Origin: Anaerovoracaceae bacterium
Lineage (GTDB): Bacteria; Bacillota; Clostridia; Peptostreptococcales; Anaerovoracaceae
Assembly: GCA_045545455.1 (NCBI GenBank)
Contig: JAZQAY010000120.1
Location: forward strand, 1,195 to 65,194
Reading direction: 5' to 3'
DNA: 64,000 bases
Translations under genes and position numbers: made by a program
In this document: piece after piece, positions 1 to 64,000 of the stretch
How positions within the stretch are numbered: the first letter of the stretch is position 1
Layout of the letters: every line of letters starts with the position of its first letter
Notes under the pieces: generated by a model
The model's database searches: none
What the model was told of the DNA's origin: nothing
What the model saw: only the letters and a program-made list of their open reading frames with translations

Positions 1-288
1 CACGAGGGTGGTCTTATCTCCGACTCCTCCTGTTGAATGCTTGTCAACTTTGATGCCTTTTATAGAGCTGAGATCCACGGTATCTCCGGAGTATCTCATG
101 GCTGCCGTAAGGGTATATGTCTCCTCTCTTGAGAGACCCCTGAAAAAGATCGCCATGAGAAGCGCTGATACCTGATAATCAGGGATCTCACCCTTCACGT
201 ACCCGTCGATCCACCACTTGATCTCTTCCGCGGTAAGCTCGCCGCCCTCACGTTTTTTATATATGATATCATTCATATTGAAACTCAT
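1..288 (-). CDS. pdp: pyrimidine-nucleoside/thymidine phosphorylase, N-terminal 96 codons (rest lies outside the window)
   Basis: Not in the ORF track because no stop lies in the window. Hand translation from ATG at 288 gives [52 protein letters not shown]...[14 protein letters not shown], i.e. the Pdp/DeoA N-terminal domain plus the HSTGGVGD loop. The start overlaps the deoB stop (ATGA). Confidence 0.75.
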
Positions 289-1457
289 AAGATTATCTCC
301 TTTTTGAATGAAGTGCCGAAGCCGGTGCCCTCAACTCCAAGCAGGTCGCAAACCGTTGCTCCCAGATCAGCAAAGGACGTTCTGATCCCCAGGTCGACCC
401 CCTGCTTGAGCTTCTTTCCGTATGCGATCACGGGAACGTATTCCCTGGTATGATCCGTTCCGGGTGCAGTCGGGTCGTTTCCATGATCTGCGGTGATGAA
501 CAGGACGTCATCATCAGACATGTGTTCAATGATCTCAGGGATGCGGGCGTCGAACCTTTCGATGTTTTCACCGTATCCCTTGGGATCGCGCCTGTGGCCG
601 TACTTGGCATCGAAGTCCACAAGGTTCGTGAAGATGAAGCCTTCGAAATCCTTGTCAAGCGCATCCAGAGTATTGTCCACTCCGTTCATATCGTCCTTAT
701 TATGTACGGATTCTGTCACTCCGGCACCGTTAAATATATCGCTGATCTTACCTACGGCGTAAACGGTCTTCCCGGCTTCCTTTATCTTGTCCAGGATGGT
801 AGGTCCGAAAGGTGTGACAGAATAGTCATGTCTGTCAGAGGTCCTCTCCCTTTCACCCTCATCGTTTATTATATACGGTCTGGCTATGACCCTGCCGCAG
901 GCGAACTCGCCTACCAGCATCTCCCTGGCTACCTCGCAGTAGTGGTAAAGGGTGTCCAGTCCGAATTTATCCACGTTAAGCGCGATCTGGAACACGGAGT
1001 CCGCTGATGTGTACACGATAGGCTTGCCTGTCGCTTCTGATTCATCTCCCAGATCTTCTATGATCTGAGTTCCGGACGCAGGATAATTTCCTATGCACTC
1101 CGTTCCGATGGCTTCTTCATATTTCTCCATGAATTCTCTGGGGAATCCGTTTGGATATGTCTTGAAGGGAACGTCGGTCTTAAGTCCGGCGATCTCCCAG
1201 TGACCGGTGGTGGTGTCCTTTCCCCTGGAAGCTTCAGCCATCTTGCCGAAGCAACCCACCGGTTCCGGTGATGCGAGTCTTCCCTCCATTACTCCCGGGA
1301 TGTTTCCCCAGCCGAGCTTTAACAGGTTAGGGATCTGAATGCCATTATTGAACTCCCAGATATGTCCGAATGTATCGGCTCCCTTGTCTCCATAATCAGC
1401 CGCATCAGGCATCTCGCCGACTCCAAGGCTGTCAGTTACCACGATAAGTACTTTCAT
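285..1457 (-). CDS. deoB: phosphopentomutase
   Basis: 390-aa track ORF starting [19 protein letters not shown], with [10 protein letters not shown]. This is the typical DeoB metal-site pattern. AGGAGG lies upstream. Confidence 0.9.
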
Positions 1458-1467
1458 TTAAAGCCTC

Positions 1468-2223
1468 CTATATCAATCTCAGCGGTCTGGCATCCAGATA
1501 GTCCAGACTTACAAGCTTATACTCTACTCCGTTCAGAACGCCCTTCAGGCCGCGTCTGAACTTTTCCCTTCCGTGGAGGTGACCGTAGACGCAGGTCTTC
1601 ACTCCATATTCGCTCATCAGTTCCGTGAATCCGGATACCTGATGCTTGTCGTTTGTGGGAGGATAATGGAGCACTCCGATGATCTCCTTAGCTCCCTTCT
1701 TCTTTCCATCCTCCAGGGAAGCCCTGAGCCTCAGGAGTTCTCTGGAATATATCTTCTGATCGTGTTCATCGAAGCCCTCGGTGCCCGGGCAGTTCCAGCC
1801 CCTGGTGCCGCAGATGGCCAGGTCCCCGATCATATACGCTTCATTATGTACGAAGTTCATCTCAGGATCCCTGATTATCCTCTTTACCATGTGGCCGGAT
1901 CCGTTGTCCTCTTCGATCTCTTTTCCATAGAGCAGATCCAGTACTCTGTGGGATGTCCACCAGAGGTCGTGGTTGCCCTTGAAGAAGATCTTCGTGCCCG
2001 GAAGGCTCCTGAGCCAGTCCAGGTCGTACTTTGCCTCTTCAATGCCAAGCCCCCAGGAAAGATCTCCTGCGACTATCACGTAGTCATCCTCTCTGATCTC
2101 CTCTGTCCAGTTTTTATACAGCTTTTGCCAGTGATCCTCCCACTCCGGTCCGAATACGTCCATGGGCTTGTCTACCCCCGGCGCAAAGGAAAGGTGGGTG
2201 TCACCTATCGCAAATAATCTCAT
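1468..2223 (-). CDS. metallophosphoesterase family protein
   Basis: 251 aa with the GDTHL / GDLSWG / GNHD / GHLHG motif series of calcineurin-like phosphoesterases. The stop codon is TAG. Confidence 0.7.
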   Translation of the reverse strand: MRLFAIGDTHLSFAPGVDKPMDVFGPEWEDHWQKLYKNWTEEIREDDYVIVAGDLSWGLGIEEAKYDLDWLRSLPGTKIFFKGNHDLWWTSHRVLDLLYGKEIEEDNGSGHMVKRIIRDPEMNFVHNEAYMIGDLAICGTRGWNCPGTEGFDEHDQKIYSRELLRLRASLEDGKKKGAKEIIGVLHYPPTNDKHQVSGFTELMSEYGVKTCVYGHLHGREKFRRGLKGVLNGVEYKLVSLDYLDARPLRLI

Positions 2224-2229
2224 TCTATG

Positions 2230-3348
2230 TCAGTCCTCATCGTTCAGATAGAAAGCTTCCGAAAGGCCCAGCATCTCGTCTGATTCTCTTCCATCCAGAG
2301 CTTCCACTGATCTGAGTTTTCTCTCGATCGCCCTGGTCCTGGTCCCTACCAGTTTATCCAGTTCCTCATCCGCCTGTCTGAGACGGCTCCTGGTCTGCTC
2401 AAGCACCTTGCCGAAGGTGCTGAACTCGGTCTTCACAGCTCCCAGGACTTCCCACACCTCGCTGGTGTGCTTCTGTATGGCCAGCGTCCTGAATCCCATC
2501 TGGAGGCTGTTTAAAAGAGCCGCCATGGTGGTGGGTCCTGCCACGTTCACCTTGTAATCCCTCTGAAGCACCTCCACCATGCCGCGGTTCACCACCTCAG
2601 CGTATAGTCCCTCAAAAGGAAGGAACATTATGGCAAAGTCCGTCGTGTAGGGCGGAGCTATGTATTTATCCCTTATGTCCTTAGCTTCCTGCTTGATGGT
2701 CTGTTCCAGCATCTTCCAGCACTTCTCCGCAAGTTCCCTGTTTCCGCTGTCGTATGCATCTCTAAGCTGAGCATAACGGTCACCCGGGAATTTCGAGTCG
2801 ATGGGAAGATATACCGGTCTCTCACCATCTCCGGGAAGTTTGACGGCGAATTCCACCCTTTCGCGGGAGCCCGGGACTGTGGCTATATCCTCCTCGTACT
2901 GCTCCTTTGAAAGGATCTCGTCAAGGATCGCCCCAAGCTGGACTTCTCCCAGAATCCCTCTGGTCTTAACGTTGGAAAGCACCTTCTTAAGGTCTCCCAC
3001 TCCCTGAGCAAGGCTCTGCATCTCGCCTACGCTTTTATATACCTGCTCCATGGACTGCCGCATATATTCAAGCTTGCGCTCGTTTTCCACCGCCATGGAT
3101 GATATCCTGGCGTTCATGTCCATCAGCCTGGCGTCTACCTTGGCGCCGTTTTCCTGAAGCCTGCTGTCTATCAGGTCGTTGGAGTTTCTGCTCATGTCCA
3201 GATAGGCCTTGGCCATGGCGTTGACCTCACGGTTGAGGCCGCGGTTCGACATGATAAGAAAAACGATCAGCACCAGACTCAAAGCCACTATCGTTGCCAG
3301 GAACAGTATCAGAGTATTCGTATCAAGAGCCGCAATGGTTTCGTTCAT
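2230..3348 (-). CDS. rmuC: DNA recombination protein RmuC
   Basis: 372 aa with an N-terminal TM helix, a coiled-coil region and an RmuC-type C-terminal region (FAIMFLPFEGLYAEVV...). Confidence 0.75.
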   Translation of the reverse strand: MNETIAALDTNTLILFLATIVALSLVLIVFLIMSNRGLNREVNAMAKAYLDMSRNSNDLIDSRLQENGAKVDARLMDMNARISSMAVENERKLEYMRQSMEQVYKSVGEMQSLAQGVGDLKKVLSNVKTRGILGEVQLGAILDEILSKEQYEEDIATVPGSRERVEFAVKLPGDGERPVYLPIDSKFPGDRYAQLRDAYDSGNRELAEKCWKMLEQTIKQEAKDIRDKYIAPPYTTDFAIMFLPFEGLYAEVVNRGMVEVLQRDYKVNVAGPTTMAALLNSLQMGFRTLAIQKHTSEVWEVLGAVKTEFSTFGKVLEQTRSRLRQADEELDKLVGTRTRAIERKLRSVEALDGRESDEMLGLSEAFYLNDED

Positions 3349-3673
3349 ATCTCAATTATACCCTTTTATGTGTGTTTCATATGACGGGAAACTGTTCAGC
3401 CGGTGACCGCCCGAACTTATCCAGCGCCTTCTTTAACTAATATATCATATCACTTTTCAGAGCAAGAATCAACCGGACATTATGTGTATCATCGTCTGAG
3501 CCATACAGCGTTTACCTCAGATGAAAAACGCAATATCCGGGTTATTGGCCTGAAAAGTGACATACTATTTGATCAAATAACTTGTATAAACATGTTATTT
3601 TTGTTAAAATTAAATAACTATACAAAAAATCAGCGTATTCTTTGCTTTTGTTGACAGAAAGAAGGGACTAATC

Positions 3674-5296
3674 ATGATAACCGGAGCAGAAGCTATGGTG
3701 AAATGCCTTGAGGCAGAGGGAATAACCAGAATATTCGGATATCCCGGAGTTGCCATAGCACCATTTTATGAAGGATTGTATAATTCCAGCATCGAGCACA
3801 TCCTCGTGCGTCAGGAACAGGCAGCAGGAAATGCAGCGTCGGGATACGCCAGAGTATCCAGGAAGCCTGCAGTATGCGTCACCACCTCCGGGCCGGGAGC
3901 TACCAATCTCATAACAGCTCTCGCCACCGCCTACGCTGACAGCATTCCCGTCATCGCCATCACCGGTCAGGTATCCTCCGATCTTCTCGGAAAGGACGTC
4001 TTTCAGGAAGCTGACATGACCGGGGCTACTGAATCCTTCACCAAATACCGCTACCTGGTAAAAGACGTGAACGATATTCCAAGGATATTCAAGGAAGCCT
4101 TCTATATCGCAAACACAGGCCGTAAAGGTCCGGTCCTGATCGACGTTCCCATCGACGTGCAGGAGGCGAAGCTCAAGAAGGATTTCAAATATCCGGACAG
4201 CGTCGAGATCCGCGGCTATAAGCCCAACACCAAAGGAAACAAGCAGCAGCTCTCCAAAGTCATCCAGGCCATAAAGCGCGCAAAGAAACCCATCATCTGT
4301 ACCGGAGGAGGAGTCATCCTCGGAAACGGCGAAGATCATATAAGGCGTTTCTGCGAGAAGTTCAACATCCCATGCGTATCCACCATGATGGGTATCGGAG
4401 TGCTTCCCAAGGCTCATCCCCTCTATTTCGGCATGCTCGGAAATAACGGCAAGCCCTACGCCAACAGAGCTATCGCCCTTTCAGATCTCATGATCATCGT
4501 AGGCGCCAGGATCGCTGACAGGACAGTCCCCACTCCCGACAAGCTCGAGAGCCAGGTGAAGATCATACATATCGATATCGATACCGCTGAGATCGGTAAG
4601 AATCTGGGTCCCACCATTCCTTTGGTAGGCGACGTAAGGAACATCTTTGACGAACTGATCAAGGAAGATATCCAGCCCAAGGCTCAGTCATGGATCGACG
4701 AACTGAACGAGATCAAGCACAGCACCGTCGACACCAGAGTGTTCAGCGACAAGCTGGTGAACCCGAACATCCTCGTTCAGAAGCTCGCTGAAAAGATGGA
4801 CGATGACGCGATCTACGTAGCTGACGTCGGACAGAACCAGCTCTGGTCTGCTGACAACTACGTCATGAAGAAAGGCCGCTTCCTTACCACCGGTGGCATG
4901 GGGACCATGGGATATTCCATTCCTGCAGGCATGGGCGCCAAGATGTACGCTCATGACAAGCAGGTGGTGTGCGTCATAGGCGACGGAGCTTTCCAGATGT
5001 CCATGAACGAGCTGGCTACGATCAAGGATCACAGCGTTCCCCTTAAGATACTCATCATCAAGAACCGCTACCTGGGCCTTGTGAGAGAGTATCAGGATAA
5101 GACTTATGACGGTCATCACTCCGGAGTCGAACTCTTCGACTATCCTCACTACGACAAGATAGCCGAAGCCTACGATATGCCCTACTTCCACGCCGGAACC
5201 ACCGGGGAGCTGGACAAGGTACTCGACGGCTTCCTCAAATGCAGCGAAGCCTGTCTCATGGTATGCGACGTAGATTCAAAGGATAATTCCAAGTAA
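3674..5296 (+). CDS. ilvB: acetolactate synthase large subunit
   Basis: 540 aa ThDP enzyme with GGMGTMGYSIPAGMGAK and the GDGAFQM...N ThDP motif. It is followed by the small subunit gene. Confidence 0.9.
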   Translation: MITGAEAMVKCLEAEGITRIFGYPGVAIAPFYEGLYNSSIEHILVRQEQAAGNAASGYARVSRKPAVCVTTSGPGATNLITALATAYADSIPVIAITGQVSSDLLGKDVFQEADMTGATESFTKYRYLVKDVNDIPRIFKEAFYIANTGRKGPVLIDVPIDVQEAKLKKDFKYPDSVEIRGYKPNTKGNKQQLSKVIQAIKRAKKPIICTGGGVILGNGEDHIRRFCEKFNIPCVSTMMGIGVLPKAHPLYFGMLGNNGKPYANRAIALSDLMIIVGARIADRTVPTPDKLESQVKIIHIDIDTAEIGKNLGPTIPLVGDVRNIFDELIKEDIQPKAQSWIDELNEIKHSTVDTRVFSDKLVNPNILVQKLAEKMDDDAIYVADVGQNQLWSADNYVMKKGRFLTTGGMGTMGYSIPAGMGAKMYAHDKQVVCVIGDGAFQMSMNELATIKDHSVPLKILIIKNRYLGLVREYQDKTYDGHHSGVELFDYPHYDKIAEAYDMPYFHAGTTGELDKVLDGFLKCSEACLMVCDVDSKDNSK

Positions 5297-5310
5297 GGAG
5301 GTAACCGGAT

Positions 5311-5784
5311 ATGAAAGGCATTTTTACAGTACTGGTAGAGAATAAGTCCGGTGTGCTTTCACAGATCTCCGGATTGTTCGCAAGGCGCGGTTTCAACATA
5401 GACAGCCTTGCTGTAGGCGAAACAGAGCGCCACGATATCTCATCCATGACCATAGTCTCCACAGGAGATGAGAGGACTATAGATCAGATCGAAAAGCACC
5501 TCAATAAGAAGATCGACGTCATCAAGGTGAGAAGGCTGGACGAAGCCCAGACCATCTCCCTGGAAATGATGCTGATGAAGGTGTCATACAACCCCAATAA
5601 CAGAGCAGCTCTCATCGAGCTCTGCACCATCACCGGAGCCAAGATCATGCACGTTTCACCCAAGCATATAATACTTGAGCTCCACAATACTCCGGATTTC
5701 ATCGAGAACTTCATCGAGCTCGTAAGGACTTACGGCATAGTTGAGATCCAGAGGACCGGCACCATATCGCTGGAAAAAAATTAA
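5311..5784 (+). CDS. ilvN: acetolactate synthase small (regulatory, ACT-domain) subunit
   Basis: 157 aa with LVENKSGVLSQISGLFARRGFNIDSLAVG. AGGAGG SD; sits directly after ilvB. Confidence 0.85.
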   Translation: MKGIFTVLVENKSGVLSQISGLFARRGFNIDSLAVGETERHDISSMTIVSTGDERTIDQIEKHLNKKIDVIKVRRLDEAQTISLEMMLMKVSYNPNNRAALIELCTITGAKIMHVSPKHIILELHNTPDFIENFIELVRTYGIVEIQRTGTISLEKN

Positions 5785-5803
5785 AACAAAGAAGGTAAGT
5801 TAA

Positions 5804-7012
5804 ATGAAATACGATTTCACAAGCATACTCGACAGAAGAGGAATGGACGCCATAGCAGTGGATCCCGGAACAGACCCCTACGGTATCGCACCGAAGGGTA
5901 AGATCCGCGAGGGCTTTGACGTCATACCCATGTGGGTAGCGGACATGAACTTCGCCACCGCTCCGACTATTATCGAGGCCATAACAGAACGTGCGAAACA
6001 TCCCGCTTTCGGATATTTTGCTCCGAGGAAGGAATACTTCGACAGCATCGTGAACTGGCATACGAAGAGAAACGGTGTCAAGGGTCTGGAAGCAAAGCAT
6101 ATAGGCTACCAGAACGGAGTGCTCGGCGGAGTGATCAGCGCTCTTAAAGTTCTTTGCTCCGATGGCGATAACGTGCTTGTGCATGCTCCCACCTATGTAG
6201 GCTTCCTGGAGGAAGTTGGAGCAGTTGGATATAACCTGGTGGGAAGCGAACTTAAAAAGGACGGGAACGGCGTATGGCGCATGGACTACGAGGATATGGA
6301 GGAAAAGATAAAGAGATACCATATCCACACGGCCATCATGTGCTCCCCTCACAATCCTACGGGAAGAGTATGGGAACGCGAAGAACTCGAAAAGGCTTAC
6401 GAGATCTTCAGGAGAAACAACGTTTACGTCGTATCGGATGAGATCTGGTCAGACCTCATACTTGAAGGCTACAGGCACATACCTCTTCAGTCCGTGGACG
6501 AGGACGCAAGAGAGCGCACGGTCGCCATGTATGCTCCATCCAAGACCTTCAATCTGGCAGGACTTCAGGGAAGCTATCACATAATCTATAACGACTATCT
6601 GAGAGACAGAATATCCCGTCAGTCCGCACTTCCGGTATACAATGCCATGAACGTGCTCTCGATGCACGCTCTTATCGGTGCATATAAGCCCGAAGGCGAG
6701 GAATGGCTGGATCAGCTCAGAACAGTTCTCTCTGAGAACGTGGACTTCGCCTGCGATTTCATCCATGAGAATTTCAAAGGCGTGGAAGTCTCTCACCCTC
6801 AGGGAACATACATGCTCCTCCTGGACTGCGGAGAGTGGCTTAAGGATCACGAGAAGACTCTGGACCAGCTTCTTGAGTCCGGCGTGGAAGTGGGCATTCT
6901 CTGGCAGGACGGACGTCAGTTCAACAGGCCTGACTCCATCCGTCTCAATCTGGCGCTTCCCTCCTCAAGAGTGGAGGAAGCATTCAGAAGGATGAAGGAA
7001 TACGTATTCTGA
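5804..7012 (+). CDS. MalY/PatB-type PLP-dependent aminotransferase / C-S lyase
   Basis: 402 aa class I/II aminotransferase fold, with SPHNPTGRVW and SKTFNLAGL (PLP lysine). Confidence 0.75.
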   Translation: MKYDFTSILDRRGMDAIAVDPGTDPYGIAPKGKIREGFDVIPMWVADMNFATAPTIIEAITERAKHPAFGYFAPRKEYFDSIVNWHTKRNGVKGLEAKHIGYQNGVLGGVISALKVLCSDGDNVLVHAPTYVGFLEEVGAVGYNLVGSELKKDGNGVWRMDYEDMEEKIKRYHIHTAIMCSPHNPTGRVWEREELEKAYEIFRRNNVYVVSDEIWSDLILEGYRHIPLQSVDEDARERTVAMYAPSKTFNLAGLQGSYHIIYNDYLRDRISRQSALPVYNAMNVLSMHALIGAYKPEGEEWLDQLRTVLSENVDFACDFIHENFKGVEVSHPQGTYMLLLDCGEWLKDHEKTLDQLLESGVEVGILWQDGRQFNRPDSIRLNLALPSSRVEEAFRRMKEYVF

Positions 7013-7033
7013 AATAAATAGAAGCAAATAAAA

Positions 7034-7069
7034 ACTCCGGTCAGGATATGTCCTGCCGGAGTATTTTTT
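7034..7069. terminator. bidirectional intrinsic terminator between the aminotransferase gene (+) and rplT (-)
   Basis: ACTCCGG(T)CAGGA-TATG-TCCTGCCGGAGT hairpin flanked by an A-run on one side and a T-run on the other. Confidence 0.6.
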
Positions 7070-7077
7070 CGGAACTA

Positions 7078-7434
7078 TTATGCAAGGGCTGCCTTTGCCT
7101 TTTCGCAAAGTGCAGTGAAACCTGCTGCATCGTAGATAGCCATCTCGGAGAGCATCTTACGGTTGATTTCGATACCGCTCTTCTTAAGACCATCCATGAG
7201 TCTGGAATAGCTCATTCCGTTCATTCTTGCTGCAGCGTTGATCCTTGCGATCCACATCTGGCGATACTGTCTCTTCTTAAGCTTTCTTCCTACGTAAGCT
7301 GATCTTAATGATCTCATAACAGCCTGGTTAGCAACCTTGAACTGCTTGGATTTAGCACCGTAGAATCCCTTAGCCTGCTTTAAAACTTTTTTATGTCTCT
7401 TATGGGCATTTAAGCCGCCTTTTACTCTTGCCAT
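7078..7434 (-). CDS. rplT: 50S ribosomal protein L20
   Basis: 118 aa starting [26 protein letters not shown]. Confidence 0.95.
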
Positions 7435-7449
7435 ATTTCTTACCTCCTA

Positions 7450-7650
7450 TTATTTAGCCATTGATCTGAGCATTCTCTTTAAGTCTGCTGATGTTAAAGT
7501 AGTAGCTTTTCTTAAGCCTCTCTTACGCTTAGCAGCTTTCTTGGTAAGAATGTGGCTCTTGTATGCCTTGTTTCTCTTTACTTTGCCGGATCCTGTTAAA
7601 TGTAATCTCTTGCATGCACCTCTGTGGGATTTCATCTTGTTCTTTGCCAT
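7450..7650 (-). CDS. rpmI: 50S ribosomal protein L35
   Basis: 66 aa starting [26 protein letters not shown]. Confidence 0.95.
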
Positions 7651-7743
7651 GATGTGTTTTCCTTTCTATATGAATCGATTCTGTAACTGTTGAAGAATCT
7701 GCCGGTCTGGATGCGATCCGCGCACCCGGCCCTGTCGGCAGAA

Positions 7744-8265
7744 TTACTTATCCTTGTCGGACTTGGGGCTGAGGAACATATTGATGCCTCTTCCCTCGAA
7801 CTTGGGCTTCTTATCGACCACGCAGATATCCGATAATGACTCTGCGAAATCGTTCATCACCTCAATAGCATGGTTGGCGTAATCTCTTTCTCTTCCTCTT
7901 AAGCGAAGGGATACCTTGACACGGTTTCCTTCCTGGAGGAACTTTGACGCGTTCTTTGCCTTAACCTGAATGTCATGTTCTTCGATGAAAGTTGAAAGTC
8001 TTACTTCCTTGACCTCTGTCACCTTCTGTCTCTTCTTGGCGTCCTTTTCCCTCTTCTGGATCTCATAGCGGTACTTGCCGTAGTCCAGGATCTTGCAGAC
8101 CGGGGGATTGGCGTTGGGAGAAACGTTGACCAGATCGAGATTCTTCTCATCGGCAATGCGAAGCGCTTCCTCAATGGGAAGGATCCCCAGCATGTTGCCT
8201 TCATCATCGATAACTCTTACTTCTGCGTCACGAATTTCTTCGTTGATCAATGCTTCCTTGCTAAT
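7744..8265 (-). CDS. infC: translation initiation factor IF-3 (non-AUG ATT start)
   Basis: The track ORF (199 aa) extends through the leader. GGAGGTG (8280-8274) sits 8 nt upstream of the in-frame ATT at 8265. The product (M)SKEALINEEIRDAEVRVIDDEG parallels the Bacillus IF3 N-terminus. Confidence 0.8.
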   Translation of the reverse strand: MSKEALINEEIRDAEVRVIDDEGNMLGILPIEEALRIADEKNLDLVNVSPNANPPVCKILDYGKYRYEIQKREKDAKKRQKVTEVKEVRLSTFIEEHDIQVKAKNASKFLQEGNRVKVSLRLRGRERDYANHAIEVMNDFAESLSDICVVDKKPKFEGRGINMFLSPKSDKDK

Positions 8266-8298
8266 GGTAATTTCACCTCCTGAGTATGTCGTTCCGAC

Positions 8299-8329
8299 AA
8301 AATAAAAGCGGATGTAAAGAAACATCCGC
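8299..8329 (-). terminator. leader (attenuator) terminator upstream of infC
   Basis: Minus strand reads GCGGATGT-TTCTTT-ACATCCGC followed by TTTTATTTT. It lies between the promoter and the infC SD. Confidence 0.5.
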
Positions 8330-8422
8330 GCACACTGACTCACAGTGATAAAGTCTCTATCAACCTGAACGGGACCATTCTCGTCAGGTGAGAAGCGGAT
8401 ACTTCTTCTTCGTTACTGAACT

Positions 8423-8451
8423 AATATAACACTCCGTCCCAGCCGTGTCAA
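8423..8451 (-). promoter_or_regulatory. sigma-A type promoter of the infC-rpmI-rplT operon
   Basis: Minus strand reads TTGACA (8451-8446), a 17-nt spacer, then TATATT (8428-8423). Confidence 0.55.
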
Positions 8452-8517
8452 GGTGTTTTTAGGGTTTTTCAAAAGTATTTTTTGCTGTGTTTTAACATAT
8501 GCAGGATCAAAAAATAA

Positions 8518-8531
8518 GGAACACCTGTTTA
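8518..8531 (+). promoter_or_regulatory. candidate LexA (SOS/Cheo-type) box upstream of lexA
   Basis: GGAACACCTGTTTA is a GAAC-N4-GTTT arrangement about 90 nt upstream of the lexA ATG. Confidence 0.35.
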
Positions 8532-8621
8532 CTTTTTGTTCGGCATATGGTACAATTATTGCGAACAGACGAACATACATACTTTATTTTGATATTTGAT
8601 ATATTTAAAGAGGTGTTTGAC

Positions 8622-9284
8622 ATGCTTAAGCCAAGACAGCAGAAGATCCTTGAATTCATGAAAGAAGAGATCTCCACCAAGGGTTATCCTCCTACGGTGA
8701 GAGAGATATGTTCCGCCATAGGCATCAAATCCACTTCCACCGTCCATAAGGACATCGAGACCTTGGTAAGCGAGGGCTATCTTAAGAAAGACCCATCAAA
8801 GCCCAGAGCTTTAATGGTGGTGGATCCTAAGACCAAGTCCGGTCACGTAGACGCAGCCGGCACTGCACAGGCTGCTGAAGGAGATGTTCTTCCATATAAT
8901 GTGGTGGAAGTTCCCGTTGTAGGCCGCGTTGCAGCAGGCGAACCGATCTTCGCTGAGCAGAACATCGAGGATTCCTTCCCTCTTCCCGACCGCTTCGTTA
9001 ACGGCGGTAACAACTTCATGCTGAGAGTCAAGGGAGAATCCATGATAGAAGCAGGCATCATGGACGGTGACCTGATCCTGGTGCAGGAGACCAGCGAAGC
9101 CAGAAACGGCGAGATCGTGGTCGCCCTCATCGACGGTATAGAGACAGGTGCTACGGTCAAGACCTTCTACAGAAGAAACGGTAAGATCTACCTCACCCCT
9201 GAGAATAAGACCATGGGCCCTATCATCGTGGACGATGCCACGATCGTAGGCAAGGTCAAGGGTGTATTCAGGTATTTCAACTAA
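8622..9284 (+). CDS. lexA: LexA repressor
   Basis: Start moved to the ATG at 8622 (AAAGAGGTG SD). N-terminus MLKPRQQKILEFMKEEISTKGYPPTVREI, with the VAAGEP cleavage region and the GESM / K S24-peptidase motifs. Confidence 0.9.
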   Translation: MLKPRQQKILEFMKEEISTKGYPPTVREICSAIGIKSTSTVHKDIETLVSEGYLKKDPSKPRALMVVDPKTKSGHVDAAGTAQAAEGDVLPYNVVEVPVVGRVAAGEPIFAEQNIEDSFPLPDRFVNGGNNFMLRVKGESMIEAGIMDGDLILVQETSEARNGEIVVALIDGIETGATVKTFYRRNGKIYLTPENKTMGPIIVDDATIVGKVKGVFRYFN

Positions 9285-9295
9285 GTAAGCAAACT

Positions 9296-9322
9296 AAAAA
9301 CGGGCTCGGGCCCGTTTTTTTT
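9296..9322. terminator. bidirectional terminator (lexA on +, end of the pyl operon on -)
   Basis: AAAAACGGGC-TCGG-GCCCGTTTTTTTT. Confidence 0.6.
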
Positions 9323-9326
9323 ATTG

Positions 9327-10298
9327 TCATCCTATGACCAGCGGCACCAGCACAGGCACCGACAGGCACATCAGAAGTCCTATTCCGAAGCTGTAGACCA
9401 CGGTATCTTCTCTGGCAGACCTTTCAACTATGGGCATGCACACGTCCATGGCAGCCACTCCGGGAACTGCGCAGGCCTCCACATAGCCGATCTTCTGGGC
9501 CAGGAAAGGTATTCCTATTATTCCTGCAACTTCCCTTAGTACGTTATGAAGGAAACTTATGGCAGAGGCTACTGGGTATCCGGCCTGAAGTATGACGTTA
9601 GGCGCATATGTATACCAGCCGAAGCCGCAGGATATGGCGATCCCCTCCCTGAGAGTCATTGGAGATACGGCAGCGTATATTACGCCCCCAAGAACGCTTC
9701 CCAGAACTGCCGCTATGGGGAAGATGATTATCCCTGCTCCGGCTTTTTTAATGTTTCTGAAGACGGAGCCGTCCAGTCCTAATGTCAGTCCAACGGTGCC
9801 TATCAGAAGAACGAGGCAGGCTGTGAGGTATGGATCCGACTTTATCATGAACTCATCCTGAACTCCGAGTTTTTTATATATCAGGAAATAACCCACAGAC
9901 ATGCCCAGGGCGACGACGATGCCTATGATGATCGTCGATTTGATCCCTCCTACGTCCGTCTTTGCATCCCTGGCCATTTTCTGATCCTTAGGCACCCTTT
10001 CATCCCCCACGTTTCCGTAGCGGTCCATCTTAAGTATCTTTCTGGAAAGAGTGATCCCCAGCACGCTCATGACTATGGTTATTATCGTAACTATGAGCGA
10101 CTGTATGCCGATGGTCCCCAGGGAATCCACGATCTCCTTGTTGGCACCCATCCTGAGTCCCATCAGAAGGACCAGGAGATAGACCATGATGTTCATGGCG
10201 CTCTCTACCCAGCCCAGTTTTTCTTTTCTGTCGCGGAGCTTCATTCCCACGATATACATGAGTATGAGTGCGCTCCAGCACATTGCAAGTAATTTCAT
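9327..10298 (-). CDS. LysO/YbjE-family (DUF340) membrane exporter
   Basis: 323 aa, multi-TM. The C-terminal half (CGFGWYTYAPNV...FLHNVLREVAGIIGIP...AMDVCMPIV) resembles E. coli LysO as I remember it. It starts 9 nt after the pylB stop. Confidence 0.55.
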   Translation of the reverse strand: MKLLAMCWSALILMYIVGMKLRDRKEKLGWVESAMNIMVYLLVLLMGLRMGANKEIVDSLGTIGIQSLIVTIITIVMSVLGITLSRKILKMDRYGNVGDERVPKDQKMARDAKTDVGGIKSTIIIGIVVALGMSVGYFLIYKKLGVQDEFMIKSDPYLTACLVLLIGTVGLTLGLDGSVFRNIKKAGAGIIIFPIAAVLGSVLGGVIYAAVSPMTLREGIAISCGFGWYTYAPNVILQAGYPVASAISFLHNVLREVAGIIGIPFLAQKIGYVEACAVPGVAAMDVCMPIVERSAREDTVVYSFGIGLLMCLSVPVLVPLVIG

Positions 10299-10307
10299 AC
10301 GCGATTA

Positions 10308-11288
10308 TTATAAAAACTCCTTAAATTCTTCAGTGCCGGCTATTCTCAGTCCCATGGATCTGAGTATCTCAGATGCCTCTTCCACTGTCCTTCCGCCTTC
10401 GTCCACGTCCATTACGGAGTTTGCGACTCCCATAAGGCCTGACTTCGGAGGTATGATGGACGTTATGAGATTGGCTCCCGCATCTATCCTTTCCTTAAGT
10501 CCTGCGATGCCGTCCACGTCAAGGGATGCCGGTATCAGGGCCTTCGGATAGAGGATCCTCATCAGTGCGATTATCTTAAGTTCCTCCATGCGATCCGGAG
10601 TCCTTACGTTCTCCATAGGGCTTCCCGGCTGAGGTACGAAGCTCATGACCCTAACCTGCCTGGCCCCTATCTCACCCATGGTGAGCAGGGAATCCGCCAC
10701 ATCTTCAGGTGTCTCGCCTACCCCTGAGAGTATGCCCTCCTCGATGAACATTCCGCAGTCCCCGGCATGGAGTTTGGCGTGCATCCGTTCGTCGTAGTCC
10801 TGATCCTTTCTTAGTTTCCTGAACAGTTCCCTGTTATGGGTCTCCTGATACAGCGCAAAGATATCCGCGCCGGCATCTTTAAACTTATCTATGATCTCGT
10901 CAGGCACTACTCCCGGGGATATCATCACCGGCGTTCCCATGTCCTTGAGCTTTCTGATTATCCTGAGGACCGTTTCGAACCCTTCCCTGTGGTACAAAGG
11001 ATCCTCGCCCATTGTAAGGTCAATGAGGTTTACCCCGGAATCCACCAAAGCCTTTGAAAGGGCAAGCACCTCTTCCTCGGTCTTCCTGTATCTTCCGATC
11101 TCGTTTGACCTTCTGAAATAGCAGAAGTTGCAGTTGTTTCTGCAGTAAGTCGTGAAATACACGAAGCCGTAGGCGAATATCTTATCTCCCTGGACCTGAC
11201 GTCTTATCGAAGACGCACGTTCAAAAAGAGCCTTTATTTCTTTTTCATCATCGAATTCGAGAATGCGTACTATCTCTTCTTTAGTCAT
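10308..11288 (-). CDS. pylB: methylornithine synthase PylB (radical SAM)
   Basis: 326 aa with the CRNNCNFC cluster motif. DLTMGEDP, ALYQETHNRELFRKLR, VRVMSFVPQPGSPME and LIPASLDVDGIAG match methanogen PylB motifs. Confidence 0.9.
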   Translation of the reverse strand: MTKEEIVRILEFDDEKEIKALFERASSIRRQVQGDKIFAYGFVYFTTYCRNNCNFCYFRRSNEIGRYRKTEEEVLALSKALVDSGVNLIDLTMGEDPLYHREGFETVLRIIRKLKDMGTPVMISPGVVPDEIIDKFKDAGADIFALYQETHNRELFRKLRKDQDYDERMHAKLHAGDCGMFIEEGILSGVGETPEDVADSLLTMGEIGARQVRVMSFVPQPGSPMENVRTPDRMEELKIIALMRILYPKALIPASLDVDGIAGLKERIDAGANLITSIIPPKSGLMGVANSVMDVDEGGRTVEEASEILRSMGLRIAGTEEFKEFL

Positions 11289-11297
11289 TTACAGATC

Positions 11298-11618
11298 CTA
11301 TTTATGCGTAAGGTCTGAACCATACGTGTCAAAGAATGTCTTGGAATACTTGAGAAGTTTCCACTCCGGCACCTTGCACTTAGGGCATGGCTTGACGGCC
11401 CACTTGTTCCTGAGCCAGCGGGCTGCCCTGGAGTTCCTCGAGTTATACACCCTCAGCTCCTGTCCGCAGTGGGTGGTGATGATGGCGTATTTCCCATAGC
11501 TCTCTATCGACTTTATTCCGTGAAGTATCCCGCTCCTCGCAGGCCAGAGCTTCATCTTTTCCAGAAGGATCAGAAGCTCCACGTTCTTCCTGTAATATCT
11601 CTTGGTATCATCAGCCAT
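11298..11618 (-). CDS. pylSn: pyrrolysyl-tRNA synthetase N-terminal tRNA-binding protein PylSn
   Basis: 106 aa. LW.ARSGILHGIK...HCG.EL.V.NSRNSRAARWLRNK...CPKCKV matches the PylS N-domain (LWMSRTGTLHKIK...NNSRSCRTARAFRHHK...CKRCRV). The stop codon is TAG. Confidence 0.85.
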   Translation of the reverse strand: MADDTKRYYRKNVELLILLEKMKLWPARSGILHGIKSIESYGKYAIITTHCGQELRVYNSRNSRAARWLRNKWAVKPCPKCKVPEWKLLKYSKTFFDTYGSDLTHK

Positions 11619-11676
11619 AAGTCTCTCCTTATGATGACAAGCCCCCGGGACTCTCAGACCAAGGGGCTATAATAAG

Positions 11677-11748
11677 TGGCGAGGTGACCGGGAGTCTCAC
11701 CCGGCTATCTGGATTTAGAGTCCAGGCGATCAATACGATCCTCACCCC
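11677..11748 (-). tRNA. pylT: tRNA-Pyl (anticodon CUA), CCA encoded
   Basis: Minus strand folds as GGGGTGA-G-GATC-GTATT-GATC-G-CCTGGA-CTCTAAA-TCCAGA-TAG-CCGGG-TGAGACT-CCCGG-TCACCTC-G-CCA (72 nt). It shows the tRNA-Pyl hallmarks: 1 nt between the acceptor and D stems, a 5-nt D loop without GG, a long anticodon stem, a 3-nt variable loop and no T-psi-C motif. Confidence 0.85.
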
Positions 11749-11756
11749 TCGTATTA

Positions 11757-12590
11757 TCACGGCATGGTCTTGAGTATCTCACCAAGCATCATAGCCGTTC
11801 CGATCTCAAGGTTATCATAAACAGCGGTATTTTGCAACCTTGCTGCAGCTTTTTCGTCCAAAGAAAGGGGCACTCCGGGGCTGGCATAGTAAACCTCTTC
11901 ACCAAGGTACTCCTCTGTGAGCCATCCTCCCTCATTCGTGAAATCAAGAATGAATCTGTAGTTCTTTATCTCTTCATAAGAACCGAGGACATATCTCCCC
12001 GTTTCAAGGGCATTGAAAGCATCCACAGCTTTAGGATCCTTGTCGTACATATCGAAATCGATATCATGGTTTAACAGGATCTGGACTGCCTCTTCACCTA
12101 CCAGACCATTTCCGATCACAAGGACCTTTTCTTCAGATATATCAAAGCCCGCTCTCTTCATCATGGCTCTGAGCACCATGATGTATCCCAATGCAGTTGC
12201 ATAGTTGTTCTCGCCGAAGCTTCCGTTGTCCCTGCTGAAAGCCAGATATCTGGTATCGTCTGCCATGAATATGACGCCTGCATCCATAAGTATCGAACTG
12301 TAGATACCGTCTACGTCCGTCTCCTCCGGAACGCAGGTCCTGAAACCCATGGATCTGATGATTGAGCTTATGCAGTCAGAGAAAGAGCCTATTATTCCCT
12401 CGCCCTGAGTCACAGGAACAGCTGCCACCAGCAGCTCCGATGCGTACCTGTCATATCTTTCCTTCGATATGCCAAAGGTATCCATCACCAGCCCCGCAAG
12501 ATCGAAGCCCGTCCTGAGCTTCAATTCGCTGTTATACTTATCCATGCCGTCCGTCATGTGATCTATCCATTCAGTCTTAAGTCTGGTCAT
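11757..12590 (-). CDS. pylD: pyrrolysine synthase PylD (dehydrogenase)
   Basis: 277 aa with VPVTQGEGIIGSFS, FMADDTRYLAF, a Rossmann motif (VIGNGLVG), ASPGVP and LEIGTAMML, all parallel to methanogen PylD. Confidence 0.85.
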   Translation of the reverse strand: MTRLKTEWIDHMTDGMDKYNSELKLRTGFDLAGLVMDTFGISKERYDRYASELLVAAVPVTQGEGIIGSFSDCISSIIRSMGFRTCVPEETDVDGIYSSILMDAGVIFMADDTRYLAFSRDNGSFGENNYATALGYIMVLRAMMKRAGFDISEEKVLVIGNGLVGEEAVQILLNHDIDFDMYDKDPKAVDAFNALETGRYVLGSYEEIKNYRFILDFTNEGGWLTEEYLGEEVYYASPGVPLSLDEKAAARLQNTAVYDNLEIGTAMMLGEILKTMP

Positions 12591-12603
12591 AACCGACTCC
12601 TTT

Positions 12604-13449
12604 CTATATGTTCAGCGGTTCACCGTCGATAAATGAAAGCGTTCTCCCATACCTCTTGATGGTGCGCCCCTTATCCAGCGCCATGGTGAGCCTCTCTATA
12701 CCGAAACCGATACCCACCCAGGTATCAAACACTCCCCAGTTGGCATCCAGGAAATGGGGTCCATATGAACCTGAGGCCACTTCCATTCCGTTTATCAGTA
12801 TGTCGAACGAGACCTTGCCGTAAACCTCAGAGTCCTCCTGTACGAATTCGTATTCGCCTTCCTTGAGGCCCAGGGCTTCCATGGCGTTAAGCGCAAGCCT
12901 TTCAAGTTCCTGAAGCTGCTCTCCGTCCTTTACGGAAGCCAGTTCCACGAGATTAAGCATGGTGAACTCGTTCAGGTGCTGTGCACCCTGAGATTCCTTC
13001 CTGAAGCAAGACCCCATCTCAAAGATCTTAACGGGCTGTTTGGTGATCCTAAGGAGCTCCCTCATCTCAACGTAGAGATTCGGGGCAAGCATAGGTCTTA
13101 AGCAATGCTTTCCGTCCACCCAAAAGACCTGTTCCAGAAACTGCGATCCCGAGTCTATCCCCATCTTCTTAAGGGAGTCCTTCGATATGATCGTAGGAGT
13201 TATCACCTCGGTGAATCCCTCGTCCATAAGCCACTGGCACATCTTATTCCCCGTTATGCGGTATTTCGTCATGTGGCGGGATCCGAGAAGATCGTAGATA
13301 TCGTTTCTGGCATATCTCGTCAGTTCCTTTTCAAGCTTTCTGAAATGCTCGTTTCTCTCTTCCTTTGTTTCAAACTCCCTGTCCTGCTCCTCTTCAGGGC
13401 AGTTCAGTTCGTTCAGCCTTTCTGACTGTGTAACAGTGTATTTCTCCAT
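12604..13449 (-). CDS. pylSc: pyrrolysyl-tRNA synthetase catalytic subunit PylSc
   Basis: 281 aa with VITPTIISK, FWVDGKHCLRPMLAPNLY, CFRKESQGAQHLNEFTMLNL and GIGFGIERL. These are nearly identical to the Desulfitobacterium PylSc motifs as I remember them. The stop codon is TAG. Confidence 0.9.
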   Translation of the reverse strand: MEKYTVTQSERLNELNCPEEEQDREFETKEERNEHFRKLEKELTRYARNDIYDLLGSRHMTKYRITGNKMCQWLMDEGFTEVITPTIISKDSLKKMGIDSGSQFLEQVFWVDGKHCLRPMLAPNLYVEMRELLRITKQPVKIFEMGSCFRKESQGAQHLNEFTMLNLVELASVKDGEQLQELERLALNAMEALGLKEGEYEFVQEDSEVYGKVSFDILINGMEVASGSYGPHFLDANWGVFDTWVGIGFGIERLTMALDKGRTIKRYGRTLSFIDGEPLNI

Positions 13450-14534
13450 TTCAGCACCTCGTGCTCATCCTTTCCCCAATTGATGAATATTCCCCTGAAA
13501 TCGGACGCAGAGTCCTTATAGTCAGTCATGGTCTCCATGGAGCCCATGAAACATTTTCTGAAAGTGAGAGGCCCGGCATCCCTCATGATGTGCTCGCCCT
13601 CCTGAGTTATGACGCCGTTTGATTTTTTATAGTTCTCATAGGCGCAAAAGATCTTTTCCTGACCCTTTCCCGCAGTGTTCTCATCCCTGAATCCGCCGTA
13701 AAGAGTGACGTCCGTCAGTTCCTTAAGGAGGTTCATGCCAGAAGATTTAAGAACCGCTATGGGCGTCTGGCTGGGTATCCTGGCGTCGATCTCAAGGACC
13801 TTAAGGTCTTCCCCATCGTCGATCACTTCCACGTCCATTATTCCTTTGAGACCGACCAGTTCGGCCAGCCTCACCGCGATATCTGAAAATCTTCTCAGTT
13901 TTTCTTCGGGAAGTCTTACCGGAGAAGTGATCATATAGCAGTCGTATCCCTTGTCCACGTGGACTTCCGTCACGGTATAGGTCCTGTAGTTTCCCGGCCT
14001 TCCTATGACCTCGATGGAGTAAGAGGGTCCCTCCAGATACTCCTGGATGATATCTCCTTCTTTTTTCTCCTTAAGCGCCGCTTCCAGTTCATCCTCAGTA
14101 CATATTTTCTTTACTCCTGTGGATCCGGACCCGTCAGACGGTTTCATAACGTAGGGAAGTTTGCCTTCAGGATAATACCTGGGGCACGGTATACCGTTAT
14201 CCATGAACAGCCTGTCCGACTTTATCTTTGACTTTGTGATCTCATATGCGGCCGGATCGAAAGCGAGAGGCTTATGATACCTTTCTGCAAGTTCGCAGAT
14301 CTTGGCCAGAAGTTCATCGTTTTCGTTTGCAGGAAGTATGATGTCCGCCTCCCTGAAGGCTTCAAGTACGGCGGGGGCCTCATTCACCAGATCTCCCGGT
14401 ACGAACCCGTAAGCCAGCCCTCCCGCCGGAACTTCAGGATCTATATCTATCAGTATGCTTTTCATGCCGCAGGCTCCGGCTAGGTAGCATGCCTCCGTGC
14501 CCTGCAGCCTTCCTCCGATAATACAAATTTTCAT
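13413..14534 (-). CDS. pylC: 3-methylornithine--L-lysine ligase PylC (ATP-grasp)
   Basis: 373 aa with MKICIIGGRLQGTEACYLA and GIMDVEVI...LKVLEIDARIPSQTP. The ATG directly abuts the upstream stop (TAAATG). Confidence 0.9.
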   Translation of the reverse strand: MKICIIGGRLQGTEACYLAGACGMKSILIDIDPEVPAGGLAYGFVPGDLVNEAPAVLEAFREADIILPANENDELLAKICELAERYHKPLAFDPAAYEITKSKIKSDRLFMDNGIPCPRYYPEGKLPYVMKPSDGSGSTGVKKICTEDELEAALKEKKEGDIIQEYLEGPSYSIEVIGRPGNYRTYTVTEVHVDKGYDCYMITSPVRLPEEKLRRFSDIAVRLAELVGLKGIMDVEVIDDGEDLKVLEIDARIPSQTPIAVLKSSGMNLLKELTDVTLYGGFRDENTAGKGQEKIFCAYENYKKSNGVITQEGEHIMRDAGPLTFRKCFMGSMETMTDYKDSASDFRGIFINWGKDEHEVLKWRNTLLHSQKG

Positions 14535-16811
14535 TTAAAACCTCATGGCAAGCATGTATTTTTCCTGGAAGTCAGATCTGGTAGCAAGTTCTACATGTTC
14601 TATCGTTTCCGCAGCTTTTACGGTCTCACCGAAAGCGTCCTCTGAAAGGAGAGCCATGGAAGCACCGATACCTGCCGAGTTTCCGATCGAAAAGATCTTA
14701 TCCCTGTCTATATCGGGAATGAGACCGCAGTTTACGGCGGATTCCTTTCTGATGTATGAACCGAAGGCTCCCGCTATGGATACCTTTGCAAGATCATCTT
14801 TGGACATTCCGAGTTCGCTCATAAGCGTTTCCTCGCCCGCCTTGATGGCTGCCTTGGCAAGCTGGATCTCCCTCACGTCCTTTTGGGTTATCATTATGTC
14901 GTTTCCTTCAGGGTCCTTATACAGGGTGAGATAATATCCCTCTTCATTCTTGCCCACGCTGTCTATGATGGCCTGAGGAACGCCCTTCTTTAAGAGTTTT
15001 TCAGGAGGCAGAAGTTTTCCTGTCTTATCAACAACTCCGGTCCTGACCATCTCGCCTATGGCGTCGATTATACCTGAACCGCAGATGCCTGTGGGTTTAC
15101 AGTCTCCTATTACGCCTATCTTCACGCCCTCCTCCGAAAGGTCCACCCTTTCGATGGCTCCGGATGCCGCACGCATGCCCTGAGCGATCGAGCTTCCCTC
15201 AAATGCGGGTCCCGCAGCAGTTGAACATGTGGCTATCCTGCCGTTTCCGCTGAAGACGATCTCCCCGTTCGTTCCTATATCGATGAAGAGATGTCCCTTA
15301 TCCTTATCCAGGATATCCGTTGCTATAAGGCCTGCGGTAATGTCAGAACCAACATGGCCCGCGATGTTCGGAACAAGCTTGAGCTCTGCGTCATCGGCTC
15401 CCTTAAGGCCGAGTTCTGCAGCCTTCCTGAATACCGGTCCCTCAAACTGAGGTTTGAACGGCGATACAGCCAGACTTCTCGGATCCACCCCGAGAAAAAG
15501 ATGAGACATGGTGGTATTCCCTACCACGACGTACTTTCTGATGGCTGAAAAGTCGTAGGCCGATCCTTCGATGAAGCCCTCCACCGACTTATTGATGCCC
15601 TTTATCACGCTCTTGTGGAGAGCCTCCAGGCCCTTCTCGTTTTCCATGGTGTATTGGATCCTGGAAATGACGTCGGCCCCCCAGGTTCCCTGTGGATTGG
15701 TGAAGGCGTCGATATCCAGCATTTCTCCTGTCTCCAGATCCCAGAGCATAACTACTACGGTGGTCGTTCCTATATCCACGGATACTCCCAGGCACTCACC
15801 CCTGTCAGCCTTAAAGCCTTCAGGAAGCTTCACCAGTTTCTTTTTTCTCTTAGCGGTAGTCTCCACCTCAGGAACCGTTACAGTCATGCCGTCCTCAGGA
15901 GCAACTGCACAGGCAAGTTCATATTTTTCAACACCTATAGCAGTCCTTATCCTCACCCGGCATTTGAGGCAGGTACCCTTGCCTCCGCAGTTGCCGTCGA
16001 TGTTCACACCGACTTTGGAAGCGCACTCAAGGATGGAACCAAGGGCCTTCCCCTTATACTCTATGTTCATGGGCATGAATCTCATTGAGATCGTTTCGCC
16101 CTCTTGTTTTCTTCTCATATTTATCTCGCAGAAGTCACAGCCCTTGGAATTTCCCATGCATCTCATGCAGGCCGGCTCCTTCTCAAGTTCGTGATTCAGC
16201 ACAAAAAACAGTCCGGCACAACTCTTCTGCGGTATCATCATACCGCTGTCCCTGACCTTGACACCTATGGCGCCTGCGTCCAGGATCTTTTCGAATTCTC
16301 TGGTACGGCCTACGAACATGCCGTAATAACCGGGGCCGAACTCCTCGGACAGAATGACGTCCTTACCGGGGAAGCGTTCCTTCATGTCGGGGATCACGTA
16401 GTCCTCCCTCAGGGCTTCAATCCCGGAATCCACGTATGAATTCCCCCAGATATCCGCGAAGAGGAATTCCATGATCTTATCCTCAGACTCAAAGAGACAT
16501 TCTCCCACGGTCATCATGTAGATGTATATTCCCTCCACGTACTCAGGAGGGATCCTGGTGAAATAGTTGCAGTCCAGGACCGCGTCCTCAATGCAGATCT
16601 TACCGTCTCTGAAGGCTTCCGGGCCGACGAACCTCACCACCGATCTGATGTCGATACCTTCTACTCCGCTTTCTCTGGCCTTAAGACCTTCTGCAAGCAT
16701 CCTCTGATGTTTCCTGGAACCTCCCGGCACGATGCCGCAGGTATTGAGAAACCTCTTCTCAGCACCGGCATGCGCCCTCTCTTCACTTATTCTTATTACT
16801 TGATTCAGCAT
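14535..16811 (-). CDS. reductive activator of corrinoid enzymes (RamA/RACE-type: MetH-activation-like domain + 2Fe-2S ferredoxin + ASKHA ATPase)
   Basis: 758 aa with a 2Fe-2S motif (CGGKGTCLKCRV) and ASKHA phosphate motifs (VDIGTTTVV, IDIGTNGEI). The N-terminal ~230 aa resemble the B12-dependent methionine synthase activation domain. Confidence 0.7.
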   Translation of the reverse strand: MLNQVIRISEERAHAGAEKRFLNTCGIVPGGSRKHQRMLAEGLKARESGVEGIDIRSVVRFVGPEAFRDGKICIEDAVLDCNYFTRIPPEYVEGIYIYMMTVGECLFESEDKIMEFLFADIWGNSYVDSGIEALREDYVIPDMKERFPGKDVILSEEFGPGYYGMFVGRTREFEKILDAGAIGVKVRDSGMMIPQKSCAGLFFVLNHELEKEPACMRCMGNSKGCDFCEINMRRKQEGETISMRFMPMNIEYKGKALGSILECASKVGVNIDGNCGGKGTCLKCRVRIRTAIGVEKYELACAVAPEDGMTVTVPEVETTAKRKKKLVKLPEGFKADRGECLGVSVDIGTTTVVVMLWDLETGEMLDIDAFTNPQGTWGADVISRIQYTMENEKGLEALHKSVIKGINKSVEGFIEGSAYDFSAIRKYVVVGNTTMSHLFLGVDPRSLAVSPFKPQFEGPVFRKAAELGLKGADDAELKLVPNIAGHVGSDITAGLIATDILDKDKGHLFIDIGTNGEIVFSGNGRIATCSTAAGPAFEGSSIAQGMRAASGAIERVDLSEEGVKIGVIGDCKPTGICGSGIIDAIGEMVRTGVVDKTGKLLPPEKLLKKGVPQAIIDSVGKNEEGYYLTLYKDPEGNDIMITQKDVREIQLAKAAIKAGEETLMSELGMSKDDLAKVSIAGAFGSYIRKESAVNCGLIPDIDRDKIFSIGNSAGIGASMALLSEDAFGETVKAAETIEHVELATRSDFQEKYMLAMRF

Positions 16812-16836
16812 TTGTTTTTTATGTGTATTATTTAAG

Positions 16837-16961
16837 CAAAAGTATGTGATTCGGATATTCCACAGCGTCGGTACTTAGCGATTGCCAAGCTTTCAGCGCA
16901 GGCAGAGCTTAGTACCGTTACGCGAGGACAAAGTGCAAACGGTCCGAATCACATACTTTTG
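16837..16961. repeat. 125-nt long imperfect inverted repeat (19-bp perfect outer arms)
   Basis: CAAAAGTATGTGATTCGGA (16837-16855) pairs with TCCGAATCACATACTTTTG (16943-16961). The interior is again partly self-complementary (CGGTACTTAGC / GCTTAGTACCG). Confidence 0.7.
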
Positions 16962-16978
16962 ATTACCGGGAATGCACT

Positions 16979-17019
16979 TGAAAAACAAAGGGTGGTCCGT
17001 CTCCTTGACTTACCACCCT
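16979..17019 (-). terminator. intrinsic terminator after mtbB
   Basis: Minus strand reads AGGGTGGT-(15 nt)-ACCACCCT followed by TTGTTTTTC. Confidence 0.6.
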
Positions 17020-17074
17020 GTTGTTATAAAAGTTGGTTTGTTTCTGAATTCAGGTTAGTTCTAAGTCAGTTCTC

Positions 17075-18481
17075 TTATTTCAGTCCTGCCCTCTCCTTGA
17101 ACCTTTCAACGGAGTTGATCTTGATGTCGAGAACTTCAGCTATCCTGAACTTGGCTGCCATGCCGTTGTTTTCTTCTTTGCAAGGCTCTACGTGGCAAAG
17201 TCCAAGTCCCATATCTCTTCTGACATCGGACATTGTTACTACGTCGCATAATTCTGCAACGGTCACACCGAGCTTAGAAGCTACATACTCCTTCGCCTCG
17301 TCGATCTTCATCTTCTTGGCGAGCTGCATTCTGAGTACCAGGTCACCTGCCGTACGTACTCCTCCCATGCCAGCGCAGATAGCATGTGTAGCCTCCTGGC
17401 CCAAAGGATCACCTACGCCTACCTAGAAGCCGTCGATCTTACCCAGCTCGACGAGAGCTTTGTCAGCTCTTGACATTACGTCAACGGGCATGATCTCTAC
17501 CATCGGGATACCGCAAACACCCATACCTACGTCAGCGTGTACGGGGATGTTGGCTACCTTGGTGCAGGCCTGTACGAAAGTGATTACTCTGGCCATGTTC
17601 CATGCAAAGGATTTGTTGCAGTTGGTATTGACTACAAGTCCGAAAATTGAAGCTCCGGCCTGCTCAGCAAGCTTTACCTGATCATGAGGATAAAGGCCTG
17701 CGAGACGCTTGCCGTTGTATTTCAGCTTACCATGCATACCGAGAACGAATTCTCCTGCCATTCCGATCTCAACGGGGAAATCGGGATATTTGGTAGTGAT
17801 GGCTTCACAAGCTCTGAGAGCGGCCAGGAAGTCCGCATCACCTGCTGCTCCGCAGGTGTCAAGGTTCATTCCGTCAGCTCCTACGTCATAAGCCTGATCA
17901 GCTACATAGCAGATGTCCTTGATGGAATATTCAACTGCCTCCTCCTGTGCTTCAAGGGCTTCCTTGATGTGTCCGTCAGGAAGAAGTGTTGCCCAGTTGC
18001 CCGCGGGGCCATCCGGCTTGGTGTAGAATCCAAGGTCGGGCATGCCGCCGAAAAGCAGAGGCATAGTCGTAACGTTAAGGGCCTGCTTGAGAGCTCCCGC
18101 ATCACGCTTGGCAACTCCTTTAGCGGTCTTATAGTTGTAGTCGGTGTTTCCGATATCAACGGAATCGCATCCGAGACATCTCTCGTAGATAAGGGTCTCC
18201 ATTTCCTTAGGGAGAGGCATCTGAGACTTGACGTTGATCTTGTATCCGCCGGAGTCGTTGGTATTTACGATCTCTTTGCCGGGTTCAACGCCGACCACAC
18301 CGCCGGGCATGGTGATGATCTCATAGAGACGTTCGAAGTCTTCTTCGCTCATGGGGTCGATCTTACCGCGCTTGACGGCATCAGCCATGCCTTCACGCAT
18401 GTCTTGTCGGATCTCTTCCTCGGTCATGAAGACGATCGAACCATCACCCATTCGGCTTTGGTATTTCTTTTCTTCTGCCAT
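17075..18481 (-). CDS. mtbB: dimethylamine:corrinoid methyltransferase MtbB, Pyl-containing (in-frame UAG)
   Basis: Track ORFs 17423..18481 and 17075..17404 share one frame. They are separated only by TAG plus six sense codons (VGVGDP). The joined product is 468 aa. ...VELGKIDGF-[UAG]-VGVGDPLG...AGDLVLRM...EAKEYVA parallels methanogen MtbB around its Pyl. Confidence 0.9.
17423..17425 (-). other. in-frame amber (UAG) codon of mtbB, predicted pyrrolysine
   Basis: Plus-strand cta = minus-strand TAG. The reading frame is open on both sides. Confidence 0.85.
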
Positions 18482-18514
18482 ATCAACATTCCTTTCTTAA
18501 GATTTTTATAGAAA

Positions 18515-20002
18515 TTATCTCTTGGACGCTTTGAACTTAGCAAGCTCTTCAGCTTCTCTCTCGCCCTCTTCAACGATGTTGTGGATAGCTCTCTGGATAT
18601 CCTCAGGAAGGGGTTCGGGATGATAATTCTCTAAGATATCGATGGCTTTGGCATGGGCAGCTTCCGTCATGGTCATTGAACCCTTCTTCTCCCAGGTCTC
18701 TCTCTGCGTACGGTCGATATACCTGGTGGTGGAAAGTTCTTTTCTCATGTACTTCAGAGTATGTCTTGTAGCCAGATAGTTGTTGGCAGGACCTACCTCC
18801 TTGATAACGTCCAGTGCCAGTGTATCTTTGTTGACGGGGATACCGTATTCGAGTCTCCTTGACATCCTTGAGATCTCCGCGTCACAAAGCAACTGCTCAT
18901 AGCTCATTGTCATACCCATTTCCATCATTCCCATTCCGTAGATCAGGTTGGAGCCTGCAAGTGCGGGAACGACGTTTGTGATGGTCTTTTCATGTCCTAA
19001 CTGGACATCGAAACATTTGCTGTCCGCCTACGTGCCGCCTACGTTAGTAGGTATTCCGTAATAGTGTCCGATCTGGCCTACCGCAGCTGAACACATGGCG
19101 TGCTCAGGAGCGCCTACCGGAGACTGTGCGGTCTTCATATCCATTATGGTAGTGGATGTACCGTAAAGGATGGGGTTTCCGGGATTCAGAATCTGGGATA
19201 AAGTGATTCCGGAAAGGATCTCAGCATTGGTGCATACCAGCGTTCCTGCCATCGTGGCGGGAGTGGTCGCTCCGCAGAGTCCCATGGAAAGGATGTCGAT
19301 GGGAAGTCCGTACTTGGCTGAAAGCCTTATGATGGATGTCTCATTCTCATTCACTTCCAGAGGGCTGTTGGGGCAGGCACCCATGGTGATGATGGGTCTT
19401 TCTCTCAGCTTATCATATCCGCCCTGGATAAGGGCAGCCATGTCGATGAATCTCTGTGTGTTTTTGATACCTTCAAGGTCGTGAGCGAAGTTCTTGGTAA
19501 GGTTGTTGAGAACTACCTCAGCTTCGTGAAGGGATCTTACCTTCTGGTTTACGTCTCCTGCTGTAACTGCTATGGAGAAGCAGTTGATCTCAGGGATGGC
19601 GTCTACGAATCTTGCTACGTTTCCGAGGTCTTCCTTGGTGGATTCTCTCAGTTCTCCGGTATAGGGGTCAAAGATGAATACGCCTGTTCCGAAGTTCTTG
19701 TAGCATACTTTCTTACCTCCGAGAACGGTATCGTTCTTGGGATCTCTTCCGCAAAGCGTGATCTCTGCGGGAGTGGACTCGATGGCATCATTAACAAGGC
19801 CCTTGGGGAACCTTACTCTGTCATTTTCATAATCAACTTCACAGCCTGCGCCTTCTAATATTTCAAGCGCTTCCTTGCCGTGCATCTGTACGCCGAAGTC
19901 ATGCATGAGATCCAGAGTCGCTTCATGGATGGCATCGAGATCCTCATTGGTCAGAACATGATAACCGAGCATGTCGGTATCGTAAGTAAACTTCTTGCTC
20001 AT
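18515..20002 (-). CDS. mttB: trimethylamine:corrinoid methyltransferase MttB, Pyl-containing (in-frame UAG)
   Basis: Track ORFs 19028..20011 and 18515..18934 are in one frame. Between them lie TAG plus 31 sense codons (ADSKCFDVQLGHEKTITNVVPALAGSNLIYG). The joined product is 495 aa from the ATG at 20002 (AGGAG SD). Confidence 0.9.
19028..19030 (-). other. in-frame amber (UAG) codon of mttB, predicted pyrrolysine
   Basis: Plus-strand cta = minus-strand TAG in the context ...IPTNVGGT-[UAG]-ADSK... Confidence 0.85.
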
Positions 20003-20035
20003 ATGATTCACTCTCCTGTTCAGCTTTTTGGCTGT

Positions 20036-20683
20036 TTAGTTGTTTGCGATCCAGTCCATTATGAAGTTAACTGTATCAGATGCGTCTTCGCAGTACTGGT
20101 CTGCACCGATCTTATCTGCCCAGCGTCCTGTAACAGGAGCTCCGCCTACCATGGTCTTTACCTTGTCACGGATACCTGCTTCCTTGAGTGCTTCCTCGAT
20201 ATCCTTCTGAACTGTCATGGTGGTGGTAAGGAGTGCCGATGAACCAACGAAATCTGCGTTATGCTCGATAGCTGCGTCTACGAAGTTCTGAGCGGGAACT
20301 TCTCTTCCGAGGTCTACTACCTTGACGCCGTTTGTCTTGACAAGTGAAGCAACGATACCTTTTCCGATATCGTGAACGTCGCCTTCAACTGTTCCGATTA
20401 CCAGGGTACCCTTCTGCTGAACGTTGGACATATCCATCTTGCCCTCGATCTCTTCAGATACGGTCTTCATTACTTCGGTTGCAAAAATAAGTTCAGGAAG
20501 GAAGATCTCACCCATACCGAACTGATCTCCGAGTTCCTTCATGCCGGCGCTGTAGCCCTGTGTAAGCAGCTCGACCAGGTCAAGGCCTTCTTCTTCGGCC
20601 TCCTGGAGTGCTTCCATAGCCATATCCTCATCTGCTTCAATGATGGAATCTTTGGCTTTCTCGTAAATTGCTTCTTTAGCCAT
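20036..20683 (-). CDS. mttC: methylamine-type corrinoid (B12-binding) protein
   Basis: Start moved to MAKEAIYEK (GGAGGAAAATTT-ATG). It has the helical cap plus B12-binding Rossmann domain with the DxHxxG motif (GDVHDIGK). Confidence 0.85.
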   Translation of the reverse strand: MAKEAIYEKAKDSIIEADEDMAMEALQEAEEEGLDLVELLTQGYSAGMKELGDQFGMGEIFLPELIFATEVMKTVSEEIEGKMDMSNVQQKGTLVIGTVEGDVHDIGKGIVASLVKTNGVKVVDLGREVPAQNFVDAAIEHNADFVGSSALLTTTMTVQKDIEEALKEAGIRDKVKTMVGGAPVTGRWADKIGADQYCEDASDTVNFIMDWIANN

Positions 20684-21056
20684 AAATTTTCCTCCAAACA
20701 ATAATTTATATGCTTCTTTTCATCCGTGTAGTATTCCTAATATACTACGTTTATTATTATACAACTTTTGTGTCAAGCTTTGTACAGTATAAAAGGCGAT
20801 TAGTTTGCAATAGTTTTTCATTTTGTTGCCATCATGCACGTTTTAGTTATGCATATTTTGTATTAAAAAAACTGTATTCATAACTTATTTGCCAATGCGT
20901 CAAAAATGCCGGGCTTGTGCAAAATAGTTCAGTAAGATAGCAAACTAATTTTGATAATTGTTAAGGAAGAATCTATTGATTTATAGTAAAATATATACGT
21001 AGGTTTATATCGTTATATATCAACTATATTTAACTATAAGAAGAACAGGTGATTTT

Positions 21057-22421
21057 ATGGGTAAAGAATTAATAATCAAAACGTTAAGACACGAAAAGAC
21101 AGACGATATCCCCTGGGTCCCCTTTGCAGGCGTGCACGCCGGAAAGTTAAAGGGCTATACAGCTCAGGAACTTCTCACGGATGAAGACAAGCTTGTGGAA
21201 TCCCTTCTGGAAGTGGATAAGATCTACACTCCTGACGGACTTCCCGTGCTGTTTGACCTCCAGGTAGAGGCAGAGATCCTGGGCTGCGAACTCAAGTGGG
21301 CCAAGGACAATCCGCCTTCAGTAAAATCCCACCCCTGGGAAGGCCCCAACAAGGAGATACCCTGCGACTGCAAGATCCCTACTGAGGAAAGCGGCAGGAT
21401 CCCCATGATCCTGAATGCCATGAGAAGAGTAAAAGCCGAGATCGGTGACAAGACAGCCCTCTATGGACTCATTTGCGGACCCTTCACCCTCGCTTCTCAC
21501 TTGAGAGGAACCGAGATCTTCATGGATATGGTGAGCGATCCGGAGTACACCAAGGCTCTCGTAGGATACTGCGCTAAGGTAGCCATCGAAATGTCCAGAA
21601 TGTACATCGATGCCGGTATGGATGTCATAGCTGTAGTAGACCCTCTGGTATCCCAGATCTCTCCCAAGATGATCAAGAAACTCTTATCAGAGAGCTTCAC
21701 CGCAGTATTCGACTATATCAGATCCCGCGGAGCATACTCCTCCTTCTTCGTATGCGGAAACGCTACCAAGCAGATCGAGGTTATGTGCGAGATGGGACCG
21801 GACGGCATCTCCATCGATGAGAACGTCAACATGCCGAAGGCTAAGGAAGTTACCGACAAGTTCAACATCACTCTCGGAGGAAACATTCCTCTTACCACCA
21901 CCATGCTCTTCGGTAACCAGCAGGACAACATGAAGTGCGTAGTCGACCTTATCGACTCCGTAAGAGAAGTATCCGACGGAAACTTCATCATAAGCCCCGG
22001 CTGCGATATGCCTTATGACACTCCGATCGAGAACACCGTTGCCTGCGCTCAGGCAGTCAAGCACCTCGATTCAACCAGAGAGCTCATCAAGAACTACGAG
22101 ACGGTTGTTGATACCTCAAACGTTGAGATCCCCGATTATGCAAATTCCGACAAGGTCATCGTAGAACTCTTCCTGCTGGATCCCGACCAGTGCGCAGCCT
22201 GCTTCTATATGAGAGCTGCCGTCGAGGATGCTTATGAAGAGATCAAAGACTTTGCTGAGTACAGGGTTTACAAGTACTGCGTAAAGGAAGACATCCCCAG
22301 ATACGTCAAGATGGGCATGACCAACCTTCCTACCATGACCATAAACGGCGAGCAGAGATTCATCTCCATCATTCCTTCCAAGGAAGAGCTGATCTCAGCC
22401 ATCAAGGAATACGTAAAATAA
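21057..22421 (+). CDS. URO-D family methylcobamide methyltransferase (MtbA/MtaA-like MT2) fused to a C-terminal thioredoxin-like domain
   Basis: 454 aa. Residues 1-~350 have the MtaA/CmuA/URO-D pattern (PWVPFAG..., FFVCGN, ISPGCDMP). The last ~90 aa form a Thioredoxin_3-like module with CAAC. Confidence 0.65.
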   Translation: MGKELIIKTLRHEKTDDIPWVPFAGVHAGKLKGYTAQELLTDEDKLVESLLEVDKIYTPDGLPVLFDLQVEAEILGCELKWAKDNPPSVKSHPWEGPNKEIPCDCKIPTEESGRIPMILNAMRRVKAEIGDKTALYGLICGPFTLASHLRGTEIFMDMVSDPEYTKALVGYCAKVAIEMSRMYIDAGMDVIAVVDPLVSQISPKMIKKLLSESFTAVFDYIRSRGAYSSFFVCGNATKQIEVMCEMGPDGISIDENVNMPKAKEVTDKFNITLGGNIPLTTTMLFGNQQDNMKCVVDLIDSVREVSDGNFIISPGCDMPYDTPIENTVACAQAVKHLDSTRELIKNYETVVDTSNVEIPDYANSDKVIVELFLLDPDQCAACFYMRAAVEDAYEEIKDFAEYRVYKYCVKEDIPRYVKMGMTNLPTMTINGEQRFISIIPSKEELISAIKEYVK

Positions 22422-23338
22422 TGATAAAACTCATAATGCTTACCGGATTCTTAGGATCCGGTAAGACTACTTTACTTCAAAAGTTAATAGATGAGTATGC
22501 CGGATCGAGGACCGGCATACTCATCAATGAGTTCGGTGCCGTAAGCGTCGATTCCGATATCATAAGAAGAGACGGTCTTCAGATGACGGAACTGTCCAAC
22601 GGCTCAATTTTTTGCGCCTGCATAAAGGATAAGTTCGTGGATGCCCTTATAGAGCTTTCGGGAAAGGATCTTGACTATCTTTTCATCGAGGCTTCCGGGC
22701 TTGCGGACCCCGCCAACATGAACGATATCCTGGAAGGCATCGCTCCAAGGCTCGAGAGAGGATTTGAATACCTCCACTCTTTCTGCGTGATAGACGGATC
22801 GGGTTTCATGGATCTTCTGGACGTTCTGGAATCCCTGAGGCATCAGGTATCCTTCAGCGATATAGTGATCCTTAACAAGCGCGATCTCATCACTGATGAG
22901 CAGGAAAAAGAGATCTGTTCTGCGGTCCTGGAGCTTAACCCGGAGGCAAATATTATTCCTGCCAGCTACTGTGATATAGACATAAGATCGGCGATGGATT
23001 CTCCTTCCGGTATCCGTAAGGATTCCGAGGAGAGCTCCAACACCTTTGCAGCCCGTCCGGTGACAGTCATTTTAAAGGAAAGGCAGCCCGTAAACCAAGA
23101 AGATCTCATGGACTTCATCAGCGAGATCGCAGGATCCACCTACAGGATCAAGGGCTTTCTGAATACTGATAAGGGCATGATGAAGCTGGATTGCGTGGGA
23201 ACTGAGATATCTGTTGAACCATGGAACGGAGAGATAACCGAGGTCAAGGCTGTCGTCATCTCCTCCGTAGGTATAAGGATAGTTACGGTGGTCACCCAAG
23301 CCATGATGAAATATACGAAAGGAAGCCTTACGCTTTGA
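22421..23338 (+). CDS. CobW/COG0523-family G3E GTPase (metallochaperone-like)
   Basis: 305 aa with a P-loop (GFLGSGKTTLL). The region around the usual CxCC reads NGSIFCAC. NKRD guanine-specificity motif. The start overlaps the upstream stop (TAATG). Confidence 0.7.
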   Translation: MIKLIMLTGFLGSGKTTLLQKLIDEYAGSRTGILINEFGAVSVDSDIIRRDGLQMTELSNGSIFCACIKDKFVDALIELSGKDLDYLFIEASGLADPANMNDILEGIAPRLERGFEYLHSFCVIDGSGFMDLLDVLESLRHQVSFSDIVILNKRDLITDEQEKEICSAVLELNPEANIIPASYCDIDIRSAMDSPSGIRKDSEESSNTFAARPVTVILKERQPVNQEDLMDFISEIAGSTYRIKGFLNTDKGMMKLDCVGTEISVEPWNGEITEVKAVVISSVGIRIVTVVTQAMMKYTKGSLTL

Positions 23339-23343
23339 GCACA

Positions 23344-23718
23344 ATGAACGTTATCTGCTCATGTCAGGGCAGAAATCTGGACAAGTTCATACAGCCCCAT
23401 ATACTTCTGCTCCTCTGTAAAAGACCTATGTACGGCCTGGAGATCATAAACGGACTTGAAAAAATGCCTATGTTCTCCGGTTCCCGTCCCGACCCCACAG
23501 GAGTCTACCGGTATCTTAAGAGGATGGAAGCAGACGGTCAGCTCTCTTCTGAGATGAAGGCAGATATGCCCGGGGAAAAGCCCAGAAAGACTTACAGCAT
23601 CACAGAAGAAGGAAAGAATTGTCTCGCAAGCTGGGCGGTATCCCTGGGGCAATACTCAGTCGATATCATAGGCCTCGTGAGCGAGATCGAAAACGTCCTG
23701 GATAATGAAAGCAAATAA
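23344..23718 (+). CDS. PadR-family transcriptional regulator
   Basis: Start moved to the ATG at 23344. The winged helix LLLLCKRPMYGLEIINGLEKM...GVYRYLKRMEADGQL...KTYSITEEG is the PadR signature. Confidence 0.7.
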   Translation: MNVICSCQGRNLDKFIQPHILLLLCKRPMYGLEIINGLEKMPMFSGSRPDPTGVYRYLKRMEADGQLSSEMKADMPGEKPRKTYSITEEGKNCLASWAVSLGQYSVDIIGLVSEIENVLDNESK

Positions 23719-23754
23719 AAAGACTTACCGTATAAATTTTCGGTAAGTCTTTTT
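23717..23754. terminator. bidirectional terminator
   Basis: AAAAGACTTACCG-(10 nt)-CGGTAAGTCTTTT. Confidence 0.6.
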
Positions 23755-23772
23755 ATGATTTTATGGTAAAGG

Positions 23773-24663
23773 CTATTTTTTACTTCTGATATGCCCTATC
23801 ACAGAACCGGCGGTGAAATAATCGCCGTTTTCTATTTCATGAGTAAGGTAACCATCGCATTCAGCGGTGAACTCTATGACCTTCTTGTCGGCTTCCGCCC
23901 CACATATCGGCTCTCCCCTCTTCACGAAAGATCCCGCAGGTTTTTCCCAGTTTATGTAGCATGTGCTTTCAGCTATATCCACAGGTTCATACTGGCAGGC
24001 ACAGTCCTTTGAAGGATCGGCCTTAGGCATCATCTGTCCCGGAACCGTTATCGGACATCCCTTCTCCGTATTTCTCAAATGCCTCTCAAAGAACGGGCAG
24101 TTCATTCCAAGACACTCCTTGTTCTCTTTGGAATATTTACAGACAAGGTCTTCCTTGAACTTTATGTTAAGGCCCAGCTTTTCATTGATATACGGGATGG
24201 CTTCCCAAAGCGAAAGATAGCAGGTACGCTTACAGCATCTTGGACCGCCATAGCTAGCGATCCTTATCAGGCAATGTCCCGTAAGCTCATTTGCCCATTT
24301 CCAGTTCTCAATTGAAAGCGGTGAAGCGCTGGTATATACCGACAGGAATATTCCGGCTCCTACGGATGATCCGCAGTTGCCCATGTTGCCACAGACTCCT
24401 CCGGGCACTTCCTTGGCTCTCGCTTCCGCCAGATCCAGCCATTCCCTGAGTTTATCCTCTTTATAATACTTTTCCATAGCAGCCATGGTAAGAAGCGTTG
24501 CCGGCACTATGAAATGATGGTAAGGGCAATGGATGATCACTCCCTCCAGATCCATCAGCTCATTTATCATCTCGTCCGCTCTTGATACAGATCTTTCCTT
24601 CAGGATATCAACGCAGCGATCCTTTATTCTGTCGTATACTTCCTGTTTCAGTTCAAATGCCAT
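23773..24663 (-). CDS. Cys-rich protein of unknown function with C-terminal lipoyl/biotinyl-like domain
   Basis: About 296 aa from the ATG at 24663 (GGAGG SD), with about 20 Cys. The C-terminus GEPICGAEADKKVIEFTAECDGYL...GSVIGHI fits the E-x-DK lipoyl-attachment beta-barrel pattern. The stop codon is TAG. Confidence 0.45.
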   Translation of the reverse strand: MAFELKQEVYDRIKDRCVDILKERSVSRADEMINELMDLEGVIIHCPYHHFIVPATLLTMAAMEKYYKEDKLREWLDLAEARAKEVPGGVCGNMGNCGSSVGAGIFLSVYTSASPLSIENWKWANELTGHCLIRIASYGGPRCCKRTCYLSLWEAIPYINEKLGLNIKFKEDLVCKYSKENKECLGMNCPFFERHLRNTEKGCPITVPGQMMPKADPSKDCACQYEPVDIAESTCYINWEKPAGSFVKRGEPICGAEADKKVIEFTAECDGYLTHEIENGDYFTAGSVIGHIRSKK

Positions 24664-24731
24664 ACGCACCTCCGGGTCAGCTATTAGACTTTGTCTAATA
24701 GAATATTACCACATTTCCCGGTCCATATCAA

Positions 24732-24763
24732 GAAAAAACACATGACCGGCTTTAATAAGCCGG
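24732..24763 (-). terminator. weak terminator-like hairpin after the activase gene
   Basis: CCGGCTT-ATTA-AAGCCGG on the minus strand. The T-run starts 7 nt after the stem. Confidence 0.35.
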
Positions 24764-24806
24764 CCATATGCTTGTCTTTATATAACTTTACAGAGAATAA
24801 TTCGCT

Positions 24807-25748
24807 TTATTTTCTTGCCTGTTTTCCCAGGACCTCGCATTTCATGCCAAGGCTCTCGAAGTAAGCCTTTATCTCCTCCACCCTGTCGTCAGCGGGAGGT
24901 TCGAAAGTCTCAGGAGTCTTGCCAACGTTTCTGGTCTTTGATACTCCCAGCGTGTGGTAAGGAAGGAGGAAAACGTCCTCGAGTCCCAGCTCCCTGTACA
25001 GTTCTCCGGATCTCTTTATGATATCCTCCGTATCGTTCACTCCCTTGATAAGGGGCATCCTCATCATGATCTTAGGAAGCACTTCGGGATCCTTCGCAAG
25101 GGTCCGCAGATTGTTCAGGATGATCTCATTGGAGTGACCTGTGTAAGCCTTATGTACCTCATCATCGATAGCCTTCATGTCGAAGAGAATGTTGGTGACA
25201 GCGGGCTTCTTAGCCATGGCATAGAGTCTTTCTCCGTCTCCATAACCTGAAGTATCGAGACAAACACCTATGCCCTCCTCTTCAGCCAGCTCTATGAGAG
25301 CATCGCAAAAGTCAGGCTGTGCCAGCATCTCACCTCCCGAAAGAGTCATGCCTCCGCCTGTGTGGTCATAGAATCCCTTATCCTGCTTCACGTACTTCAT
25401 TACCTCTTCAGGCGTCATCTCCTCGGCCACAGGATCCAGAGAATTGGCATAGCATACTTCCGTGCACTTCATGCACATGTCGCACTTCTCACGGTCTATG
25501 TCGATCTTTCCCTTTTCGTCAACGAAGATAGCGTTCTGAGGACATTCCTTGATACAGTAGCCGCACTTGATGCAGCTGTTGGGAAGTCTGATGATCTCCT
25601 GTCCGAAATCTATCATCTCAGGATTGTGGCACCACCTGCAGTTAAGAGGACAGCCCTTGAGGAAGACCGTCGTCCTGATACCGGGACCGTCTTCAGTACT
25701 GAACTTCTGCAGCGACCCCACAAGAGCCGTTAACTTCTTATCACTCAT
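24807..25748 (-). CDS. glycyl-radical enzyme activating enzyme (radical SAM)
   Basis: 313 aa with CPLNCRWCHNPE plus two ferredoxin-type clusters (CIKCGYCIKECP, CDMCMKCTEVC). Confidence 0.85.
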   Translation of the reverse strand: MSDKKLTALVGSLQKFSTEDGPGIRTTVFLKGCPLNCRWCHNPEMIDFGQEIIRLPNSCIKCGYCIKECPQNAIFVDEKGKIDIDREKCDMCMKCTEVCYANSLDPVAEEMTPEEVMKYVKQDKGFYDHTGGGMTLSGGEMLAQPDFCDALIELAEEEGIGVCLDTSGYGDGERLYAMAKKPAVTNILFDMKAIDDEVHKAYTGHSNEIILNNLRTLAKDPEVLPKIMMRMPLIKGVNDTEDIIKRSGELYRELGLEDVFLLPYHTLGVSKTRNVGKTPETFEPPADDRVEEIKAYFESLGMKCEVLGKQARK

Positions 25749-25789
25749 TTACATACACTCCTTAAATGGGCATAATAAGTCAAATCACC

Positions 25790-26081
25790 GGCAGCCTGTA
25801 TATATTTGCGGTTTCCGCAGAAGTGCTGGATCAGCCTGCGCAGAAACGAAGCTGAGCGGCCAGATGTCCGAAACTGTCTGAGCTATCTGTCAAATCAGTA
25901 GGTGCTGTGTGAAGAGAGAGGCACTGCATGCTCACATGCGAGTGCATCTCTATGAACAGAGCAGCGAACGCAGTTCGCGCTGATTTGACAGATTGGCGAG
26001 TTTTTCGGGCTCTCCGCAAAGCAAGTTTCGAGCAGTCTCTGATCCAAACGACGAGGACTTAGCAAATATATACAGACTGCC
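25790..26081. repeat. 292-nt nested imperfect inverted repeat (rod-like hairpin) between the GRE and its activase
   Basis: The outer arms GGCAGCCTGTATATATTTGC / GCAAATATATACAGACTGCC match at 19 of 20 positions. GGATCAG/CTGATCC follows inward. An inner perfect 14-bp pair is ATCTGTCAAATCAG (25885-25898) / CTGATTTGACAGAT (25980-25993). There are apical sub-hairpins. Confidence 0.7.
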
Positions 26082-26099
26082 AGTCAATTTTAAGCTATA

Positions 26100-28493
26100 T
26101 TATGCGGTCTCTTCCTCTTCCAGATGAGCTGTTCTGTAGATGATGGCTTCCTGAGCGCTTTCATCGAGCTCTGTGAAGTAAGCCATGTATCCCGCTACAC
26201 GGACCATGAGTCCCTTGTAGTTTTCGGGATTCTTCTGAGCGTCTCTTAAAGTCTTGGTATCTACAACGTTGATCTGGATGTGCTCTCCGCCGTGATCGAA
26301 GAAGGTCTTGATAACACCTTCGATGATGTTGAGTCCCTTTTCACCTTCAACGCCCTTAGGATCGAATCTCAGGTTGAAGAGTGCTCCGTCGTGGAATGCA
26401 TCCTGTCCCATGGAAGCTACTGAAAGAACTGTAGCTGTAGGACCGTTCACGTCTCTTCCCATCATAGGAGAAGCGTTGTCGCAGAGAGGTTCTCCGGCAA
26501 GTCTTCCGTCGGGAAGCGCTCCGGTCACCTGTCCGTGTGAAACGTTTACAGTCTGTGAGTGGACGTTGAATGAGTACCAGCCGCCTCTTGCATCATGCCA
26601 TGTCTGTACGTTGTCTGCGATGAAGTGCATCATCTCTCTGTAGATGGCATCTACGTGCTCGTTATCGTTACCGAACTTGGGGGCCTTGTTCATGAGAAGC
26701 TGTCTGAGTCTCTCATATCCAACGAAGTTAGCGTCACAGGCCTTGATGAGCTCGTCCATGGTGCAGTCTTTATCTTCGAATACGCACTTCTCTACAGCTG
26801 CAATGGAGTCAGCCAGGTTGGCAGCTCCTGTGATGTAGAGACCGGCTGTGGAGTACTTGGCTCCGCCGTGCTGTACGGACTTGCCGGACTCTACGCATCC
26901 CTTGGTGACCATGGATGCGAAGATGACGGGATATCTGTTCATATGGATGGACTGCATGAGATTGTAGCCTATCCTGATCAGGTCATAGTGATGAAGGATC
27001 TGCTTCTTGAGAGCATCCTTGAATTCCTCGATATCCTTGAACTCTCTGGGATCTCCGGTCTGAAGTCCCATGAGTTTTCCTGTTGAAGGATCCACGCCGT
27101 TATGGAGTACGAATTCCAGCATCTTACCCATGTTGACGTAACCTGCATCGGGGGAACCGTCTGTGGATCCGCCTCCGGGACCGGGCTGGATGCATCCTAC
27201 GATGGTCCAGTCTCTGGCTTCCTCGATGGAGCAGCCCTTGCCGAGTGCCATCTTCATGGCAGCGTTATCGTTGAAGAATCCGGGGTTGGCCTGGCCGTCC
27301 TGGATCATCTCGCAGCCCTTCTTGATGAGGTCTTCGGGAGTTCCTTCCCAGACTCTGACAGCCATAACGGGCTGAGTTGTCTTAAGACGGTTTGCAACTT
27401 CAAGGCACATGTATGAGAGTTCGTTGGTTGCATCTCCGCCTTCGGGCTTCTGTCCGCCTACCACCAGGATCTCCCACATGGGATATCCGGCAAATGACGT
27501 AGCGTACCAGTTGTCTCTTACTTCATATACTTCGCAGGATTTGAGATACAGACAAGCCAGAAGTTCGAATGCTTCCTCTTCCGTGATATTCTTCTCGTCA
27601 ACTACGTCCTTCTTGTAGTAGGGCCACATGTACTGGTCGAATCTTCCGTAGCCGTTTGCAGTGGTGCATACTTCGATGTGGAAGAATACGTGAACGAACC
27701 AGATCATCTGAAGCGCCTGCCAGAAGGTCTGAGGGGGATTCTCGGGAACTACTCTGCAGTTAGCTGCTATCTGGAGGAGTTCAGCCTTTCTCTTCTCGTC
27801 TGTGCATTCTGCTGCCTGACGCTCTGCCTCTTCAGCCATTCTGTGTGCATAGGTGATAAGTCCGCCGCACTGGATGATGCAGGCCTTCCAGTAGTCGATC
27901 TTAGCCTGGTCTTCCATTGACTGAGGAACAAGGTTATCGATGTTTCTCTGGCACTCGTCCATATATCCCCTGATACCTACGGTGAGGATCTTCTCATGGT
28001 CGCAGGTGGTCTCACCGGATACACCATTTGTAAGTCCGACTGTGATGATATCATCCTTCATGCACTCTCTGATGTGAGGAGGGAAAGCTGTTGCGGCGAT
28101 GTCTTCCATTGCCTTGCCATCCCAGTACTTAAGAGTCTCAAGGATCTTCTCCCTGTCTTCAGGAGTGATGTCATAAGGGTCCTTGGATCTGGTAGTGAAT
28201 TCGTCGATATCGGAAATGTACCATGAGCTGGACTGGAATTCAGGATAGAGGTTAGCTCCTCTGTATCTGTCAGTAGCTGTACCTACGACCAGTTCGTCCT
28301 CCATGATCAGAGTCGTCATGTGTTCCATGACATAGTTGCAAACCTTTGCTCTGAAGATGGGAACTGCATCTCCTGCAAACTGCTTGTATGCTTCCGTTGC
28401 CAGAACGATACGCTCTGCTGTGATGGCAGGTCTGGTGTTCCAGAGTTTTTCTCTCATTCTGGTAAGTCTTTCGTTCAAATAAATGTCTTTCAT
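26100..28493 (-). CDS. glycyl radical enzyme (PFL-like fold), substrate unknown
   Basis: 797 aa with the glycyl radical motif RVAGY (G768). The Cys loop is TIVGCIQPG (C434), 334 residues upstream of G768, which is the eliminase-type spacing. Confidence 0.9.
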   Translation of the reverse strand: MKDIYLNERLTRMREKLWNTRPAITAERIVLATEAYKQFAGDAVPIFRAKVCNYVMEHMTTLIMEDELVVGTATDRYRGANLYPEFQSSSWYISDIDEFTTRSKDPYDITPEDREKILETLKYWDGKAMEDIAATAFPPHIRECMKDDIITVGLTNGVSGETTCDHEKILTVGIRGYMDECQRNIDNLVPQSMEDQAKIDYWKACIIQCGGLITYAHRMAEEAERQAAECTDEKRKAELLQIAANCRVVPENPPQTFWQALQMIWFVHVFFHIEVCTTANGYGRFDQYMWPYYKKDVVDEKNITEEEAFELLACLYLKSCEVYEVRDNWYATSFAGYPMWEILVVGGQKPEGGDATNELSYMCLEVANRLKTTQPVMAVRVWEGTPEDLIKKGCEMIQDGQANPGFFNDNAAMKMALGKGCSIEEARDWTIVGCIQPGPGGGSTDGSPDAGYVNMGKMLEFVLHNGVDPSTGKLMGLQTGDPREFKDIEEFKDALKKQILHHYDLIRIGYNLMQSIHMNRYPVIFASMVTKGCVESGKSVQHGGAKYSTAGLYITGAANLADSIAAVEKCVFEDKDCTMDELIKACDANFVGYERLRQLLMNKAPKFGNDNEHVDAIYREMMHFIADNVQTWHDARGGWYSFNVHSQTVNVSHGQVTGALPDGRLAGEPLCDNASPMMGRDVNGPTATVLSVASMGQDAFHDGALFNLRFDPKGVEGEKGLNIIEGVIKTFFDHGGEHIQINVVDTKTLRDAQKNPENYKGLMVRVAGYMAYFTELDESAQEAIIYRTAHLEEEETA

Positions 28494-28519
28494 ATTTTCC
28501 TCCGTAAAAACTTGGGGGG

Positions 28520-29278
28520 TTAGCCTAACATCATACCGCCGTCGATAAGCAGGTTGGTGGAGTTTACATAGCTTGCATCATCTGTGCAGAGCCAGTATAC
28601 GCCGTTTGCCATTTCCATGGGCTGTGCAGTTCTTCCCATGGGCCCGAGGGTGATGGAAGCGTGGCCGCCTGTGATCTGGTTGTAATCATCAAGTGACTGT
28701 CTGAGCATGTTGGTGTCTACCCAGCCGGGTGATACAGAATTGCATCTGATACCGAACTCAGCATATTCGTTTGCAACGTTCTTGGTCATACCGATGACCG
28801 CCCACTTGCTGGAGCCGTAACCGATCTCCCAGGTGTAGCCTGTCATACCGGAAACTGAACCGAAGTTTACGATGGCTCCCTTCTTCTGTTCCACCATCTG
28901 AGGAAGAGTATACTTCATCATGAGGAAGGTTCCGTAAACGTTGATCTCATATATCTTCTTGAAGTTTTCGAAGGTATAATCGATTGTCGGAGCATACTTG
29001 CCGCAGATGCCTGCCGTATTTACCAGTGCATCGATCCTGCCGCAGTCCTCAACGATTTTGGCGATGGTTGCCTTTACTTCCTCTTCGGAAGAAACATCAA
29101 GTGTATAGAAGGCAACTTTATCATCAGGGAATCCCATCTCTTCCTTTGCCTTCTGAAGCGGTGCCTCAACTATATCAAGCATGCATGCAAAGTATCCGTT
29201 ATCAAGGAATTTCTTTACTACGTTCTTTCCAATGCCGCCGCCGGCTCCTGTAACAACTACTACCTTCTCAGTTTTCAT
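28520..29278 (-). CDS. short-chain dehydrogenase/reductase (SDR)
   Basis: Start at MKTEKVVVVTGAGGGIGK (GGAGGT SD). Has the TGxxxGIG and YGSSK catalytic motifs. Confidence 0.85.
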   Translation of the reverse strand: MKTEKVVVVTGAGGGIGKNVVKKFLDNGYFACMLDIVEAPLQKAKEEMGFPDDKVAFYTLDVSSEEEVKATIAKIVEDCGRIDALVNTAGICGKYAPTIDYTFENFKKIYEINVYGTFLMMKYTLPQMVEQKKGAIVNFGSVSGMTGYTWEIGYGSSKWAVIGMTKNVANEYAEFGIRCNSVSPGWVDTNMLRQSLDDYNQITGGHASITLGPMGRTAQPMEMANGVYWLCTDDASYVNSTNLLIDGGMMLG

Positions 29279-29327
29279 TTGACTACCTCCGTAATTGTAT
29301 CTAAGAATCATTACTAACTATCCATGC

Positions 29328-29349
29328 AGATATCAGCGCGCTGATATCT
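29328..29349. promoter_or_regulatory. 22-bp perfect palindrome upstream of the SDR-GRE operon
   Basis: AGATATCAGCG|CGCTGATATCT, about 50 nt upstream of the SDR start, in the divergent region shared with the AraC gene. Confidence 0.5.
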
Positions 29350-29518
29350 ATTATTATTGTAATTTAGAGGCGATTTTACCGCAACAATTAAGTTGCTCTA
29401 AAAATCGATTTTTTTGCTTAGAAACTCTAAAAAGGTATTTTAATAAATACCCATTTTGGAGTATAATAAACACATGGACATAAAGAAAGCAAAATAATCA
29501 TTGAAAAAGGAAAAAAGT

Positions 29519-31381
29519 ATGCTTTTCGAAAAGATAACATATCAGGATGATTTTCCCATCAACATAACCATAGCAAACATAAAAGAGTATCCCATACACT
29601 ACCATCAGGATACGGAGTTCGTTCTGGTGCTCAGGGGTGAGATAGCTCTTAAAAACGGCTACTGCACATATCTGCTCCATGAAGGCGATATCTTCACCAA
29701 TTCCGGTCATGAAGTACATAGCCTCATGTCCACAGGAGAGGATAACATCGTAGCCGTAATACAGCTGAGCACCCACTATTTTTCACAGTACTTCCCGAAC
29801 CTGACCAAGGCCTGCTACAGGACCTATACCAACAAGGGGCATACCCAGAAGCATGATACTCTGAGGGAGAAGCTTCTGGAGATACTTCTTCAGTATTCCA
29901 CCAAGGGTTTCAACTACAGATCCGAGTGCACCTACATGATGGTGGACGTCATCAAATACGTGGATAAGTACTTCAATCTTTTTGCTTTTGATAACGACGT
30001 GGTCGTAAACTTCGAATCATCGAATCAGATAACAATCGACCGTATAAGCAGGATAATAAGCTACATATACGAATTCCATTCAGAGCAGATCACCCTGAAC
30101 GATCTGGCAGATATGGAGCATCTTTCAACCTTCTATCTCAGCCACATCATCAAGGACTATACCGGAATGAACTTCAGGGAGTTCCTCTGCTTCGCAAGAG
30201 TCGAATGGTCCGAGATAGATCTTTTGGAAACCAATAAAAAGATATCCAGGATAGCCCGGGACGTTGGCTTTTCAACAACGTCGTACTACGAAAAATACTT
30301 CAAAAAATGGTTCGGCACGGATCCTCAGACCTATCGGGAAGAGCACATGCCCATGGTAATGAGCGATATCAAAAAAGGCGAGCTCATAATGCTGAACCCC
30401 AATGAATCGGTCTCAGTGATAAGGCAGGCACTTTCAAGGCTTAATTCTCAGACTCCCAGTAACGTTCACGTGAACGCCCTTAAGCTGGAACTGAACGTTA
30501 ATACCGAAGCGCCCATGATCTCCTCCATAGATCATTATCTGGAAGTCCTGATTACCCTGAACGATTTCAGAGTGCTTGGCTATTCCATCTTTGGCATCCT
30601 TCAGGAACTCAATCCCAGGAAAGTCACAGTGCTCACTGAGCCCGAGGATTCCCTTTCCGATATAAACAGGATAAAGATCCTGCTCACTTCCGCAGGATTC
30701 GAGGTGGGTCTCAACGAGAACCCAAGGTCGAACCATATGGCTCACTACGGGTACGACTCCATAGCCTATCCCATCTTCCTTTTCAACAGGATAATCAATT
30801 CCAAGGAGTCCTGGGTGAAATTCAGATTAAGAGACCCCGACAACAACAGGAACAACGATATCATCAAGGGGTACCCCGCCGCCGTCACGTCAGAGGGAAT
30901 AAAAAAGCCGGCCTTTTATGCATACCAGGCCCTGAGCAATATTTCCGGTGAGATCATCTACTGGGGAAAGCAATACTGTGTCATCCGCTCTTACCGCGCA
31001 TCTGAACCGTACTTTATAGTGATCTGCTACAACTTCAATGAGCAGATCTACAATCTCTGCCTTAAGGAATCAACGCCGCAGAACGTGAAAGACGTGATAA
31101 ACGACTTCAAGGATGAAATAGATATCTCCATGAATATGACCATCGACCAGGGTATGTATAACATAATGAAATATTCCCTGGATAAGAGCAACGGCATATT
31201 CTCGTATCTGTCCACGCTTAATTTCCCTTCAGAGCTGACCGTGCTTCACAGGCTGCCTTCAGCCTTCTCCACACAGCCGGATCTGGACGTATACACGGAA
31301 GACGTAAGAGCTACATTCAATATCAACTTCTCGATAAAGGGAGCAGGAATACAGCTGGCTATAATCTCACCCAAGGAGTAA
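29519..31381 (+). CDS. AraC-family regulator (N-terminal cupin, central HTH, ~330-aa uncharacterised C-terminal extension)
   Basis: Cupin segment PIHYHQDTEFVLVLRGE and AraC HTH IARDVGFSTTSYYEKYFKKWFGTDPQTYR. Start taken at the ATG at 29519 (the track starts at a TTG at 29501). Confidence 0.7.
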   Translation: MLFEKITYQDDFPINITIANIKEYPIHYHQDTEFVLVLRGEIALKNGYCTYLLHEGDIFTNSGHEVHSLMSTGEDNIVAVIQLSTHYFSQYFPNLTKACYRTYTNKGHTQKHDTLREKLLEILLQYSTKGFNYRSECTYMMVDVIKYVDKYFNLFAFDNDVVVNFESSNQITIDRISRIISYIYEFHSEQITLNDLADMEHLSTFYLSHIIKDYTGMNFREFLCFARVEWSEIDLLETNKKISRIARDVGFSTTSYYEKYFKKWFGTDPQTYREEHMPMVMSDIKKGELIMLNPNESVSVIRQALSRLNSQTPSNVHVNALKLELNVNTEAPMISSIDHYLEVLITLNDFRVLGYSIFGILQELNPRKVTVLTEPEDSLSDINRIKILLTSAGFEVGLNENPRSNHMAHYGYDSIAYPIFLFNRIINSKESWVKFRLRDPDNNRNNDIIKGYPAAVTSEGIKKPAFYAYQALSNISGEIIYWGKQYCVIRSYRASEPYFIVICYNFNEQIYNLCLKESTPQNVKDVINDFKDEIDISMNMTIDQGMYNIMKYSLDKSNGIFSYLSTLNFPSELTVLHRLPSAFSTQPDLDVYTEDVRATFNINFSIKGAGIQLAIISPKE

Positions 31382-31384
31382 AAC

Positions 31385-32305
31385 GTGAAAGAAATCAAAC
31401 ACAGCCGCGAACTCATATCCGTCTTAGGCCTGACCCTGGCTGCGATGTTCTGGGGGATAAGCTATCCCCTCACCAAGTTCGTTGAAGACGTACCGACATT
31501 CTACATAATATCACTGCGCTTCATCCTTGCAGCGGTCGTGCTTGCAGTGTGTTTCTTCAGACATTTCAGAAACTTCAATTTTGACACGCTTAAATATTCA
31601 TTCATACTGAGTTTCATACTCACCGCGATGTACATCTTCAACATCGTGGGAGTGAAGTATACGACTTCCGTCAAGGCTTCATTCTTCACCACGCTGAGTT
31701 TCCTCGTTTGCCCTGTGATAAATCTCATCCTTTACAAGATGAAGATACAGAAGTTCATCGGGATAAGCGCCCTGATCTGCCTGGCAGGGACCTGTATGCT
31801 CTGCTATACTCCGGATATGGGTAAACTTGTTATAAACTTCGGTGACATACTCTGTGCCCTCGCTTCCATCGCAGGCGCCATCAACATCATATACATGGAA
31901 AAGATGTCTCACAAAGAGAATATAGATAATACTCTCTTCACCATCTTCCTCATGGCATTTATCGCGATATGGGGCACGGTCATCGCCCTTGTAAGAGGTG
32001 AATTCGCTTACCACTCCATGGTAACAGGAGGACAGATGACGGCCATCGTGCTCATGGGACTGTTCTCGAGCGCGGGAGCGTTCATACTTCAGATACATTG
32101 CGAGAAGCATGTGCCTTCCAACAGGGTCGGCATAATCTTTTCCCTTGAACCGGCATCCGGCTGCATCCTCTCAGTCCTTCTTATACATGAGACCATGTCC
32201 CTCATAGGCTGGATGGGAGCTTTAGTGATAATGATATCCATATTGTATATGGAATTTGCAAATAACAGACAACAGGCAAGACTTAATACGGAAGGCGTGA
32301 ATTGA
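31385..32305 (+). CDS. EamA/DMT-family transporter
   Basis: 306 aa, about 10 TM, with two EamA repeats. GTG start. Confidence 0.7.
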   Translation: MKEIKHSRELISVLGLTLAAMFWGISYPLTKFVEDVPTFYIISLRFILAAVVLAVCFFRHFRNFNFDTLKYSFILSFILTAMYIFNIVGVKYTTSVKASFFTTLSFLVCPVINLILYKMKIQKFIGISALICLAGTCMLCYTPDMGKLVINFGDILCALASIAGAINIIYMEKMSHKENIDNTLFTIFLMAFIAIWGTVIALVRGEFAYHSMVTGGQMTAIVLMGLFSSAGAFILQIHCEKHVPSNRVGIIFSLEPASGCILSVLLIHETMSLIGWMGALVIMISILYMEFANNRQQARLNTEGVN

Positions 32306-32306
32306 A

Positions 32307-32840
32307 ATGGACAGAAATTACACCGTAACAAGATTTGAAACAGACATACCTGTAGATGAGCTGATAAAAGACTACTTTGATTACAATAAGACCCATGAAC
32401 TCTGCAAGGCCTGCTCAGGATATGCAGGCACCTGGGCCTGCCCTCCCTTCGATTTCGAACCGGAGGATTTTCTGAGGCAGTTCTCAGTCTTTCACCTGAT
32501 CGTGGACCGCATCGATAACTCGGGTGCAGCAAACGTCGACGAAGCTCAGGACAGGCTCTTCACAGAAAAGGACCGCTACGATGCTGAGCTTCTGGAACTT
32601 GAAAAGAACACTCCCGGAAGCTACGGTATGGCCGCTCAGGAGTGCGTTCAGTGCAAAAAATGCGCCCGCCTTTCGGGTCACCCCTGCGTGCACCCCGATA
32701 AGATGCGCTACAGTCTGGAGTCCATAGGAGCCTTCCCCGTCAAACTGGTGCACGACAAGTTCGGCTTCGATATCCTATGGTCAGATGGAGAATCCATACC
32801 CGAGTACTACCTGCTGGTAGCAGGCTTACTGAAGAAATAA
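32307..32840 (+). CDS. DUF2284-like predicted metal-binding protein
   Basis: 177 aa with the Cys clusters CKACSGYAGTWACPP and CVQCKKCARLSGHPC. Confidence 0.45.
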   Translation: MDRNYTVTRFETDIPVDELIKDYFDYNKTHELCKACSGYAGTWACPPFDFEPEDFLRQFSVFHLIVDRIDNSGAANVDEAQDRLFTEKDRYDAELLELEKNTPGSYGMAAQECVQCKKCARLSGHPCVHPDKMRYSLESIGAFPVKLVHDKFGFDILWSDGESIPEYYLLVAGLLKK

Positions 32841-32870
32841 AAAGAGCAGTTGAACTGCTCTTTATTTTTT
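32841..32870. terminator. terminator hairpin
   Basis: AAAGAGCAG-TTGAA-CTGCTCTTT followed by ATTTTTT. Confidence 0.5.
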
Positions 32871-33371
32871 CTTATCCTTTTGTTTTTTCTCGGCCTTCTT
32901 GCGCTGCATGGCATAAGCCATCTTGGCTTTTCTTTCCTCTTCTGCCCTTGCAGCCTCTTCCTCGGTGAAATCTTCCACACGGATGTTCGGATTCATGCGT
33001 TTGATGAAATCCATCACGTCCTGCACTTCGGATTTCCTGAATACGAAGCCTCTGATGGTCACGTCTTTCGCGATCTCCAGGAGCACGTTCGGCTTGGCCT
33101 TGGTGTAATCAGGACGGACTATGGTGATGACGTCCCAGGTCCAGGTGTACGGTATCCTGATGCCGAAAAGGTTATATACTATGTGAACTCCTTTTTTATC
33201 AATTATGTGTTCCTTGGTGTAGAACACCGCGGTCAGCATGACGACCGCCATGATCATATAGAGATAGTTTCTCATCTGATATGACAGGAAAAGTATTATA
33301 CCGGTCACTACTACCAGTATTATCTTTCTTTCAGGAGTCCTTGTCTTAACTATTCCTTTATACTGTTCCAT
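32862..33371 (-). CDS. hypothetical membrane protein with Lys/Glu-rich tail
   Basis: 169 aa with two N-terminal TM helices. No family recognised. Confidence 0.4.
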   Translation of the reverse strand: MEQYKGIVKTRTPERKIILVVVTGIILFLSYQMRNYLYMIMAVVMLTAVFYTKEHIIDKKGVHIVYNLFGIRIPYTWTWDVITIVRPDYTKAKPNVLLEIAKDVTIRGFVFRKSEVQDVMDFIKRMNPNIRVEDFTEEEAARAEEERKAKMAYAMQRKKAEKKQKDKKK

Positions 33372-33390
33372 TTCAAATACCCTGATAAAC

Positions 33391-33430
33391 TAAAGATAAA
33401 ATGCATACCCGGTGATCTCCGGGTATGCAT
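33391..33430 (-). terminator. terminator after the NhaC-type transporter gene
   Basis: ATGCATACCCGG-(6 nt)-CCGGGTATGCAT followed by TTTTATCTTT on the minus strand. Confidence 0.55.
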
Positions 33431-33473
33431 TTATTATACAAGATATTATGCAAATTATCAACTTCTAAGAAGA

Positions 33474-35006
33474 TTATTCGCCGATGTTCTTGTAGGTTCC
33501 GTTAGCTCTAAGTTCTGCCAGTCTTTCCATTGCATGAGCATGTGCTTCCTCAGGTGCAGCGGGTACGGGACCCTGCTTTACCTTTCCGCCGAAGATGCCG
33601 GTGTGTGAACCATCAGCATAGATGATGTTTCCGCCCCAGGCAGCTGTAGCGATGGAAACGATAGGGCTCAGGATGTTAGCAAATGCGAAAGGCAGATAGC
33701 TCAGTGTGGGAACTCCCATGATGCCTGAGTGATATACACCGCAGGTGGACCAGGGTACCAGAGGGCTGAACAGCGTTCCGCCGTCCTCCTGGCATCTTGA
33801 CAGGAAGTTCCTTGCAAGACCCATATCGTCGACCTTCTCCTTATACATTGATGAAGGAATGATCATGCCGAGATACTGGTCGCACATGGTAAGGATTACG
33901 AACATAGCGGAGCATACGATGGCAACACACATATGGAAAGGTGTCTTGATGTTCTTGATCAGTCCGCCGAGGAGTGACTCGATGCAGCCGACTCTTGCAT
34001 ACATACCGCCCATTGCGATGGCGATGAGCGCCATGTTGATGGTCCAGAGCATGGAGTCCATTCCTCCTCTGGTCATCAGAGCATCAGCAAGTTCGTTACC
34101 AGTTTCTGTTGCATATCCGTAGTGAGTCATTCCGATGCAGTCAGCAAAGCTTGCACCCTGGAAGATAACTGCGAACAGGCAGCCTACTGCAGCAGCGAGA
34201 AGTACGCCGGGAACAGCAGGGATCTTGAATACTGCGATGCCGATGATGAAGAGTACAGGGATGAGAAGCACAGGGCTCATGTAGTTGTAGTTGCCCTGGA
34301 TAGCATCGGATACACCCTGAACGAGTTCAGGATCATATTCACCTACATTGCCTGCAAGTGAGATCACGCAGTAGATAAGGAAAGCAATGAGGAATGTAGG
34401 ACCTGTGGTTCCTACGAGCGCTCTTACGTGGTCGAAAAGACCTGTCTGAGCGGATGCAGGTGAAAGGTTTGTGGTATCTGACAGAGGTGAGAACTTATCA
34501 CCTGTGCAGGCTCCGGAAAGAACAGCACCTGCGATGAGACCGGGATTGACTCCCATGGTTGCTCCGATGGTAAGGAATGCGATACCCAGAGTAGCTGTGG
34601 TGGTGTATGATGAACCAAGCGCAGTAGCTACGATCAGGCAAAGCAGACATACCGTAGGAAGGAAGATCTTGGGAGTGAATAATTTCAGTCCGTAGAATAC
34701 GAGTGCGGGGATCGTACCGCATGCTTCGAAGGATCCGACTAAGCATCCTACGAATAACAGGATGTACATAGCTTCCAGTGACTGTGCCATGGCGTCATAT
34801 CCTGCAGCAAGAACTTCCTTGATGGGGACCTTGCAGAGGAAACCGATGAAACCGATAACGCAGGCTGCGATAAGCACGTACATATGAGGATCCTGTCCCC
34901 ATCCAAGACGGCTGTTTGCAAGCATCAGCCCTAACAGCACGACGATAGGAAGGGCGGCCTCGATCTTACTGGGGAGACGTTCCCCGGCTTTTCTGGTTTC
35001 AGCCAT
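33474..35006 (-). CDS. NhaC-family (Na+/H+ antiporter-like) transporter
   Basis: 510 aa, multi-TM. It is paralogous to 37532..38995 (shared ...GDK.SP.SDTTNL.P..A... and ...LSRC.ED..TL.SPL.PW..CG... blocks). Confidence 0.7.
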   Translation of the reverse strand: MAETRKAGERLPSKIEAALPIVVLLGLMLANSRLGWGQDPHMYVLIAACVIGFIGFLCKVPIKEVLAAGYDAMAQSLEAMYILLFVGCLVGSFEACGTIPALVFYGLKLFTPKIFLPTVCLLCLIVATALGSSYTTTATLGIAFLTIGATMGVNPGLIAGAVLSGACTGDKFSPLSDTTNLSPASAQTGLFDHVRALVGTTGPTFLIAFLIYCVISLAGNVGEYDPELVQGVSDAIQGNYNYMSPVLLIPVLFIIGIAVFKIPAVPGVLLAAAVGCLFAVIFQGASFADCIGMTHYGYATETGNELADALMTRGGMDSMLWTINMALIAIAMGGMYARVGCIESLLGGLIKNIKTPFHMCVAIVCSAMFVILTMCDQYLGMIIPSSMYKEKVDDMGLARNFLSRCQEDGGTLFSPLVPWSTCGVYHSGIMGVPTLSYLPFAFANILSPIVSIATAAWGGNIIYADGSHTGIFGGKVKQGPVPAAPEEAHAHAMERLAELRANGTYKNIGE

Positions 35007-35267
35007 AATAAACCTCCTAAAACGTTAATAAAGATAATTCCTTACGAGTGTCTATCCAAAATAATAATATAAACACTCAGATGCGTATAATAACACCTGA
35101 CTATATTTTAACATCCTGTGTTTGCAGTTTCATAATCCGATTGCGTTTTTTATTGATTAGATTGCTTTATATGGGATTAATTGTTAAAAATATTTATAAG
35201 ATTTTGAAAAGTATATCGATTATATTGCTGTTTTTATTGATTTGATTGTTTTGTCCATTTTAGCAAT

Positions 35268-35298
35268 AAAAAACCTTTTCTTTATTCTTAAGAAAAGG
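35268..35298 (-). terminator. terminator after corrinoid protein gene 2
   Basis: CCTTTTCTT-(7 nt)-AAGAAAAGG followed by TTTTTT on the minus strand. Confidence 0.55.
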
Positions 35299-35352
35299 TC
35301 TGTCATCATTATACATTCGATGAATAATATGGACTTTACATTTACATATCCT

Positions 35353-36024
35353 TTACTTCTTTTTTGATATCAGTTCGAGAGCCTTGGATACGGCGTCTCT
35401 GGCGGAATCCGAATAGCCGTCGGCTCCGATCTTCTCAGCCCAGCGCTGTGTCACAGGAGCTCCTCCCACCATGGTGATATAGTGCTCCCTGTCTCCGGTG
35501 TCTCTCAGATATTTCTCAAGTTTCTTCTGCTCCTGGATGGTGGTCGTAAGGAGTGCGCTGGTGCCTATGATATCAACGTTGAATTCCTTTGCAGCTGCAG
35601 CGATAGCCTCCACGGGAACCTCACACCCGAGATCTATCACCTCGAATCCTGCGCTCCTTAAGAATGCCGCCACGATACTCTTTCCGATGTCGTGTATATC
35701 TCCTGCCACTGTCGCCAGAAGTACCCTGCACTTATCTGAAGAGACCGCTCCTGCCTTCCCTGTCAGATCAAGCAGTCCGAAGGTCTCCTCTGTCACACTC
35801 TTCATTATCTCCGTGGCATAGATGAGTTCGGCTATGGATATCTTCTTTTTATCGAAGCTGTCCGCCACCGCTTCATTTCCTGCTCCGAATCCGTTCAGAA
35901 GAAGGTCCATCAGATCGGCTCCTTCATCCTTTGCTCTCTTCACGAGTTCAAGGGCCAGATCCTCGTCACCCTCTATTATGGAATTCTTTGCTTCTGAATA
36001 TAGTTTTTCGAATCTGTCTTCCAT
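35353..36024 (-). CDS. corrinoid (B12-binding) protein, second copy
   Basis: 223 aa with GDIHDIGK (DxHxxG). Same architecture as 20036..20683. Confidence 0.85.
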   Translation of the reverse strand: MEDRFEKLYSEAKNSIIEGDEDLALELVKRAKDEGADLMDLLLNGFGAGNEAVADSFDKKKISIAELIYATEIMKSVTEETFGLLDLTGKAGAVSSDKCRVLLATVAGDIHDIGKSIVAAFLRSAGFEVIDLGCEVPVEAIAAAAKEFNVDIIGTSALLTTTIQEQKKLEKYLRDTGDREHYITMVGGAPVTQRWAEKIGADGYSDSARDAVSKALELISKKK

Positions 36025-36153
36025 AAGCTGCTCCGATAGTGATCCTGAATGCTTATGCTTATTTTAACATATGTTGCAATTTTTTGTATAAATTTTTTTA
36101 ATAATCATGGTATAATCAATCTAAAGTGTACTCGTATTGTTTAAGGTATCAAA

Positions 36154-37431
36154 ATGAGCAGATCTGATCTAAGAGGACAATTCATTTCAGAAGAGGTATA
36201 CGATCATCTCGATGCTTCTCTCAAGGCCTTCTCAAGCCTTACAGGGGTACCTGTGACCTTTTTCTCTAAAAAAGGAGAGATCATGGATGAGTACGCCCCG
36301 GAGAAGAAAGTCTGCCAGCTGTTCCGGGTCTATTCCCATAAGAACAGCAAGTGCAGGAGTCTTCTCTCGTTTGCGGGAGATTTCTCATCAGGTCTTGGTG
36401 AGCCTTACGTCTTTCTTTGCAGCGCCGGTCTGTCCAACATCGCCGTTCCTCTGGTCACAGAAGGAAACGCCAACGGTTTTTTCATTGCCGGTCCCTTTAT
36501 CCTGAAAAAACTCAGGAATACCAATCTCAGAAACTTTGTCAGGATGAACGGCATGGACGAAACCGAGACCGACATGATCCTGAGCTTCACTGAAGGTATG
36601 CCGGTGCTCTCTCCGGACGAAGTCTCACACCTCTCCCTTCTCTTCTATAACAGCATCATATCCGCTCTTGGGGTGCCCGGAGACTACAAGGGACCCAGGA
36701 AGCTTTATGAGGAACAGATACTGAACAGCGCCAGGATCAGGAAGTCAAAAAAAGAAAAGAAAGATATATCCTTCCCTTATGACCTTGAAAAACAGCTTTC
36801 TGAAGCCATGATCCGCGGAAACTCCGAAAAGTCTGAAGAACTCATGCTTCAGATCATGGATCACCTTTCCATCGTCTGTCTGGGAGATCTTGACGAGATA
36901 AAGACCATGGCCCTATGGGTCACCGCCACCATTATCAAGTCTCTTTCCGATGAGACCAGGATGCAGTTCGGTGAGTTCATGGACGTGGATCTGGACATCA
37001 TAAACAGGATAAACGATGCAGAGTCGCAGGAGGAACTGACCGGAACCTTCAGTTCCATACTTGAGCACCTGACCAAGAACATGGTATCCTCCGTATACTC
37101 AGGTTCATCGTCCCTTGTCGCTCAGGGGCTGAGAATGATCAACAGTTCATTTACCGGGAAGATCACACTGTCCGATGTTGCTTCCGGTCTTCACGTCAAT
37201 CCCACGTATTTTTCTTCACTCTTCAGTCAGGAAATGGGAAAGACCTTCAGCGACTACATCATGGAACTCAGGATCTCTAAAGCCGAAGACCTTCTAAAAA
37301 ACACAGGACTCAGCATACTGGATGCAGCAACAGCGTCTGGTTTCGAGGACCAGAGCTATTTCACCAAGGTCTTCAGGAAACATACGGGACTGACCCCCGG
37401 AAAGTACCGCAAACAGTTTTCTGAACAATAA
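36154..37431 (+). CDS. PocR-sensor / AraC-HTH transcriptional regulator
   Basis: 425 aa with an N-terminal PocR-like domain (LTGVPVTFFSKKGEIM...FLCSAGLSNIAVPL...GFFIAGPF). The C-terminal AraC HTH reads ASGFEDQSYFTKVFRKHTGLTPGKYR. Confidence 0.7.
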   Translation: MSRSDLRGQFISEEVYDHLDASLKAFSSLTGVPVTFFSKKGEIMDEYAPEKKVCQLFRVYSHKNSKCRSLLSFAGDFSSGLGEPYVFLCSAGLSNIAVPLVTEGNANGFFIAGPFILKKLRNTNLRNFVRMNGMDETETDMILSFTEGMPVLSPDEVSHLSLLFYNSIISALGVPGDYKGPRKLYEEQILNSARIRKSKKEKKDISFPYDLEKQLSEAMIRGNSEKSEELMLQIMDHLSIVCLGDLDEIKTMALWVTATIIKSLSDETRMQFGEFMDVDLDIINRINDAESQEELTGTFSSILEHLTKNMVSSVYSGSSSLVAQGLRMINSSFTGKITLSDVASGLHVNPTYFSSLFSQEMGKTFSDYIMELRISKAEDLLKNTGLSILDAATASGFEDQSYFTKVFRKHTGLTPGKYRKQFSEQ

Positions 37432-37443
37432 AACATATACAGC

Positions 37444-37474
37444 AAAAGGGAGCAGGCCGGCCTGCTCCCTTTTT
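37444..37474. terminator. bidirectional terminator
   Basis: AAAAGGGAGCAGGCC|GGCCTGCTCCCTTTTT. Confidence 0.6.
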
Positions 37475-37531
37475 AATTACGAAAGTTTAACTATTATGCA
37501 GTTTGGTTTATCAGATCTGATGTCCTTTCAG

Positions 37532-38995
37532 TCATGCTTCAAGTTCTTTTCTCATAGCTTCCTGTTCTGCAGCTCTTGCCTCAAGCATCTTCTCGTATTC
37601 CTCATCCGTCATCTTTTCCATGGTGAATCCGGTGAAACCGTAGATGATGGATACTATCGGATTGATGTAGTTAAGGACCGCATACTTGGCATATGCCTGT
37701 GTAGGCTGTCCGAGGAAGCCTGTCATCGTAGCACCGCATACGTTCCAGGGGATCAGCGGTGATGTGAGAGTAGCGGAGTCTTCCAGACATCTGGAGAGGT
37801 TCTTCGCCTTCAGTTTCCTGTCTTCGTAAGCCTGTCTGTACATTCTGCCGGGCAGGATGATAGCCAGGTACTGGTCTGCGGTAAGCAGATTCATGAAGAT
37901 GCAGGTGCAGATAGTAACGAGTACCAGAAGTCCTGTTGTCTTGGCAACCTTCAGGATACCTTCCACTATCTGTCCGAGCATTCCTGTTACTTCCAGAACT
38001 CCGGCGAATGACATGGAGCAGAGTACGATGGATACCGTCCACAGCATGCCATCGAATCCGCCGCCACCGACTACGTCGGCTACGGTGTAATCATCCGAAA
38101 GAGGGATGTCTGCAGAAATGGATTCATATCCATAGTGCATTATGCTGAAGAAATCGCCGAAGCTGATTCCCTGAACTACTCCCATGCAGAAAAGACCCAT
38201 GATAACGCTGGCAAAGAGCGCGGGAAGTGCGGGAACCTTGAGTATTACGGCGATCAGAAGGATAACTACGGGGAGCATCAGAAGCGGGCTCACTACGAAC
38301 TCGTTCTGGATTGCTGTCTGAAGGGTGTCCTTCATTTCCATCTGAACGTCACCGCTTGCAGCAGCTCCTCTTCCCAGAATGAAGAAGACTATGAGAGCGA
38401 TGATGTAGGAAGGTGTTACCGTATATACCATGTGGCGTACATGCTCGAATACGTTGGATCCTGCAACTCCGGGTGCCAGGTTGGTGGTATCGGACATGGG
38501 GGACATCTTGTCTCCGAAATATGATCCGGATACTACAGCTCCGGCTGTCATGGCGGGATCAACACCAAGTCCGATGGAGATACCGATCATAGCTACACCG
38601 ATGGTACCGGCTGTGGTATAGGATGAACCGATTACCAGGGATACGATGGAGCAGAGCAGACATGCAGTTACGAGGAAGATCGAAGGATTGAGGATATTCA
38701 GTCCATAGTAGATCATTGAAGGAATGATTCCGCCAGCCTTCCATGTGGATACCAGCATACCTACTGTAAGGAGGATCAGGTTAGCCTGCATGGAACGGTT
38801 GATACCCGCGATCATACCCTTTTCCATTACGTTCCACTTCCAGCCGTTCAGGGCGGCAACGATGCAAACCAATGCTGATGACAGGATCAAAGGCATATGG
38901 GCTTCACCGTATGACAGGAAGATGGAGTACATGATGATTCCCAGTGTGAATACTACGCAGATAAGGATCTGCCACATCGGAATTTTTTTACCCAT
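37532..38995 (-). CDS. NhaC-family transporter (second copy)
   Basis: 487 aa, multi-TM, paralogue of 33474..35006. It lies directly downstream of the non-Pyl MttB-family gene. Confidence 0.7.
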   Translation of the reverse strand: MGKKIPMWQILICVVFTLGIIMYSIFLSYGEAHMPLILSSALVCIVAALNGWKWNVMEKGMIAGINRSMQANLILLTVGMLVSTWKAGGIIPSMIYYGLNILNPSIFLVTACLLCSIVSLVIGSSYTTAGTIGVAMIGISIGLGVDPAMTAGAVVSGSYFGDKMSPMSDTTNLAPGVAGSNVFEHVRHMVYTVTPSYIIALIVFFILGRGAAASGDVQMEMKDTLQTAIQNEFVVSPLLMLPVVILLIAVILKVPALPALFASVIMGLFCMGVVQGISFGDFFSIMHYGYESISADIPLSDDYTVADVVGGGGFDGMLWTVSIVLCSMSFAGVLEVTGMLGQIVEGILKVAKTTGLLVLVTICTCIFMNLLTADQYLAIILPGRMYRQAYEDRKLKAKNLSRCLEDSATLTSPLIPWNVCGATMTGFLGQPTQAYAKYAVLNYINPIVSIIYGFTGFTMEKMTDEEYEKMLEARAAEQEAMRKELEA

Positions 38996-39116
38996 AATTA
39001 GCTTAGTACGGGATTAGACCTGTACGTCTCCTTTCTGAAATAAAACGAATAATAACGAATAATAAAACCACACTTTCGTAATGTATTTATTAAGGAATTA
39101 CCTTTAATAAACTTAA

Positions 39117-40616
39117 TTAAGCTTCATCATATTTTCTGATGAGGTCCCGGGCGACATCTTCGGAAAGCCCTGCATCACCGCACACTTCTATGAAGGCCTT
39201 ATCCAGCGCTGCTCTCTGCTCTTCCGTGATTGGGCAGACAGCCTTGTCCCTGAGGCTGTTCACGTAGTCTCTGGCCCTGTCCATAATGTCGGGGGAACCT
39301 TCCTTTTCCCAGATGGCTCTCTCCTCATAATTGAAGGTGATGTTCGAGTAGTTCTGTTCCTTCCTGTAATTCTTAAGGGTATGTTTCTTTCCCATGAAGT
39401 TTCCTGCGGGACCCACCTCTATAAGGAGATCTCCTGCCAGAGCCTCATCATCGAATCTCATTCCCTTCTCCAGGAATTTCAGCGTTCCTATGAAGTCGTT
39501 ATCTATAACAAGCTTCTCTATGCTCATCTCTGCGATGACGTTCAGCCCGCCTGCTCCGGATACGTTGTCGAATCCCGCTTCCAGAGCCATCAGCCCGGAT
39601 CTGGCTGTCTCTGAACCCGCCTGGTAATCCACGATCTTTCCGTCGGACATGGCAGCATAGGTGTGGATCGGAAGTCCGTAGTACTTACCCATCTGGGCAT
39701 AGCCCGCTGTAATCATGCTGCACTCCATGGACTCCATGGGAGTATACATGGTATGCATATTGAATATACAGGGAGCTCCGCCGTACACAGTAGGGAATCC
39801 CGGCTTCATGACCTGGATGAGCACCAGACCTGAAAGCATTTCCACGGTATGTTCGAGAAGCGCTCCTGCCAGGGTTACAGGGCCTGTAGCACCTGCTATT
39901 TGTGCGGATATCATCTCGATAGGTATATCGTACTTCACGCAGTCAACCATGTTCCTGGCTCCGATACCGGACCATTTGAAGGGCGACGTGATACAGATGT
40001 CAAAGATAGTATATGGTTTGGTTCTTACAGCCTCCTCAGAACCCAGTACGGCTTTAAGAAGCTTGAATGTCCTGGGTACGCCTTCAACGTCGGTGGATCC
40101 TCCTATGATGGGCTTTATGGAGTTCTGCATCTCGGTGTAGTAGAGATACTGGGAACCCAGTTCTCCCGGGGCCTCCTCACACACTACAGATGATGATACG
40201 AAATCTATATGCGGAAGGCTCTGAGCCACCTTGGTGAGAAGTTTCAGATCTCTGACAGCGGAAAGCCTGACTGTCTTTCCGTCCGACTCCAGGATGTTCG
40301 ACGAACTGGAACCCGGGTTGAATCTGGTCTTTCCATCCCCAAAGGTGCAGTAGTGATCGCCGTTTCTGTCATACAGTTCAAATGTCTCCGGTGCGGACTC
40401 GATGCATTTATTTACAAGTTCAGGAGGAAAGTATACTTTTTTAGTTTCTTCATCGACCCTGCAGCCTGCATTCCTAAGTATGTCCCTGGCTTCAGGATAA
40501 TCGAAGATTATGCCCATGTTTTCTAGAACTCTCAGCGCTTCCTGATGGACCTTCTTCACCTGATCCTCAGTCAGCACCTTTATTCCCGGGCTGTTGTCAA
40601 AGACAAATTTGCTCAT
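39117..40616 (-). CDS. MttB-superfamily methyltransferase without pyrrolysine (quaternary-amine type)
   Basis: 499 aa uninterrupted ORF. It is collinear with the mttB product (VHQEALRVLENMG.., GATGPVTLAGAL..). By my by-eye alignment the Pyl position reads ..HTYAA-M-SDGK.. Confidence 0.8.
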   Translation of the reverse strand: MSKFVFDNSPGIKVLTEDQVKKVHQEALRVLENMGIIFDYPEARDILRNAGCRVDEETKKVYFPPELVNKCIESAPETFELYDRNGDHYCTFGDGKTRFNPGSSSSNILESDGKTVRLSAVRDLKLLTKVAQSLPHIDFVSSSVVCEEAPGELGSQYLYYTEMQNSIKPIIGGSTDVEGVPRTFKLLKAVLGSEEAVRTKPYTIFDICITSPFKWSGIGARNMVDCVKYDIPIEMISAQIAGATGPVTLAGALLEHTVEMLSGLVLIQVMKPGFPTVYGGAPCIFNMHTMYTPMESMECSMITAGYAQMGKYYGLPIHTYAAMSDGKIVDYQAGSETARSGLMALEAGFDNVSGAGGLNVIAEMSIEKLVIDNDFIGTLKFLEKGMRFDDEALAGDLLIEVGPAGNFMGKKHTLKNYRKEQNYSNITFNYEERAIWEKEGSPDIMDRARDYVNSLRDKAVCPITEEQRAALDKAFIEVCGDAGLSEDVARDLIRKYDEA

Positions 40617-40725
40617 AATAATACCTCCGTTTTCTGATTTAATAATATAATGAAACGGTCAGTTACTTCTTTGTCTAATTTTGGCTTTTATATAACTATC
40701 TTTAGCCATCCCTAAAAATCGCAAT

Positions 40726-40758
40726 AAAAAGCCGTATGAACCAAATGAGTCATACGGC
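40726..40758 (-). terminator. terminator after the C_GCAxxG_C_C gene
   Basis: GCCGTATGA-(10 nt)-TCATACGGC followed by TTTTT on the minus strand. Confidence 0.55.
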
Positions 40759-40780
40759 ATGATCTTAAATTGTCATTTAA

Positions 40781-41317
40781 CTATTTTTTGATCGGTTTAA
40801 GTGTCCCGTCAACGATCATTCTTGCAACTATCTCAGTGCAGAATGAGACCGCCGTAGCGCAGTGGTGAGTACCGAAGTGCTCCATGTATCCCTGGTCTCC
40901 CTCAGGAGTCTTCCAGTCATAAGCTTCACCCATGTTGTGAGCAAGCACGTCTCTGCAGAGGATGCTGCCATATTCCTTCTTGAAAGTCTCTACCACGTCT
41001 CTGACCATTGCATGGCATTCCTCGTAGTTTCCTCCGAGATCGCTTATGGGTCTTCCCTTTGACATGGAGATGGTCCATGCAGCTCCGAGAAGAGCTCCGC
41101 AGGTACCGTCGAGGCAGCAGCCGCAGCCGCCGGCAAGTCCGAAGCAGCCCCTCAGCATATCCTCGGTGATCCCGAAATCAGGGAAAGCTCTGTAGATGCC
41201 GTGAAGTGTGCTCTGGATACAGTTTCCGTAAAGGGTCTCAGTGGAGTATCCTACGTTTTTAGCCTTAACAACCAAAGCTTCCTTAGCTTCAGGTGTGAGT
41301 TTGGAATAATCAGTCAT
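40781..41317 (-). CDS. C_GCAxxG_C_C family protein
   Basis: 178 aa with the signature GGCGCCLDGTCGALLGA. The stop codon is TAG. Confidence 0.7.
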   Translation of the reverse strand: MTDYSKLTPEAKEALVVKAKNVGYSTETLYGNCIQSTLHGIYRAFPDFGITEDMLRGCFGLAGGCGCCLDGTCGALLGAAWTISMSKGRPISDLGGNYEECHAMVRDVVETFKKEYGSILCRDVLAHNMGEAYDWKTPEGDQGYMEHFGTHHCATAVSFCTEIVARMIVDGTLKPIKK

Positions 41318-41338
41318 TTTTTCTCTCCTTATATCCTT

Positions 41339-43039
41339 TTACTTGAAGTTGTATTTATCCACTATGGGCTCTCTTCCCATGGTCTTGTCGTTGAAATATT
41401 CGTAAAGGCTGATGCCCAGGAACGATCCCTGGATGTTCACTACGTTGTCGAAGCCTCTGCCCTTCAGTGCGCAGCAGCAGTAGTAGGATCTCTGCGAAGA
41501 TCTGCAGTGGAGGTATACCGGCTTGTCGGTGGGTATCTCATCCAGTCTCTGGCGGATCTCGCTCTGAGGGATGTTATGCGCTCCCCTGATGTGTCCTGCG
41601 GCAAACTCACCCGGTTCTCTCACGTCGATGATATATGCTCCGGACTCCACCAGCTCTCTTACGTCCTTAAGGTGTACCTGCCTGATATCACCGTTAAGTA
41701 CGTTAAGTCCCACGAGTGCTGCAAAGTTTACGACGTCCTTGGCTGTGGAGAACAGAGGTGCATAGCAGAGCTCCAGCTCCTTCAGGTCTTCAAGGGTAGC
41801 TCCCATGGTGATCATGGCGGCTATTACGTCGACTCTCTTGTCAGCTTCACCCTTACCTATGGCCTGGGCCCCAAGGATCCTTCCTGTGGGTTTCTCAAAT
41901 ATGAGTTTGAATGCCATATAGTGAGCGTTAGGCATGATGCCTACCTTGTCGTTCGGGAAGATAATTACGTAATCGTAATCCATGCCTTCCTTCTCACAGG
42001 TCTTCTCATTGAGTCCCGTGGCAGCAGCGTTCAGTCCGAACACCCTGATGCAGGATGAACCGATGAACCCCTTCATGTGGTTCTCTCTTCCGTACATGTG
42101 GTCTGCAGCGGCCCTTGCCTGTCTCTGGGCAGGTCCTGCCATAGCCAGCCTTCCGGGTTTGCCCGTGAAGAAATTCGGCTGCTCAATAGCGTCTCCAACG
42201 GCGTAGATATCGGGATCCGAAGTCTGCATATTGTGATTTACCTTGATACCGCCTGTAACACCGATCTCAAGTCCTGCAGCCTTGGCCAGGTCTGTCTCCG
42301 GCTTGACACCGATAGCGACCACGACGTTGTCTGCTTCGATCTCGAAGGTCTCTCCGTCCTTCTCAACCACTATGCTGCCCGCTTTGATCTCCTTCAGCAT
42401 CGTGCTGAGATAGAGCTTGACTCCGTTATCGTCCATCTCCTTATGGAGCATCTGGACCATATCGTAGTCATAAGGCTGAAGGATCTGATCCAGTCCTTCC
42501 ACAAGGGTCACTTCCTGACCTGCTTTAGCAAGGTTCTCAGCTACTTCTATACCTACGAAGCCTCCGCCGATAACGGCAGTTTTCTTTCCGGCGTTAAGCA
42601 TGATGGCGTTCTTGATGTTCACAACGTCATTGACCGTCCTTACGGAGAATACGTTGTCTCCGTCTATGCCTTTGATCGATGCCGGCATGATAGGACTTGC
42701 TCCGGGACTCAGCACCAGCTTGTCGTAGCTTTCTTCATACTCCGTTCCCTGAGCCAGATCCTTTACTTTGATTTTTTTGTTCTCGCGGTCGATGGCGACA
42801 ACTTCGTTCTTTACCCTTACTTCGATGTCATGACTCTTCTTGAAGCTGCCGGGGGTCATCATGATGAGGGACCTGTCATCGACCACGGTGCCTCCAAGAT
42901 AATACGGTAAGGAACAGTTGGAATAGGAGACGTAATCTCCTCTGTCAAATACTATAACTTCGGCGGAAGGATCGAGTCTTCTTACACGGGCAGCTGCTGA
43001 TGCGCCGCCGGCTACTCCGCCTACAACTAATAATCTCAT
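41339..43039 (-). CDS. CoA-disulfide reductase-type FAD oxidoreductase with C-terminal rhodanese domain
   Basis: 566 aa with VVGGVAGGASAA, the single redox Cys in SYSNCSLPYY, and the rhodanese loop HCRSSQRS. Confidence 0.8.
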   Translation of the reverse strand: MRLLVVGGVAGGASAAARVRRLDPSAEVIVFDRGDYVSYSNCSLPYYLGGTVVDDRSLIMMTPGSFKKSHDIEVRVKNEVVAIDRENKKIKVKDLAQGTEYEESYDKLVLSPGASPIMPASIKGIDGDNVFSVRTVNDVVNIKNAIMLNAGKKTAVIGGGFVGIEVAENLAKAGQEVTLVEGLDQILQPYDYDMVQMLHKEMDDNGVKLYLSTMLKEIKAGSIVVEKDGETFEIEADNVVVAIGVKPETDLAKAAGLEIGVTGGIKVNHNMQTSDPDIYAVGDAIEQPNFFTGKPGRLAMAGPAQRQARAAADHMYGRENHMKGFIGSSCIRVFGLNAAATGLNEKTCEKEGMDYDYVIIFPNDKVGIMPNAHYMAFKLIFEKPTGRILGAQAIGKGEADKRVDVIAAMITMGATLEDLKELELCYAPLFSTAKDVVNFAALVGLNVLNGDIRQVHLKDVRELVESGAYIIDVREPGEFAAGHIRGAHNIPQSEIRQRLDEIPTDKPVYLHCRSSQRSYYCCCALKGRGFDNVVNIQGSFLGISLYEYFNDKTMGREPIVDKYNFK

Positions 43040-43140
43040 GGCTATCCTCCTTAGGATCTTCTCATACTTAGTTTTATTTTAACAAAATAATCATAATTAT
43101 TCAACTCTACCGAAATGCCAAAAAATCTCATTTTCTTGCT

Positions 43141-43172
43141 AAAAGACCCCCTCCGGCATATCCCGGAGGGGG
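43141..43172 (-). terminator. terminator after the YitT-family gene
   Basis: CCCCCTCCGG-(6 nt)-CCGGAGGGGG followed by TCTTTT on the minus strand. Confidence 0.6.
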
Positions 43173-43192
43173 TTCTCAGTAAAATGTATCGA

Positions 43193-44161
43193 TTATTCTT
43201 CCTTTCGATCAGCAGATATGGCTTCTTCGATCATCTTCTTTTCCTGCAGGGTCTCAGTAAGGTTTGTATCTTCGAAACCCTCGCCTATTATCTCGTTGGC
43301 AGATACCAGGACGATAAAAGCCGTGGGATCCAGCTGCTGGACTATGGACTTGAGCACGTGGGTCTCGCTGGGCTTGACGACAGCCATCAGGATGTCCTTT
43401 TCACTGTTGGAATACTTACCCACTCCCTTGAATTCCGTAACGCCTCGTCCCATGCTGAACATGATGGCATCCGCTATCTCCTGCTGATTCTTATCGCAGA
43501 ATATGAGAAACATCTGAGCGCGGTTGAATCCTTTATTCATGAGATCGGTCACCACTGAACATACTCCGATGGCGAGGATCGCGTAGATCGCAGCTCCTAT
43601 GTCCTTGAAAGCTATGGCTGCCACGATAACTATAGTACCATCGATCATCATCTGGAGAGTCCCGATGGAAAGCGTCCTGAATCTGGTTATCAGAACCTTG
43701 CCCAGGAGGTCCGTGCCGCCCGAAGACATGTGAGCTTTTATTGCCATTGATGCTCCAAGTCCGTAGAATATCCCGCCGCAGACCACAGCCACAAGCTTAT
43801 CGTCCGTTATGGTGGGAAGGAAGGACAGCAGGTCAACTATGATGGAATAAACCGCCGTCGTAGCCATGGCCATCAGCGTATAGGACGCCCCTTTCACCTT
43901 CCAGGCTGCGATGACCACAGGTATGGACATGATGAACACGGCCGCGCCGATAGGGATCGGCACGAAGGAGTTTATTACCGTTGCTATCCCGGCGAATCCT
44001 CCTGCGGCAATCTTATTTCCCACGTAGAACAGGTTGAGAGCCATGGCATAAAAAACGTCTGCTATGAGAAGATACAATATCTGCTCCTTGGTTATACCTG
44101 CTCTTTCCAGAATTCTTTTCTTTTCGGTCGGCTCCTTTGAAGTCATAATATCTCCATTCAT
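43193..44161 (-). CDS. YitT-family membrane protein (DUF2179 C-terminal domain)
   Basis: 322 aa with the ...NKIAAGGFAGIA... YitT motif. An alternative start at 44146 has a better SD. Confidence 0.7.
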   Translation of the reverse strand: MNGDIMTSKEPTEKKRILERAGITKEQILYLLIADVFYAMALNLFYVGNKIAAGGFAGIATVINSFVPIPIGAAVFIMSIPVVIAAWKVKGASYTLMAMATTAVYSIIVDLLSFLPTITDDKLVAVVCGGIFYGLGASMAIKAHMSSGGTDLLGKVLITRFRTLSIGTLQMMIDGTIVIVAAIAFKDIGAAIYAILAIGVCSVVTDLMNKGFNRAQMFLIFCDKNQQEIADAIMFSMGRGVTEFKGVGKYSNSEKDILMAVVKPSETHVLKSIVQQLDPTAFIVLVSANEIIGEGFEDTNLTETLQEKKMIEEAISADRKEE

Positions 44162-44162
44162 G

Positions 44163-44699
44163 TCAGTTCTCTACCAGCTGCACTCCATCGGTGCCATCGA
44201 CGGATGCGATCCTGACATTGACACGCTCTTCGTGCGAAGTCGGTACGTTCTTACCGACGTAGTCAGCTCTGATGGGTATCTCCCTGTGTCCCCTGTCCAC
44301 AAGGACCGCAAGCTGGATAGTCCTGGCCCGGCCAAGGGACGAGCAGGCATCCAGAGCCGCTCTGGTGGTGCGTCCGGTGTATACGACGTCATCCACAAGG
44401 ATGACCTTTTTCCCTTCTATATCCACTCCGGGGTCCTGTGCCACCTCCATGGGATCCACCTTCCTACGGTCATCAAAGGCCCTTACGTCCAGTTTTCCCA
44501 CAGGTACTGCTGCACCCTCGATATCCAGGATATTCTTCGCGATCTCTTCGGCCAAAGGCACTCCGCGGCTTACTATTCCGAGAAGCACCAGATCATCCGC
44601 ACCGGAATTTCTCTCCAGTATCTCGTGGGACATGCGCTTGATGGCACGCCTCATCTGATCACCGTTCATGATCTCAGCTTTTATTTTCATTTTGGTCAC
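44163..44699 (-). CDS. pyrR: bifunctional pyr operon regulator / uracil phosphoribosyltransferase PyrR
   Basis: 178 aa with the PRPP motif VILVDDVVYTGRTTRAAL. Confidence 0.9.
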   Translation of the reverse strand: MTKMKIKAEIMNGDQMRRAIKRMSHEILERNSGADDLVLLGIVSRGVPLAEEIAKNILDIEGAAVPVGKLDVRAFDDRRKVDPMEVAQDPGVDIEGKKVILVDDVVYTGRTTRAALDACSSLGRARTIQLAVLVDRGHREIPIRADYVGKNVPTSHEERVNVRIASVDGTDGVQLVEN

Positions 44700-44714
44700 C
44701 TCTTTAAAAGGGGA

Positions 44715-46079
44715 TCAATACTTTCCGAGCGACGATGCCAGCGTCTCGTCCGGCTGCTCTCCGAAGGCCTGGTCCCTTCCGGGAAGGATGGCGTTCAGCA
44801 CGATACCTACGATGGAAGCGACTGCAAGTCCGGAAAGGTTCACGCTCATGGAGCCGATCATGAAGCTTACTGCCCCTGCATCAGAGAAGTTGATTCCGAG
44901 AGCGAGACCGATTATGAGGGCTGCGATTATGATATTTCTTGACTGCTGGAAATCAGTCTTGTTTTCAACCATGTTTCTGATACCGATGGCGGAGATCATA
45001 CCATAAAGGATGATGGATACGCCGCCAATGGTGGCTGCAGGCATGATCTCGATAACTGCAGCGAACTTGGGGCAGAATGAAAGAACCATTGCATAGCAGG
45101 CTGCAAGTCTTACCACGAAGGGGTCATACACCTTGGTAAGAGCGAGAACTCCGGTGTTCTCACCATACGTGGTGTTTGCAGGAGCTCCGAAGAGTGAAGC
45201 GATGGCAGTTCCGATACCGTCTCCGATAAGGGTCTTGTGAAGACCGGGATCCTCGATGAAGTTCTTTCCTACGGTCCCGCCGATAGCGGAGATGTCTCCA
45301 ACGTGCTCCATCATGGTCGCGAAGGAGATGGGAACGATGGTGATGATAGCCGTGAGGAGCAGGCCTGCATCCATGCTGCCTTCGGTGAAGATCGAAAGAC
45401 CTGTGTTTTCCCAGATGACCGGAAGTCCGATCCAGGGAGCATCTGCTACCGCTGAGAAATCAACGTTTCCGGTAACTGCTGCAACTGCGTATGAAACGAT
45501 AACACCGAGAAGGATGGGAACGATCTTGATCATGCCCTTGCCCCAGATATTGCAGATGATGACCACCAGGATGGCAACCAGTGCGATGGGCCAGTTGGTG
45601 GAACAGTTGTTGATGGCAGAAGGTGCCAGGATAAGGCCGATGGCCAGGATGATGGGTCCTGTGACTACAGGAGGGAAAAATCTCATTACCCTCTTGGAAC
45701 CGAAGGCCTTGCAGATCAGGGCGAGCACGAAGTATACAAGTCCTGCGCAGGCAACGCCGATGCATGCGTAATTAAGTGAAACTCTGTCGGAATAACCCAT
45801 AGCCACTCCGGCAGCCTTGACTGCGGCATATCCTCCGAGGAATGCGAAGGATGATCCTAAAAATACGGGAACCTTGAAATTCGTCACCACGTGCATGAAC
45901 AGCGTGGCAAGTCCTGCGAATAAAAGAGTTGTTGATACGCTTAAACCTGTGATGATGGGGACCAGTACCGTTGCGCCGAACATTGCGAACATGTGCTGAA
46001 GTCCCAGAATGGCCACCTTGCTGTATCCCAGTTCTTTTCTGGCATCGTAGATGGCTGTCTGATTCTGTGTTTTACCCAT
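44715..46079 (-). CDS. pyrP: NCS2-family uracil permease
   Basis: 454 aa, about 12 TM, with NCS2 motifs (..GENTGVLALT..). It is preceded by a PyrR-type attenuator. Confidence 0.75.
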   Translation of the reverse strand: MGKTQNQTAIYDARKELGYSKVAILGLQHMFAMFGATVLVPIITGLSVSTTLLFAGLATLFMHVVTNFKVPVFLGSSFAFLGGYAAVKAAGVAMGYSDRVSLNYACIGVACAGLVYFVLALICKAFGSKRVMRFFPPVVTGPIILAIGLILAPSAINNCSTNWPIALVAILVVIICNIWGKGMIKIVPILLGVIVSYAVAAVTGNVDFSAVADAPWIGLPVIWENTGLSIFTEGSMDAGLLLTAIITIVPISFATMMEHVGDISAIGGTVGKNFIEDPGLHKTLIGDGIGTAIASLFGAPANTTYGENTGVLALTKVYDPFVVRLAACYAMVLSFCPKFAAVIEIMPAATIGGVSIILYGMISAIGIRNMVENKTDFQQSRNIIIAALIIGLALGINFSDAGAVSFMIGSMSVNLSGLAVASIVGIVLNAILPGRDQAFGEQPDETLASSLGKY

Positions 46080-46148
46080 GATTTCCTCCTTATGATCAAA
46101 GGTGATAAGTTCTCAAAACATCCGCCTGGCATGGGGACCCTAAGCATC

Positions 46149-46174
46149 AAAAAAGACCTGCCCCGCGGCAAGTC
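46149..46174 (-). terminator. attenuator terminator in the pyrP leader
   Basis: Minus strand reads GACTTGCC-GCGG-GGCAGGTC followed by TTTTTT, about 70 nt upstream of the pyrP ATG. Confidence 0.55.
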
Positions 46175-46207
46175 AAGTTATAGCATATCCGTCACCCTAT
46201 GTTAGAT

Positions 46208-46230
46208 CTTGCCGGTATCTCTGTACCGAT
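46208..46230 (-). promoter_or_regulatory. candidate PyrR binding loop
   Basis: Minus strand reads AUCGGUACAGAGAUACCGGCAAG. This resembles the ..CCAGAGAGG..GCAAG PyrR binding-loop consensus. Confidence 0.45.
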
Positions 46231-46254
46231 TTAAAGATGTTTTTTCCAAGTCCT

Positions 46255-46284
46255 AATATACTATATTTTCATCTCTTCAGTCAA
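46255..46284 (-). promoter_or_regulatory. sigma-A type promoter for pyrP-pyrR
   Basis: Minus strand reads TTGACT (46284-46279), an 18-nt spacer, then TATATT (46260-46255). Confidence 0.5.
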
Positions 46285-46285
46285 C

Positions 46286-46315
46286 AAAAAACTGCGCCAT
46301 CCAACGCAGTTTTTT
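46286..46315 (-). terminator. terminator after the repeat-protein gene
   Basis: ACTGCG-(8 nt)-CGCAGT followed by TTTTTT on the minus strand. Confidence 0.5.
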
Positions 46316-46424
46316 GCTTTTTATATTTAAGAGAAAATAGGGTCATTATAATTATCTTATCTTTATTATCTTTATTAACTTTCTTATCTATTAAGGCTGA
46401 CCCGGAAGTTCTCTAAATACCGGT

Positions 46425-47168
46425 TTATCTGGGCATTGCCCAATCCTGATACTCGTAATCCTTGGAAGCTCCGAAGATCTCCTTCATCTTCTTCTTGGCA
46501 GCGTTTACGATCTCCTCAGTCGTGAACTTCTGATTGTTGTCATATGCATAAGCCTTCATACCTGTGACAGCCATCTTAAGAGCATCCTCAGGCTTGAATC
46601 CGCCGAGGTCAAGGGTTGCTGTTACTGACTCGAATGCATATTCAAGGAAGTCCTCATGTGTAGTCTCCTTGGGAGCGTTTACGGAATCTGCTCTGTGCTC
46701 TTTATCGAAGTCAGCGTTGGCAACGTCGAGCTCCTTCATCTTCTTTGCTACGAAAGCCTTGACTTCTTCTTCGGAGAAATTCTGGGCGTTAGTCTGGGAA
46801 TAAGCCATCATTCCGGTCACTGCCATCTTGGCTGCGTCCTCGGGCTTGAATCCGCCGAGATCGAGAGTTGATGTAACGGAGTCAAAAGCATATCCGAGGA
46901 TATCTTCATGTGTTGTCTCTTTAGGAGCGTTTACGGAATCTGCTCTGTGCTTGGAATCGAAATCAGCATCAGCAACTGCAAGTCCCTTAAGGCCCGCTTC
47001 TGCTCTTGCTTCGATCTCTTCATCTGTGAACTCGAAATCGTTCTTCTTAAGGAAAGCTTTCATTCCGGTAATAACGATCTTCTTGGCATCATCGTGACCA
47101 AAAGCTCCTACGTCGATGGTATCAACTGCTGTTTCAAAAGCGAAATCAAGGTATTTCTTCATATCCAT
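46425..47168 (-). CDS. acidic protein built of three ~84-aa tandem repeats, function unknown
   Basis: Start moved to MDMKKYL (GGAGGG SD). The repeat unit is ..(E/G)YAF(E/D)SVT.TLDLGGFKPEDA.KMAVTGM.AY......F..EE.......KMKEL.VANADFD.EHRADSVNAPKETTHED. A 28-nt stretch is repeated exactly 252 nt apart (46672 and 46924). Confidence 0.6.
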   Translation of the reverse strand: MDMKKYLDFAFETAVDTIDVGAFGHDDAKKIVITGMKAFLKKNDFEFTDEEIEARAEAGLKGLAVADADFDSKHRADSVNAPKETTHEDILGYAFDSVTSTLDLGGFKPEDAAKMAVTGMMAYSQTNAQNFSEEEVKAFVAKKMKELDVANADFDKEHRADSVNAPKETTHEDFLEYAFESVTATLDLGGFKPEDALKMAVTGMKAYAYDNNQKFTTEEIVNAAKKKMKEIFGASKDYEYQDWAMPR

Positions 47169-47231
47169 TTTTCTTTCCCTCCACATTTATATAAGTTTAT
47201 TTTTAATTCATTCGGTTTACGCCGATATATA

Positions 47232-47248
47232 AAGCATCAGGCGTGCCA
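47232..47248 (-). promoter_or_regulatory. sigma-54 (-24/-12) promoter
   Basis: Minus strand reads TTGGCACG-CCTG-ATGCTT, which is GG-N10-GC with one mismatch to TGGCACG-N4-TTGCW. It lies about 65 nt upstream of the repeat-protein ATG. Confidence 0.65.
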
Positions 47249-47376
47249 AACTCCTGAAAATGTGCAAAAAAATTTAAAAAATATTAAAAAACCGCCTTTT
47301 GGGTAAAAAAACAGGCTTCGGACAGGGTATGCAGCCTCCCGAAGCCATCTCATCATTATAGTATTTTGAAAAATTT

Positions 47377-47392
47377 GATTCATAATTGAATC
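47377..47392. promoter_or_regulatory. candidate enhancer (UAS) palindrome
   Basis: GATTCA-TAAT-TGAATC is a perfect palindrome about 130 bp upstream of the -24 element. A further TGAATCA/TGAGTCA half-site pair lies at 47406-47424. Confidence 0.4.
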
Positions 47393-47434
47393 GTTAAAAG
47401 TATATTTGAATCATTTTTGAGTCAGAACGTCACA

Positions 47435-49522
47435 TCACAATCCATATTTCAGTTTTTTTCTGGCTAAGGTTGACTGAGACATGCCTAAAAACTCCGCAGC
47501 AGCCCTGGTAGTGCCCTCTTTTTTCAGGGCAAAGGCTATCAGCCGCTTCTCCTGTTGACTCATTATTGAATCAAAGTTAAGATCCTTCTCCCTGCTGAAC
47601 TCATTTTTTACGTCCACCACCACGTCATCGAACACGCTTTCATTCAGCATGCTGTTCACATCATCTCCGTCTATCACGTCGCTTCTTTCAGTGATGTACA
47701 GTCTATGTACCGTATTCTCAAGTTCCCTTACGTTTCCGGGCCAGTGATAAGCCATCAGTTCCTTATACGCGTCCGGGGAAAACGTTTTCTTTATTCCGTA
47801 TTTTCTGCTGTAATTCTCGAGGAAAGTGTCCGCCAGACAGACTATGTCCTCTGTCCTTGCCCTCAGCGGAGGCACGTTGATCTGACAGATGTTCAGCCTG
47901 TAATAGAGGTCTTCTCTGAACTTCCCCTCATCGACCAGTTTTTTCAGAGGCACGTTGTTGGCCACTATCACCCTGACGTTCACGTGTATGGGTTCAGTCC
48001 CTCCGATCCTGTAGAAAGTGTTCTCCTGAAGCACTCTTAAGAGCTTGGCCTGCATATCCAGTGGCAGGCTCCCTATCTCATCCAGGAACAGCGTTCCGTT
48101 GTTGGCCAGGGCGAAGTACCCATCCTTTCCCTCGGTTGAGGCCCCTGTGAAGGATCCCTTCTCGTAGCCGAAAAATTCGCTTTCAGCCAGGTTTTCCTGT
48201 ATGGTGGCACAGTTGATCTTGATGGCGGGTTTCTCCCTTCTGAGGGAATTCTGCTGGATCAGATCGAAGACTCTTTCCTTACCTGAACCTGTCTCACCCT
48301 GGATAATGACGTTTGCGTCATAACGGGCGATATTCAGGATCTCCTCCACCATCTGTCCGGTAAGCGGTGATTCGTATATGAAGTTATCTATGTTCTTTGC
48401 GGCTTTCTTGGTGCGTTCTCCCATGGAAGCCTCAAGGACGGGTGCCCCTTTTGAAGGCGTTCTCTTTTTATACAGTGCGTCCAGCCTTTCCAGACACTCT
48501 GAGGAATACTCCACCAGCTCCTTGGAGAACTCAAAGGTCGTATCCTTGAATCCGTCCAGAGCATAGAAGAAGACTTCCTTTCCCATGGAATCCGCTGCCA
48601 GCATGCTCTGGTTGTATCTGTTGCTCATGCTTATGAAACAGATCTCCCCCTTGTTTCTGGTTATCAGAGCCGTAAAGCTGTCGCAGCCTGCGATATTCTC
48701 AAGATTTATGGTGCAGTCGAACAGCCTGCCGTTCTCCCCTTTTATCACCTCAAGCCCTGCTTCATATGGGCTTGAAAGGTTCACGCCTATGATACGGTCT
48801 GCGGAACTTCCGAACACTTCCTTAAGGTCGTCCTCCATACCTTCATAGAGATAAGCCTTATCCATTATGAAGGTTACTCTGCAGTCTCCGAACCAGGTCT
48901 TCTTAACAAGATTCGAATAAAGCACTGCCTCCAGAAGGTTGCTTCCCACCACTGCCACGTTTCTTGATCTGTGGGTCATGAGTTCGTACTGGATCCCCTC
49001 GAAATTGCCCTCTTCGTCGATGGCTCTCAGGAGATGTGGTACGTTTATCATGCTGTCATCTATCCTGTAGAGGTTAGTGGTCTCAAAGCAGATCACGTAA
49101 CCCTTTACTTTGGCCTGGCTGTAGTTGAAATCAATATCCGTTATCTCCTCAAGATACATGGGAAGCGCTGCAAGAGGACATGCACCTACTACTCTGTCGC
49201 CTTCCCTGAGTCCCCTGGAATCCAGGTCCACGTTCTTGCCGCAGGCTTCTATCACGCCTGAAAATACACCGCTTGACTCGGTATAGGGATTGTGGAACTT
49301 GCCTCTTTCATTCACGATCTTCATGATACGGGCTCTTGTCTCTGCCTTATCGTAGCCGGAGATCGACGCGATCTGATCCATGTTGTCCCTCTCGAAATCG
49401 ATGTACTCCAAAGACACCCGGATCTCATCGGGCCGGATCTTTTTTGAATTATCCAGTTTCCATGCCGCTACAGGTATGGAGCCCTTAGGCTCCAGCACTC
49501 TGTTCTTCCCGAAATCTTTCAT
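47435..49522 (-). CDS. sigma-54-dependent transcriptional activator with N-terminal dehydrogenase-like sensor domain
   Basis: 695 aa. The central AAA+ domain has GETGSGKE, ESEFFGYEKGSFTGA (a GAFTGA variant) and LFLDEIG, with a C-terminal Fis-type HTH. The N-terminal ~330 aa resemble L-erythro-3,5-diaminohexanoate dehydrogenase (from memory). Confidence 0.8.
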   Translation of the reverse strand: MKDFGKNRVLEPKGSIPVAAWKLDNSKKIRPDEIRVSLEYIDFERDNMDQIASISGYDKAETRARIMKIVNERGKFHNPYTESSGVFSGVIEACGKNVDLDSRGLREGDRVVGACPLAALPMYLEEITDIDFNYSQAKVKGYVICFETTNLYRIDDSMINVPHLLRAIDEEGNFEGIQYELMTHRSRNVAVVGSNLLEAVLYSNLVKKTWFGDCRVTFIMDKAYLYEGMEDDLKEVFGSSADRIIGVNLSSPYEAGLEVIKGENGRLFDCTINLENIAGCDSFTALITRNKGEICFISMSNRYNQSMLAADSMGKEVFFYALDGFKDTTFEFSKELVEYSSECLERLDALYKKRTPSKGAPVLEASMGERTKKAAKNIDNFIYESPLTGQMVEEILNIARYDANVIIQGETGSGKERVFDLIQQNSLRREKPAIKINCATIQENLAESEFFGYEKGSFTGASTEGKDGYFALANNGTLFLDEIGSLPLDMQAKLLRVLQENTFYRIGGTEPIHVNVRVIVANNVPLKKLVDEGKFREDLYYRLNICQINVPPLRARTEDIVCLADTFLENYSRKYGIKKTFSPDAYKELMAYHWPGNVRELENTVHRLYITERSDVIDGDDVNSMLNESVFDDVVVDVKNEFSREKDLNFDSIMSQQEKRLIAFALKKEGTTRAAAEFLGMSQSTLARKKLKYGL

Positions 49523-49538
49523 TTGGGATCTCCGTCAT

Positions 49539-49991
49539 CTACCATATGGCCACCACGCCTGCCGTGGCCAGGCTCACTATCACTCCTGCGATGAGTACTC
49601 CGAGCACTATGGCCGGGATGGCTCTCTTCAGCTGCATGTCAAGCATAGCTGCAACCAGCGCGCCCGTCCAGGCTCCTGTTCCCGGAAGAGGTATGGCTAC
49701 CAGAGCCACCAGCCCCCAGAATTCATATTTCAGAACGCTGTCCTTCTTTCTGTCCGCTTTGTCCTTGAATTTCTTTACTATCTTTTTCAGGAACTCACTC
49801 TTCTGCTCCATCCAGTGAAAAACCCTTCTGACAAAGATCAATACGAAAGGTACGGGTACCAGGTTCCCTATCACAGAAACTATCGCTGCGGTCAGGAGCG
49901 GCAGCCCCGCTGCCACGCCGGCAGGTATAGCTCCTCTCAGTTCAACTACGGGAGCCATCGCTATCAGGAAAGTATAAATTATCGCCTTCAA
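49539..49991 (-). CDS. small multidrug-export-like (COG2426) membrane protein
   Basis: 150 aa, 4 TM, with the APVVELRGAIP motif. The stop codon is TAG. Confidence 0.55.
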   Translation of the reverse strand: MKAIIYTFLIAMAPVVELRGAIPAGVAAGLPLLTAAIVSVIGNLVPVPFVLIFVRRVFHWMEQKSEFLKKIVKKFKDKADRKKDSVLKYEFWGLVALVAIPLPGTGAWTGALVAAMLDMQLKRAIPAIVLGVLIAGVIVSLATAGVVAIW

Positions 49992-50036
49992 ATCCCTTTA
50001 CTCCTTATTACAAAAAATATTTCATATCACCCGGTC

Positions 50037-51254
50037 TCAGAAACCCATCGAGACCGGTGACACTATCACGCTTTTGACGGAATAATCTATTCCAGTCCTC
50101 TGCCTTCCCACAATGAAGTTCTTGTCCACACGTCTCTGGACTATGGAGCAGTTCTCCTTAGTGGTATTGACCAGAAGCACAAGGTACTGCCCCTTGCCGT
50201 ACTTAGCCACCGTATCACTGTGTCGGACGGAATGTACTATAGCATCCATCAGCCTGTCGGACAGTTCATCCAGTTTGGGCCCGTCCTTCATGGGGTTGCC
50301 TTTGCTGTCCACCACAGTGCACAGCATGATGAATATCCTGTCTTCCTGTCTGTCCATGGTCCTGGACAGTATCCTGTACACCTCCTGGAATACCGGATAG
50401 GAGCAGTAGTATCCTCCCCTCTTTTCGGGAAGTTTTTCTATGAGTTTATCCTGTATATCGTCCAGACTGTCGTGCTGATGTATGAGGCTGGCGGTAAGTC
50501 TGTTTGCCAGCTCCCTTACGTATGATGAGGTTCTCTCACCGAATTCCTGAACGTACAGGTCGATGGTGTCCTCGCAAAGCGACTGCGCGTCCTCGTATCT
50601 TCCCATTGCTGCCAGCGCCTCCACTATGAGCACTTCCCAGTCAGCAAACGGGTCGACGGATACCGCATAGTCGCCCAGGCTTTTAAGCTGCTTGTAATCC
50701 TTGATCTCTCTTATGAGATCAGCTGCCATGTTTACACACTCGTGAAACAGCGTCCTGAACTTTCTGGCTTCCTGCATGGCCCAGGGGCTGTTGTTGATGT
50801 TCTCCAGAAAGCTCCGCCTGTAGATGTGCACTGCACCCAGCAGCAGCTGAAGTTTCCTGTCCTGATCCGTTTCAGCGAGGGCTTCCTCGTGCATCCTCTG
50901 CATCTCATCCGTATCCAGGACGACCTCTATCTCAGGGGTCCAGTAATAGACTCCCCTGGATGCATCGATGTAGTTCACGTCCGGAAGGCCGGATGCCTTA
51001 AGACGTTTCTTTGCATTATATATTATGTTCCTTATAGCGTGCTGAACGTCGTCGATCTCCCTGTCCTCGAAGAGTATATCCTTCAGCTGGCTGCGGTTGG
51101 CGCCGCTTTTACCTGCATAGAGCACAGCTTCCATAAGTCCGCAGAACTGTGACCCCGACTGCCTGCCATCCACCAGTTCCTTACCGTCGAAAACTATAGA
51201 GAAGCCATCCAGCATCTTAACGTTCAAAACAGCTTTTTCAATGATCTTGCCCAT
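50037..51254 (-). CDS. SARP/BTAD-type regulator with C-terminal degenerate GGDEF-like domain
   Basis: 405 aa with an N-terminal winged helix plus a helical BTAD-like region. In the C-terminal ~130 aa the GGDEF position reads AKYGKGQYLVLL. Confidence 0.45.
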   Translation of the reverse strand: MGKIIEKAVLNVKMLDGFSIVFDGKELVDGRQSGSQFCGLMEAVLYAGKSGANRSQLKDILFEDREIDDVQHAIRNIIYNAKKRLKASGLPDVNYIDASRGVYYWTPEIEVVLDTDEMQRMHEEALAETDQDRKLQLLLGAVHIYRRSFLENINNSPWAMQEARKFRTLFHECVNMAADLIREIKDYKQLKSLGDYAVSVDPFADWEVLIVEALAAMGRYEDAQSLCEDTIDLYVQEFGERTSSYVRELANRLTASLIHQHDSLDDIQDKLIEKLPEKRGGYYCSYPVFQEVYRILSRTMDRQEDRIFIMLCTVVDSKGNPMKDGPKLDELSDRLMDAIVHSVRHSDTVAKYGKGQYLVLLVNTTKENCSIVQRRVDKNFIVGRQRTGIDYSVKSVIVSPVSMGF

Positions 51255-51278
51255 AAATCTGACTCCCGCCTTAAGCCC

Positions 51279-52334
51279 TTATCCGAGACGTTTCACCATA
51301 TTTTCGTAGTTTACACAGGAAAGAAGCGCAGTGTCTCTGGTTATCCTTCCTTCTTTATAAAGTTCCAGAAGATTGCCGTCCATGGTGCACATACCGTCCT
51401 GCGCACCTGCCTGCATGACGGATTCAAGCTGGTGAAGTTTGTTCTCTCTGATCATATTCTGTACAGCTACAGTTGACTTCATTACTTCAAATACCGGTAT
51501 AAGACCGCCGTCCACCGCAGGCACAAGCTGCTGACAAACTATTCCCTTCAGTATCTGTGCAAGCTGTATCTTGACCTGCTGCTGCTGATTGGCCGGGAAC
51601 ACGTCCAGTATCCTGTTTATGGTATTTGCCGCCCCGCTGGTGTGAAGGGTACTTAAGAGGAGCACTCCCGTCTCAGCCGCCGTCATGGCTGAAGAGATGG
51701 TGTCGTAGTCCCTCATCTCACCGAGAAGGATGACGTCAGGGCTTTCTCTTAAAGCCGATCTCAGCGATTCCAGATATCCCGGTGTGTCTATTGAGATCTC
51801 CCTCTGGGTCACTATGGCCTTATCATGCCTGTGGATATATTCTATGGGGTCCTCCATGGTGATCACGTGGCAGTCCCTGGACTTGTTGATCCTGTCGATC
51901 ATACAGGCCAGTGTGGTGGATTTACCGGTGCCGGCAGATCCCGTTATGAGCACCAGGCCCTTTTTGTTGTCCGCCATGGAAAGGACGTTTTCGGGTATGC
52001 CCAGATCCTTAGGATCAGGAATACCGAATCTAATGACCCTGATGACCGCAGCCAGCGAACCGCGCTGTCTGAAAACGTTCACCCTGAAACGCCCCATACC
52101 TGAGATGGTTATACTGAAATCATCATCGGCTCCCCTTTCAAGATTTGTCTTTTCGCGGCCGCCGATCCTGTAGATATCATCAACAAGTACCCTTATATCA
52201 TCCGGTAAGAGCCTTTCCATATCAAGCCTCTCCTGATGTCCGTTGCATTTGAACGTGATGGGAAGGCCGGCTATGATAAATATATCCGCAGCCTCCGCTT
52301 TCATTGCTTTTTCAAGTATTTCAGTTATTCCCAT
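51279..52334 (-). CDS. pilT: PilT-family type IV filament ATPase
   Basis: Start moved to MGITEILEK (AAGGAG SD). Has Walker A (GSAGTGKST), GEMRD and the PilT-type VQNMIRENK motif. Length is 351 aa. Confidence 0.75.
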   Translation of the reverse strand: MGITEILEKAMKAEAADIFIIAGLPITFKCNGHQERLDMERLLPDDIRVLVDDIYRIGGREKTNLERGADDDFSITISGMGRFRVNVFRQRGSLAAVIRVIRFGIPDPKDLGIPENVLSMADNKKGLVLITGSAGTGKSTTLACMIDRINKSRDCHVITMEDPIEYIHRHDKAIVTQREISIDTPGYLESLRSALRESPDVILLGEMRDYDTISSAMTAAETGVLLLSTLHTSGAANTINRILDVFPANQQQQVKIQLAQILKGIVCQQLVPAVDGGLIPVFEVMKSTVAVQNMIRENKLHQLESVMQAGAQDGMCTMDGNLLELYKEGRITRDTALLSCVNYENMVKRLG

Positions 52335-52345
52335 ATCGTTCTCCT

Positions 52346-52750
52346 TTAATCGTTTCCTGACCACAAGTTGCCTATCCTGGTATCCTGTACCCAGTCGTGC
52401 TCGTATTTCCACGATATTATTTCGTAGTCTCCGGACCCGTCAGTCCTTATTCCTATCCTGAGATTGAGATCTCCCTCTTTAAGGTCGGCAAAATACTCCC
52501 TGCCGTCCGTATCTGACACGCTGAATCCGGCCGGGACACCGCCTGAAGAAATGACCGCATCTGCTGATTCAAGCAGTTCCTGTCCTTTTATCTCCAGCGC
52601 GTACCTTTCAGATACCGTATCCGCATACTTCTCAGCAAGCCTCATATCCGCTCCGGCGGTAGTGTATGAAAGTATCGACATAATGGTGAGGCAGATGCTT
52701 ATCACCGTAAGAAGCAGCGCCAGAGGTCCGAGTTTAGGTGTATGGTTCAT
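52346..52750 (-). CDS. pilin-like small membrane-anchored protein 4 (non-canonical)
   Basis: 134 aa with one N-terminal hydrophobic helix followed by a beta-rich domain. ATGA overlap with the upstream gene. Confidence 0.4.
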   Translation of the reverse strand: MNHTPKLGPLALLLTVISICLTIMSILSYTTAGADMRLAEKYADTVSERYALEIKGQELLESADAVISSGGVPAGFSVSDTDGREYFADLKEGDLNLRIGIRTDGSGDYEIISWKYEHDWVQDTRIGNLWSGND

Positions 52751-53199
52751 GACCTCACCTCCTTCAGATATACAGCCGTATCCAGCGAATAGACCGGTTC
52801 ATCAGATCCGTCGAGTCTCACGCTCACCTTGTTTCTTACAAGGCCTTCGCCGTCCCCTCCTTCAGGTTCCCAGCTTATCTCAAGTATGTATTTACCGTCC
52901 TTATCCGGCGAAAGATCTTCATCGTATCTCGCTTCCACCTTAAAAACGTCGCCTTCAACTATCCTGGCGTTGTCCTCTTCGTTAAGCCATCCGTATAGTT
53001 CGTCACCGTCGGAAGAAGCTGAAGCCATCTCGCAGGCGTTCTGTGCCAAAGTGACCGAACCTGTCAGAGCTTCGGCTTCACCGCTCTTGACTATGCCTGC
53101 ACCGAATAAGTTGGTGAGTACCAGAATGATGCAGATAAAGACGGCGATCAGAAGCAGGGCCTCTAAATAGAAGGCTGTGATGTGGTTTCTGCTCTTCAT
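52747..53199 (-). CDS. pilin-like small membrane-anchored protein 3 (non-canonical)
   Basis: 150 aa starting MKSRNHITAFYLEALLLIAVF, with a Glu in the hydrophobic helix but no G-F-T-L-x-E motif. ATGA overlaps on both sides. Confidence 0.4.
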   Translation of the reverse strand: MKSRNHITAFYLEALLLIAVFICIILVLTNLFGAGIVKSGEAEALTGSVTLAQNACEMASASSDGDELYGWLNEEDNARIVEGDVFKVEARYDEDLSPDKDGKYILEISWEPEGGDGEGLVRNKVSVRLDGSDEPVYSLDTAVYLKEVRS

Positions 53200-53663
53200 G
53201 CTCCATCACCCTCCCCGCTTCTTATCCTGACGAAGACGCTGCCCTCGTCCGTATAGACCCTCAGCACGTCCTTTTCAGGCATTTCTATCTCGAAAATATC
53301 CGTTTCTCCTATGACCTGCGCGTTAGCAGGATCCGGTGCGGAATTCTCCTTTCCGAACTCTTCCAGCACTTTTCCGTTATCGCTGTATATCTTAAGCGCA
53401 TAACCCGTGCTGCCGTCGGATATCACAAGCATCGGTCCTGAAGACGAATCCGTGACCCTGACGGACCCTTCAGTGTCGTTATCCTTTATACTTGTCTGTA
53501 TATATGCCAGCACAGCCCTTTCGTCCCTGTTGTCGTTTCTGATCCCTACAGTTCCCTGATAGACCTTCGCCCCGAAGACCACAAGCATGAAGAAGCCGGC
53601 CAGGAAAAGCCCGACTATGGCTATGGTGTACAGGCTCATGTGGTTTCTGTTTCCATTTTTCAT
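53196..53663 (-). CDS. pilin-like small membrane-anchored protein 2 (non-canonical)
   Basis: 155 aa starting MKNGNRNHMSLYTIAIVGLFLAGFF. It shares the RNH(M/I)(S/T) N-terminal motif with protein 3. Confidence 0.4.
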   Translation of the reverse strand: MKNGNRNHMSLYTIAIVGLFLAGFFMLVVFGAKVYQGTVGIRNDNRDERAVLAYIQTSIKDNDTEGSVRVTDSSSGPMLVISDGSTGYALKIYSDNGKVLEEFGKENSAPDPANAQVIGETDIFEIEMPEKDVLRVYTDEGSVFVRIRSGEGDGA

Positions 53664-53995
53664 GATCCCGCCTCCTCTCCGTGATGTCTCGGAGTCACTA
53701 TGACTGTGGGAGGCATGTTGGAAGCAAATACGTCATAGGTGACGTAGAAATCCTCCGTGTTTATCTGAAGGCCGTAGTTGTTCTCCAGATACTCCAGATC
53801 AGGCGGATAAACGCCCTCCACCGCATAACATTGTAGCGCTTCCCTTTCAACGGTCTGCTGTATCGCCAGAGCGCTCTCATCTCCTATGTCCCTTCCTGAA
53901 TCCCTGAAGATCCAGAAAACAAGGAGAACGAGCAGTATCAGGATCAGAGCTGCCAGGATCTTTATTGAATTTTTGCTCCTGATATCAGAATACAT
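53660..53995 (-). CDS. pilin-like small membrane-anchored protein 1 (non-canonical)
   Basis: 111 aa with an N-terminal TM helix followed by ...ALQCYAVEGVYPPDLEYLENNYGL... Confidence 0.4.
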   Translation of the reverse strand: MYSDIRSKNSIKILAALILILLVLLVFWIFRDSGRDIGDESALAIQQTVEREALQCYAVEGVYPPDLEYLENNYGLQINTEDFYVTYDVFASNMPPTVIVTPRHHGEEAGS

Positions 53996-54012
53996 CTGAA
54001 TTCTCCTTTAGA

Positions 54013-55059
54013 TCATCCTATGGAATTCATCATACCTATCAATGGGAGCATGACGCTTAAGAGCGACAGTCCCACAGTGATCATCAGCACACCTGAAAGC
54101 AGCGGGTCCACTATACCCACCAGTCTGTCCACCTGACTCGTACAGTTCTCTTCCAGAAGTTCTGTCAGCCTTTCAAGTATGGACTCCATATTACCGCTTC
54201 TTTCTCCGGCCAGGAACATCCTGCCGTAGACGGGTTCAAACAGTTCCTGGTCATATGCTGCCTGAGCTATGCTGTGGCCTTCCTCCATTTCAGCCATGCA
54301 TTTCTCAAGTTTAGCTTCTATGCTCTTGCAGTCAGTCATGGGAACGCTCTCCTGTACTGCCTTATCCTGCATCTCACCGCTTGCGATGAAAGTGCTTAAG
54401 GCAGAGGTGAACCTGTACATCCCCATGCTCTCCAGGATAGACCTTGTTATGGGGATCCTGTTAAGCAGTTTCTCCACCGGTCCGCGCTTCCCGTTCTTCC
54501 ACATAACGTATCCTATGATCAGCACGCAGGCTATGATCACCATGGCTATGAGTGCGATCCAGCAAAATACGTATGCCCACCTTATGTAGCTGTATGAGGA
54601 TGCAGCCAGACTTCCTGTCAGGCTGTTATATACGTCTGTAAAGGAAGGCAGCACCATGGTGAGCATCGCCAGAAGGACCACGATTATAAGCACCAGCATG
54701 GCTGCAGGATAGGTCACCGCATTCCTGATCTTTTCGGATATGGTCTTCTGTTCCTTGTAGTACTTTGAAAGCCTGAAAAGTATGCCCTCGAGTTTTCCGG
54801 AATTAACGCCGGCCTCAACCATCTGGCAGGCATATTCCGGAAAGATGCCGGCTTCCCTCATGGCCTTGCCGAGGCTCATTCCCATATCGACCTGTTCCTT
54901 CATTATATCCAGACCGGAAGCGAGTACGCCTCCGCTGTTTCTGCTGTCACTCTGAAGAAGCCCTATAGCTTCATCCGTCTGTATTCCGGAGCGCATCATC
55001 ATGGCCATGCTTTCAAAGAAAGCGCTGACACCCAGATAGTCAAGCTTTTTATTGTTCAT
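54013..55059 (-). CDS. GspF/PilC-family platform protein
   Basis: Start moved to MNNKKLDYL (GGAAGGAG SD). It has two T2SSF repeats (..MVEAGVNSGKLEGILFRL.. and ..FLAGERSGNMESILERL..) and 3 TM segments. Confidence 0.75.
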   Translation of the reverse strand: MNNKKLDYLGVSAFFESMAMMMRSGIQTDEAIGLLQSDSRNSGGVLASGLDIMKEQVDMGMSLGKAMREAGIFPEYACQMVEAGVNSGKLEGILFRLSKYYKEQKTISEKIRNAVTYPAAMLVLIIVVLLAMLTMVLPSFTDVYNSLTGSLAASSYSYIRWAYVFCWIALIAMVIIACVLIIGYVMWKNGKRGPVEKLLNRIPITRSILESMGMYRFTSALSTFIASGEMQDKAVQESVPMTDCKSIEAKLEKCMAEMEEGHSIAQAAYDQELFEPVYGRMFLAGERSGNMESILERLTELLEENCTSQVDRLVGIVDPLLSGVLMITVGLSLLSVMLPLIGMMNSIG

Positions 55060-55075
55060 TTTAAAGCTCCTTCCC

Positions 55076-56056
55076 TTAGTAATAATATACGTCTGCGTAG
55101 TTCTCACCGTTACCGATGAAAGAACTGTCCGCACCGTTTGCCGAAAACGTCACGTCCATACGGTTCCAGGTGTTCCCCGTGACCTCATACTTCACCGTGA
55201 CCCATCCTGTCTCTTCCGTATAGAACATGTTCCAGGCATGATAGATGTCGTTTGGCGACACGTATCCGAATACCATCTTTACAGGTATCCCCTGACTTCT
55301 CATCATGGCTGCTGCCAGAGCCGCATAGTCGATGCATATCCCTTTTCCGGTCTTAAGTGTCTCATCGGGATCCGGCAGATATCCTGACTGGATGTTTTCT
55401 GCCTTCGGATGATCGTATTTTACCTTCTTGCAGATATAATCGAATATCGACGATACGACTCCCAGGGCATCTTCTTCCTTTGATGCCAGTTCCTGAGCCT
55501 TTACGACGCAGTCCGATCCGGTATTGTAGTTCACGTAATCACTGGGGCGCAGGAATGGCTGGAATTCGTCATCCAGTACAGCTTCCCCGTCTATGGAGTA
55601 CATGCAGGCATATTTAGTACCTTCTATATTCTCCATGACCCTGAAGGTATACACGCCATTACCGCTCTGAACGGGAAAGATAGAAGGCGTCCCGTCTGAG
55701 CTGAGATCATAGTTGTACGTCGTGTCTCCCTTTATGACCTGGAATTTCAGCCTTTTTTCAGAAGTAGCCGAGGCACCGACGTAACCCTTGGAAAGGGATG
55801 ATATGTCTATATACGCCTGGCCGTCCGTGTAGGAAGCTTCCCCGTTAAAAACGGAGTCGTTGAACTCAGGCGCGACATATGGCACGAAGCTTTCTTCAGC
55901 GCTTTCCTGAGTCTCCTCCTGAGACTGATCTTCCTGGTCCTGTGATCCCGGAACTCCCTGAGAGTCACCGCAGCCGGTGAAACTCAGCATTATCAAAAGC
56001 ATGCACAGGAGCAAAACTGTAAGCCGGCCTGCGCATCGTTTTATCTTTTGATACAT
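55076..56056 (-). CDS. transglutaminase-like lipoprotein
   Basis: 326 aa with a lipobox (LSFTGC) and an acidic low-complexity linker. The transglutaminase core reads GKGICIDYAAL...HAWN...RMD (Cys-His-Asp). Confidence 0.7.
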   Translation of the reverse strand: MYQKIKRCAGRLTVLLLCMLLIMLSFTGCGDSQGVPGSQDQEDQSQEETQESAEESFVPYVAPEFNDSVFNGEASYTDGQAYIDISSLSKGYVGASATSEKRLKFQVIKGDTTYNYDLSSDGTPSIFPVQSGNGVYTFRVMENIEGTKYACMYSIDGEAVLDDEFQPFLRPSDYVNYNTGSDCVVKAQELASKEEDALGVVSSIFDYICKKVKYDHPKAENIQSGYLPDPDETLKTGKGICIDYAALAAAMMRSQGIPVKMVFGYVSPNDIYHAWNMFYTEETGWVTVKYEVTGNTWNRMDVTFSANGADSSFIGNGENYADVYYY

Positions 56057-56104
56057 TTCAGTTTCCTTGGTTTCTGTTTATATTATTTCGGTTATTATCA
56101 TCAT

Positions 56105-56494
56105 TTACCCGGCGAAGCTTTTAAGCTCATCGTATTTCCCGAGTATGCGGCCCATCAGCTCGCTGTAGTCCGTTTCTGTCCTGGCTCTGAGAAGTTCTGT
56201 GATCTCGCATAATGGTTCGTATAAGGGATCAAGAGAAAGGTTCCCCGTAGTTCCCTTAAGCGCGTGTGCTGCCTCAAAAGCCTGATCCAGGTCGTTATTT
56301 TCGATGGCTGCCCTGAGTTTTTCCACGTTGGCATCCTCAACAGCCATGCATACCAGACGAAGATAAAAATCCTCTTTATTCATGCATCTTTCAAGACCTT
56401 TATCTGTATCTGCACCAAAAGTCCTGAGAGCTTCCATTGTGATCATATCCTGTACCTCCCCGTCATATCCTGAATAATTTCCGTCATTTACCAT
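56105..56494 (-). CDS. Hpt (histidine phosphotransfer) domain protein
   Basis: 129 aa with the HALKGTTGNLSL motif. Coordinates are taken from the ORF track. Confidence 0.6.
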   Translation of the reverse strand: MVNDGNYSGYDGEVQDMITMEALRTFGADTDKGLERCMNKEDFYLRLVCMAVEDANVEKLRAAIENNDLDQAFEAAHALKGTTGNLSLDPLYEPLCEITELLRARTETDYSELMGRILGKYDELKSFAG

Positions 56495-57833
56495 AAAAGC
56501 CGAAGCTGTCTCTTCCCGCTTCCTTTACGTCATATAAGGCGCTGTCGGCGTTCCTGTACAGTTCCTCTCCATCTGAAGCGTCCTCGGAGAAAGCGATCCC
56601 CATACTCAGTGTGAATCCCGGTATTCCATCCTTGTCGTCTCTTACAGCAGATCTTATCTTACCGGCTTTGAATGAGATAAGATCCGTCATGGATTTATTG
56701 GCATTGACCATAAATACCGCGAACTCATCTCCTCCTATCCTGCAGACGTAGTCGTCAGATCTGAAGGTCCCGAGAAGGGTATCCGCCAGGCGTTTAAGCA
56801 CCTTGTCACCCATCTCATGTCCGTAGTTATCGTTAAACGTCTTGAAATGATCCAGATCTATGAGTATGAGTGCGGAATCTCCGTCGCCCATGGCATCCTT
56901 CACGTCCTCAAACACACCGCGGTTGAACAATCCTGTCAGCGGGTCGTGGTTGGCCTCGTATGATAGCTGTTCCTGATAGTTCTTTGTTTTTTCAAAGATA
57001 TGGTTATATGTCCTGGCAAGGTACTGCATCTCATATGAGCCTTCCTCTGGTATCAGCTGGTTGTCCCTTATGAAGCTGACGCTCTTCCGGAGCGGTTGTA
57101 TTATCAGCCTGCTGATCAGGATAACTATGGCCAGCACTATTATCACCAGGAAAATAATGAGAACGTATTGCCTGTTGATAGCTCGTGAAAGTCTCTCTGA
57201 ATTCTGGCTGCTTTCAGCTGACAATTCGCCGAGAAGTGACTCAAGGCAGGCGGTTACCTCTCTTTCGATGGCAGCTTTCTTGTCCTGATATGCTTCACCG
57301 AATACCAGTTCTCTCGCCCTGTCTATCTTATCATCGGGAGAAAGAGCCAGCATTTCGTCCGTGAGTTCCTGTTCCTGGATCTCACGCGGCGCCTGGGAGA
57401 TATCTCCTCCATGGGCAAGCATCACCAGTTTCATGGCTATATATTCTGTCTCCATCAGTTCATTGGACTCCTTCAGCGCCCGCTCAAGTGCTGAATACGC
57501 TTCGGTTCCTCCGAAGTATTCTCCCATTTCCTCAAGCGCCCTGTCTCTCCTTCTGGTATGCCTTGACTCATTGAAATAGTTTGTCATATCATCGGGATTC
57601 CCGGTAACGACATAGCTTCGTACCTGGAGCGTGAGGTAGTCCGATCCTTCCTGCATGGTGTCCGCGCTGTTCTGGCACATCAAAAACCTGTCCATAGATT
57701 CCTGCATCGAATTATATGACGTTCTTGTCTCGAACAGTGCAAACAGAAGGACTATGGAAAGTGTTATCGCCATCAGGAGCATGGCAATGTTCAGCGGCTG
57801 AAGACGGATGTTTCTTTTTTCTTTTCCGATCAT
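56484..57833 (-). CDS. membrane-anchored diguanylate cyclase (GGDEF)
   Basis: 449 aa with two TM segments flanking a helical sensor region. The C-terminal domain reads ...DLDHFKTFNDNYGH..GD..L...RIGGDEFAVFM. Confidence 0.85.
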   Translation of the reverse strand: MIGKEKRNIRLQPLNIAMLLMAITLSIVLLFALFETRTSYNSMQESMDRFLMCQNSADTMQEGSDYLTLQVRSYVVTGNPDDMTNYFNESRHTRRRDRALEEMGEYFGGTEAYSALERALKESNELMETEYIAMKLVMLAHGGDISQAPREIQEQELTDEMLALSPDDKIDRARELVFGEAYQDKKAAIEREVTACLESLLGELSAESSQNSERLSRAINRQYVLIIFLVIIVLAIVILISRLIIQPLRKSVSFIRDNQLIPEEGSYEMQYLARTYNHIFEKTKNYQEQLSYEANHDPLTGLFNRGVFEDVKDAMGDGDSALILIDLDHFKTFNDNYGHEMGDKVLKRLADTLLGTFRSDDYVCRIGGDEFAVFMVNANKSMTDLISFKAGKIRSAVRDDKDGIPGFTLSMGIAFSEDASDGEELYRNADSALYDVKEAGRDSFGFYGK

Positions 57834-57943
57834 TGTATTACCTGCTGTATTCCATCTGATTCAGGTCGCAATTATACTTAATATCAATTATATATTTTTT
57901 TTGCAAAAAACACAATAATTTTGTCACAGGTTGTGACGATTTA

Positions 57944-57976
57944 AAATAAAAAAGAACCCCTGAAGATCAGGGGGTC
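57944..57976 (-). terminator. terminator after ppdK
   Basis: ACCCCCTGA-TCT-TCAGGGGT followed by TCTTTTTTATTTT on the minus strand. Confidence 0.6.
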
Positions 57977-58000
57977 TTTTAAGATCAGATAAACCTGATA

Positions 58001-60628
58001 TTATCTGTTTTTAATGGCGGCCTGTGCTGCTGCGAGTCTTGCGATGGGAACTCTGAAAGGTGAACATGAAACGTATGTCAGTCCTACCCTGTGACAGAAA
58101 TCTATGCTCTTGGGATCTCCGCCGTGCTCTCCGCAGATGCCCAGCTTGATATTGGGTCTCGCCTGCTTGCCCAGTTTAACTGCCATCTCCACGAGTTTTC
58201 CGACTCCGTTCTCATCGATGGTCTTGAAGGGATCCTCTTCGTAGATGCCTTTATCCACGTAGAACTCAAGGAGCTTACCTGTGTCATCTCTGGAGAATCC
58301 GAGAGCCATCTGAGTAAGGTCATTGGTACCGAATGAGAAGAATTCCGCCTCTTTGGCTATTTCGTCTGCAGTAAGGGCAGCCCTGGGAATCTCGATCATG
58401 GTTCCTACCATATACTTCATGTCGATCTCCGCTTCGCTTATCATCCTGTCTGCAGTCTCAACGACCTTCTCCTTAACGAAGCTGAGCTCTCTGGCCTCAC
58501 CAACGAGAGGTATCATGATCTCAGGAACGATATTGTATCCGCATTCCTTCTTTACTTCGATCGCGGCGCCGATTATCGCCTCTGTCTGCATCACTGCGAT
58601 CTCGGGATAAAGAACTGCAAGTCTGCAGCCTCTGGTTCCGAGCATAGGGTTCAGTTCATGGAGTTCGTCCACCGTTCCCTGAAGCCTCTCATAGGAAACT
58701 CCCATGGTTTTCGAAAGTTCCCTGATCTCATCCTCAGTCTGAGGAAGGAATTCGTGGAGAGGAGGATCGAGCAGTCTGATGGTCATAGGCATCTCGCCCA
58801 GCGCCTTATACATCTCCTTGAAGTCTCCCTGCTGGAAAGGCCTGATTATATCAAGGGCAGCCTTTCTCTCTTCAGGAGTCTCCGCTACTATCATCCTTCT
58901 GATAGCAGGGATCCTCTCTTCCTCAAAGAACATGTGCTCAGTCCTGCAGAGACCGATTCCTTCACAGCCGAATTCGACGGCCTGTCTGGCATCTCTGGGA
59001 TTGTCAGCATTGGCTCTGACCTTCAGTGTCCTGATCTCGTCAGCCCATCCCATGAGGGTCGCAAAATCACCTGAAACGTCAGGTTCTACAGTCTTTATAG
59101 CCTCACCATAAACGAAACCTGTGGATCCGTCTATGGATATCACGTCTCCTTCTTTGAAGGAAGCTCCTGAATCGAAATCTACCGTCTTCGTCTCTTCATC
59201 CACTCTGGCTTCAGAGCAGCCTGCAACGCAGCACTTGCCCATTCCTCTGGCAACTACTGCCGCATGTGAAGTCATGCCTCCCCTTGCTGTAAGTATTCCC
59301 TCTGCGGCAACCATTCCTGCAAGGTCCTCAGGTGATGTCTCCGCTCTCACGAGAATGACTTTCTCACCCTTACCGGCAGCTTCAGCAGCCTCCTCTGCCG
59401 AGAAAAATATGTGACCGCAGGCTGCACCGGGTGATGCAGGAAGTCCCTTTGCTATCTCTTTGGCAGCTTTCAATTCATCAGCATCGAACATAGGATGGAG
59501 CAGCTGATCTATCTGCTGGGGCTCAAGCCTTGTTACGGCTGTAGCCTTGTCAATGAGACCTTCTCCCACCATGTCGACGGCGATCTTAACAGCCGCCTGC
59601 GCGGTACGTTTGCCGCTTCTTGTCTGCAGCATATAGAGTTTGCCGTCTTCAACCGTAAACTCCATATCCTGTGTGTCTTTGTAGTGCTTTTCGAGGAGAT
59701 TTGCGATCCTTACGAAGTCGCTGTAGGCTTCAGGGAAAGCTTTCTCCATTTCTTCGATATTGAGCGGAGTTCTGACTCCGGCTACTACGTCCTCGCCCTG
59801 AGCGTTGACCAGGAATTCTCCGAATATCCTGTTCTCACCATTCGAAGGGCTTCTTGTGAAAGCAACTCCCGTGCCTGAGTTGTTTCCCATATTTCCGAAT
59901 ACCATGGACTGCACGTTGACGGCTGTTCCCAGCTTGCCCGAGATGCCGTTCAGCTTCCTGTAAAGTATAGCCCTTTCGTTCATCCATGATCTGAACACTG
60001 CCTTTACAGCTTCTATAAGCTGTTCTCTTGGATCCTGGGGGAAGTCTTTTCCTGTCTCAGTCTTTACAAGTTCTTTGTATCCTCTGATAACTTCCTCAAG
60101 GTCTTCAGCAGTGAGTTCGACGTCGAATTTAACTCCCTTTTTCTTCTTCTGTCCGTCAAATATCTTATCGAACTTTTCCTTTGGTATTTCCTGGACCACA
60201 TCTCCGAACATCTGGATGAACCTTCTGTAGCTATCCATTGCGAATCTGCGGTTTTCTGTACGTTTGACAAGACCTTCCACTGAATCATCGTTAAGTCCGA
60301 GGTTCAGTATCGTGTCCATCATTCCGGGCATGGAAATAACTGCTCCGGAGCGTACGGAAACAAGGAGAGGGTTTTCTGCTGATCCAAACCTCTTTCCCGT
60401 TACCTGCTCAAGTTCCGCGAGTTTTTCGTATATGGCATCCACGACTTCCTGCGTGATCTTCCTGCCATCTTCGTAGTACTTGTTACAAGCTTCAGTAGTG
60501 ATGGTGAATCCGAAGGGAACAGGGAGCCCGATCCTTGTCATTTCTGCAAGGTTGGCGCCCTTTCCGCCAAGCAGAGACTTCATCTCCTTAGATCCTTCAT
60601 TGAAGGAGTACACTATTTTGTTTTCCAT
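58001..60628 (-). CDS. ppdK: pyruvate, phosphate dikinase
   Basis: About 875 aa from the ATG at 60628 (the track starts at a GTG at 60652). Contains LGGKGANLAEM, the phospho-His region GGMTSHAAVVARG and GLCRTEHMF. Confidence 0.9.
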   Translation of the reverse strand: MENKIVYSFNEGSKEMKSLLGGKGANLAEMTRIGLPVPFGFTITTEACNKYYEDGRKITQEVVDAIYEKLAELEQVTGKRFGSAENPLLVSVRSGAVISMPGMMDTILNLGLNDDSVEGLVKRTENRRFAMDSYRRFIQMFGDVVQEIPKEKFDKIFDGQKKKKGVKFDVELTAEDLEEVIRGYKELVKTETGKDFPQDPREQLIEAVKAVFRSWMNERAILYRKLNGISGKLGTAVNVQSMVFGNMGNNSGTGVAFTRSPSNGENRIFGEFLVNAQGEDVVAGVRTPLNIEEMEKAFPEAYSDFVRIANLLEKHYKDTQDMEFTVEDGKLYMLQTRSGKRTAQAAVKIAVDMVGEGLIDKATAVTRLEPQQIDQLLHPMFDADELKAAKEIAKGLPASPGAACGHIFFSAEEAAEAAGKGEKVILVRAETSPEDLAGMVAAEGILTARGGMTSHAAVVARGMGKCCVAGCSEARVDEETKTVDFDSGASFKEGDVISIDGSTGFVYGEAIKTVEPDVSGDFATLMGWADEIRTLKVRANADNPRDARQAVEFGCEGIGLCRTEHMFFEEERIPAIRRMIVAETPEERKAALDIIRPFQQGDFKEMYKALGEMPMTIRLLDPPLHEFLPQTEDEIRELSKTMGVSYERLQGTVDELHELNPMLGTRGCRLAVLYPEIAVMQTEAIIGAAIEVKKECGYNIVPEIMIPLVGEARELSFVKEKVVETADRMISEAEIDMKYMVGTMIEIPRAALTADEIAKEAEFFSFGTNDLTQMALGFSRDDTGKLLEFYVDKGIYEEDPFKTIDENGVGKLVEMAVKLGKQARPNIKLGICGEHGGDPKSIDFCHRVGLTYVSCSPFRVPIARLAAAQAAIKNR

Positions 60629-60667
60629 TCTTTTCCTTTCTGCGTTTTTCACGCCAAAGAAGGCCTG

Positions 60668-62071
60668 TTAAAATACCAGCCTTTCTTCAATGTAATTGCG
60701 CACCTCTGATACAGGGATTCTGACTTGTTCCATGGTGTCTCGGTCGCGGACTGTTACACAGCCGTCGGCCTCAGTATCAAAGTCAACACAAATGCAGAAT
60801 GGTGTTCCAATCTCGTCCTCTCTTCTATATCTCTTTCCGATTGAACCGGCTGCATCATAGTCGACCATAAAGTACTTGGACAGTTCTTCATGTATCGGCT
60901 CTGCTATAGGTGATAACTTTTTAGCTAACGGGAGTACTGCAGCCTTGAAAGGAGCAAGTGCGGGGTGAAGCTTCAGCACGGTCCTCACGTCCTCCTTGCC
61001 GTCTTCTGAGGTCAGCACCTCCTCGTTATATGCATCTATCAGGAATGCGAGGCTTACACGGCCTGCACCCAGTGATGGCTCGATTACATAGGGCACGTAC
61101 TTCTGTCCGTTTTCTGAGTTGACGTAGCTCAGATCCTGGCCTGAAGTGTTGATATGCTGAGTAAGGTCGAAATCCGTCCTGTCAGCTATGCCCCATAATT
61201 CTCCCCAGCCCCACGGGAATGTGTATTCGATGTCCGTGGTGCCCTTGGAATAGTGGGAGAGTTCCTCAGGAGAATGATCCCTCATTCTCAGGTGATCCTT
61301 GTCCATGCCAAGGCTCATGAGGAAATTCCAGCAGTAGTCCTTCCAGTATGAGAACCACTCCAGATCTGTTCCGGGCTCGCAGAAGAATTCAAGTTCCATC
61401 TGCTCGAATTCCCTGGTTCTGAAAATGAAATTGCCGGGAGTGATCTCATTTCTGAATGACTTGCCTATCTGTGCGATACCGAAGGGTATCTTCTTTCTGG
61501 CTGAACGCTGAACGTTTCTGAAGTTTACGAAGATCCCCTGAGCCGTCTCGGGTCTGAGATAGATCTCAGCCTTGGAATCCTCAGTAACTCCCTGGAAAGT
61601 CTTGAACATGAGATTGAACTGACGGATACCGGTGAAATCGGACTTGCCGCAGTCAGGACAGCAGATGTTGTTTTCCTTGATGTAGTTCTCAAGTTCTTCA
61701 TTTGACCAGCCGTCCACAACCATGTCCTTGATCCCATGCTCAGCGTTCCAGTCCTCGATCAGTTTATCCGCTCTGAACCTGGATTTGCAGGCTCTGCAGT
61801 CGATCAGAGGGTCTGAAAAGCCTCCAACATGACCTGAAGCCACCCATGTCTGTGGGTTCATGAGGATCGCAGCGTCGAGGCCCACGTTGTATTTTGACTC
61901 CTGAACGAACTTCCTCCACCATGCCTTTTTAACGTTGTTGAGGAATTCCACGCCAAGAGGACCGTAGTCCCATGTGTTTGCAAGTCCGCCGTAGATCTCT
62001 GATCCGGGGAATATAAATCCTCTGTTCTTGCATAATGCTACGATTTTTTCCATTGTAACTTCATTGCTCAT
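60668..62071 (-). CDS. glyQS: glycine--tRNA ligase (single-chain, alpha2 type)
   Basis: 467 aa with [27 protein letters not shown] and GKRYRR.DE.GTP. Confidence 0.9.
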
Positions 62072-62101
62072 ATTGTCAGCCTTCCTTTACGATATATTTG
62101 A

Positions 62102-62875
62102 TTACTTGTTGAGTTCCTGGTTGATATCTTCGTCCTCGATCTCGATCTCGATCTCGAAGTCGTCTTCTCCTGCTACCTTATCTTTGATGTTGTTGAATGC
62201 CTCTGTGCCTGCTTCCTTAGCCTTCTCATAATATTCAGGAGCTCTGTCCTTGATATTGTTGAAAGCTTCAGTTCCGGCTTCTTTTGCCTTCTCAACGTAG
62301 TCAGGAGCCTTTTCCTTAAAGTTGTTGAATACGTCCTGCGATGCGTCCTTTACCTTTTCGACGTAGTCAGGAGCCTTTTCCTTAAGATCATCTACGACTG
62401 AGCCGCCTCTTTCCTTGATCTCATCAACTACTACGCTTCCTTTTTCTTTAACGGTATTGGCTACGTTCTCCACCTTTTCGGAAACGTCTATAACCTTTCC
62501 GTCGTCTGTTGTGAGTTCCACCTTGCATTTGAAGCCAAAAGCAGCGATGGCAGCAGCAACCACCCCCCAGGGAGCAAGAACAGCGCCTACGATGCCAACG
62601 TTAACGGGAATGTTAACGATCGGCTCATCTCCCCTTTTAACGCTTATCTTGGAGATATTACCCTTGTTGACCAGTTCCTTGACCTTGGCCATGGTAGTCT
62701 TAACGTATTCGCCTGTCTTTCCGGCCTTACCTGTGTCGATGTTCTCTTCGATGGCGATTATAGCGTCCACAACGCTTCCGTCACATGCTTCGAGAGCATC
62801 TTTTGCTTCCCTGTAGGATACGCCCGTTCTGTCTTTAACTAATTCGATTTTTTCGAGAGTAATTTCCATTTTCAA
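62102..62875 (-). CDS. UBA/TS-N + DUF4342-like protein with a repeat-rich acidic tail
   Basis: 257 aa with an N-terminal VSYREAKDALEACDGSVVDAIIAIEE segment. A hydrophobic beta segment follows, then three KEKAPDYVEKxKEAGTEAFNNxK repeats. Confidence 0.55.
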   Translation of the reverse strand: MKMEITLEKIELVKDRTGVSYREAKDALEACDGSVVDAIIAIEENIDTGKAGKTGEYVKTTMAKVKELVNKGNISKISVKRGDEPIVNIPVNVGIVGAVLAPWGVVAAAIAAFGFKCKVELTTDDGKVIDVSEKVENVANTVKEKGSVVVDEIKERGGSVVDDLKEKAPDYVEKVKDASQDVFNNFKEKAPDYVEKAKEAGTEAFNNIKDRAPEYYEKAKEAGTEAFNNIKDKVAGEDDFEIEIEIEDEDINQELNK

Positions 62876-62891
62876 ATCCTCCTCTTTAGTG

Positions 62892-63644
62892 TTAAATATT
62901 TACAAATTCGCTTTTCAGATCTGATATATCCAGATGATAGGCCATATAGCCTTTAAGTATCTCCATGAGGCTGTCCGACACCCGGTCTTCCAGCGCCAGT
63001 TTCTCAAACCGTGAGAACGGTTCCTTCTTAAAGTAACTCAGGATATTAATTATATCAAAATCTATCTGATAAATCAACGATTTATCCCCATTAAGTTCAC
63101 CTGCGCATTCCCGGCAGATTATGCCTCCGTCTTCTATGCTGAAACGGGAAGCACGGCTGTTTCCCCTGGGCCTTCCGCAGCATGCACAGTAATCCAGTTC
63201 CGGCATGGTTCCCGTGGAGTCCAGAGCCTTTACTATGTAAGCCAGTATGAGGGTGTCGGTTTTTCTATTCCTCTTTTCGATGGCCTCCATGAATCCCGCA
63301 AGATCGCCGAAAAGCTTAGGCTGAGGGTCCTCCTCCATCAGGATCTTATCAGTAAGTTCAAGAACGTATGAAGCCGCCATATACTTATCCAGATCTTCGC
63401 CGATATCATAATAGCTCTTTATGACTCTGCCGCTGTTCAGGTTGTATACTTCTCTGCCCTTGAACAATTCGTATTCTCCGTAGGTAAAGGGTCTGGTGGC
63501 TAAGGCTGACTTATTCTTCCCTGAACCTGTAAGATTGGTACCCACCGAGATCTTGCCGAATTTTCTTGAGAACATAACGAGCATAGTCCGTCCGCTTACC
63601 GTCTTTATCTGTTTTAAAATGATCCCTTCAGTATCTGTGACCAT
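62892..63644 (-). CDS. recO: DNA repair protein RecO
   Basis: 250 aa with an OB-fold N-terminus and a zinc motif (CACCG...CREC). Typical era-recO-glyQS neighbourhood. Confidence 0.85.
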   Translation of the reverse strand: MVTDTEGIILKQIKTVSGRTMLVMFSRKFGKISVGTNLTGSGKNKSALATRPFTYGEYELFKGREVYNLNSGRVIKSYYDIGEDLDKYMAASYVLELTDKILMEEDPQPKLFGDLAGFMEAIEKRNRKTDTLILAYIVKALDSTGTMPELDYCACCGRPRGNSRASRFSIEDGGIICRECAGELNGDKSLIYQIDFDIINILSYFKKEPFSRFEKLALEDRVSDSLMEILKGYMAYHLDISDLKSEFVNI

Positions 63645-63650
63645 GTTCGC

Positions 63651-64000
63651 TCAGTTCTTCTCCTTGTATCCGAAGTTTGAAAGTGCAAAATCAGAATCCC
63701 TCCAGTTTTCCTTCACCTTGACCCAGAGTTCAAGCATGACCTTCATTCCCAGAAGTCCCTGGATCTCTTCTCTTGCAGACTTTCCTATACCTTTGATCTT
63801 CTTTCCTTCCTTGCCTATGATGATGGCCTTATGCGACTTTCTCTCACAGTAGATCACAGCCCCTATCCGGGCGAGGTCATTCCCGTTCTTATCCTTTTCG
63901 ACTTTGAAACTCTCTATCTCCACAGCAGCACCGTGGGGCACTTCCTCTTTAAGGTAAAGGAGCAGTTTTTCCCTTATTATTTCGCTTACGATGAATCTCT
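63651..64000 (-). CDS. era: GTPase Era, C-terminal KH domain (N-terminus outside the window)
   Basis: ...IYCERKSHKAIIIGKEGKKIKGIGKSAREEIQ..LELWVKVKENWRD. The frame stays open to the window edge. Confidence 0.85.
   Translation of the reverse strand, partial: RFIVSEIIREKLLLYLKEEVPHGAAVEIESFKVEKDKNGNDLARIGAVIYCERKSHKAIIIGKEGKKIKGIGKSAREEIQGLLGMKVMLELWVKVKENWRDSDFALSNFGYKEKN

What the first reader, a model, noticed from the sequence alone, without database searches (positions are those of the whole stretch)
26100..28493. Orphan glycyl radical enzyme whose Cys loop reads G-C-I-Q-P instead of G-C-V-E-P
The Gly radical site (RVAG768Y) and the thiyl Cys (C434, codon 27194-27192) have the 334-residue spacing of the eliminase class (choline TMA-lyase, hydroxyproline dehydratase, diol dehydratases). 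In those enzymes the residue at Cys+2 is the catalytic Glu. Here it is Gln436 (CAG, 27188-27186). That argues for different chemistry or a different substrate. An SDR is co-transcribed upstream, and an AraC-type regulator and EamA transporter lie adjacent.
Basis: partly seen in the sequence, partly recalled or inferred. Interest (0 to 1): 0.65.

Follow-up and report, generated by a model that had tools for sequence, protein, structure and literature searches.

The report
Glycyl radical enzyme lacking catalytic glutamate
A radical enzyme of unknown substrate, common in gut and rumen bacteria, always carries glutamine where its relatives have their catalytic glutamate and glutamate where they have a nearby histidine, which points to an undescribed substrate or reaction.

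Summary
The 797-aa ORF at 26100-28493(-) is a full-length glycyl radical enzyme (GRE). C434 aligns with the catalytic Cys of glycerol and propanediol dehydratase, CutC, HypD and HplG. Q436 sits exactly on their catalytic Glu, and G768 lies in RVAGY.

It is not orphan in the sense of lacking an activase. A radical-SAM activase follows at 24807-25748(-), and SDR-GRE-activase form one operon.

The Gln is a family trait. All 188 distinct homologues (75-98% identical) have C-x-Q. All also have Glu161 where most relatives have His (GD His164, HypD His160); CutC has Asp216 there. So the carboxylate has probably moved, not vanished.

The family groups with HplG-like clades in a neighbour-joining tree without bootstrap support. 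It reaches no NCBIfam equivalog cutoff, and I found no paper that characterises it.

Gene context: an NADH-type SDR, or an aldo-keto reductase in other genomes; an AraC regulator; EamA, NhaC and basic-amino-acid-type transporters; M20 amidohydrolases; and often a CoA-disulfide-reductase/rhodanese pair.

Best reading: a radical C-X lyase or isomerase acting on a small cationic, amino-acid-derived substrate, whose carbonyl product is then reduced. The substrate is unknown.

A non-Glu residue at Cys+2 occurs in about 30% of the nearest GRE clusters, so this is a good discovery lead rather than a unique oddity.

The parts
28520..29311 (-). Short-chain dehydrogenase/reductase, first gene of the operon. 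It has a TGAGGGIG motif with Asp after strand beta2 (NAD(H)-type) and a YxxxK motif.
   Evidence: Pfam adh_short E 5.4e-55. No NCBIfam equivalog cutoff is reached. The best PDB relatives are ElxO, levodione reductase and hydroxypropyl-CoM dehydrogenase. An orthologue sits directly upstream of the GRE in 31 related loci.
26100..28493 (-). Glycyl radical enzyme, 797 aa, member of an uncharacterised C-x-Q family.
28011..28013 (-). Codon for Glu161 (GAG). It occupies the position of GD His164, HypD His160 and CutC Asp216.
   Evidence: Mapping. It is invariant in 188 sequences, with both GAA and GAG in use.
27186..27194 (-). Cys-loop core C434-I435-Q436: the thiyl Cys, with Gln in place of the CXE Glu.
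26190..26192 (-). Codon for Gly768 (GGA), the glycyl radical site within RVAGY.
24807..25748 (-). GRE-activating radical-SAM enzyme, 313 aa, with CPLNCRWC and two ferredoxin-like Cys motifs.
   Evidence: Pfam Radical_SAM, Fer4_12 and Fer4. NCBIfam TIGR02494 scores 289 bits against a cutoff of 174. It follows the GRE in 61 related loci.
25749..26099 (-). GRE-activase spacer of 351 nt. It is about 300 nt longer than in relatives.
   Evidence: A metatranscriptome contig joins 25767 to 26070 with 36 other letters. There is no Rfam match and the sequence is not repeated.
24736..24773 (-). Terminator-like hairpin (17-bp stem followed by a T run) ending the SDR-GRE-activase operon.
29373..29402 (-). 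Promoter-like site upstream of the SDR. This is a consensus match only.
29501..31381 (+). Divergent AraC-family regulator: cupin plus HTH_18 domains, followed by a C-terminal domain of about 340 aa with no family match.
   Evidence: An orthologue is divergent from the GRE operon in 48 related loci.
31385..32305 (+). EamA/DMT-family transporter.
   Evidence: Pfam EamA E 2.1e-28. It recurs in 14 loci.
32307..32840 (+). DUF2284 predicted metal-binding protein, a recurrent neighbour.
33474..35006 (-). NhaC-family transporter. Its next-best NCBIfam hit is the arginine/ornithine antiporter ArcD, below cutoff. It is a recurrent neighbour.
41339..43039 (-). CoA-disulfide-reductase-like flavoprotein with a C-terminal rhodanese domain. 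It is linked to the GRE in other genomes; here an inserted MttB cassette separates them by about 12 kb.
   Evidence: It lies in one operon with the GRE in L033, L036 and L047.
40781..41317 (-). C_GCAxxG_C_C putative redox-active protein, the partner of the CoADR-rhodanese gene.

Best explanation
Window 24807-29311(-) is a three-gene operon (NADH-type SDR, glycyl radical enzyme, cognate activase). A divergent AraC-type regulator controls it, and EamA and NhaC transporters serve it. The GRE belongs to the PFL2/glycerol-dehydratase branch, that is the 1,2-eliminases and isomerases. It forms its own widespread, uncharacterised family, grouping with HplG-like clades in my tree. Shown: the activase and both radical sites (Gly768, Cys434) are intact and under purifying selection, the fold is that of the diol dehydratases and HplG, and the gene is transcribed in rumen samples. 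Inferred mechanism: the activase installs the Gly768 radical. Cys434 thiyl abstracts an H atom from a small, positively charged, amino-acid-derived substrate. That substrate is held by Glu161 and Asp449, stacked on Trp340 and hydrogen-bonded to Gln647. A neighbouring C-N, C-O or C-S bond then breaks by spin-centre shift. The proton transfers that relatives assign to the Cys-loop Glu are done by Glu161, which has taken the place of the partner His, while Gln436 only orients Glu161 or the substrate. The carbonyl (or imine) product is reduced by the SDR, or by an aldo-keto reductase in other genomes, and exported. The identity of the substrate is not established.
For: The GRE and activase domains are complete. 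C434/Q436 align with CXE of the solved relatives. The AlphaFold model has pLDDT 94.8 and matches PD, GD and HplG at TM 0.96 and rmsd 1.4-1.5 A. E161, W340, C434, Q436, D449, Q647 and G768 are invariant or near-invariant in 188 sequences, with synonymous codon variation. Among 150 cluster representatives the pairing is H+E in 82. E+Q occurs only in this family and its 52-55% relatives, as expected for a compensated swap. In HypD the homologous His160 and Glu436 lie 2.5 A apart and both are essential, and E-to-Q kills HypD and CutC (PMC7077986, PMC7079210). The column mapping was validated with representatives that pass the HypD and CutC equivalog cutoffs. In the NJ tree the family sits beside HplG-like and P0122/P0123 clades that share W340 and Q647. 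P0122 sits with two P5C reductases and P0123 with a proline-type symporter and D-amino-acid-type oxidoreductases. A reductase accompanies the GRE in 25 of 33 well-flanked loci, as SDR or, non-orthologously, AKR. Neighbouring transporters match basic-amino-acid types below their cutoffs: ArcD-like, YfcC-like and an APC amino-acid permease. M20 amidohydrolases and a DDAH also recur. Co-transcription and expression are shown, and the terminator after the activase.
Against: No substrate or activity has been tested. The Glu161-Gln436 contact therefore rests on homology with HypD. PhdB shows that a Cys-loop Gln can be essential without acting as acid or base, so a mechanism with no proton transfer at this site is possible. 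Subfamily B has no reductase next to it. The reductase could act before the GRE rather than after it. The NJ tree has no bootstrap support, and GD scores as well as HplG by E-value.
Confidence: 0.45

Rival explanations
1. PhdB-like logic. The Cys-loop Gln marks chemistry that needs no acid/base at this site, for example radical decarboxylation of a carboxylate substrate or another pure H-atom-transfer reaction. Glu161 would then serve only in binding.
For: PhdB has CXQ, and its Q484E, Q484A and Q484L variants are inactive (PMC7079210). The 2026 review lists CXE in all eliminases and isomerases. About 10 of the 150 nearest clusters have Gln at this position.
Against: By NCBIfam scores the family is closest to the eliminase-type models, with the aryl-acetate decarboxylase models (IAD, HPAD) well behind. 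By sequence, fold and tree the nearest solved relatives are diol dehydratases and HplG. No representative of PhdB-like length with CXQ is among the nearest 150. A partner carbonyl reductase, recruited twice independently as SDR and AKR, has no role after a decarboxylation to a hydrocarbon. The pocket is acidic (E161, D449), which argues against a purely anionic substrate.
Confidence: 0.15
2. Sulfur-linked or reductive chemistry. The substrate is a thiol or disulfide-derived amine or amino acid; cysteamine- or cysteine-type compounds released by M20 amidohydrolases are examples. Because a thiol is acidic, no Glu base is needed, and Gln436 hydrogen-bonds the thiol(ate). Alternatively, the GRE carries out a net reduction and is re-reduced by the CoADR-rhodanese/GCAxxG pair.
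For: CoADR-rhodanese and/or C_GCAxxG_C_C genes lie within 10 kb in 15 of 33 well-flanked loci, in four different arrangements and in both Anaerovoracaceae and Oscillospiraceae. In L033, L036 and L047 they sit inside one tight operon: GRE-AE-M20D-CoADR/RHD-GCAxxG-SDR-hyp-M20D. The window has the pair at 40781-43039. Three Cys residues (C164, C276, C671), nearly invariant in the 75-98% family, lie at or next to pocket-lining segments.
Against: Half of the loci lack the pair nearby, and the AKR/APC-type loci never show it. The 52% relative P0121 shares E161/Q436 and the SDR/NhaC/EamA context but lacks all three extra Cys and the CoADR gene. CoADR-rhodanese enzymes are also general persulfide-detoxification enzymes in sulfide-rich habitats. 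No chemistry of this kind is known for a PFL-like GRE.
Confidence: 0.15
3. An ordinary, already known activity (diol, glycerol or hydroxyproline dehydratase) that merely tolerates Gln.
For: The fold and overall similarity are highest to GD and PD. TIGR01774 is just passed, at 680 against a cutoff of 678.2 bits.
Against: Of the GD substrate-contacting positions mapped (H164, H281, S282, Y339, E435, D447, Y640), all but the Asp differ. E-to-Q abolishes activity in HypD and CutC. The equivalog scores are about half their cutoffs. There are no microcompartment, aldehyde dehydrogenase or P5C reductase genes nearby.
Confidence: 0.05
4. A catalytically dead GRE relic.
For: The canonical catalytic Glu is missing.
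Against: Both radical sites and the pocket residues are strictly conserved with synonymous codon turnover. The dedicated activase is retained. Transcripts are present in rumen samples. At least 80, and up to 275, related loci were found among species-representative genomes.
Confidence: 0.02

Closest known systems
[quoted passage not shown]
   Same: It is 38% identical, with TM 0.96 and rmsd 1.4 A. It falls in the same NJ clade, shares Trp340 and Gln647, has the same Cys-Gly architecture and has an activase partner.
   Different: HplG keeps C-I-E, with Glu429 hydrogen-bonded to the substrate hydroxyl. It has Asn/His where this family has Glu161. Its product is cleaved by a thiolase, whereas here the partner is a reductase.
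B12-independent glycerol and 1,2-propanediol dehydratases (PDB 1R8W, 5I2A, 9RCO)
   Same: These give the best sequence and Foldseek scores (E about 1e-170; TM 0.96; 36-37% identity). Asp449 corresponds to GD Asp447.
   Different: GD His164 becomes Glu161, His281/Ser282 become Thr278/Ala279, Tyr339 becomes Trp340, Glu435 becomes Gln436, and Tyr640 becomes His645. There is no microcompartment or 1,3-propanediol dehydrogenase context.
[quoted passage not shown]
   Same: The numbering is almost the same. An aromatic residue at 340 stacks on the ring in HypD, and position 647 corresponds to the substrate-binding Thr645. The His160-Glu436 pair marks the spot where this family has Glu161-Gln436.
   Different: The NCBIfam HypD model scores 596 bits against a cutoff of 1100. 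HypD Asp278 and Asp339 are absent. The E436Q variant of HypD is inactive.
CutC, choline trimethylamine-lyase
   Same: It has a carboxylate (Asp216) at the position of Glu161, where it contacts the cationic leaving group. It belongs to the same structural class.
   Different: CutC keeps Glu491, and E491Q is dead. The CutC model scores 537 bits against a cutoff of 1050. There is no microcompartment.
PhdB, phenylacetate decarboxylase
   Same: It is the only characterised GRE with C-x-Q, and the Gln is essential.
   Different: It is not a close relative: it is absent from the nearest 150 clusters, and the decarboxylase models score lowest. Its substrate is a hydrophobic carboxylate and it has no reductase partner. 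I did not have its sequence for a direct comparison.

Membership tests
Glycyl radical enzyme superfamily (PFL-like) | C-terminal glycyl radical motif RVxG[FWY] | tested here: met
   RVAGY with G768; Pfam Gly_radical E 6.8e-30. It is conserved in all 120 homologues checked.
Glycyl radical enzyme superfamily (PFL-like) | Catalytic Cys on the Cys loop at the barrel centre | tested here: met
   C434 aligns with the thiyl Cys of GD, PD, CutC and HplG. It is present in 149 of 150 representatives.
Glycyl radical enzyme superfamily (PFL-like) | Ten-stranded barrel fold | tested here: met
   The model has pLDDT 94.8 and matches solved GREs at TM 0.92-0.97.
Glycyl radical enzyme superfamily (PFL-like) | Dedicated radical-SAM activase | tested here: met
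   The gene at 24807-25748(-) scores 289 bits on TIGR02494 against a cutoff of 174. It is adjacent to the GRE in 61 related loci.
GRE 1,2-eliminases and isomerases (GD, PD, HypD, CutC, IslA, HpsG, HplG, YbiW, PflD) | C-x-E motif, with the Glu hydrogen-bonded to the substrate | tested here: not met
   The family has C-I-Q, invariant in 188 sequences. The review states that all members retain CXE.
GRE 1,2-eliminases and isomerases | Overall sequence and fold of the PFL2/GD branch | tested here: met
   TIGR01774 scores 680 bits against a cutoff of 678.2. The top fold matches are PD, GD and HplG.
GRE 1,2-eliminases and isomerases | C-X bond cleavage next to the radical carbon (measured activity) | not testable with these tools
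   This needs an anaerobic enzyme assay.
HypD / CutC / HpsG / HpfG / IAD / HPAD equivalogs (NCBIfam) | Score above the curated equivalog cutoff | tested here: not met
   Scores against cutoffs: 596/1100, 537/1050, 543/1000, 529/1000, 453/1100 and 324/1150.
HplG | Glu429 on the Cys loop, and a thiolase that takes the 2-amino-4-ketopentanoate product | tested here: not met
   The family has Gln436. The recurrent neighbours are reductases, not the thiolase pair.
PhdB-type phenylacetate decarboxylase | C-x-Q Cys loop | tested here: met
   PMC7079210.
PhdB-type phenylacetate decarboxylase | Other essential residues (Trp495, Tyr691) and close sequence relationship | tested here: inconclusive
   The PhdB sequence was not on hand. 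No PhdB-like representative appears among the nearest 150 clusters. The position 13 residues after the Cys is an invariant Ser here, not Trp; this is offset counting only.

The most novel reading that the evidence does not exclude
The family catalyses a GRE reaction type not yet described. One possibility is radical C-N or C-S cleavage of a substrate without a hydroxyl to deprotonate, such as a thiol- or amine-activated radical. Another is a net reductive cleavage fed by the linked CoA-disulfide-reductase/rhodanese and C_GCAxxG_C_C proteins. In either case a transplanted catalytic dyad (Glu161/Gln436) would replace the His/Glu pair. This would be a new mechanistic subclass of GREs that is active in human-gut and rumen amino-acid fermenters.
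Probability: 0.3. Interest if true: 0.8.

Novelty: new variant of a known kind. Interest (0 to 1): 0.55.

Why it matters
GREs carry out key anaerobic steps in gut microbiomes, including formation of TMA from choline, H2S from sulfonates, p-cresol and skatole, and breakdown of hydroxyproline. This family is present in at least 80 species-level genomes of human-gut, mouse and ruminant Clostridia, among them Emergencia timonensis, Hornefia butyriciproducens, Ihubacter and Oscillibacter. It is transcribed in the rumen and has no assigned function. Its invariant His/Glu to Glu/Gln swap is a clean natural experiment on the catalytic dyad that defines the eliminase and isomerase classes. Finding the substrate would add a pathway to gut and rumen nitrogen (or sulfur) metabolism. 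It would also show whether the Cys-loop Glu is dispensable when a carboxylate is supplied from the neighbouring strand.

Tried and rejected
1. I tested whether C533 (KGCVES) is the catalytic Cys and rejected it. C434 aligns with the thiyl Cys, and C533 is a general GRE-conserved Cys.

2. The first AlphaFold run, on a shallow family-only alignment, gave pLDDT 72.6 with the active-site segments below 50. I discarded it and repeated the run with 62 diverse sequences.

3. An Rfam scan of 23000-33500 found nothing. The long GRE-activase spacer is not a repeat.

4. The C-terminal domain (about 340 aa) of the AraC regulator has no Pfam or PDB sequence match, so it gives no ligand clue.

5. Literature searches for a characterised GRE of this family, or for a link between GREs and CoADR/rhodanese, found none.

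6. Carnitine, gamma-butyrobetaine and GABA are unlikely substrates. E. timonensis SN18 carries a family member (L027). It does not consume DL-carnitine or GABA, and gamma-butyrobetaine or carnitine induce only the bbu and riboflavin genes.

7. Coenzyme M or another sulfonate is unlikely. The pocket has Glu161 and His645 at the positions that offset counting from memory, with no alignment, assigns to the sulfonate-binding Gln and Arg of IslA-type enzymes.

8. DUF5714/lipoyl (23773-24669) is not part of the system. It lies after the terminator and is not conserved outside the closest MAGs.

9. DNA runs holding the window are ruminant gut metagenomes only, with shares of at most 0.23, so no exact source was found.
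Full report
**The observation**

The minus-strand ORF 26100-28493 encodes 797 residues. Pfam matches PFL-like over its full length (E 4.9e-196) and Gly_radical. HMMER alignments to solved structures put G-C434-I-Q436-P on G-C-V-E-P of propanediol dehydratase, CutC and glycerol dehydratase, and on G-C-I-E-P of HplG. Residue mapping reproduces the published GD numbering (C433, E435, H164, G763), so the register is right.

**Not chance, not error**

A search of 5.8 billion proteins returned more than 100 homologues at 78-98% identity, and all have G-C-[IV]-Q-P. In 188 distinct family sequences Q436 is invariant. In 67 genomic loci its codon is CAG 63 times and CAA 4 times. The one-step change to GAG or GAA never occurs. 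The codons for C434, E161, D449 and G768 also vary synonymously, which is the signature of purifying selection.

- The enzyme has its own activase. The ORF at 24807-25748(-) has the CX3CX2C motif and two ferredoxin-like motifs, and it passes TIGR02494 (289 bits against a cutoff of 174).
- SDR, GRE and activase form one operon. SDR and GRE are 26 nt apart, with GGAGG before the GRE ATG.
- A 17-bp terminator-like hairpin follows the activase at 24773-24736.
- Rumen metatranscriptome contigs at 90-99% identity cover the gene. One spans the SDR-GRE junction (27289-29098) and one spans GRE-activase.
- Most important, the residue that partners the Cys-loop Glu in relatives is here an invariant Glu161 (GAG, 28013-28011). 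That residue is GD His164 and HypD His160, and CutC has Asp216 at the same position.
- I checked the column mapping with representatives that pass the HypD and CutC equivalog cutoffs. The HypD representative carries H, D, F, E and T at my columns 161, 278, 340, 436 and 647, matching the published H160, D278, F340, E436 and T645. The CutC representative has Asp at column 161.
- In HypD, His160 and Glu436 are 2.5 A apart and both are essential, and E-to-Q kills HypD and CutC (PMC7077986, PMC7079210).
- Among 150 representatives of the nearest 50%-identity clusters, the 161/436 pair is His+Glu in 82. Glu+Gln occurs only in this family and its 52-55% relatives.

I read this as a compensated swap that keeps one carboxylate in the same corner of the pocket.

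**Placement**

- The only NCBIfam cutoff reached is the broad subfamily TIGR01774 (680 against 678.2). The HypD, CutC, HpsG, HpfG, IAD and HPAD equivalogs score at about half their cutoffs or less.
- The best solved relatives are GD, HplG and PD, at E about 1e-170 and 36-38% identity.
- An AlphaFold model built on a diverse alignment (pLDDT 94.8) matches PD, GD and HplG at TM 0.96 and rmsd 1.4-1.5 A.
- A neighbour-joining tree puts the family with its 52% sister P0121. These lie inside a clade with P0122, P0123 and the HplG cluster representative, and the clade shares Trp340 and Gln647. The tree has no bootstrap support.
- Within that clade the carboxylate appears at different places: E436 in P0123 and HplG, E645 with Q436 in P0122, and E161 with Q436 here.
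- The pocket is otherwise remodelled. GD H281/S282, Y339 and Y640 become T278/A279, W340 and H645, and only D447 is kept, as D449.
- The June 2026 review of the superfamily states that all eliminases and isomerases keep CXE. It names PhdB as the enzyme with an essential Cys-loop Gln.
- I found no paper on this family.

**Gene context**

I fetched 80 related loci from species-representative genomes. They come from Anaerovoracaceae such as Emergencia timonensis, Hornefia, Ihubacter, Senimuribacter and Aminicella, from Oscillibacter, and from many rumen and gut MAGs.

- The activase follows the GRE almost always, and an AraC regulator is divergent in 48 loci.
- Directly upstream lies either an SDR (31 loci) or an aldo-keto reductase (14 loci). 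The AKR-type loci mostly carry an APC amino-acid permease after the activase.
- Among 33 loci with at least 5 kb on both sides, 25 have a reductase and 15 have a CoA-disulfide-reductase/rhodanese and/or C_GCAxxG_C_C gene.
- In three rumen MAGs these genes sit in one tight eight-gene operon: GRE-AE-M20D-CoADR/RHD-GCAxxG-SDR-hyp-M20D.
- The window has the CoADR/GCAxxG pair at 40781-43039. An inserted MttB-type methyltransferase cassette separates it from the NhaC gene.
- The transporters resemble ArcD, YfcC and a general amino-acid permease, and a dimethylargininase recurs. All of these are sub-cutoff matches.
- The nearest clades sit with P5C reductases, a proline-type symporter and D-amino-acid-type oxidoreductases.
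- The sister clade P0121 repeats the AraC-GRE-AE-SDR-NhaC-EamA module.

**Two subfamilies**

One subfamily has E341/N643/H645/N673 and a reductase. The other has Q341/G643/D645/A673 and only an NhaC-type transporter. The window belongs to the first.

**Interpretation**

Best supported is a radical lyase or isomerase acting on a small cationic, amino-acid-derived compound.

- The substrate would be bound by Glu161 and Asp449. Trp340 and Gln647 would play the roles of HypD Phe340 and Thr645.
- Glu161 would take over the proton transfers, and Gln436 would act as a hydrogen-bond partner.
- A carbonyl or imine product would be reduced by the SDR or AKR.

Confidence is moderate (0.45), and the substrate is open. 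Three rivals remain: a PhdB-like mechanism without acid/base chemistry at this site; thiol-linked or reductive chemistry suggested by the CoADR/rhodanese link; and, unlikely, a known dehydratase activity or a dead enzyme. Carnitine, gamma-butyrobetaine and GABA are unlikely substrates, because E. timonensis, a carrier, neither consumes carnitine or GABA nor induces this operon with gamma-butyrobetaine or carnitine.

**Novelty and score**

The finding is real and the family is uncharacterised, widespread and expressed. However, a non-Glu residue at Cys+2 occurs in about 43 of the 150 nearest clusters. The specific His/Glu to Glu/Gln exchange is the distinctive feature. I rate it a new variant of a known kind, with interest 0.55.

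Noticed in passing
window 10308-16811 and 11677-11750: The window holds a complete pyrrolysine cassette. It comprises tRNA-Pyl (anticodon CUA) at 11677-11750(-), pylD at 11757-12590, the pylS catalytic subunit at 12604-13449, pylC at 13413-14534 and pylB at 10308-11288. All four pyl genes score above their NCBIfam equivalog cutoffs. A RamA/AcsV-like corrinoid activase lies at 14535-16811.
   Followed up: partly
window 17060-18481(-) and about 18520-20011(-): A dimethylamine methyltransferase (mtbB-like) and a trimethylamine methyltransferase (mttB-like) each have an in-frame TAG, at 17425-17423 and 19030-19028. The reading frame continues for about 112 and about 165 residues beyond these codons. 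They are therefore probably pyrrolysine enzymes in a rumen Clostridia genome. They sit next to a corrinoid protein (20036-20701), an MtaA-like methyltransferase (21057-22421) and a CobW gene, directly beside the GRE operon.
   Followed up: partly
window 35353-40616: A second methyltransferase cassette lies here: an MttB-family protein of 499 aa without an internal stop, an NhaC-type transporter, a PocR-AraC regulator and a corrinoid protein. It is inserted between the CoADR-rhodanese/GCAxxG pair and the NhaC/bPH genes, which are contiguous in other genomes.
   Followed up: partly
window 25749-26099: The GRE-activase spacer is 351 nt here, but about 36 nt in related transcripts and under 100 nt in most related loci. 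It has no Rfam match and is not repeated. The nearest MAG, L001, has a diverged copy (68% identity).
   Followed up: partly
window 23773-24669(-): This gene fuses a DUF5714 domain (distantly similar to the metal-binding selenoprotein MbdU) to a C-terminal biotin/lipoyl-attachment-like domain. It lies just after the operon terminator. It is conserved only in the closest MAGs, and its function is unknown.
   Followed up: no
L081 1765-4173 and 8001-10373; L018: Some genomes carry two paralogues of the Glu161/Gln436 type side by side. Each has its own AraC regulator, activase and EamA gene. L018 carries one member of each subfamily.
   Followed up: no
L083-L087 (P0122 locus): The related clade with His161, Gln436 and Glu645 sits beside two HplG-like GREs, two P5C reductases, a 2-hydroxyacid dehydrogenase and a MutL/B12-binding pair. 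This looks like a multi-GRE imino-acid degradation island, and it too is uncharacterised.
   Followed up: partly
window 29501-31381(+), residues about 285-626: The AraC regulator carries a C-terminal domain of about 340 residues with no Pfam or PDB sequence match. The domain is conserved in most related loci but absent from the 380-aa regulator of L033.
   Followed up: partly

Follow-up and report, generated by a model that had tools for sequence, protein, structure and literature searches.

A conserved seven-gene cassette with a PilT-clade ATPase in gut and rumen Clostridia: a candidate pseudopilus-type machine

How can a filament machine run without an assembly ATPase? The question is posed by a ten-gene block on the minus strand (positions 50037-57833) of a 64-kb window, the whole stretch of DNA analysed here, in which the sole motor of a conserved cassette is of the PilT "retraction" type. 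The genes are arranged in the order GGDEF cyclase, Hpt, Tg (a transglutaminase-like lipoprotein), F (a GspF/PilC platform), s1 to s4 (four small N-terminally anchored proteins), T (a PilT-family ATPase) and B (a SARP/BTAD regulator), all ten within the span given by the initial annotation.

The locus and its recurrence

Packing of the cassette is operon-like, with gaps of 11-48 nt and 4-nt overlaps at s1/s2, s2/s3 and s3/s4, and no minus-strand terminator was found from the ppdK terminator to the end of B. The upstream flank comprises ppdK (terminator 57973-57957) followed by glyS, recO and era, and a sigma-54 activator lies downstream. Since housekeeping genes flank both sides, the block is not a fragment cut by the window edge. 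The 64-kb window contains no ATPase of the PilB/GspE/ComGA type, no prepilin peptidase and no canonical pilin. Searches of the window ORFs of at least 50 aa with E. coli GspE, HofB, YggR, GspF, HofC, GspG-K, PpdD, GspL/M/C and GspO using phmmer matched only T and F, and the parts initially listed as missing (assembly ATPase, peptidase, major pilin, and secretin or alignment proteins) are indeed absent from the window. In ~75 related loci, too, the surrounding ~8-10 kb never contained another T2SSE ATPase, a peptidase resembling GspO or a pilin with the canonical G|F..E signal. The possibility that the block is a piece of a standard T4P or Com locus with the remainder just outside was rejected, the missing parts being absent from the flanks and from these related loci alike.

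Every locus of sufficient length has the core order Tg-F-s1-s2-s3-s4-T unchanged. Conservation of the block across Clostridia, which the initial annotation had left to be checked, extends to 54 species-level genomes (Oscillospiraceae, Lachnospiraceae, Neglectibacter, Acetatifactor, Parasporobacterium), to six metagenome contigs, and to 21 of 21 metagenome loci of at least 9 kb in a sample of 80 loci fetched from at least 515 detected relatives of s1. The carriers belong to Oscillospiraceae, Lachnospiraceae and related Clostridia of gut and rumen. Such recurrence of the arrangement is far beyond chance, and between these loci the small proteins share only ~40-50% identity. The conserved core numbers seven genes, including that of the transglutaminase-like protein, around which the GGDEF, Hpt and BTAD genes vary as satellites. 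Two variants (L071, BTAD-sortase-Tg-F-s1-s2-s3-s4-T, and L069, s2-s3-s4-T), though distant, follow the same cassette logic. Sortase and adhesin genes adjoin or enter the cassette in 13 loci. A literature search returned no description of the cassette, in keeping with the initial suggestion of an undescribed machine, and this tightly conserved seven-gene unit of gut and rumen Clostridia is apparently new to the literature.

The motor, the platform and the lipoprotein

T (51279-52334, minus strand; 351 aa), a PilT-clade hexameric secretion ATPase, scores 403 bits against TIGR01420 (cut-off 319), compared with 124 bits against ComGA (NF041000, cut-off 300), 103 against GspE (630), 99 against PilB (676) and 39 against TadA (373). 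The corresponding scores against Aquifex proteins are 333 bits for PilT (2gsz) and 82 bits for PilB, and the E. coli matches are YggR at 3e-68 and GspE/HofB at 1e-22. Residues 290-299 read AVQNMIRENK; Walker A, Walker B, the His box and AIQNMIRE are conserved in 53 homologues. Identity among the cassette ATPases is 66-97%, against at most 57% to the nearest full-length outsiders, and they are monophyletic in NJ (83/100). By these sequence comparisons, T is a true PilT-clade protein in a subclade of its own. Grouping with the assembly ATPases of a described system was rejected on both the scores and the separate NJ subclade. The only ATPase linked to the cassette is therefore PilT-clade rather than assembly-type, as first proposed, given the TIGR01420 score and the lack of a second T2SSE ATPase nearby.

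F (54013-55059, minus strand; 348 aa) is a two-domain inner-membrane platform of the GspF/PilC type, matching Pfam T2SSF in two stretches (E 4e-36) and E. coli HofC at 1e-25. It is an equivalog of neither GspF (182 bits, cut-off 424) nor ComGB (124 bits, cut-off 240), because both cut-offs are missed. A platform together with a T2SSE-type ATPase places the locus in the type IV filament superfamily, in agreement with the initial annotation.

Tg (55076-56056, minus strand), the first gene of the conserved core, encodes an extracytoplasmic lipoprotein with a transglutaminase fold and a papain-like Cys-His-Asp triad (Transglut_core E 2.5e-24, lipobox). All 54/54 homologues have Cys241, His273 and Asp301, and ~40 of them carry the L-x-G-C lipobox; in the PDB the putative cysteine protease 3isr is the sole relative. 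Loss of the canonical prepilin motifs and of an assembly ATPase would suit a decaying remnant of a Com/T4P operon with no present function. However, the reading frames are intact and the gene order identical at more than 75 loci in several families, the ATPases keep their mutual identity with catalytic motifs complete, and the Tg triad does not vary; decay is effectively refuted by this conservation, and we assign it a negligible probability.

The small proteins and what they may build

None of the four small proteins has a Pfam, NCBIfam or PDB sequence match showing it to be a pilin, and none carries the canonical class III signal G|F...E5, the Glu being missing from s1, s2 and s4. s1 (53660-53995, minus strand; 111 aa) has no Pfam or PDB sequence match at all. 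N-terminal logos show a conserved MYSD, a basic cytoplasmic tip and a transmembrane helix of non-conserved sequence without the G-1/F+1/E+5 signal; the ectodomain is highly conserved (ALQCYVVEGVYPPDLxYLxxNYG...). Among 15 E. coli Gsp/Hof proteins the s1 profile scored best against GspG, and GspG matches the s1 protein of locus L049 with E 0.0023 among ~6000 ORFs, in register over GspG residues 4-74. These matches suggest that s1 is GspG/ComGC-like.

s2 (53196-53663, minus strand; 155 aa) is a pilin-shaped DUF4860 protein (E 2.6e-14). Its N-terminus comprises a 10-residue basic leader and a strongly conserved hydrophobic helix (GIAALFLAGFFLLVVFGA) with no Glu, and 52/54 sequences have G, A or S at the putative -1 position. 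The AF2 model (pLDDT 78) has a helix at residues 8-62 followed by 8 strands. Foldseek returned nothing significant, the highest-probability matches being XcpW (probability 0.82, TM 0.49), EpsJ and an XcpGHIJK model, which suggests a GspJ-like protein. The similarly pilin-shaped s3 (52747-53199, minus strand; 150 aa) begins with K/R..H-I-T-[A/G/S]-F-Y-x-E-T-L-L-L, in which Thr, Phe, Tyr and Glu are invariant; alone among the four it has the pilin-type Glu, at +4 from the invariant Phe. In distant variants its putative -1 residue is Leu or Pro. Its AF2 model (pLDDT 88), a helix at residues 2-61 and a 5-stranded sheet, has EpsI (2ret) as highest-probability neighbour (probability 0.80-0.87, TMt 0.63-0.65, E only 0.16-0.34), and hhalign aligned s3 with E. 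coli GspI from the N-terminus with Glu on Glu (E 1e-3), suggesting that s3 is GspI-like. s4 (52346-52750, minus strand; 134 aa) has no family match and lies between s3 and T without exception. Its leader M-K-Q-V-P-K-L-G precedes P-L-A-L-L-L-T-V-I-S-I-C, with Gly in 52/53 and an invariant Pro at the putative +1 position. Glu is lacking here, and in its N-terminal part s4 is similar to GspK and ComGG; its similarity to s3 is only weak (hhalign E 0.0026).

Like pilins, s2-s4 start with short basic leaders, have a small residue at the putative -1 site and possess hydrophobic helices that are strongly conserved. The initial annotation described four small N-terminally anchored proteins; the anchoring stands, but models and weak profile matches give them the look of pseudopilins rather than anonymous anchors.

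The statistics of this assignment are weak (all Foldseek E-values for s2 and s3 exceed 0.08, and the hhalign and HMMER signals are faint), and PilN/PilO/GspM-type proteins share the layout of a transmembrane helix, a long helix and a β-domain. Conceivably, then, no filament is made: s1-s4 would form a static scaffold that spans the envelope or serves alignment, in the manner of PilN/PilO/GspLM, and a co-opted T and F would drive a c-di-GMP-controlled envelope process such as adhesin or polysaccharide export or placement, or wall remodelling by Tg. The unconserved transmembrane helix of s1 fits an anchor rather than a filament core, and the 13 loci with sortase or adhesin genes point the same way. 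The nearest outgroup ATPase (P0185) lies in a glycosyltransferase/Wzy_C/VWA locus without a platform gene, and this PilT subgroup therefore has uses outside classical pili. Nevertheless, the hydrophobic helices are among the most conserved parts of s2-s4, which is typical of pilin α1-N packing and not of anchors, the helix of s3 contains an invariant Glu, and the highest-probability fold neighbours are pseudopilins rather than PilO or GspM. GspL, GspM and GspC aligned by hhalign with nothing past the transmembrane segment. We consider a non-filament complex improbable.

The closer resemblance of s2, s3 and s4 to minor pseudopilins than to a major pilin raises another possibility, that the cassette is accessory to a canonical type IV pilus or Com system whose genes lie elsewhere in the genome. 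It would contribute an ATPase for retraction, an alternative platform, priming or tip proteins resembling minor pilins, and an extracellular enzyme, with PilB/ComGA performing assembly, PilD/ComC processing, and the major pilin encoded at another locus. PilT genes are often unlinked from pilB/pilD, and prepilin peptidases serve more than one system (PMC6668835). The G/A/S at the putative -1 position in >95% of the close family fits a peptidase cleaving in trans, and T retains the retraction-associated AIRNLIRE-type motif. However, the cassette brings a full-length platform of its own, superfluous in a module for retraction or minor pilins alone, and pilB, pilD and a canonical pilin were never linked to the cassette in ~75 loci. 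The N-termini are also atypical for peptidase and packing, with no E5 in three of four, Pro at +1 in s4 and Leu/Pro at -1 in distant s3, and s1 could itself be the main subunit because its ectodomain is GspG-like. Such a module is possible, if doubtful.

A proposed c-di-GMP-linked machine and its relation to known systems

The satellite genes point to c-di-GMP. The membrane-bound cyclase (56484-57833, minus strand; Pfam GGDEF E 1e-35) has an N-terminal transmembrane/sensor region and an active-looking GGDEF domain with RIGGDEF and an RSDD I-site; it is near the cassette in some loci only, at varying positions. The Hpt phosphotransfer protein (56105-56494, minus strand; E 2.7e-9) has the HALKG histidine motif, probably starts at 56446 given that homologues are 112-113 aa, and adjoins the cassette upstream or downstream in about half of the loci. 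B (50037-51254, minus strand), which follows T in ~60% of loci, comprises an N-terminal region, a BTAD domain (E 6.5e-9) and a C-terminal degenerate GGDEF domain whose match is below the Pfam cut-off. hhalign aligned it with the window's own GGDEF domain (probability 80%, E 1.4e-5), placing RxxD on RxxD and GKGQY on GGDEF. G[K/R]GQ[Y/F] in place of GGDEF and the RxxD I-site at canonical spacing are invariant in 30/30 sequences. From its sequence B is likely a c-di-GMP-responsive activator, and the degenerate GGDEF with its intact RxxD provides a link between c-di-GMP and the cassette. 28 loci, this window not among them, encode a 165-aa cytosolic protein, 'x'; in L071 its domain is fused to the C-terminus of T.

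The genes and families of the cassette, their invariant linkage and the conservation of catalytic and motif residues are established. We estimate a probability of about one half that Tg-F-s1-s2-s3-s4-T functions as a single unit and that this is a divergent member of the type IV filament superfamily, a monoderm machine of the pseudopilus type. The T hexamer would dock on the cytoplasmic domains of F and, using ATP, rotate the platform, so that subunits of pilin shape pass from the membrane to a short stalk or back; the stalk would extend into or across the thick cell wall. s3, s2 and s4 (GspI-like, GspJ-like and GspK/ComGG-like at the N-terminus, respectively) probably form a tip or priming complex, and s1, by its GspG/ComGC-like ectodomain, is the most likely repeating or base subunit. 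Tg is membrane-tethered and, on the outer side, would locally remodel, cross-link or process the wall or a surface partner. Expression of the cassette, and probably motor activity in many relatives, would be coupled to c-di-GMP through the neighbouring diguanylate cyclase, B and, where present, 'x'. In gut Clostridia the machine likely serves the surface, adhesion or the envelope under the control of c-di-GMP. T may be its sole motor, driving assembly or working in both directions. Since PilT-family motors are known for disassembly and T keeps the AIRNLIRE-type motif, an assembly role for such a motor would be, to our knowledge, without precedent.

As initially noted, the layout of the cassette differs from those of Com, Tad and classical clostridial T4P loci; it also differs from that of T2SS, and all relevant NCBIfam equivalog cut-offs are missed. 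The Com operon (comGA-comGG, ComC) is similar in its monoderm host, its single operon encoding a platform of the GspF type together with one T2SSE-type ATPase and 4-5 pilin-like proteins of 100-150 aa, its lack of secretin and PilMNO, the ComGC/GspG-like motif in the s1 ectodomain, and the absence of Glu in s4 as in ComGG/GspK. In contrast, the cassette ATPase is PilT-clade rather than ComGA and its gene is last, not first; the platform falls under the ComGB cut-off; a canonical G|FT.xE prepilin signal, a linked peptidase and nearby comE and comF genes are lacking; and an obligatory first gene for a transglutaminase-fold lipoprotein and c-di-GMP regulators are added. T2SS (GspG-H-I-J-K with the GspE/GspF motor) shares the platform, the ATPase and a graded pseudopilin set, the best, albeit weak, structure or profile neighbours of s3, s2 and s1 being GspI/EpsI, GspJ/XcpW and GspG, as well as the concept of a short stalk that acts like a piston in place of a long fibre. 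Unlike T2SS, the cassette has a monoderm host, non-canonical N-termini and no secretin, GspC/L/M or GspE, and F scores far below the GspF cut-off. With PilT/PilU of type IVa pili, T shares TIGR01420 membership, ~50% identity to crystallised PilTs, length, two-domain layout, Walker A/B, the His box and the AIRNLIRE-type motif. It differs as the only ATPase of an operon with its own platform and pilin-like genes, in its separate subclade with no linked PilB partner, and in the C-terminal regulatory 'x' domain of one distant variant. The Tad/Flp pilus has an ATPase of another clade and a TadB/TadC pair, Flp pilin and TadV that the cassette lacks, yet it provides the precedent for one bifunctional ATPase, as CpaF/TadA alone powers both extension and retraction (PMC6668835).

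Organization and distribution of the cassette

The block at 50037-57833 of the window comprises ten minus-strand genes. A membrane diguanylate cyclase (GGDEF; 56484-57833) and an Hpt protein (56105-56494, start probably at 56446) are followed by a transglutaminase-fold lipoprotein (Tg; 55076-56056), a GspF/PilC platform protein (F; 54013-55059; Pfam T2SSF, two repeats, E 4e-36), four small N-terminally anchored proteins, s1 (53660-53995), s2 (53196-53663; DUF4860 in Pfam/NCBIfam), s3 (52747-53199) and s4 (52346-52750), a PilT-family ATPase (T; 51279-52334; Pfam T2SSE, E 4e-38) and a SARP/BTAD regulator (B; 50037-51254). Only s1, s3 and s4 have no clear assignment in Pfam or NCBIfam. Neighboring genes are separated by 11-48 nt, with 4-nt overlaps at s1/s2, s2/s3 and s3/s4. 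The upstream ppdK gene is terminated by a hairpin and T-run (57973-57957), and a minus-strand scan found no comparable terminator inside the block. Given this tight packing and the lack of an internal terminator, all ten genes could lie on one transcript. Truncation of the locus is ruled out by its housekeeping flanks: ppdK, glyS, recO and era precede the block, and it is followed by a small exporter and a sigma-54 activator.

The same gene order is found on contigs that carry s2 homologues. A scan with the s2 alignment, restricted to one genome per species, yielded 54 loci, most of them from ruminants or other gut sources, in Oscillospiraceae, Lachnospiraceae, Neglectibacter, Acetatifactor, Parasporobacterium, Ca. 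Limivicinus and the mouse isolates D16-50 and D16-76. Labeling by phmmer showed the order Tg-F-s1-s2-s3-s4-T in every sufficiently long locus of this set. Metagenomes scanned with the s1 alignment yielded at least 515 relatives, and the cassette was present in all 21 metagenome loci of at least 9 kb. B follows T in approximately 60% of the loci, an Hpt gene lies near the cassette in about half, and the GGDEF cyclase varies in both presence and position. This pattern of order and occurrence delimits a conserved core of seven genes, to which the c-di-GMP and Hpt genes are added as satellites.

Distant variants surround the nearest ATPases from outside the cassette. Locus L071, whose ATPase is ~57% identical, encodes a BTAD protein, a sortase (5610-6362, inside the cassette), Tg, F, s1, an uncalled s2, s3, s4 and an ATPase fused at its C-terminus to an additional domain. 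Loci L069 and L070 contain only s2-, s3- and s4-like genes, then T and a large repeat-rich surface protein, and L067 retains the end of an s4-like gene before T. The secreted protein that follows the ATPase gene in L069 (L069:11285-12973) ends in long P-D-Q-P-[ST]-N repeats and looks like a wall-spanning surface protein. In 12 loci (L032, L033, L043, L048, L052, L054 and six more), genes for sortase, MucBP, DUF5979 (Cna-B-like) and S26 signal-peptidase proteins lie directly upstream of the cassette (1-7 kb). This gene company hints at a cell-surface or adhesion theme, and the cassette may be linked to sortase-dependent surface proteins.

A PilT-type ATPase without linked assembly components

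Curated models place T in the PilT/PilU family: it scores 403 bits against TIGR01420 (cut-off 319), compared with 124 bits for ComGA (cut-off 300), 103 bits for GspE (cut-off 630), 99 bits for PilB (cut-off 676) and 39 bits for TadA (cut-off 373). The closest solved structures are all PilT or PilU (Aquifex PilT, 333 bits; PilT structures, E 2e-98), whereas PilB and GspE structures reach only ~80 bits. Together, the HMM scores and the PDB ranking rule out an assembly ATPase of the ComGA/PilB/GspE/TadA type. The NCBI name of T is "PilT/PilU family type 4a pilus ATPase". The Walker A, Asp and Walker B, and His boxes are kept in 53 cassette ATPases, as is the PilT signature AIRNLIRE, which reads AVQNMIRE in T and AIQNMIRE in the consensus. 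Pairwise identity among the cassette ATPases is 66-97% (median 79%), conservation far above that of s1-s4. A search for homologues with T as the query returned cassette ATPases alone, all of them near-identical (at least 80% identity); in a library clustered at 50% identity, no full-length protein from outside the cassette exceeds 57% identity.

For phylogenetic placement, outgroups were drawn from the representative library and E. coli K-12, and E. coli GspE and HofB served as the root of a neighbor-joining (NJ) tree. In it, the cassette ATPases form a single clade within the PilT family (83 of 100 bootstraps) and thus do not group with the assembly ATPases of a described system, the outcome that would have spoken against the initial annotation. 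The nearest outgroup and NJ sister is P0185 (L064:10001-11044), a lone PilT-like gene amid glycosyltransferases and Wzy_C-like, PDZ and VWA proteins; neither a platform gene nor a pilin-like one lies within 10 kb. Seen in the same library, P0174-P0180 are proteins of 700-1000 aa with two tandem PilT-like ATPase modules and the top bit scores to T. A role in anti-phage defence was ruled out, as PADLOC gave no meaningful match and only generic P-loop matches for T.

Every window ORF of at least 50 aa was searched with phmmer, using E. coli K-12 GspC, E, F, G, H, I, J, K, L, M and O, HofB, HofC, PpdD and YggR as queries. The ATPase queries matched T alone (YggR, 3e-68; GspE and HofB, ~1e-22) and the platform queries matched F alone (HofC, 1e-25). 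With this query set, the 64-kb window yielded no prepilin peptidase, canonical pilin, secretin or GspL/M; it also holds no secretin-sized gene and no match to GspC. The gene content of the block and the absences listed in the initial annotation were confirmed in the window by these searches and by domain assignments. That the missing parts lie just beyond the block was ruled out by the housekeeping flanks and by 50 kb of downstream window that contains no TFF (type IV filament superfamily) gene.

The main rival explanation is that PilB and the prepilin peptidase PilD act in trans from another locus. In ~75 related loci, each with ~8-10 kb of surroundings, there was no second T2SSE-type ATPase, and phmmer with GspO and a motif scan revealed no A24 prepilin peptidase in these loci or in the window; of ~5400 ORFs from 60 loci, none carries a canonical G[FMILV][ST]..E motif at its N-terminus. 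PilB was linked to the cassette in no locus examined. This rival is left standing by such results, as the flanks searched total ~1.1 Mb, or ~0.4 genome-equivalents, and non-linkage on this scale carries no information on genome-wide absence. The N-terminus of s3 bears on the peptidase half of this explanation. In the distant variants the s3 motif F-x-x-E is kept and the preceding residue is Leu or Pro, which argues against an obligatory prepilin-peptidase site.

Small proteins, the lipoprotein and c-di-GMP signaling

N-terminal logos were built from 53-58 homologues per small protein. In s2, a basic leader of ~10 residues, with G, A or S as its final residue in 52 of 54 sequences, precedes [L/F]-Y-T-I-G-I-A-A-L-F-L-A-G-F-F-L-L-V. 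The s3 N-terminus comprises a K/R-rich leader and H-I-T-[A/G/S]-F-Y-x-E-T-L-L-L, with invariant Thr, Phe, Tyr and Glu; this Glu is at +4 counted from Phe and would be at +5 were cleavage to occur after Thr. The s4 N-terminus, M-K-Q-V-P-K-L-G-P-L-A-L-L-L-T-V-I-S-I-C, has Gly in 52 of 53 sequences, an invariant Pro and no Glu. An invariant M-Y-[S/T]-D and a basic stretch open s1; then comes a transmembrane helix whose sequence is not conserved, and beyond it an ectodomain of high conservation (ALQCYVVEGVYPPDLxYLxxNYGLxxN..DFYV.Y..FASNLPP). Thus, a leader with a small -1 residue is present in s2-s4, the Glu in s3 alone, and neither feature in s1; the full class III signal peptide (a short, basic leader with Gly at -1, then a hydrophobic residue at +1 and Glu at +5) is absent from all four. 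No N_methyl or pilin family in Pfam or NCBIfam matched s1-s4, and no Flp-like G....EY protein was seen among their logos.

AlphaFold2 models of s3 (pLDDT 88; helix 2-61, then a five-stranded sheet) and s2 (pLDDT 78; helix 8-62, then eight strands) have the pilin "lollipop" layout. Foldseek searches of both models against the PDB gave nothing significant, with E values of at least 0.16 for the matches of highest probability, which are minor pseudopilins. The top-probability match of the s3 model was EpsI (probability 0.80-0.87, target-normalized TM 0.63-0.65, E only 0.16-0.34); those of the s2 model, all weak, were XcpW (probability 0.82, TM 0.49), EpsJ and one chain from the XcpGHIJK model. 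By hhalign, s3 and E. coli GspI align from the N-terminus with Glu on Glu, a weak match (E 1e-3, probability 20%). For the s1 profile, GspG was the best of 15 E. coli Gsp/Hof proteins, and a GspG query matched the s1 of locus L049 (E 0.0023 among ~6000 ORFs), in register over GspG 4-74 and including an A-L-x-x-Y-x-x-[DE]-x-x-Y-P motif. Searches of PDB sequences with the s1, s2 and s3 profiles gave chance-level matches only. From architecture and these consistent, singly weak signals, our reading is that s1 may be GspG/ComGC-like, s2 GspJ-like and s3 GspI-like, with a GspK/ComGG-like N-terminus in s4.

All 54 Tg homologues keep the Cys-His-Asp triad, and ~40 of them have an L-x-G-C lipobox. The sole solved relative of Tg is 3isr, an uncharacterized putative cysteine protease. 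The C-terminal domain of B aligns to the GGDEF domain encoded in the same window (hhalign, E 1.4e-5), pairing RHSD with the I-site RSDD and GKGQY with GGDEF. Both RxxD and G[K/R]GQ[Y/F] are invariant in B (30 of 30), in the pattern of a degenerate GGDEF domain with an inactive A-site and an RxxD retained five residues upstream. Based on this alignment and the invariant I-site RxxD, B is plausibly a c-di-GMP-sensing SARP-type activator.

A cytosolic, family-less protein of 165 aa, here called x, follows B in 28 loci (including L022:12294-12797) and is absent from the window. It is the domain fused to the ATPase in L071 (L071:11060-11521), a fusion that suggests an action of x on T. Its invariant motif is R-x-N-S-x-x-Q-G...W...F-x-S; the x profile gave only chance-level matches in the PDB, and no Pfam relative was found. 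Assignment as a PilZ domain was not supported: the motif resembles N-x-S-x-x-G, but there is no conserved RxxxR and Pfam PilZ gave no match even at E 10.

An Rfam search at gathering thresholds found no c-di-GMP riboswitch, only PYLIS elements and a ribosomal protein L20 leader (RF00558; 8294-8416, minus strand), the latter an ordinary feature upstream of an infC-like gene (7744-8343). The PYLIS elements, of mtbB type (17326-17425) and mttB type (18931-19030), lie inside amber-interrupted methylamine methyltransferase genes. They belong to a complete pyrrolysine system (10308-20701, minus strand, and 35353-36024), notable in a gut/rumen Clostridia genome, with tRNA-Pyl (CUA; 11677-11750), pylB/pylD/pylS/pylC-like genes (10308-14534, minus), a RamA-like activase (14535-16811, minus) and corrinoid proteins.

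Proposed mechanism and comparison with known systems

In textbook accounts of type IV pili, PilT-type ATPases drive disassembly. In the mechanism proposed here, a hexamer of T would engage F and use ATP to shift the pilin-shaped s1-s4 from the membrane into a short stalk in the wall or back. Tg would work extracellularly, on the wall or a surface partner. c-di-GMP would act through B on expression; in loci that encode x, it would probably act on motor activity as well. A single ATPase that serves both directions has precedents: the Tad ATPase CpaF reportedly does so (PMC12019362), and the V. cholerae MSHA pilus is said to be both extended and retracted with the help of PilT (PMC9815625). Retraction without PilT and an overlap between the functions of PilB and PilT are also discussed in the literature (PMC6668835).

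The cassette might represent a new class of TFF machine in monoderm gut Clostridia, with a PilT-clade sole motor (assembling or bidirectional), a peptidase-independent pilin-like pseudopilus, a dedicated extracellular transglutaminase-fold enzyme and c-di-GMP gating. We regard this as tentative, with a probability of roughly 0.3, and the class would be genuinely new only if independence from PilB and PilD were shown. The initial annotation, which had raised an undescribed minimal TFF machine, is partly supported and sharpened; the mismatch it noted with Com, Tad and classical T4P layouts stands and extends to T2SS.

A conserved, widespread operon with a PilT-type sole motor, its own platform and pilin-like proteins would offer a natural test of what determines motor direction, the clade of the ATPase or its partners. 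The cassette also gives context to DUF4860 and three unannotated protein families, and ties c-di-GMP signaling in Oscillospiraceae/Lachnospiraceae to a concrete envelope apparatus, one of possible importance for adhesion or colonization. In the literature searched, no mention of DUF4860 and no description of this gene arrangement was found. The generic model by which Denise et al. detect TFF systems needs an ATPase, a platform and a recognizable major pilin (PMC6668835). The cassette would escape this model through the pilin requirement, and filament-type machines in abundant, poorly studied gut/rumen Firmicutes may consequently be under-counted.

With the TFF superfamily the cassette shares a secretion ATPase of the GspE/PilB/PilT (T2SSE) family and a polytopic GspF/PilC/TadB-type platform, but it lacks the class III prepilin signal. 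T itself agrees with the PilT/PilU family in both score and motifs, including the AIRNLIRE type. The ComG pseudopilus differs in that T falls below the ComGA cut-off, F scores 124 bits against ComGB (cut-off 240), and cassette loci carry neither canonical ComGC-type prepilins nor a ComC peptidase. T2SS is set apart by the GspE score, by 182 bits for GspF (cut-off 424) and by a secretin and GspC/L/M that the window lacks, and the Tad/Flp pilus by the TadA score, by TadB/TadC versus a single GspF-type platform, and by an Flp-like pilin. The cassette thus falls outside Com, T2SS, Tad and classical T4P, and by analogy its working mode would be most like that of the Com or T2SS pseudopilus.
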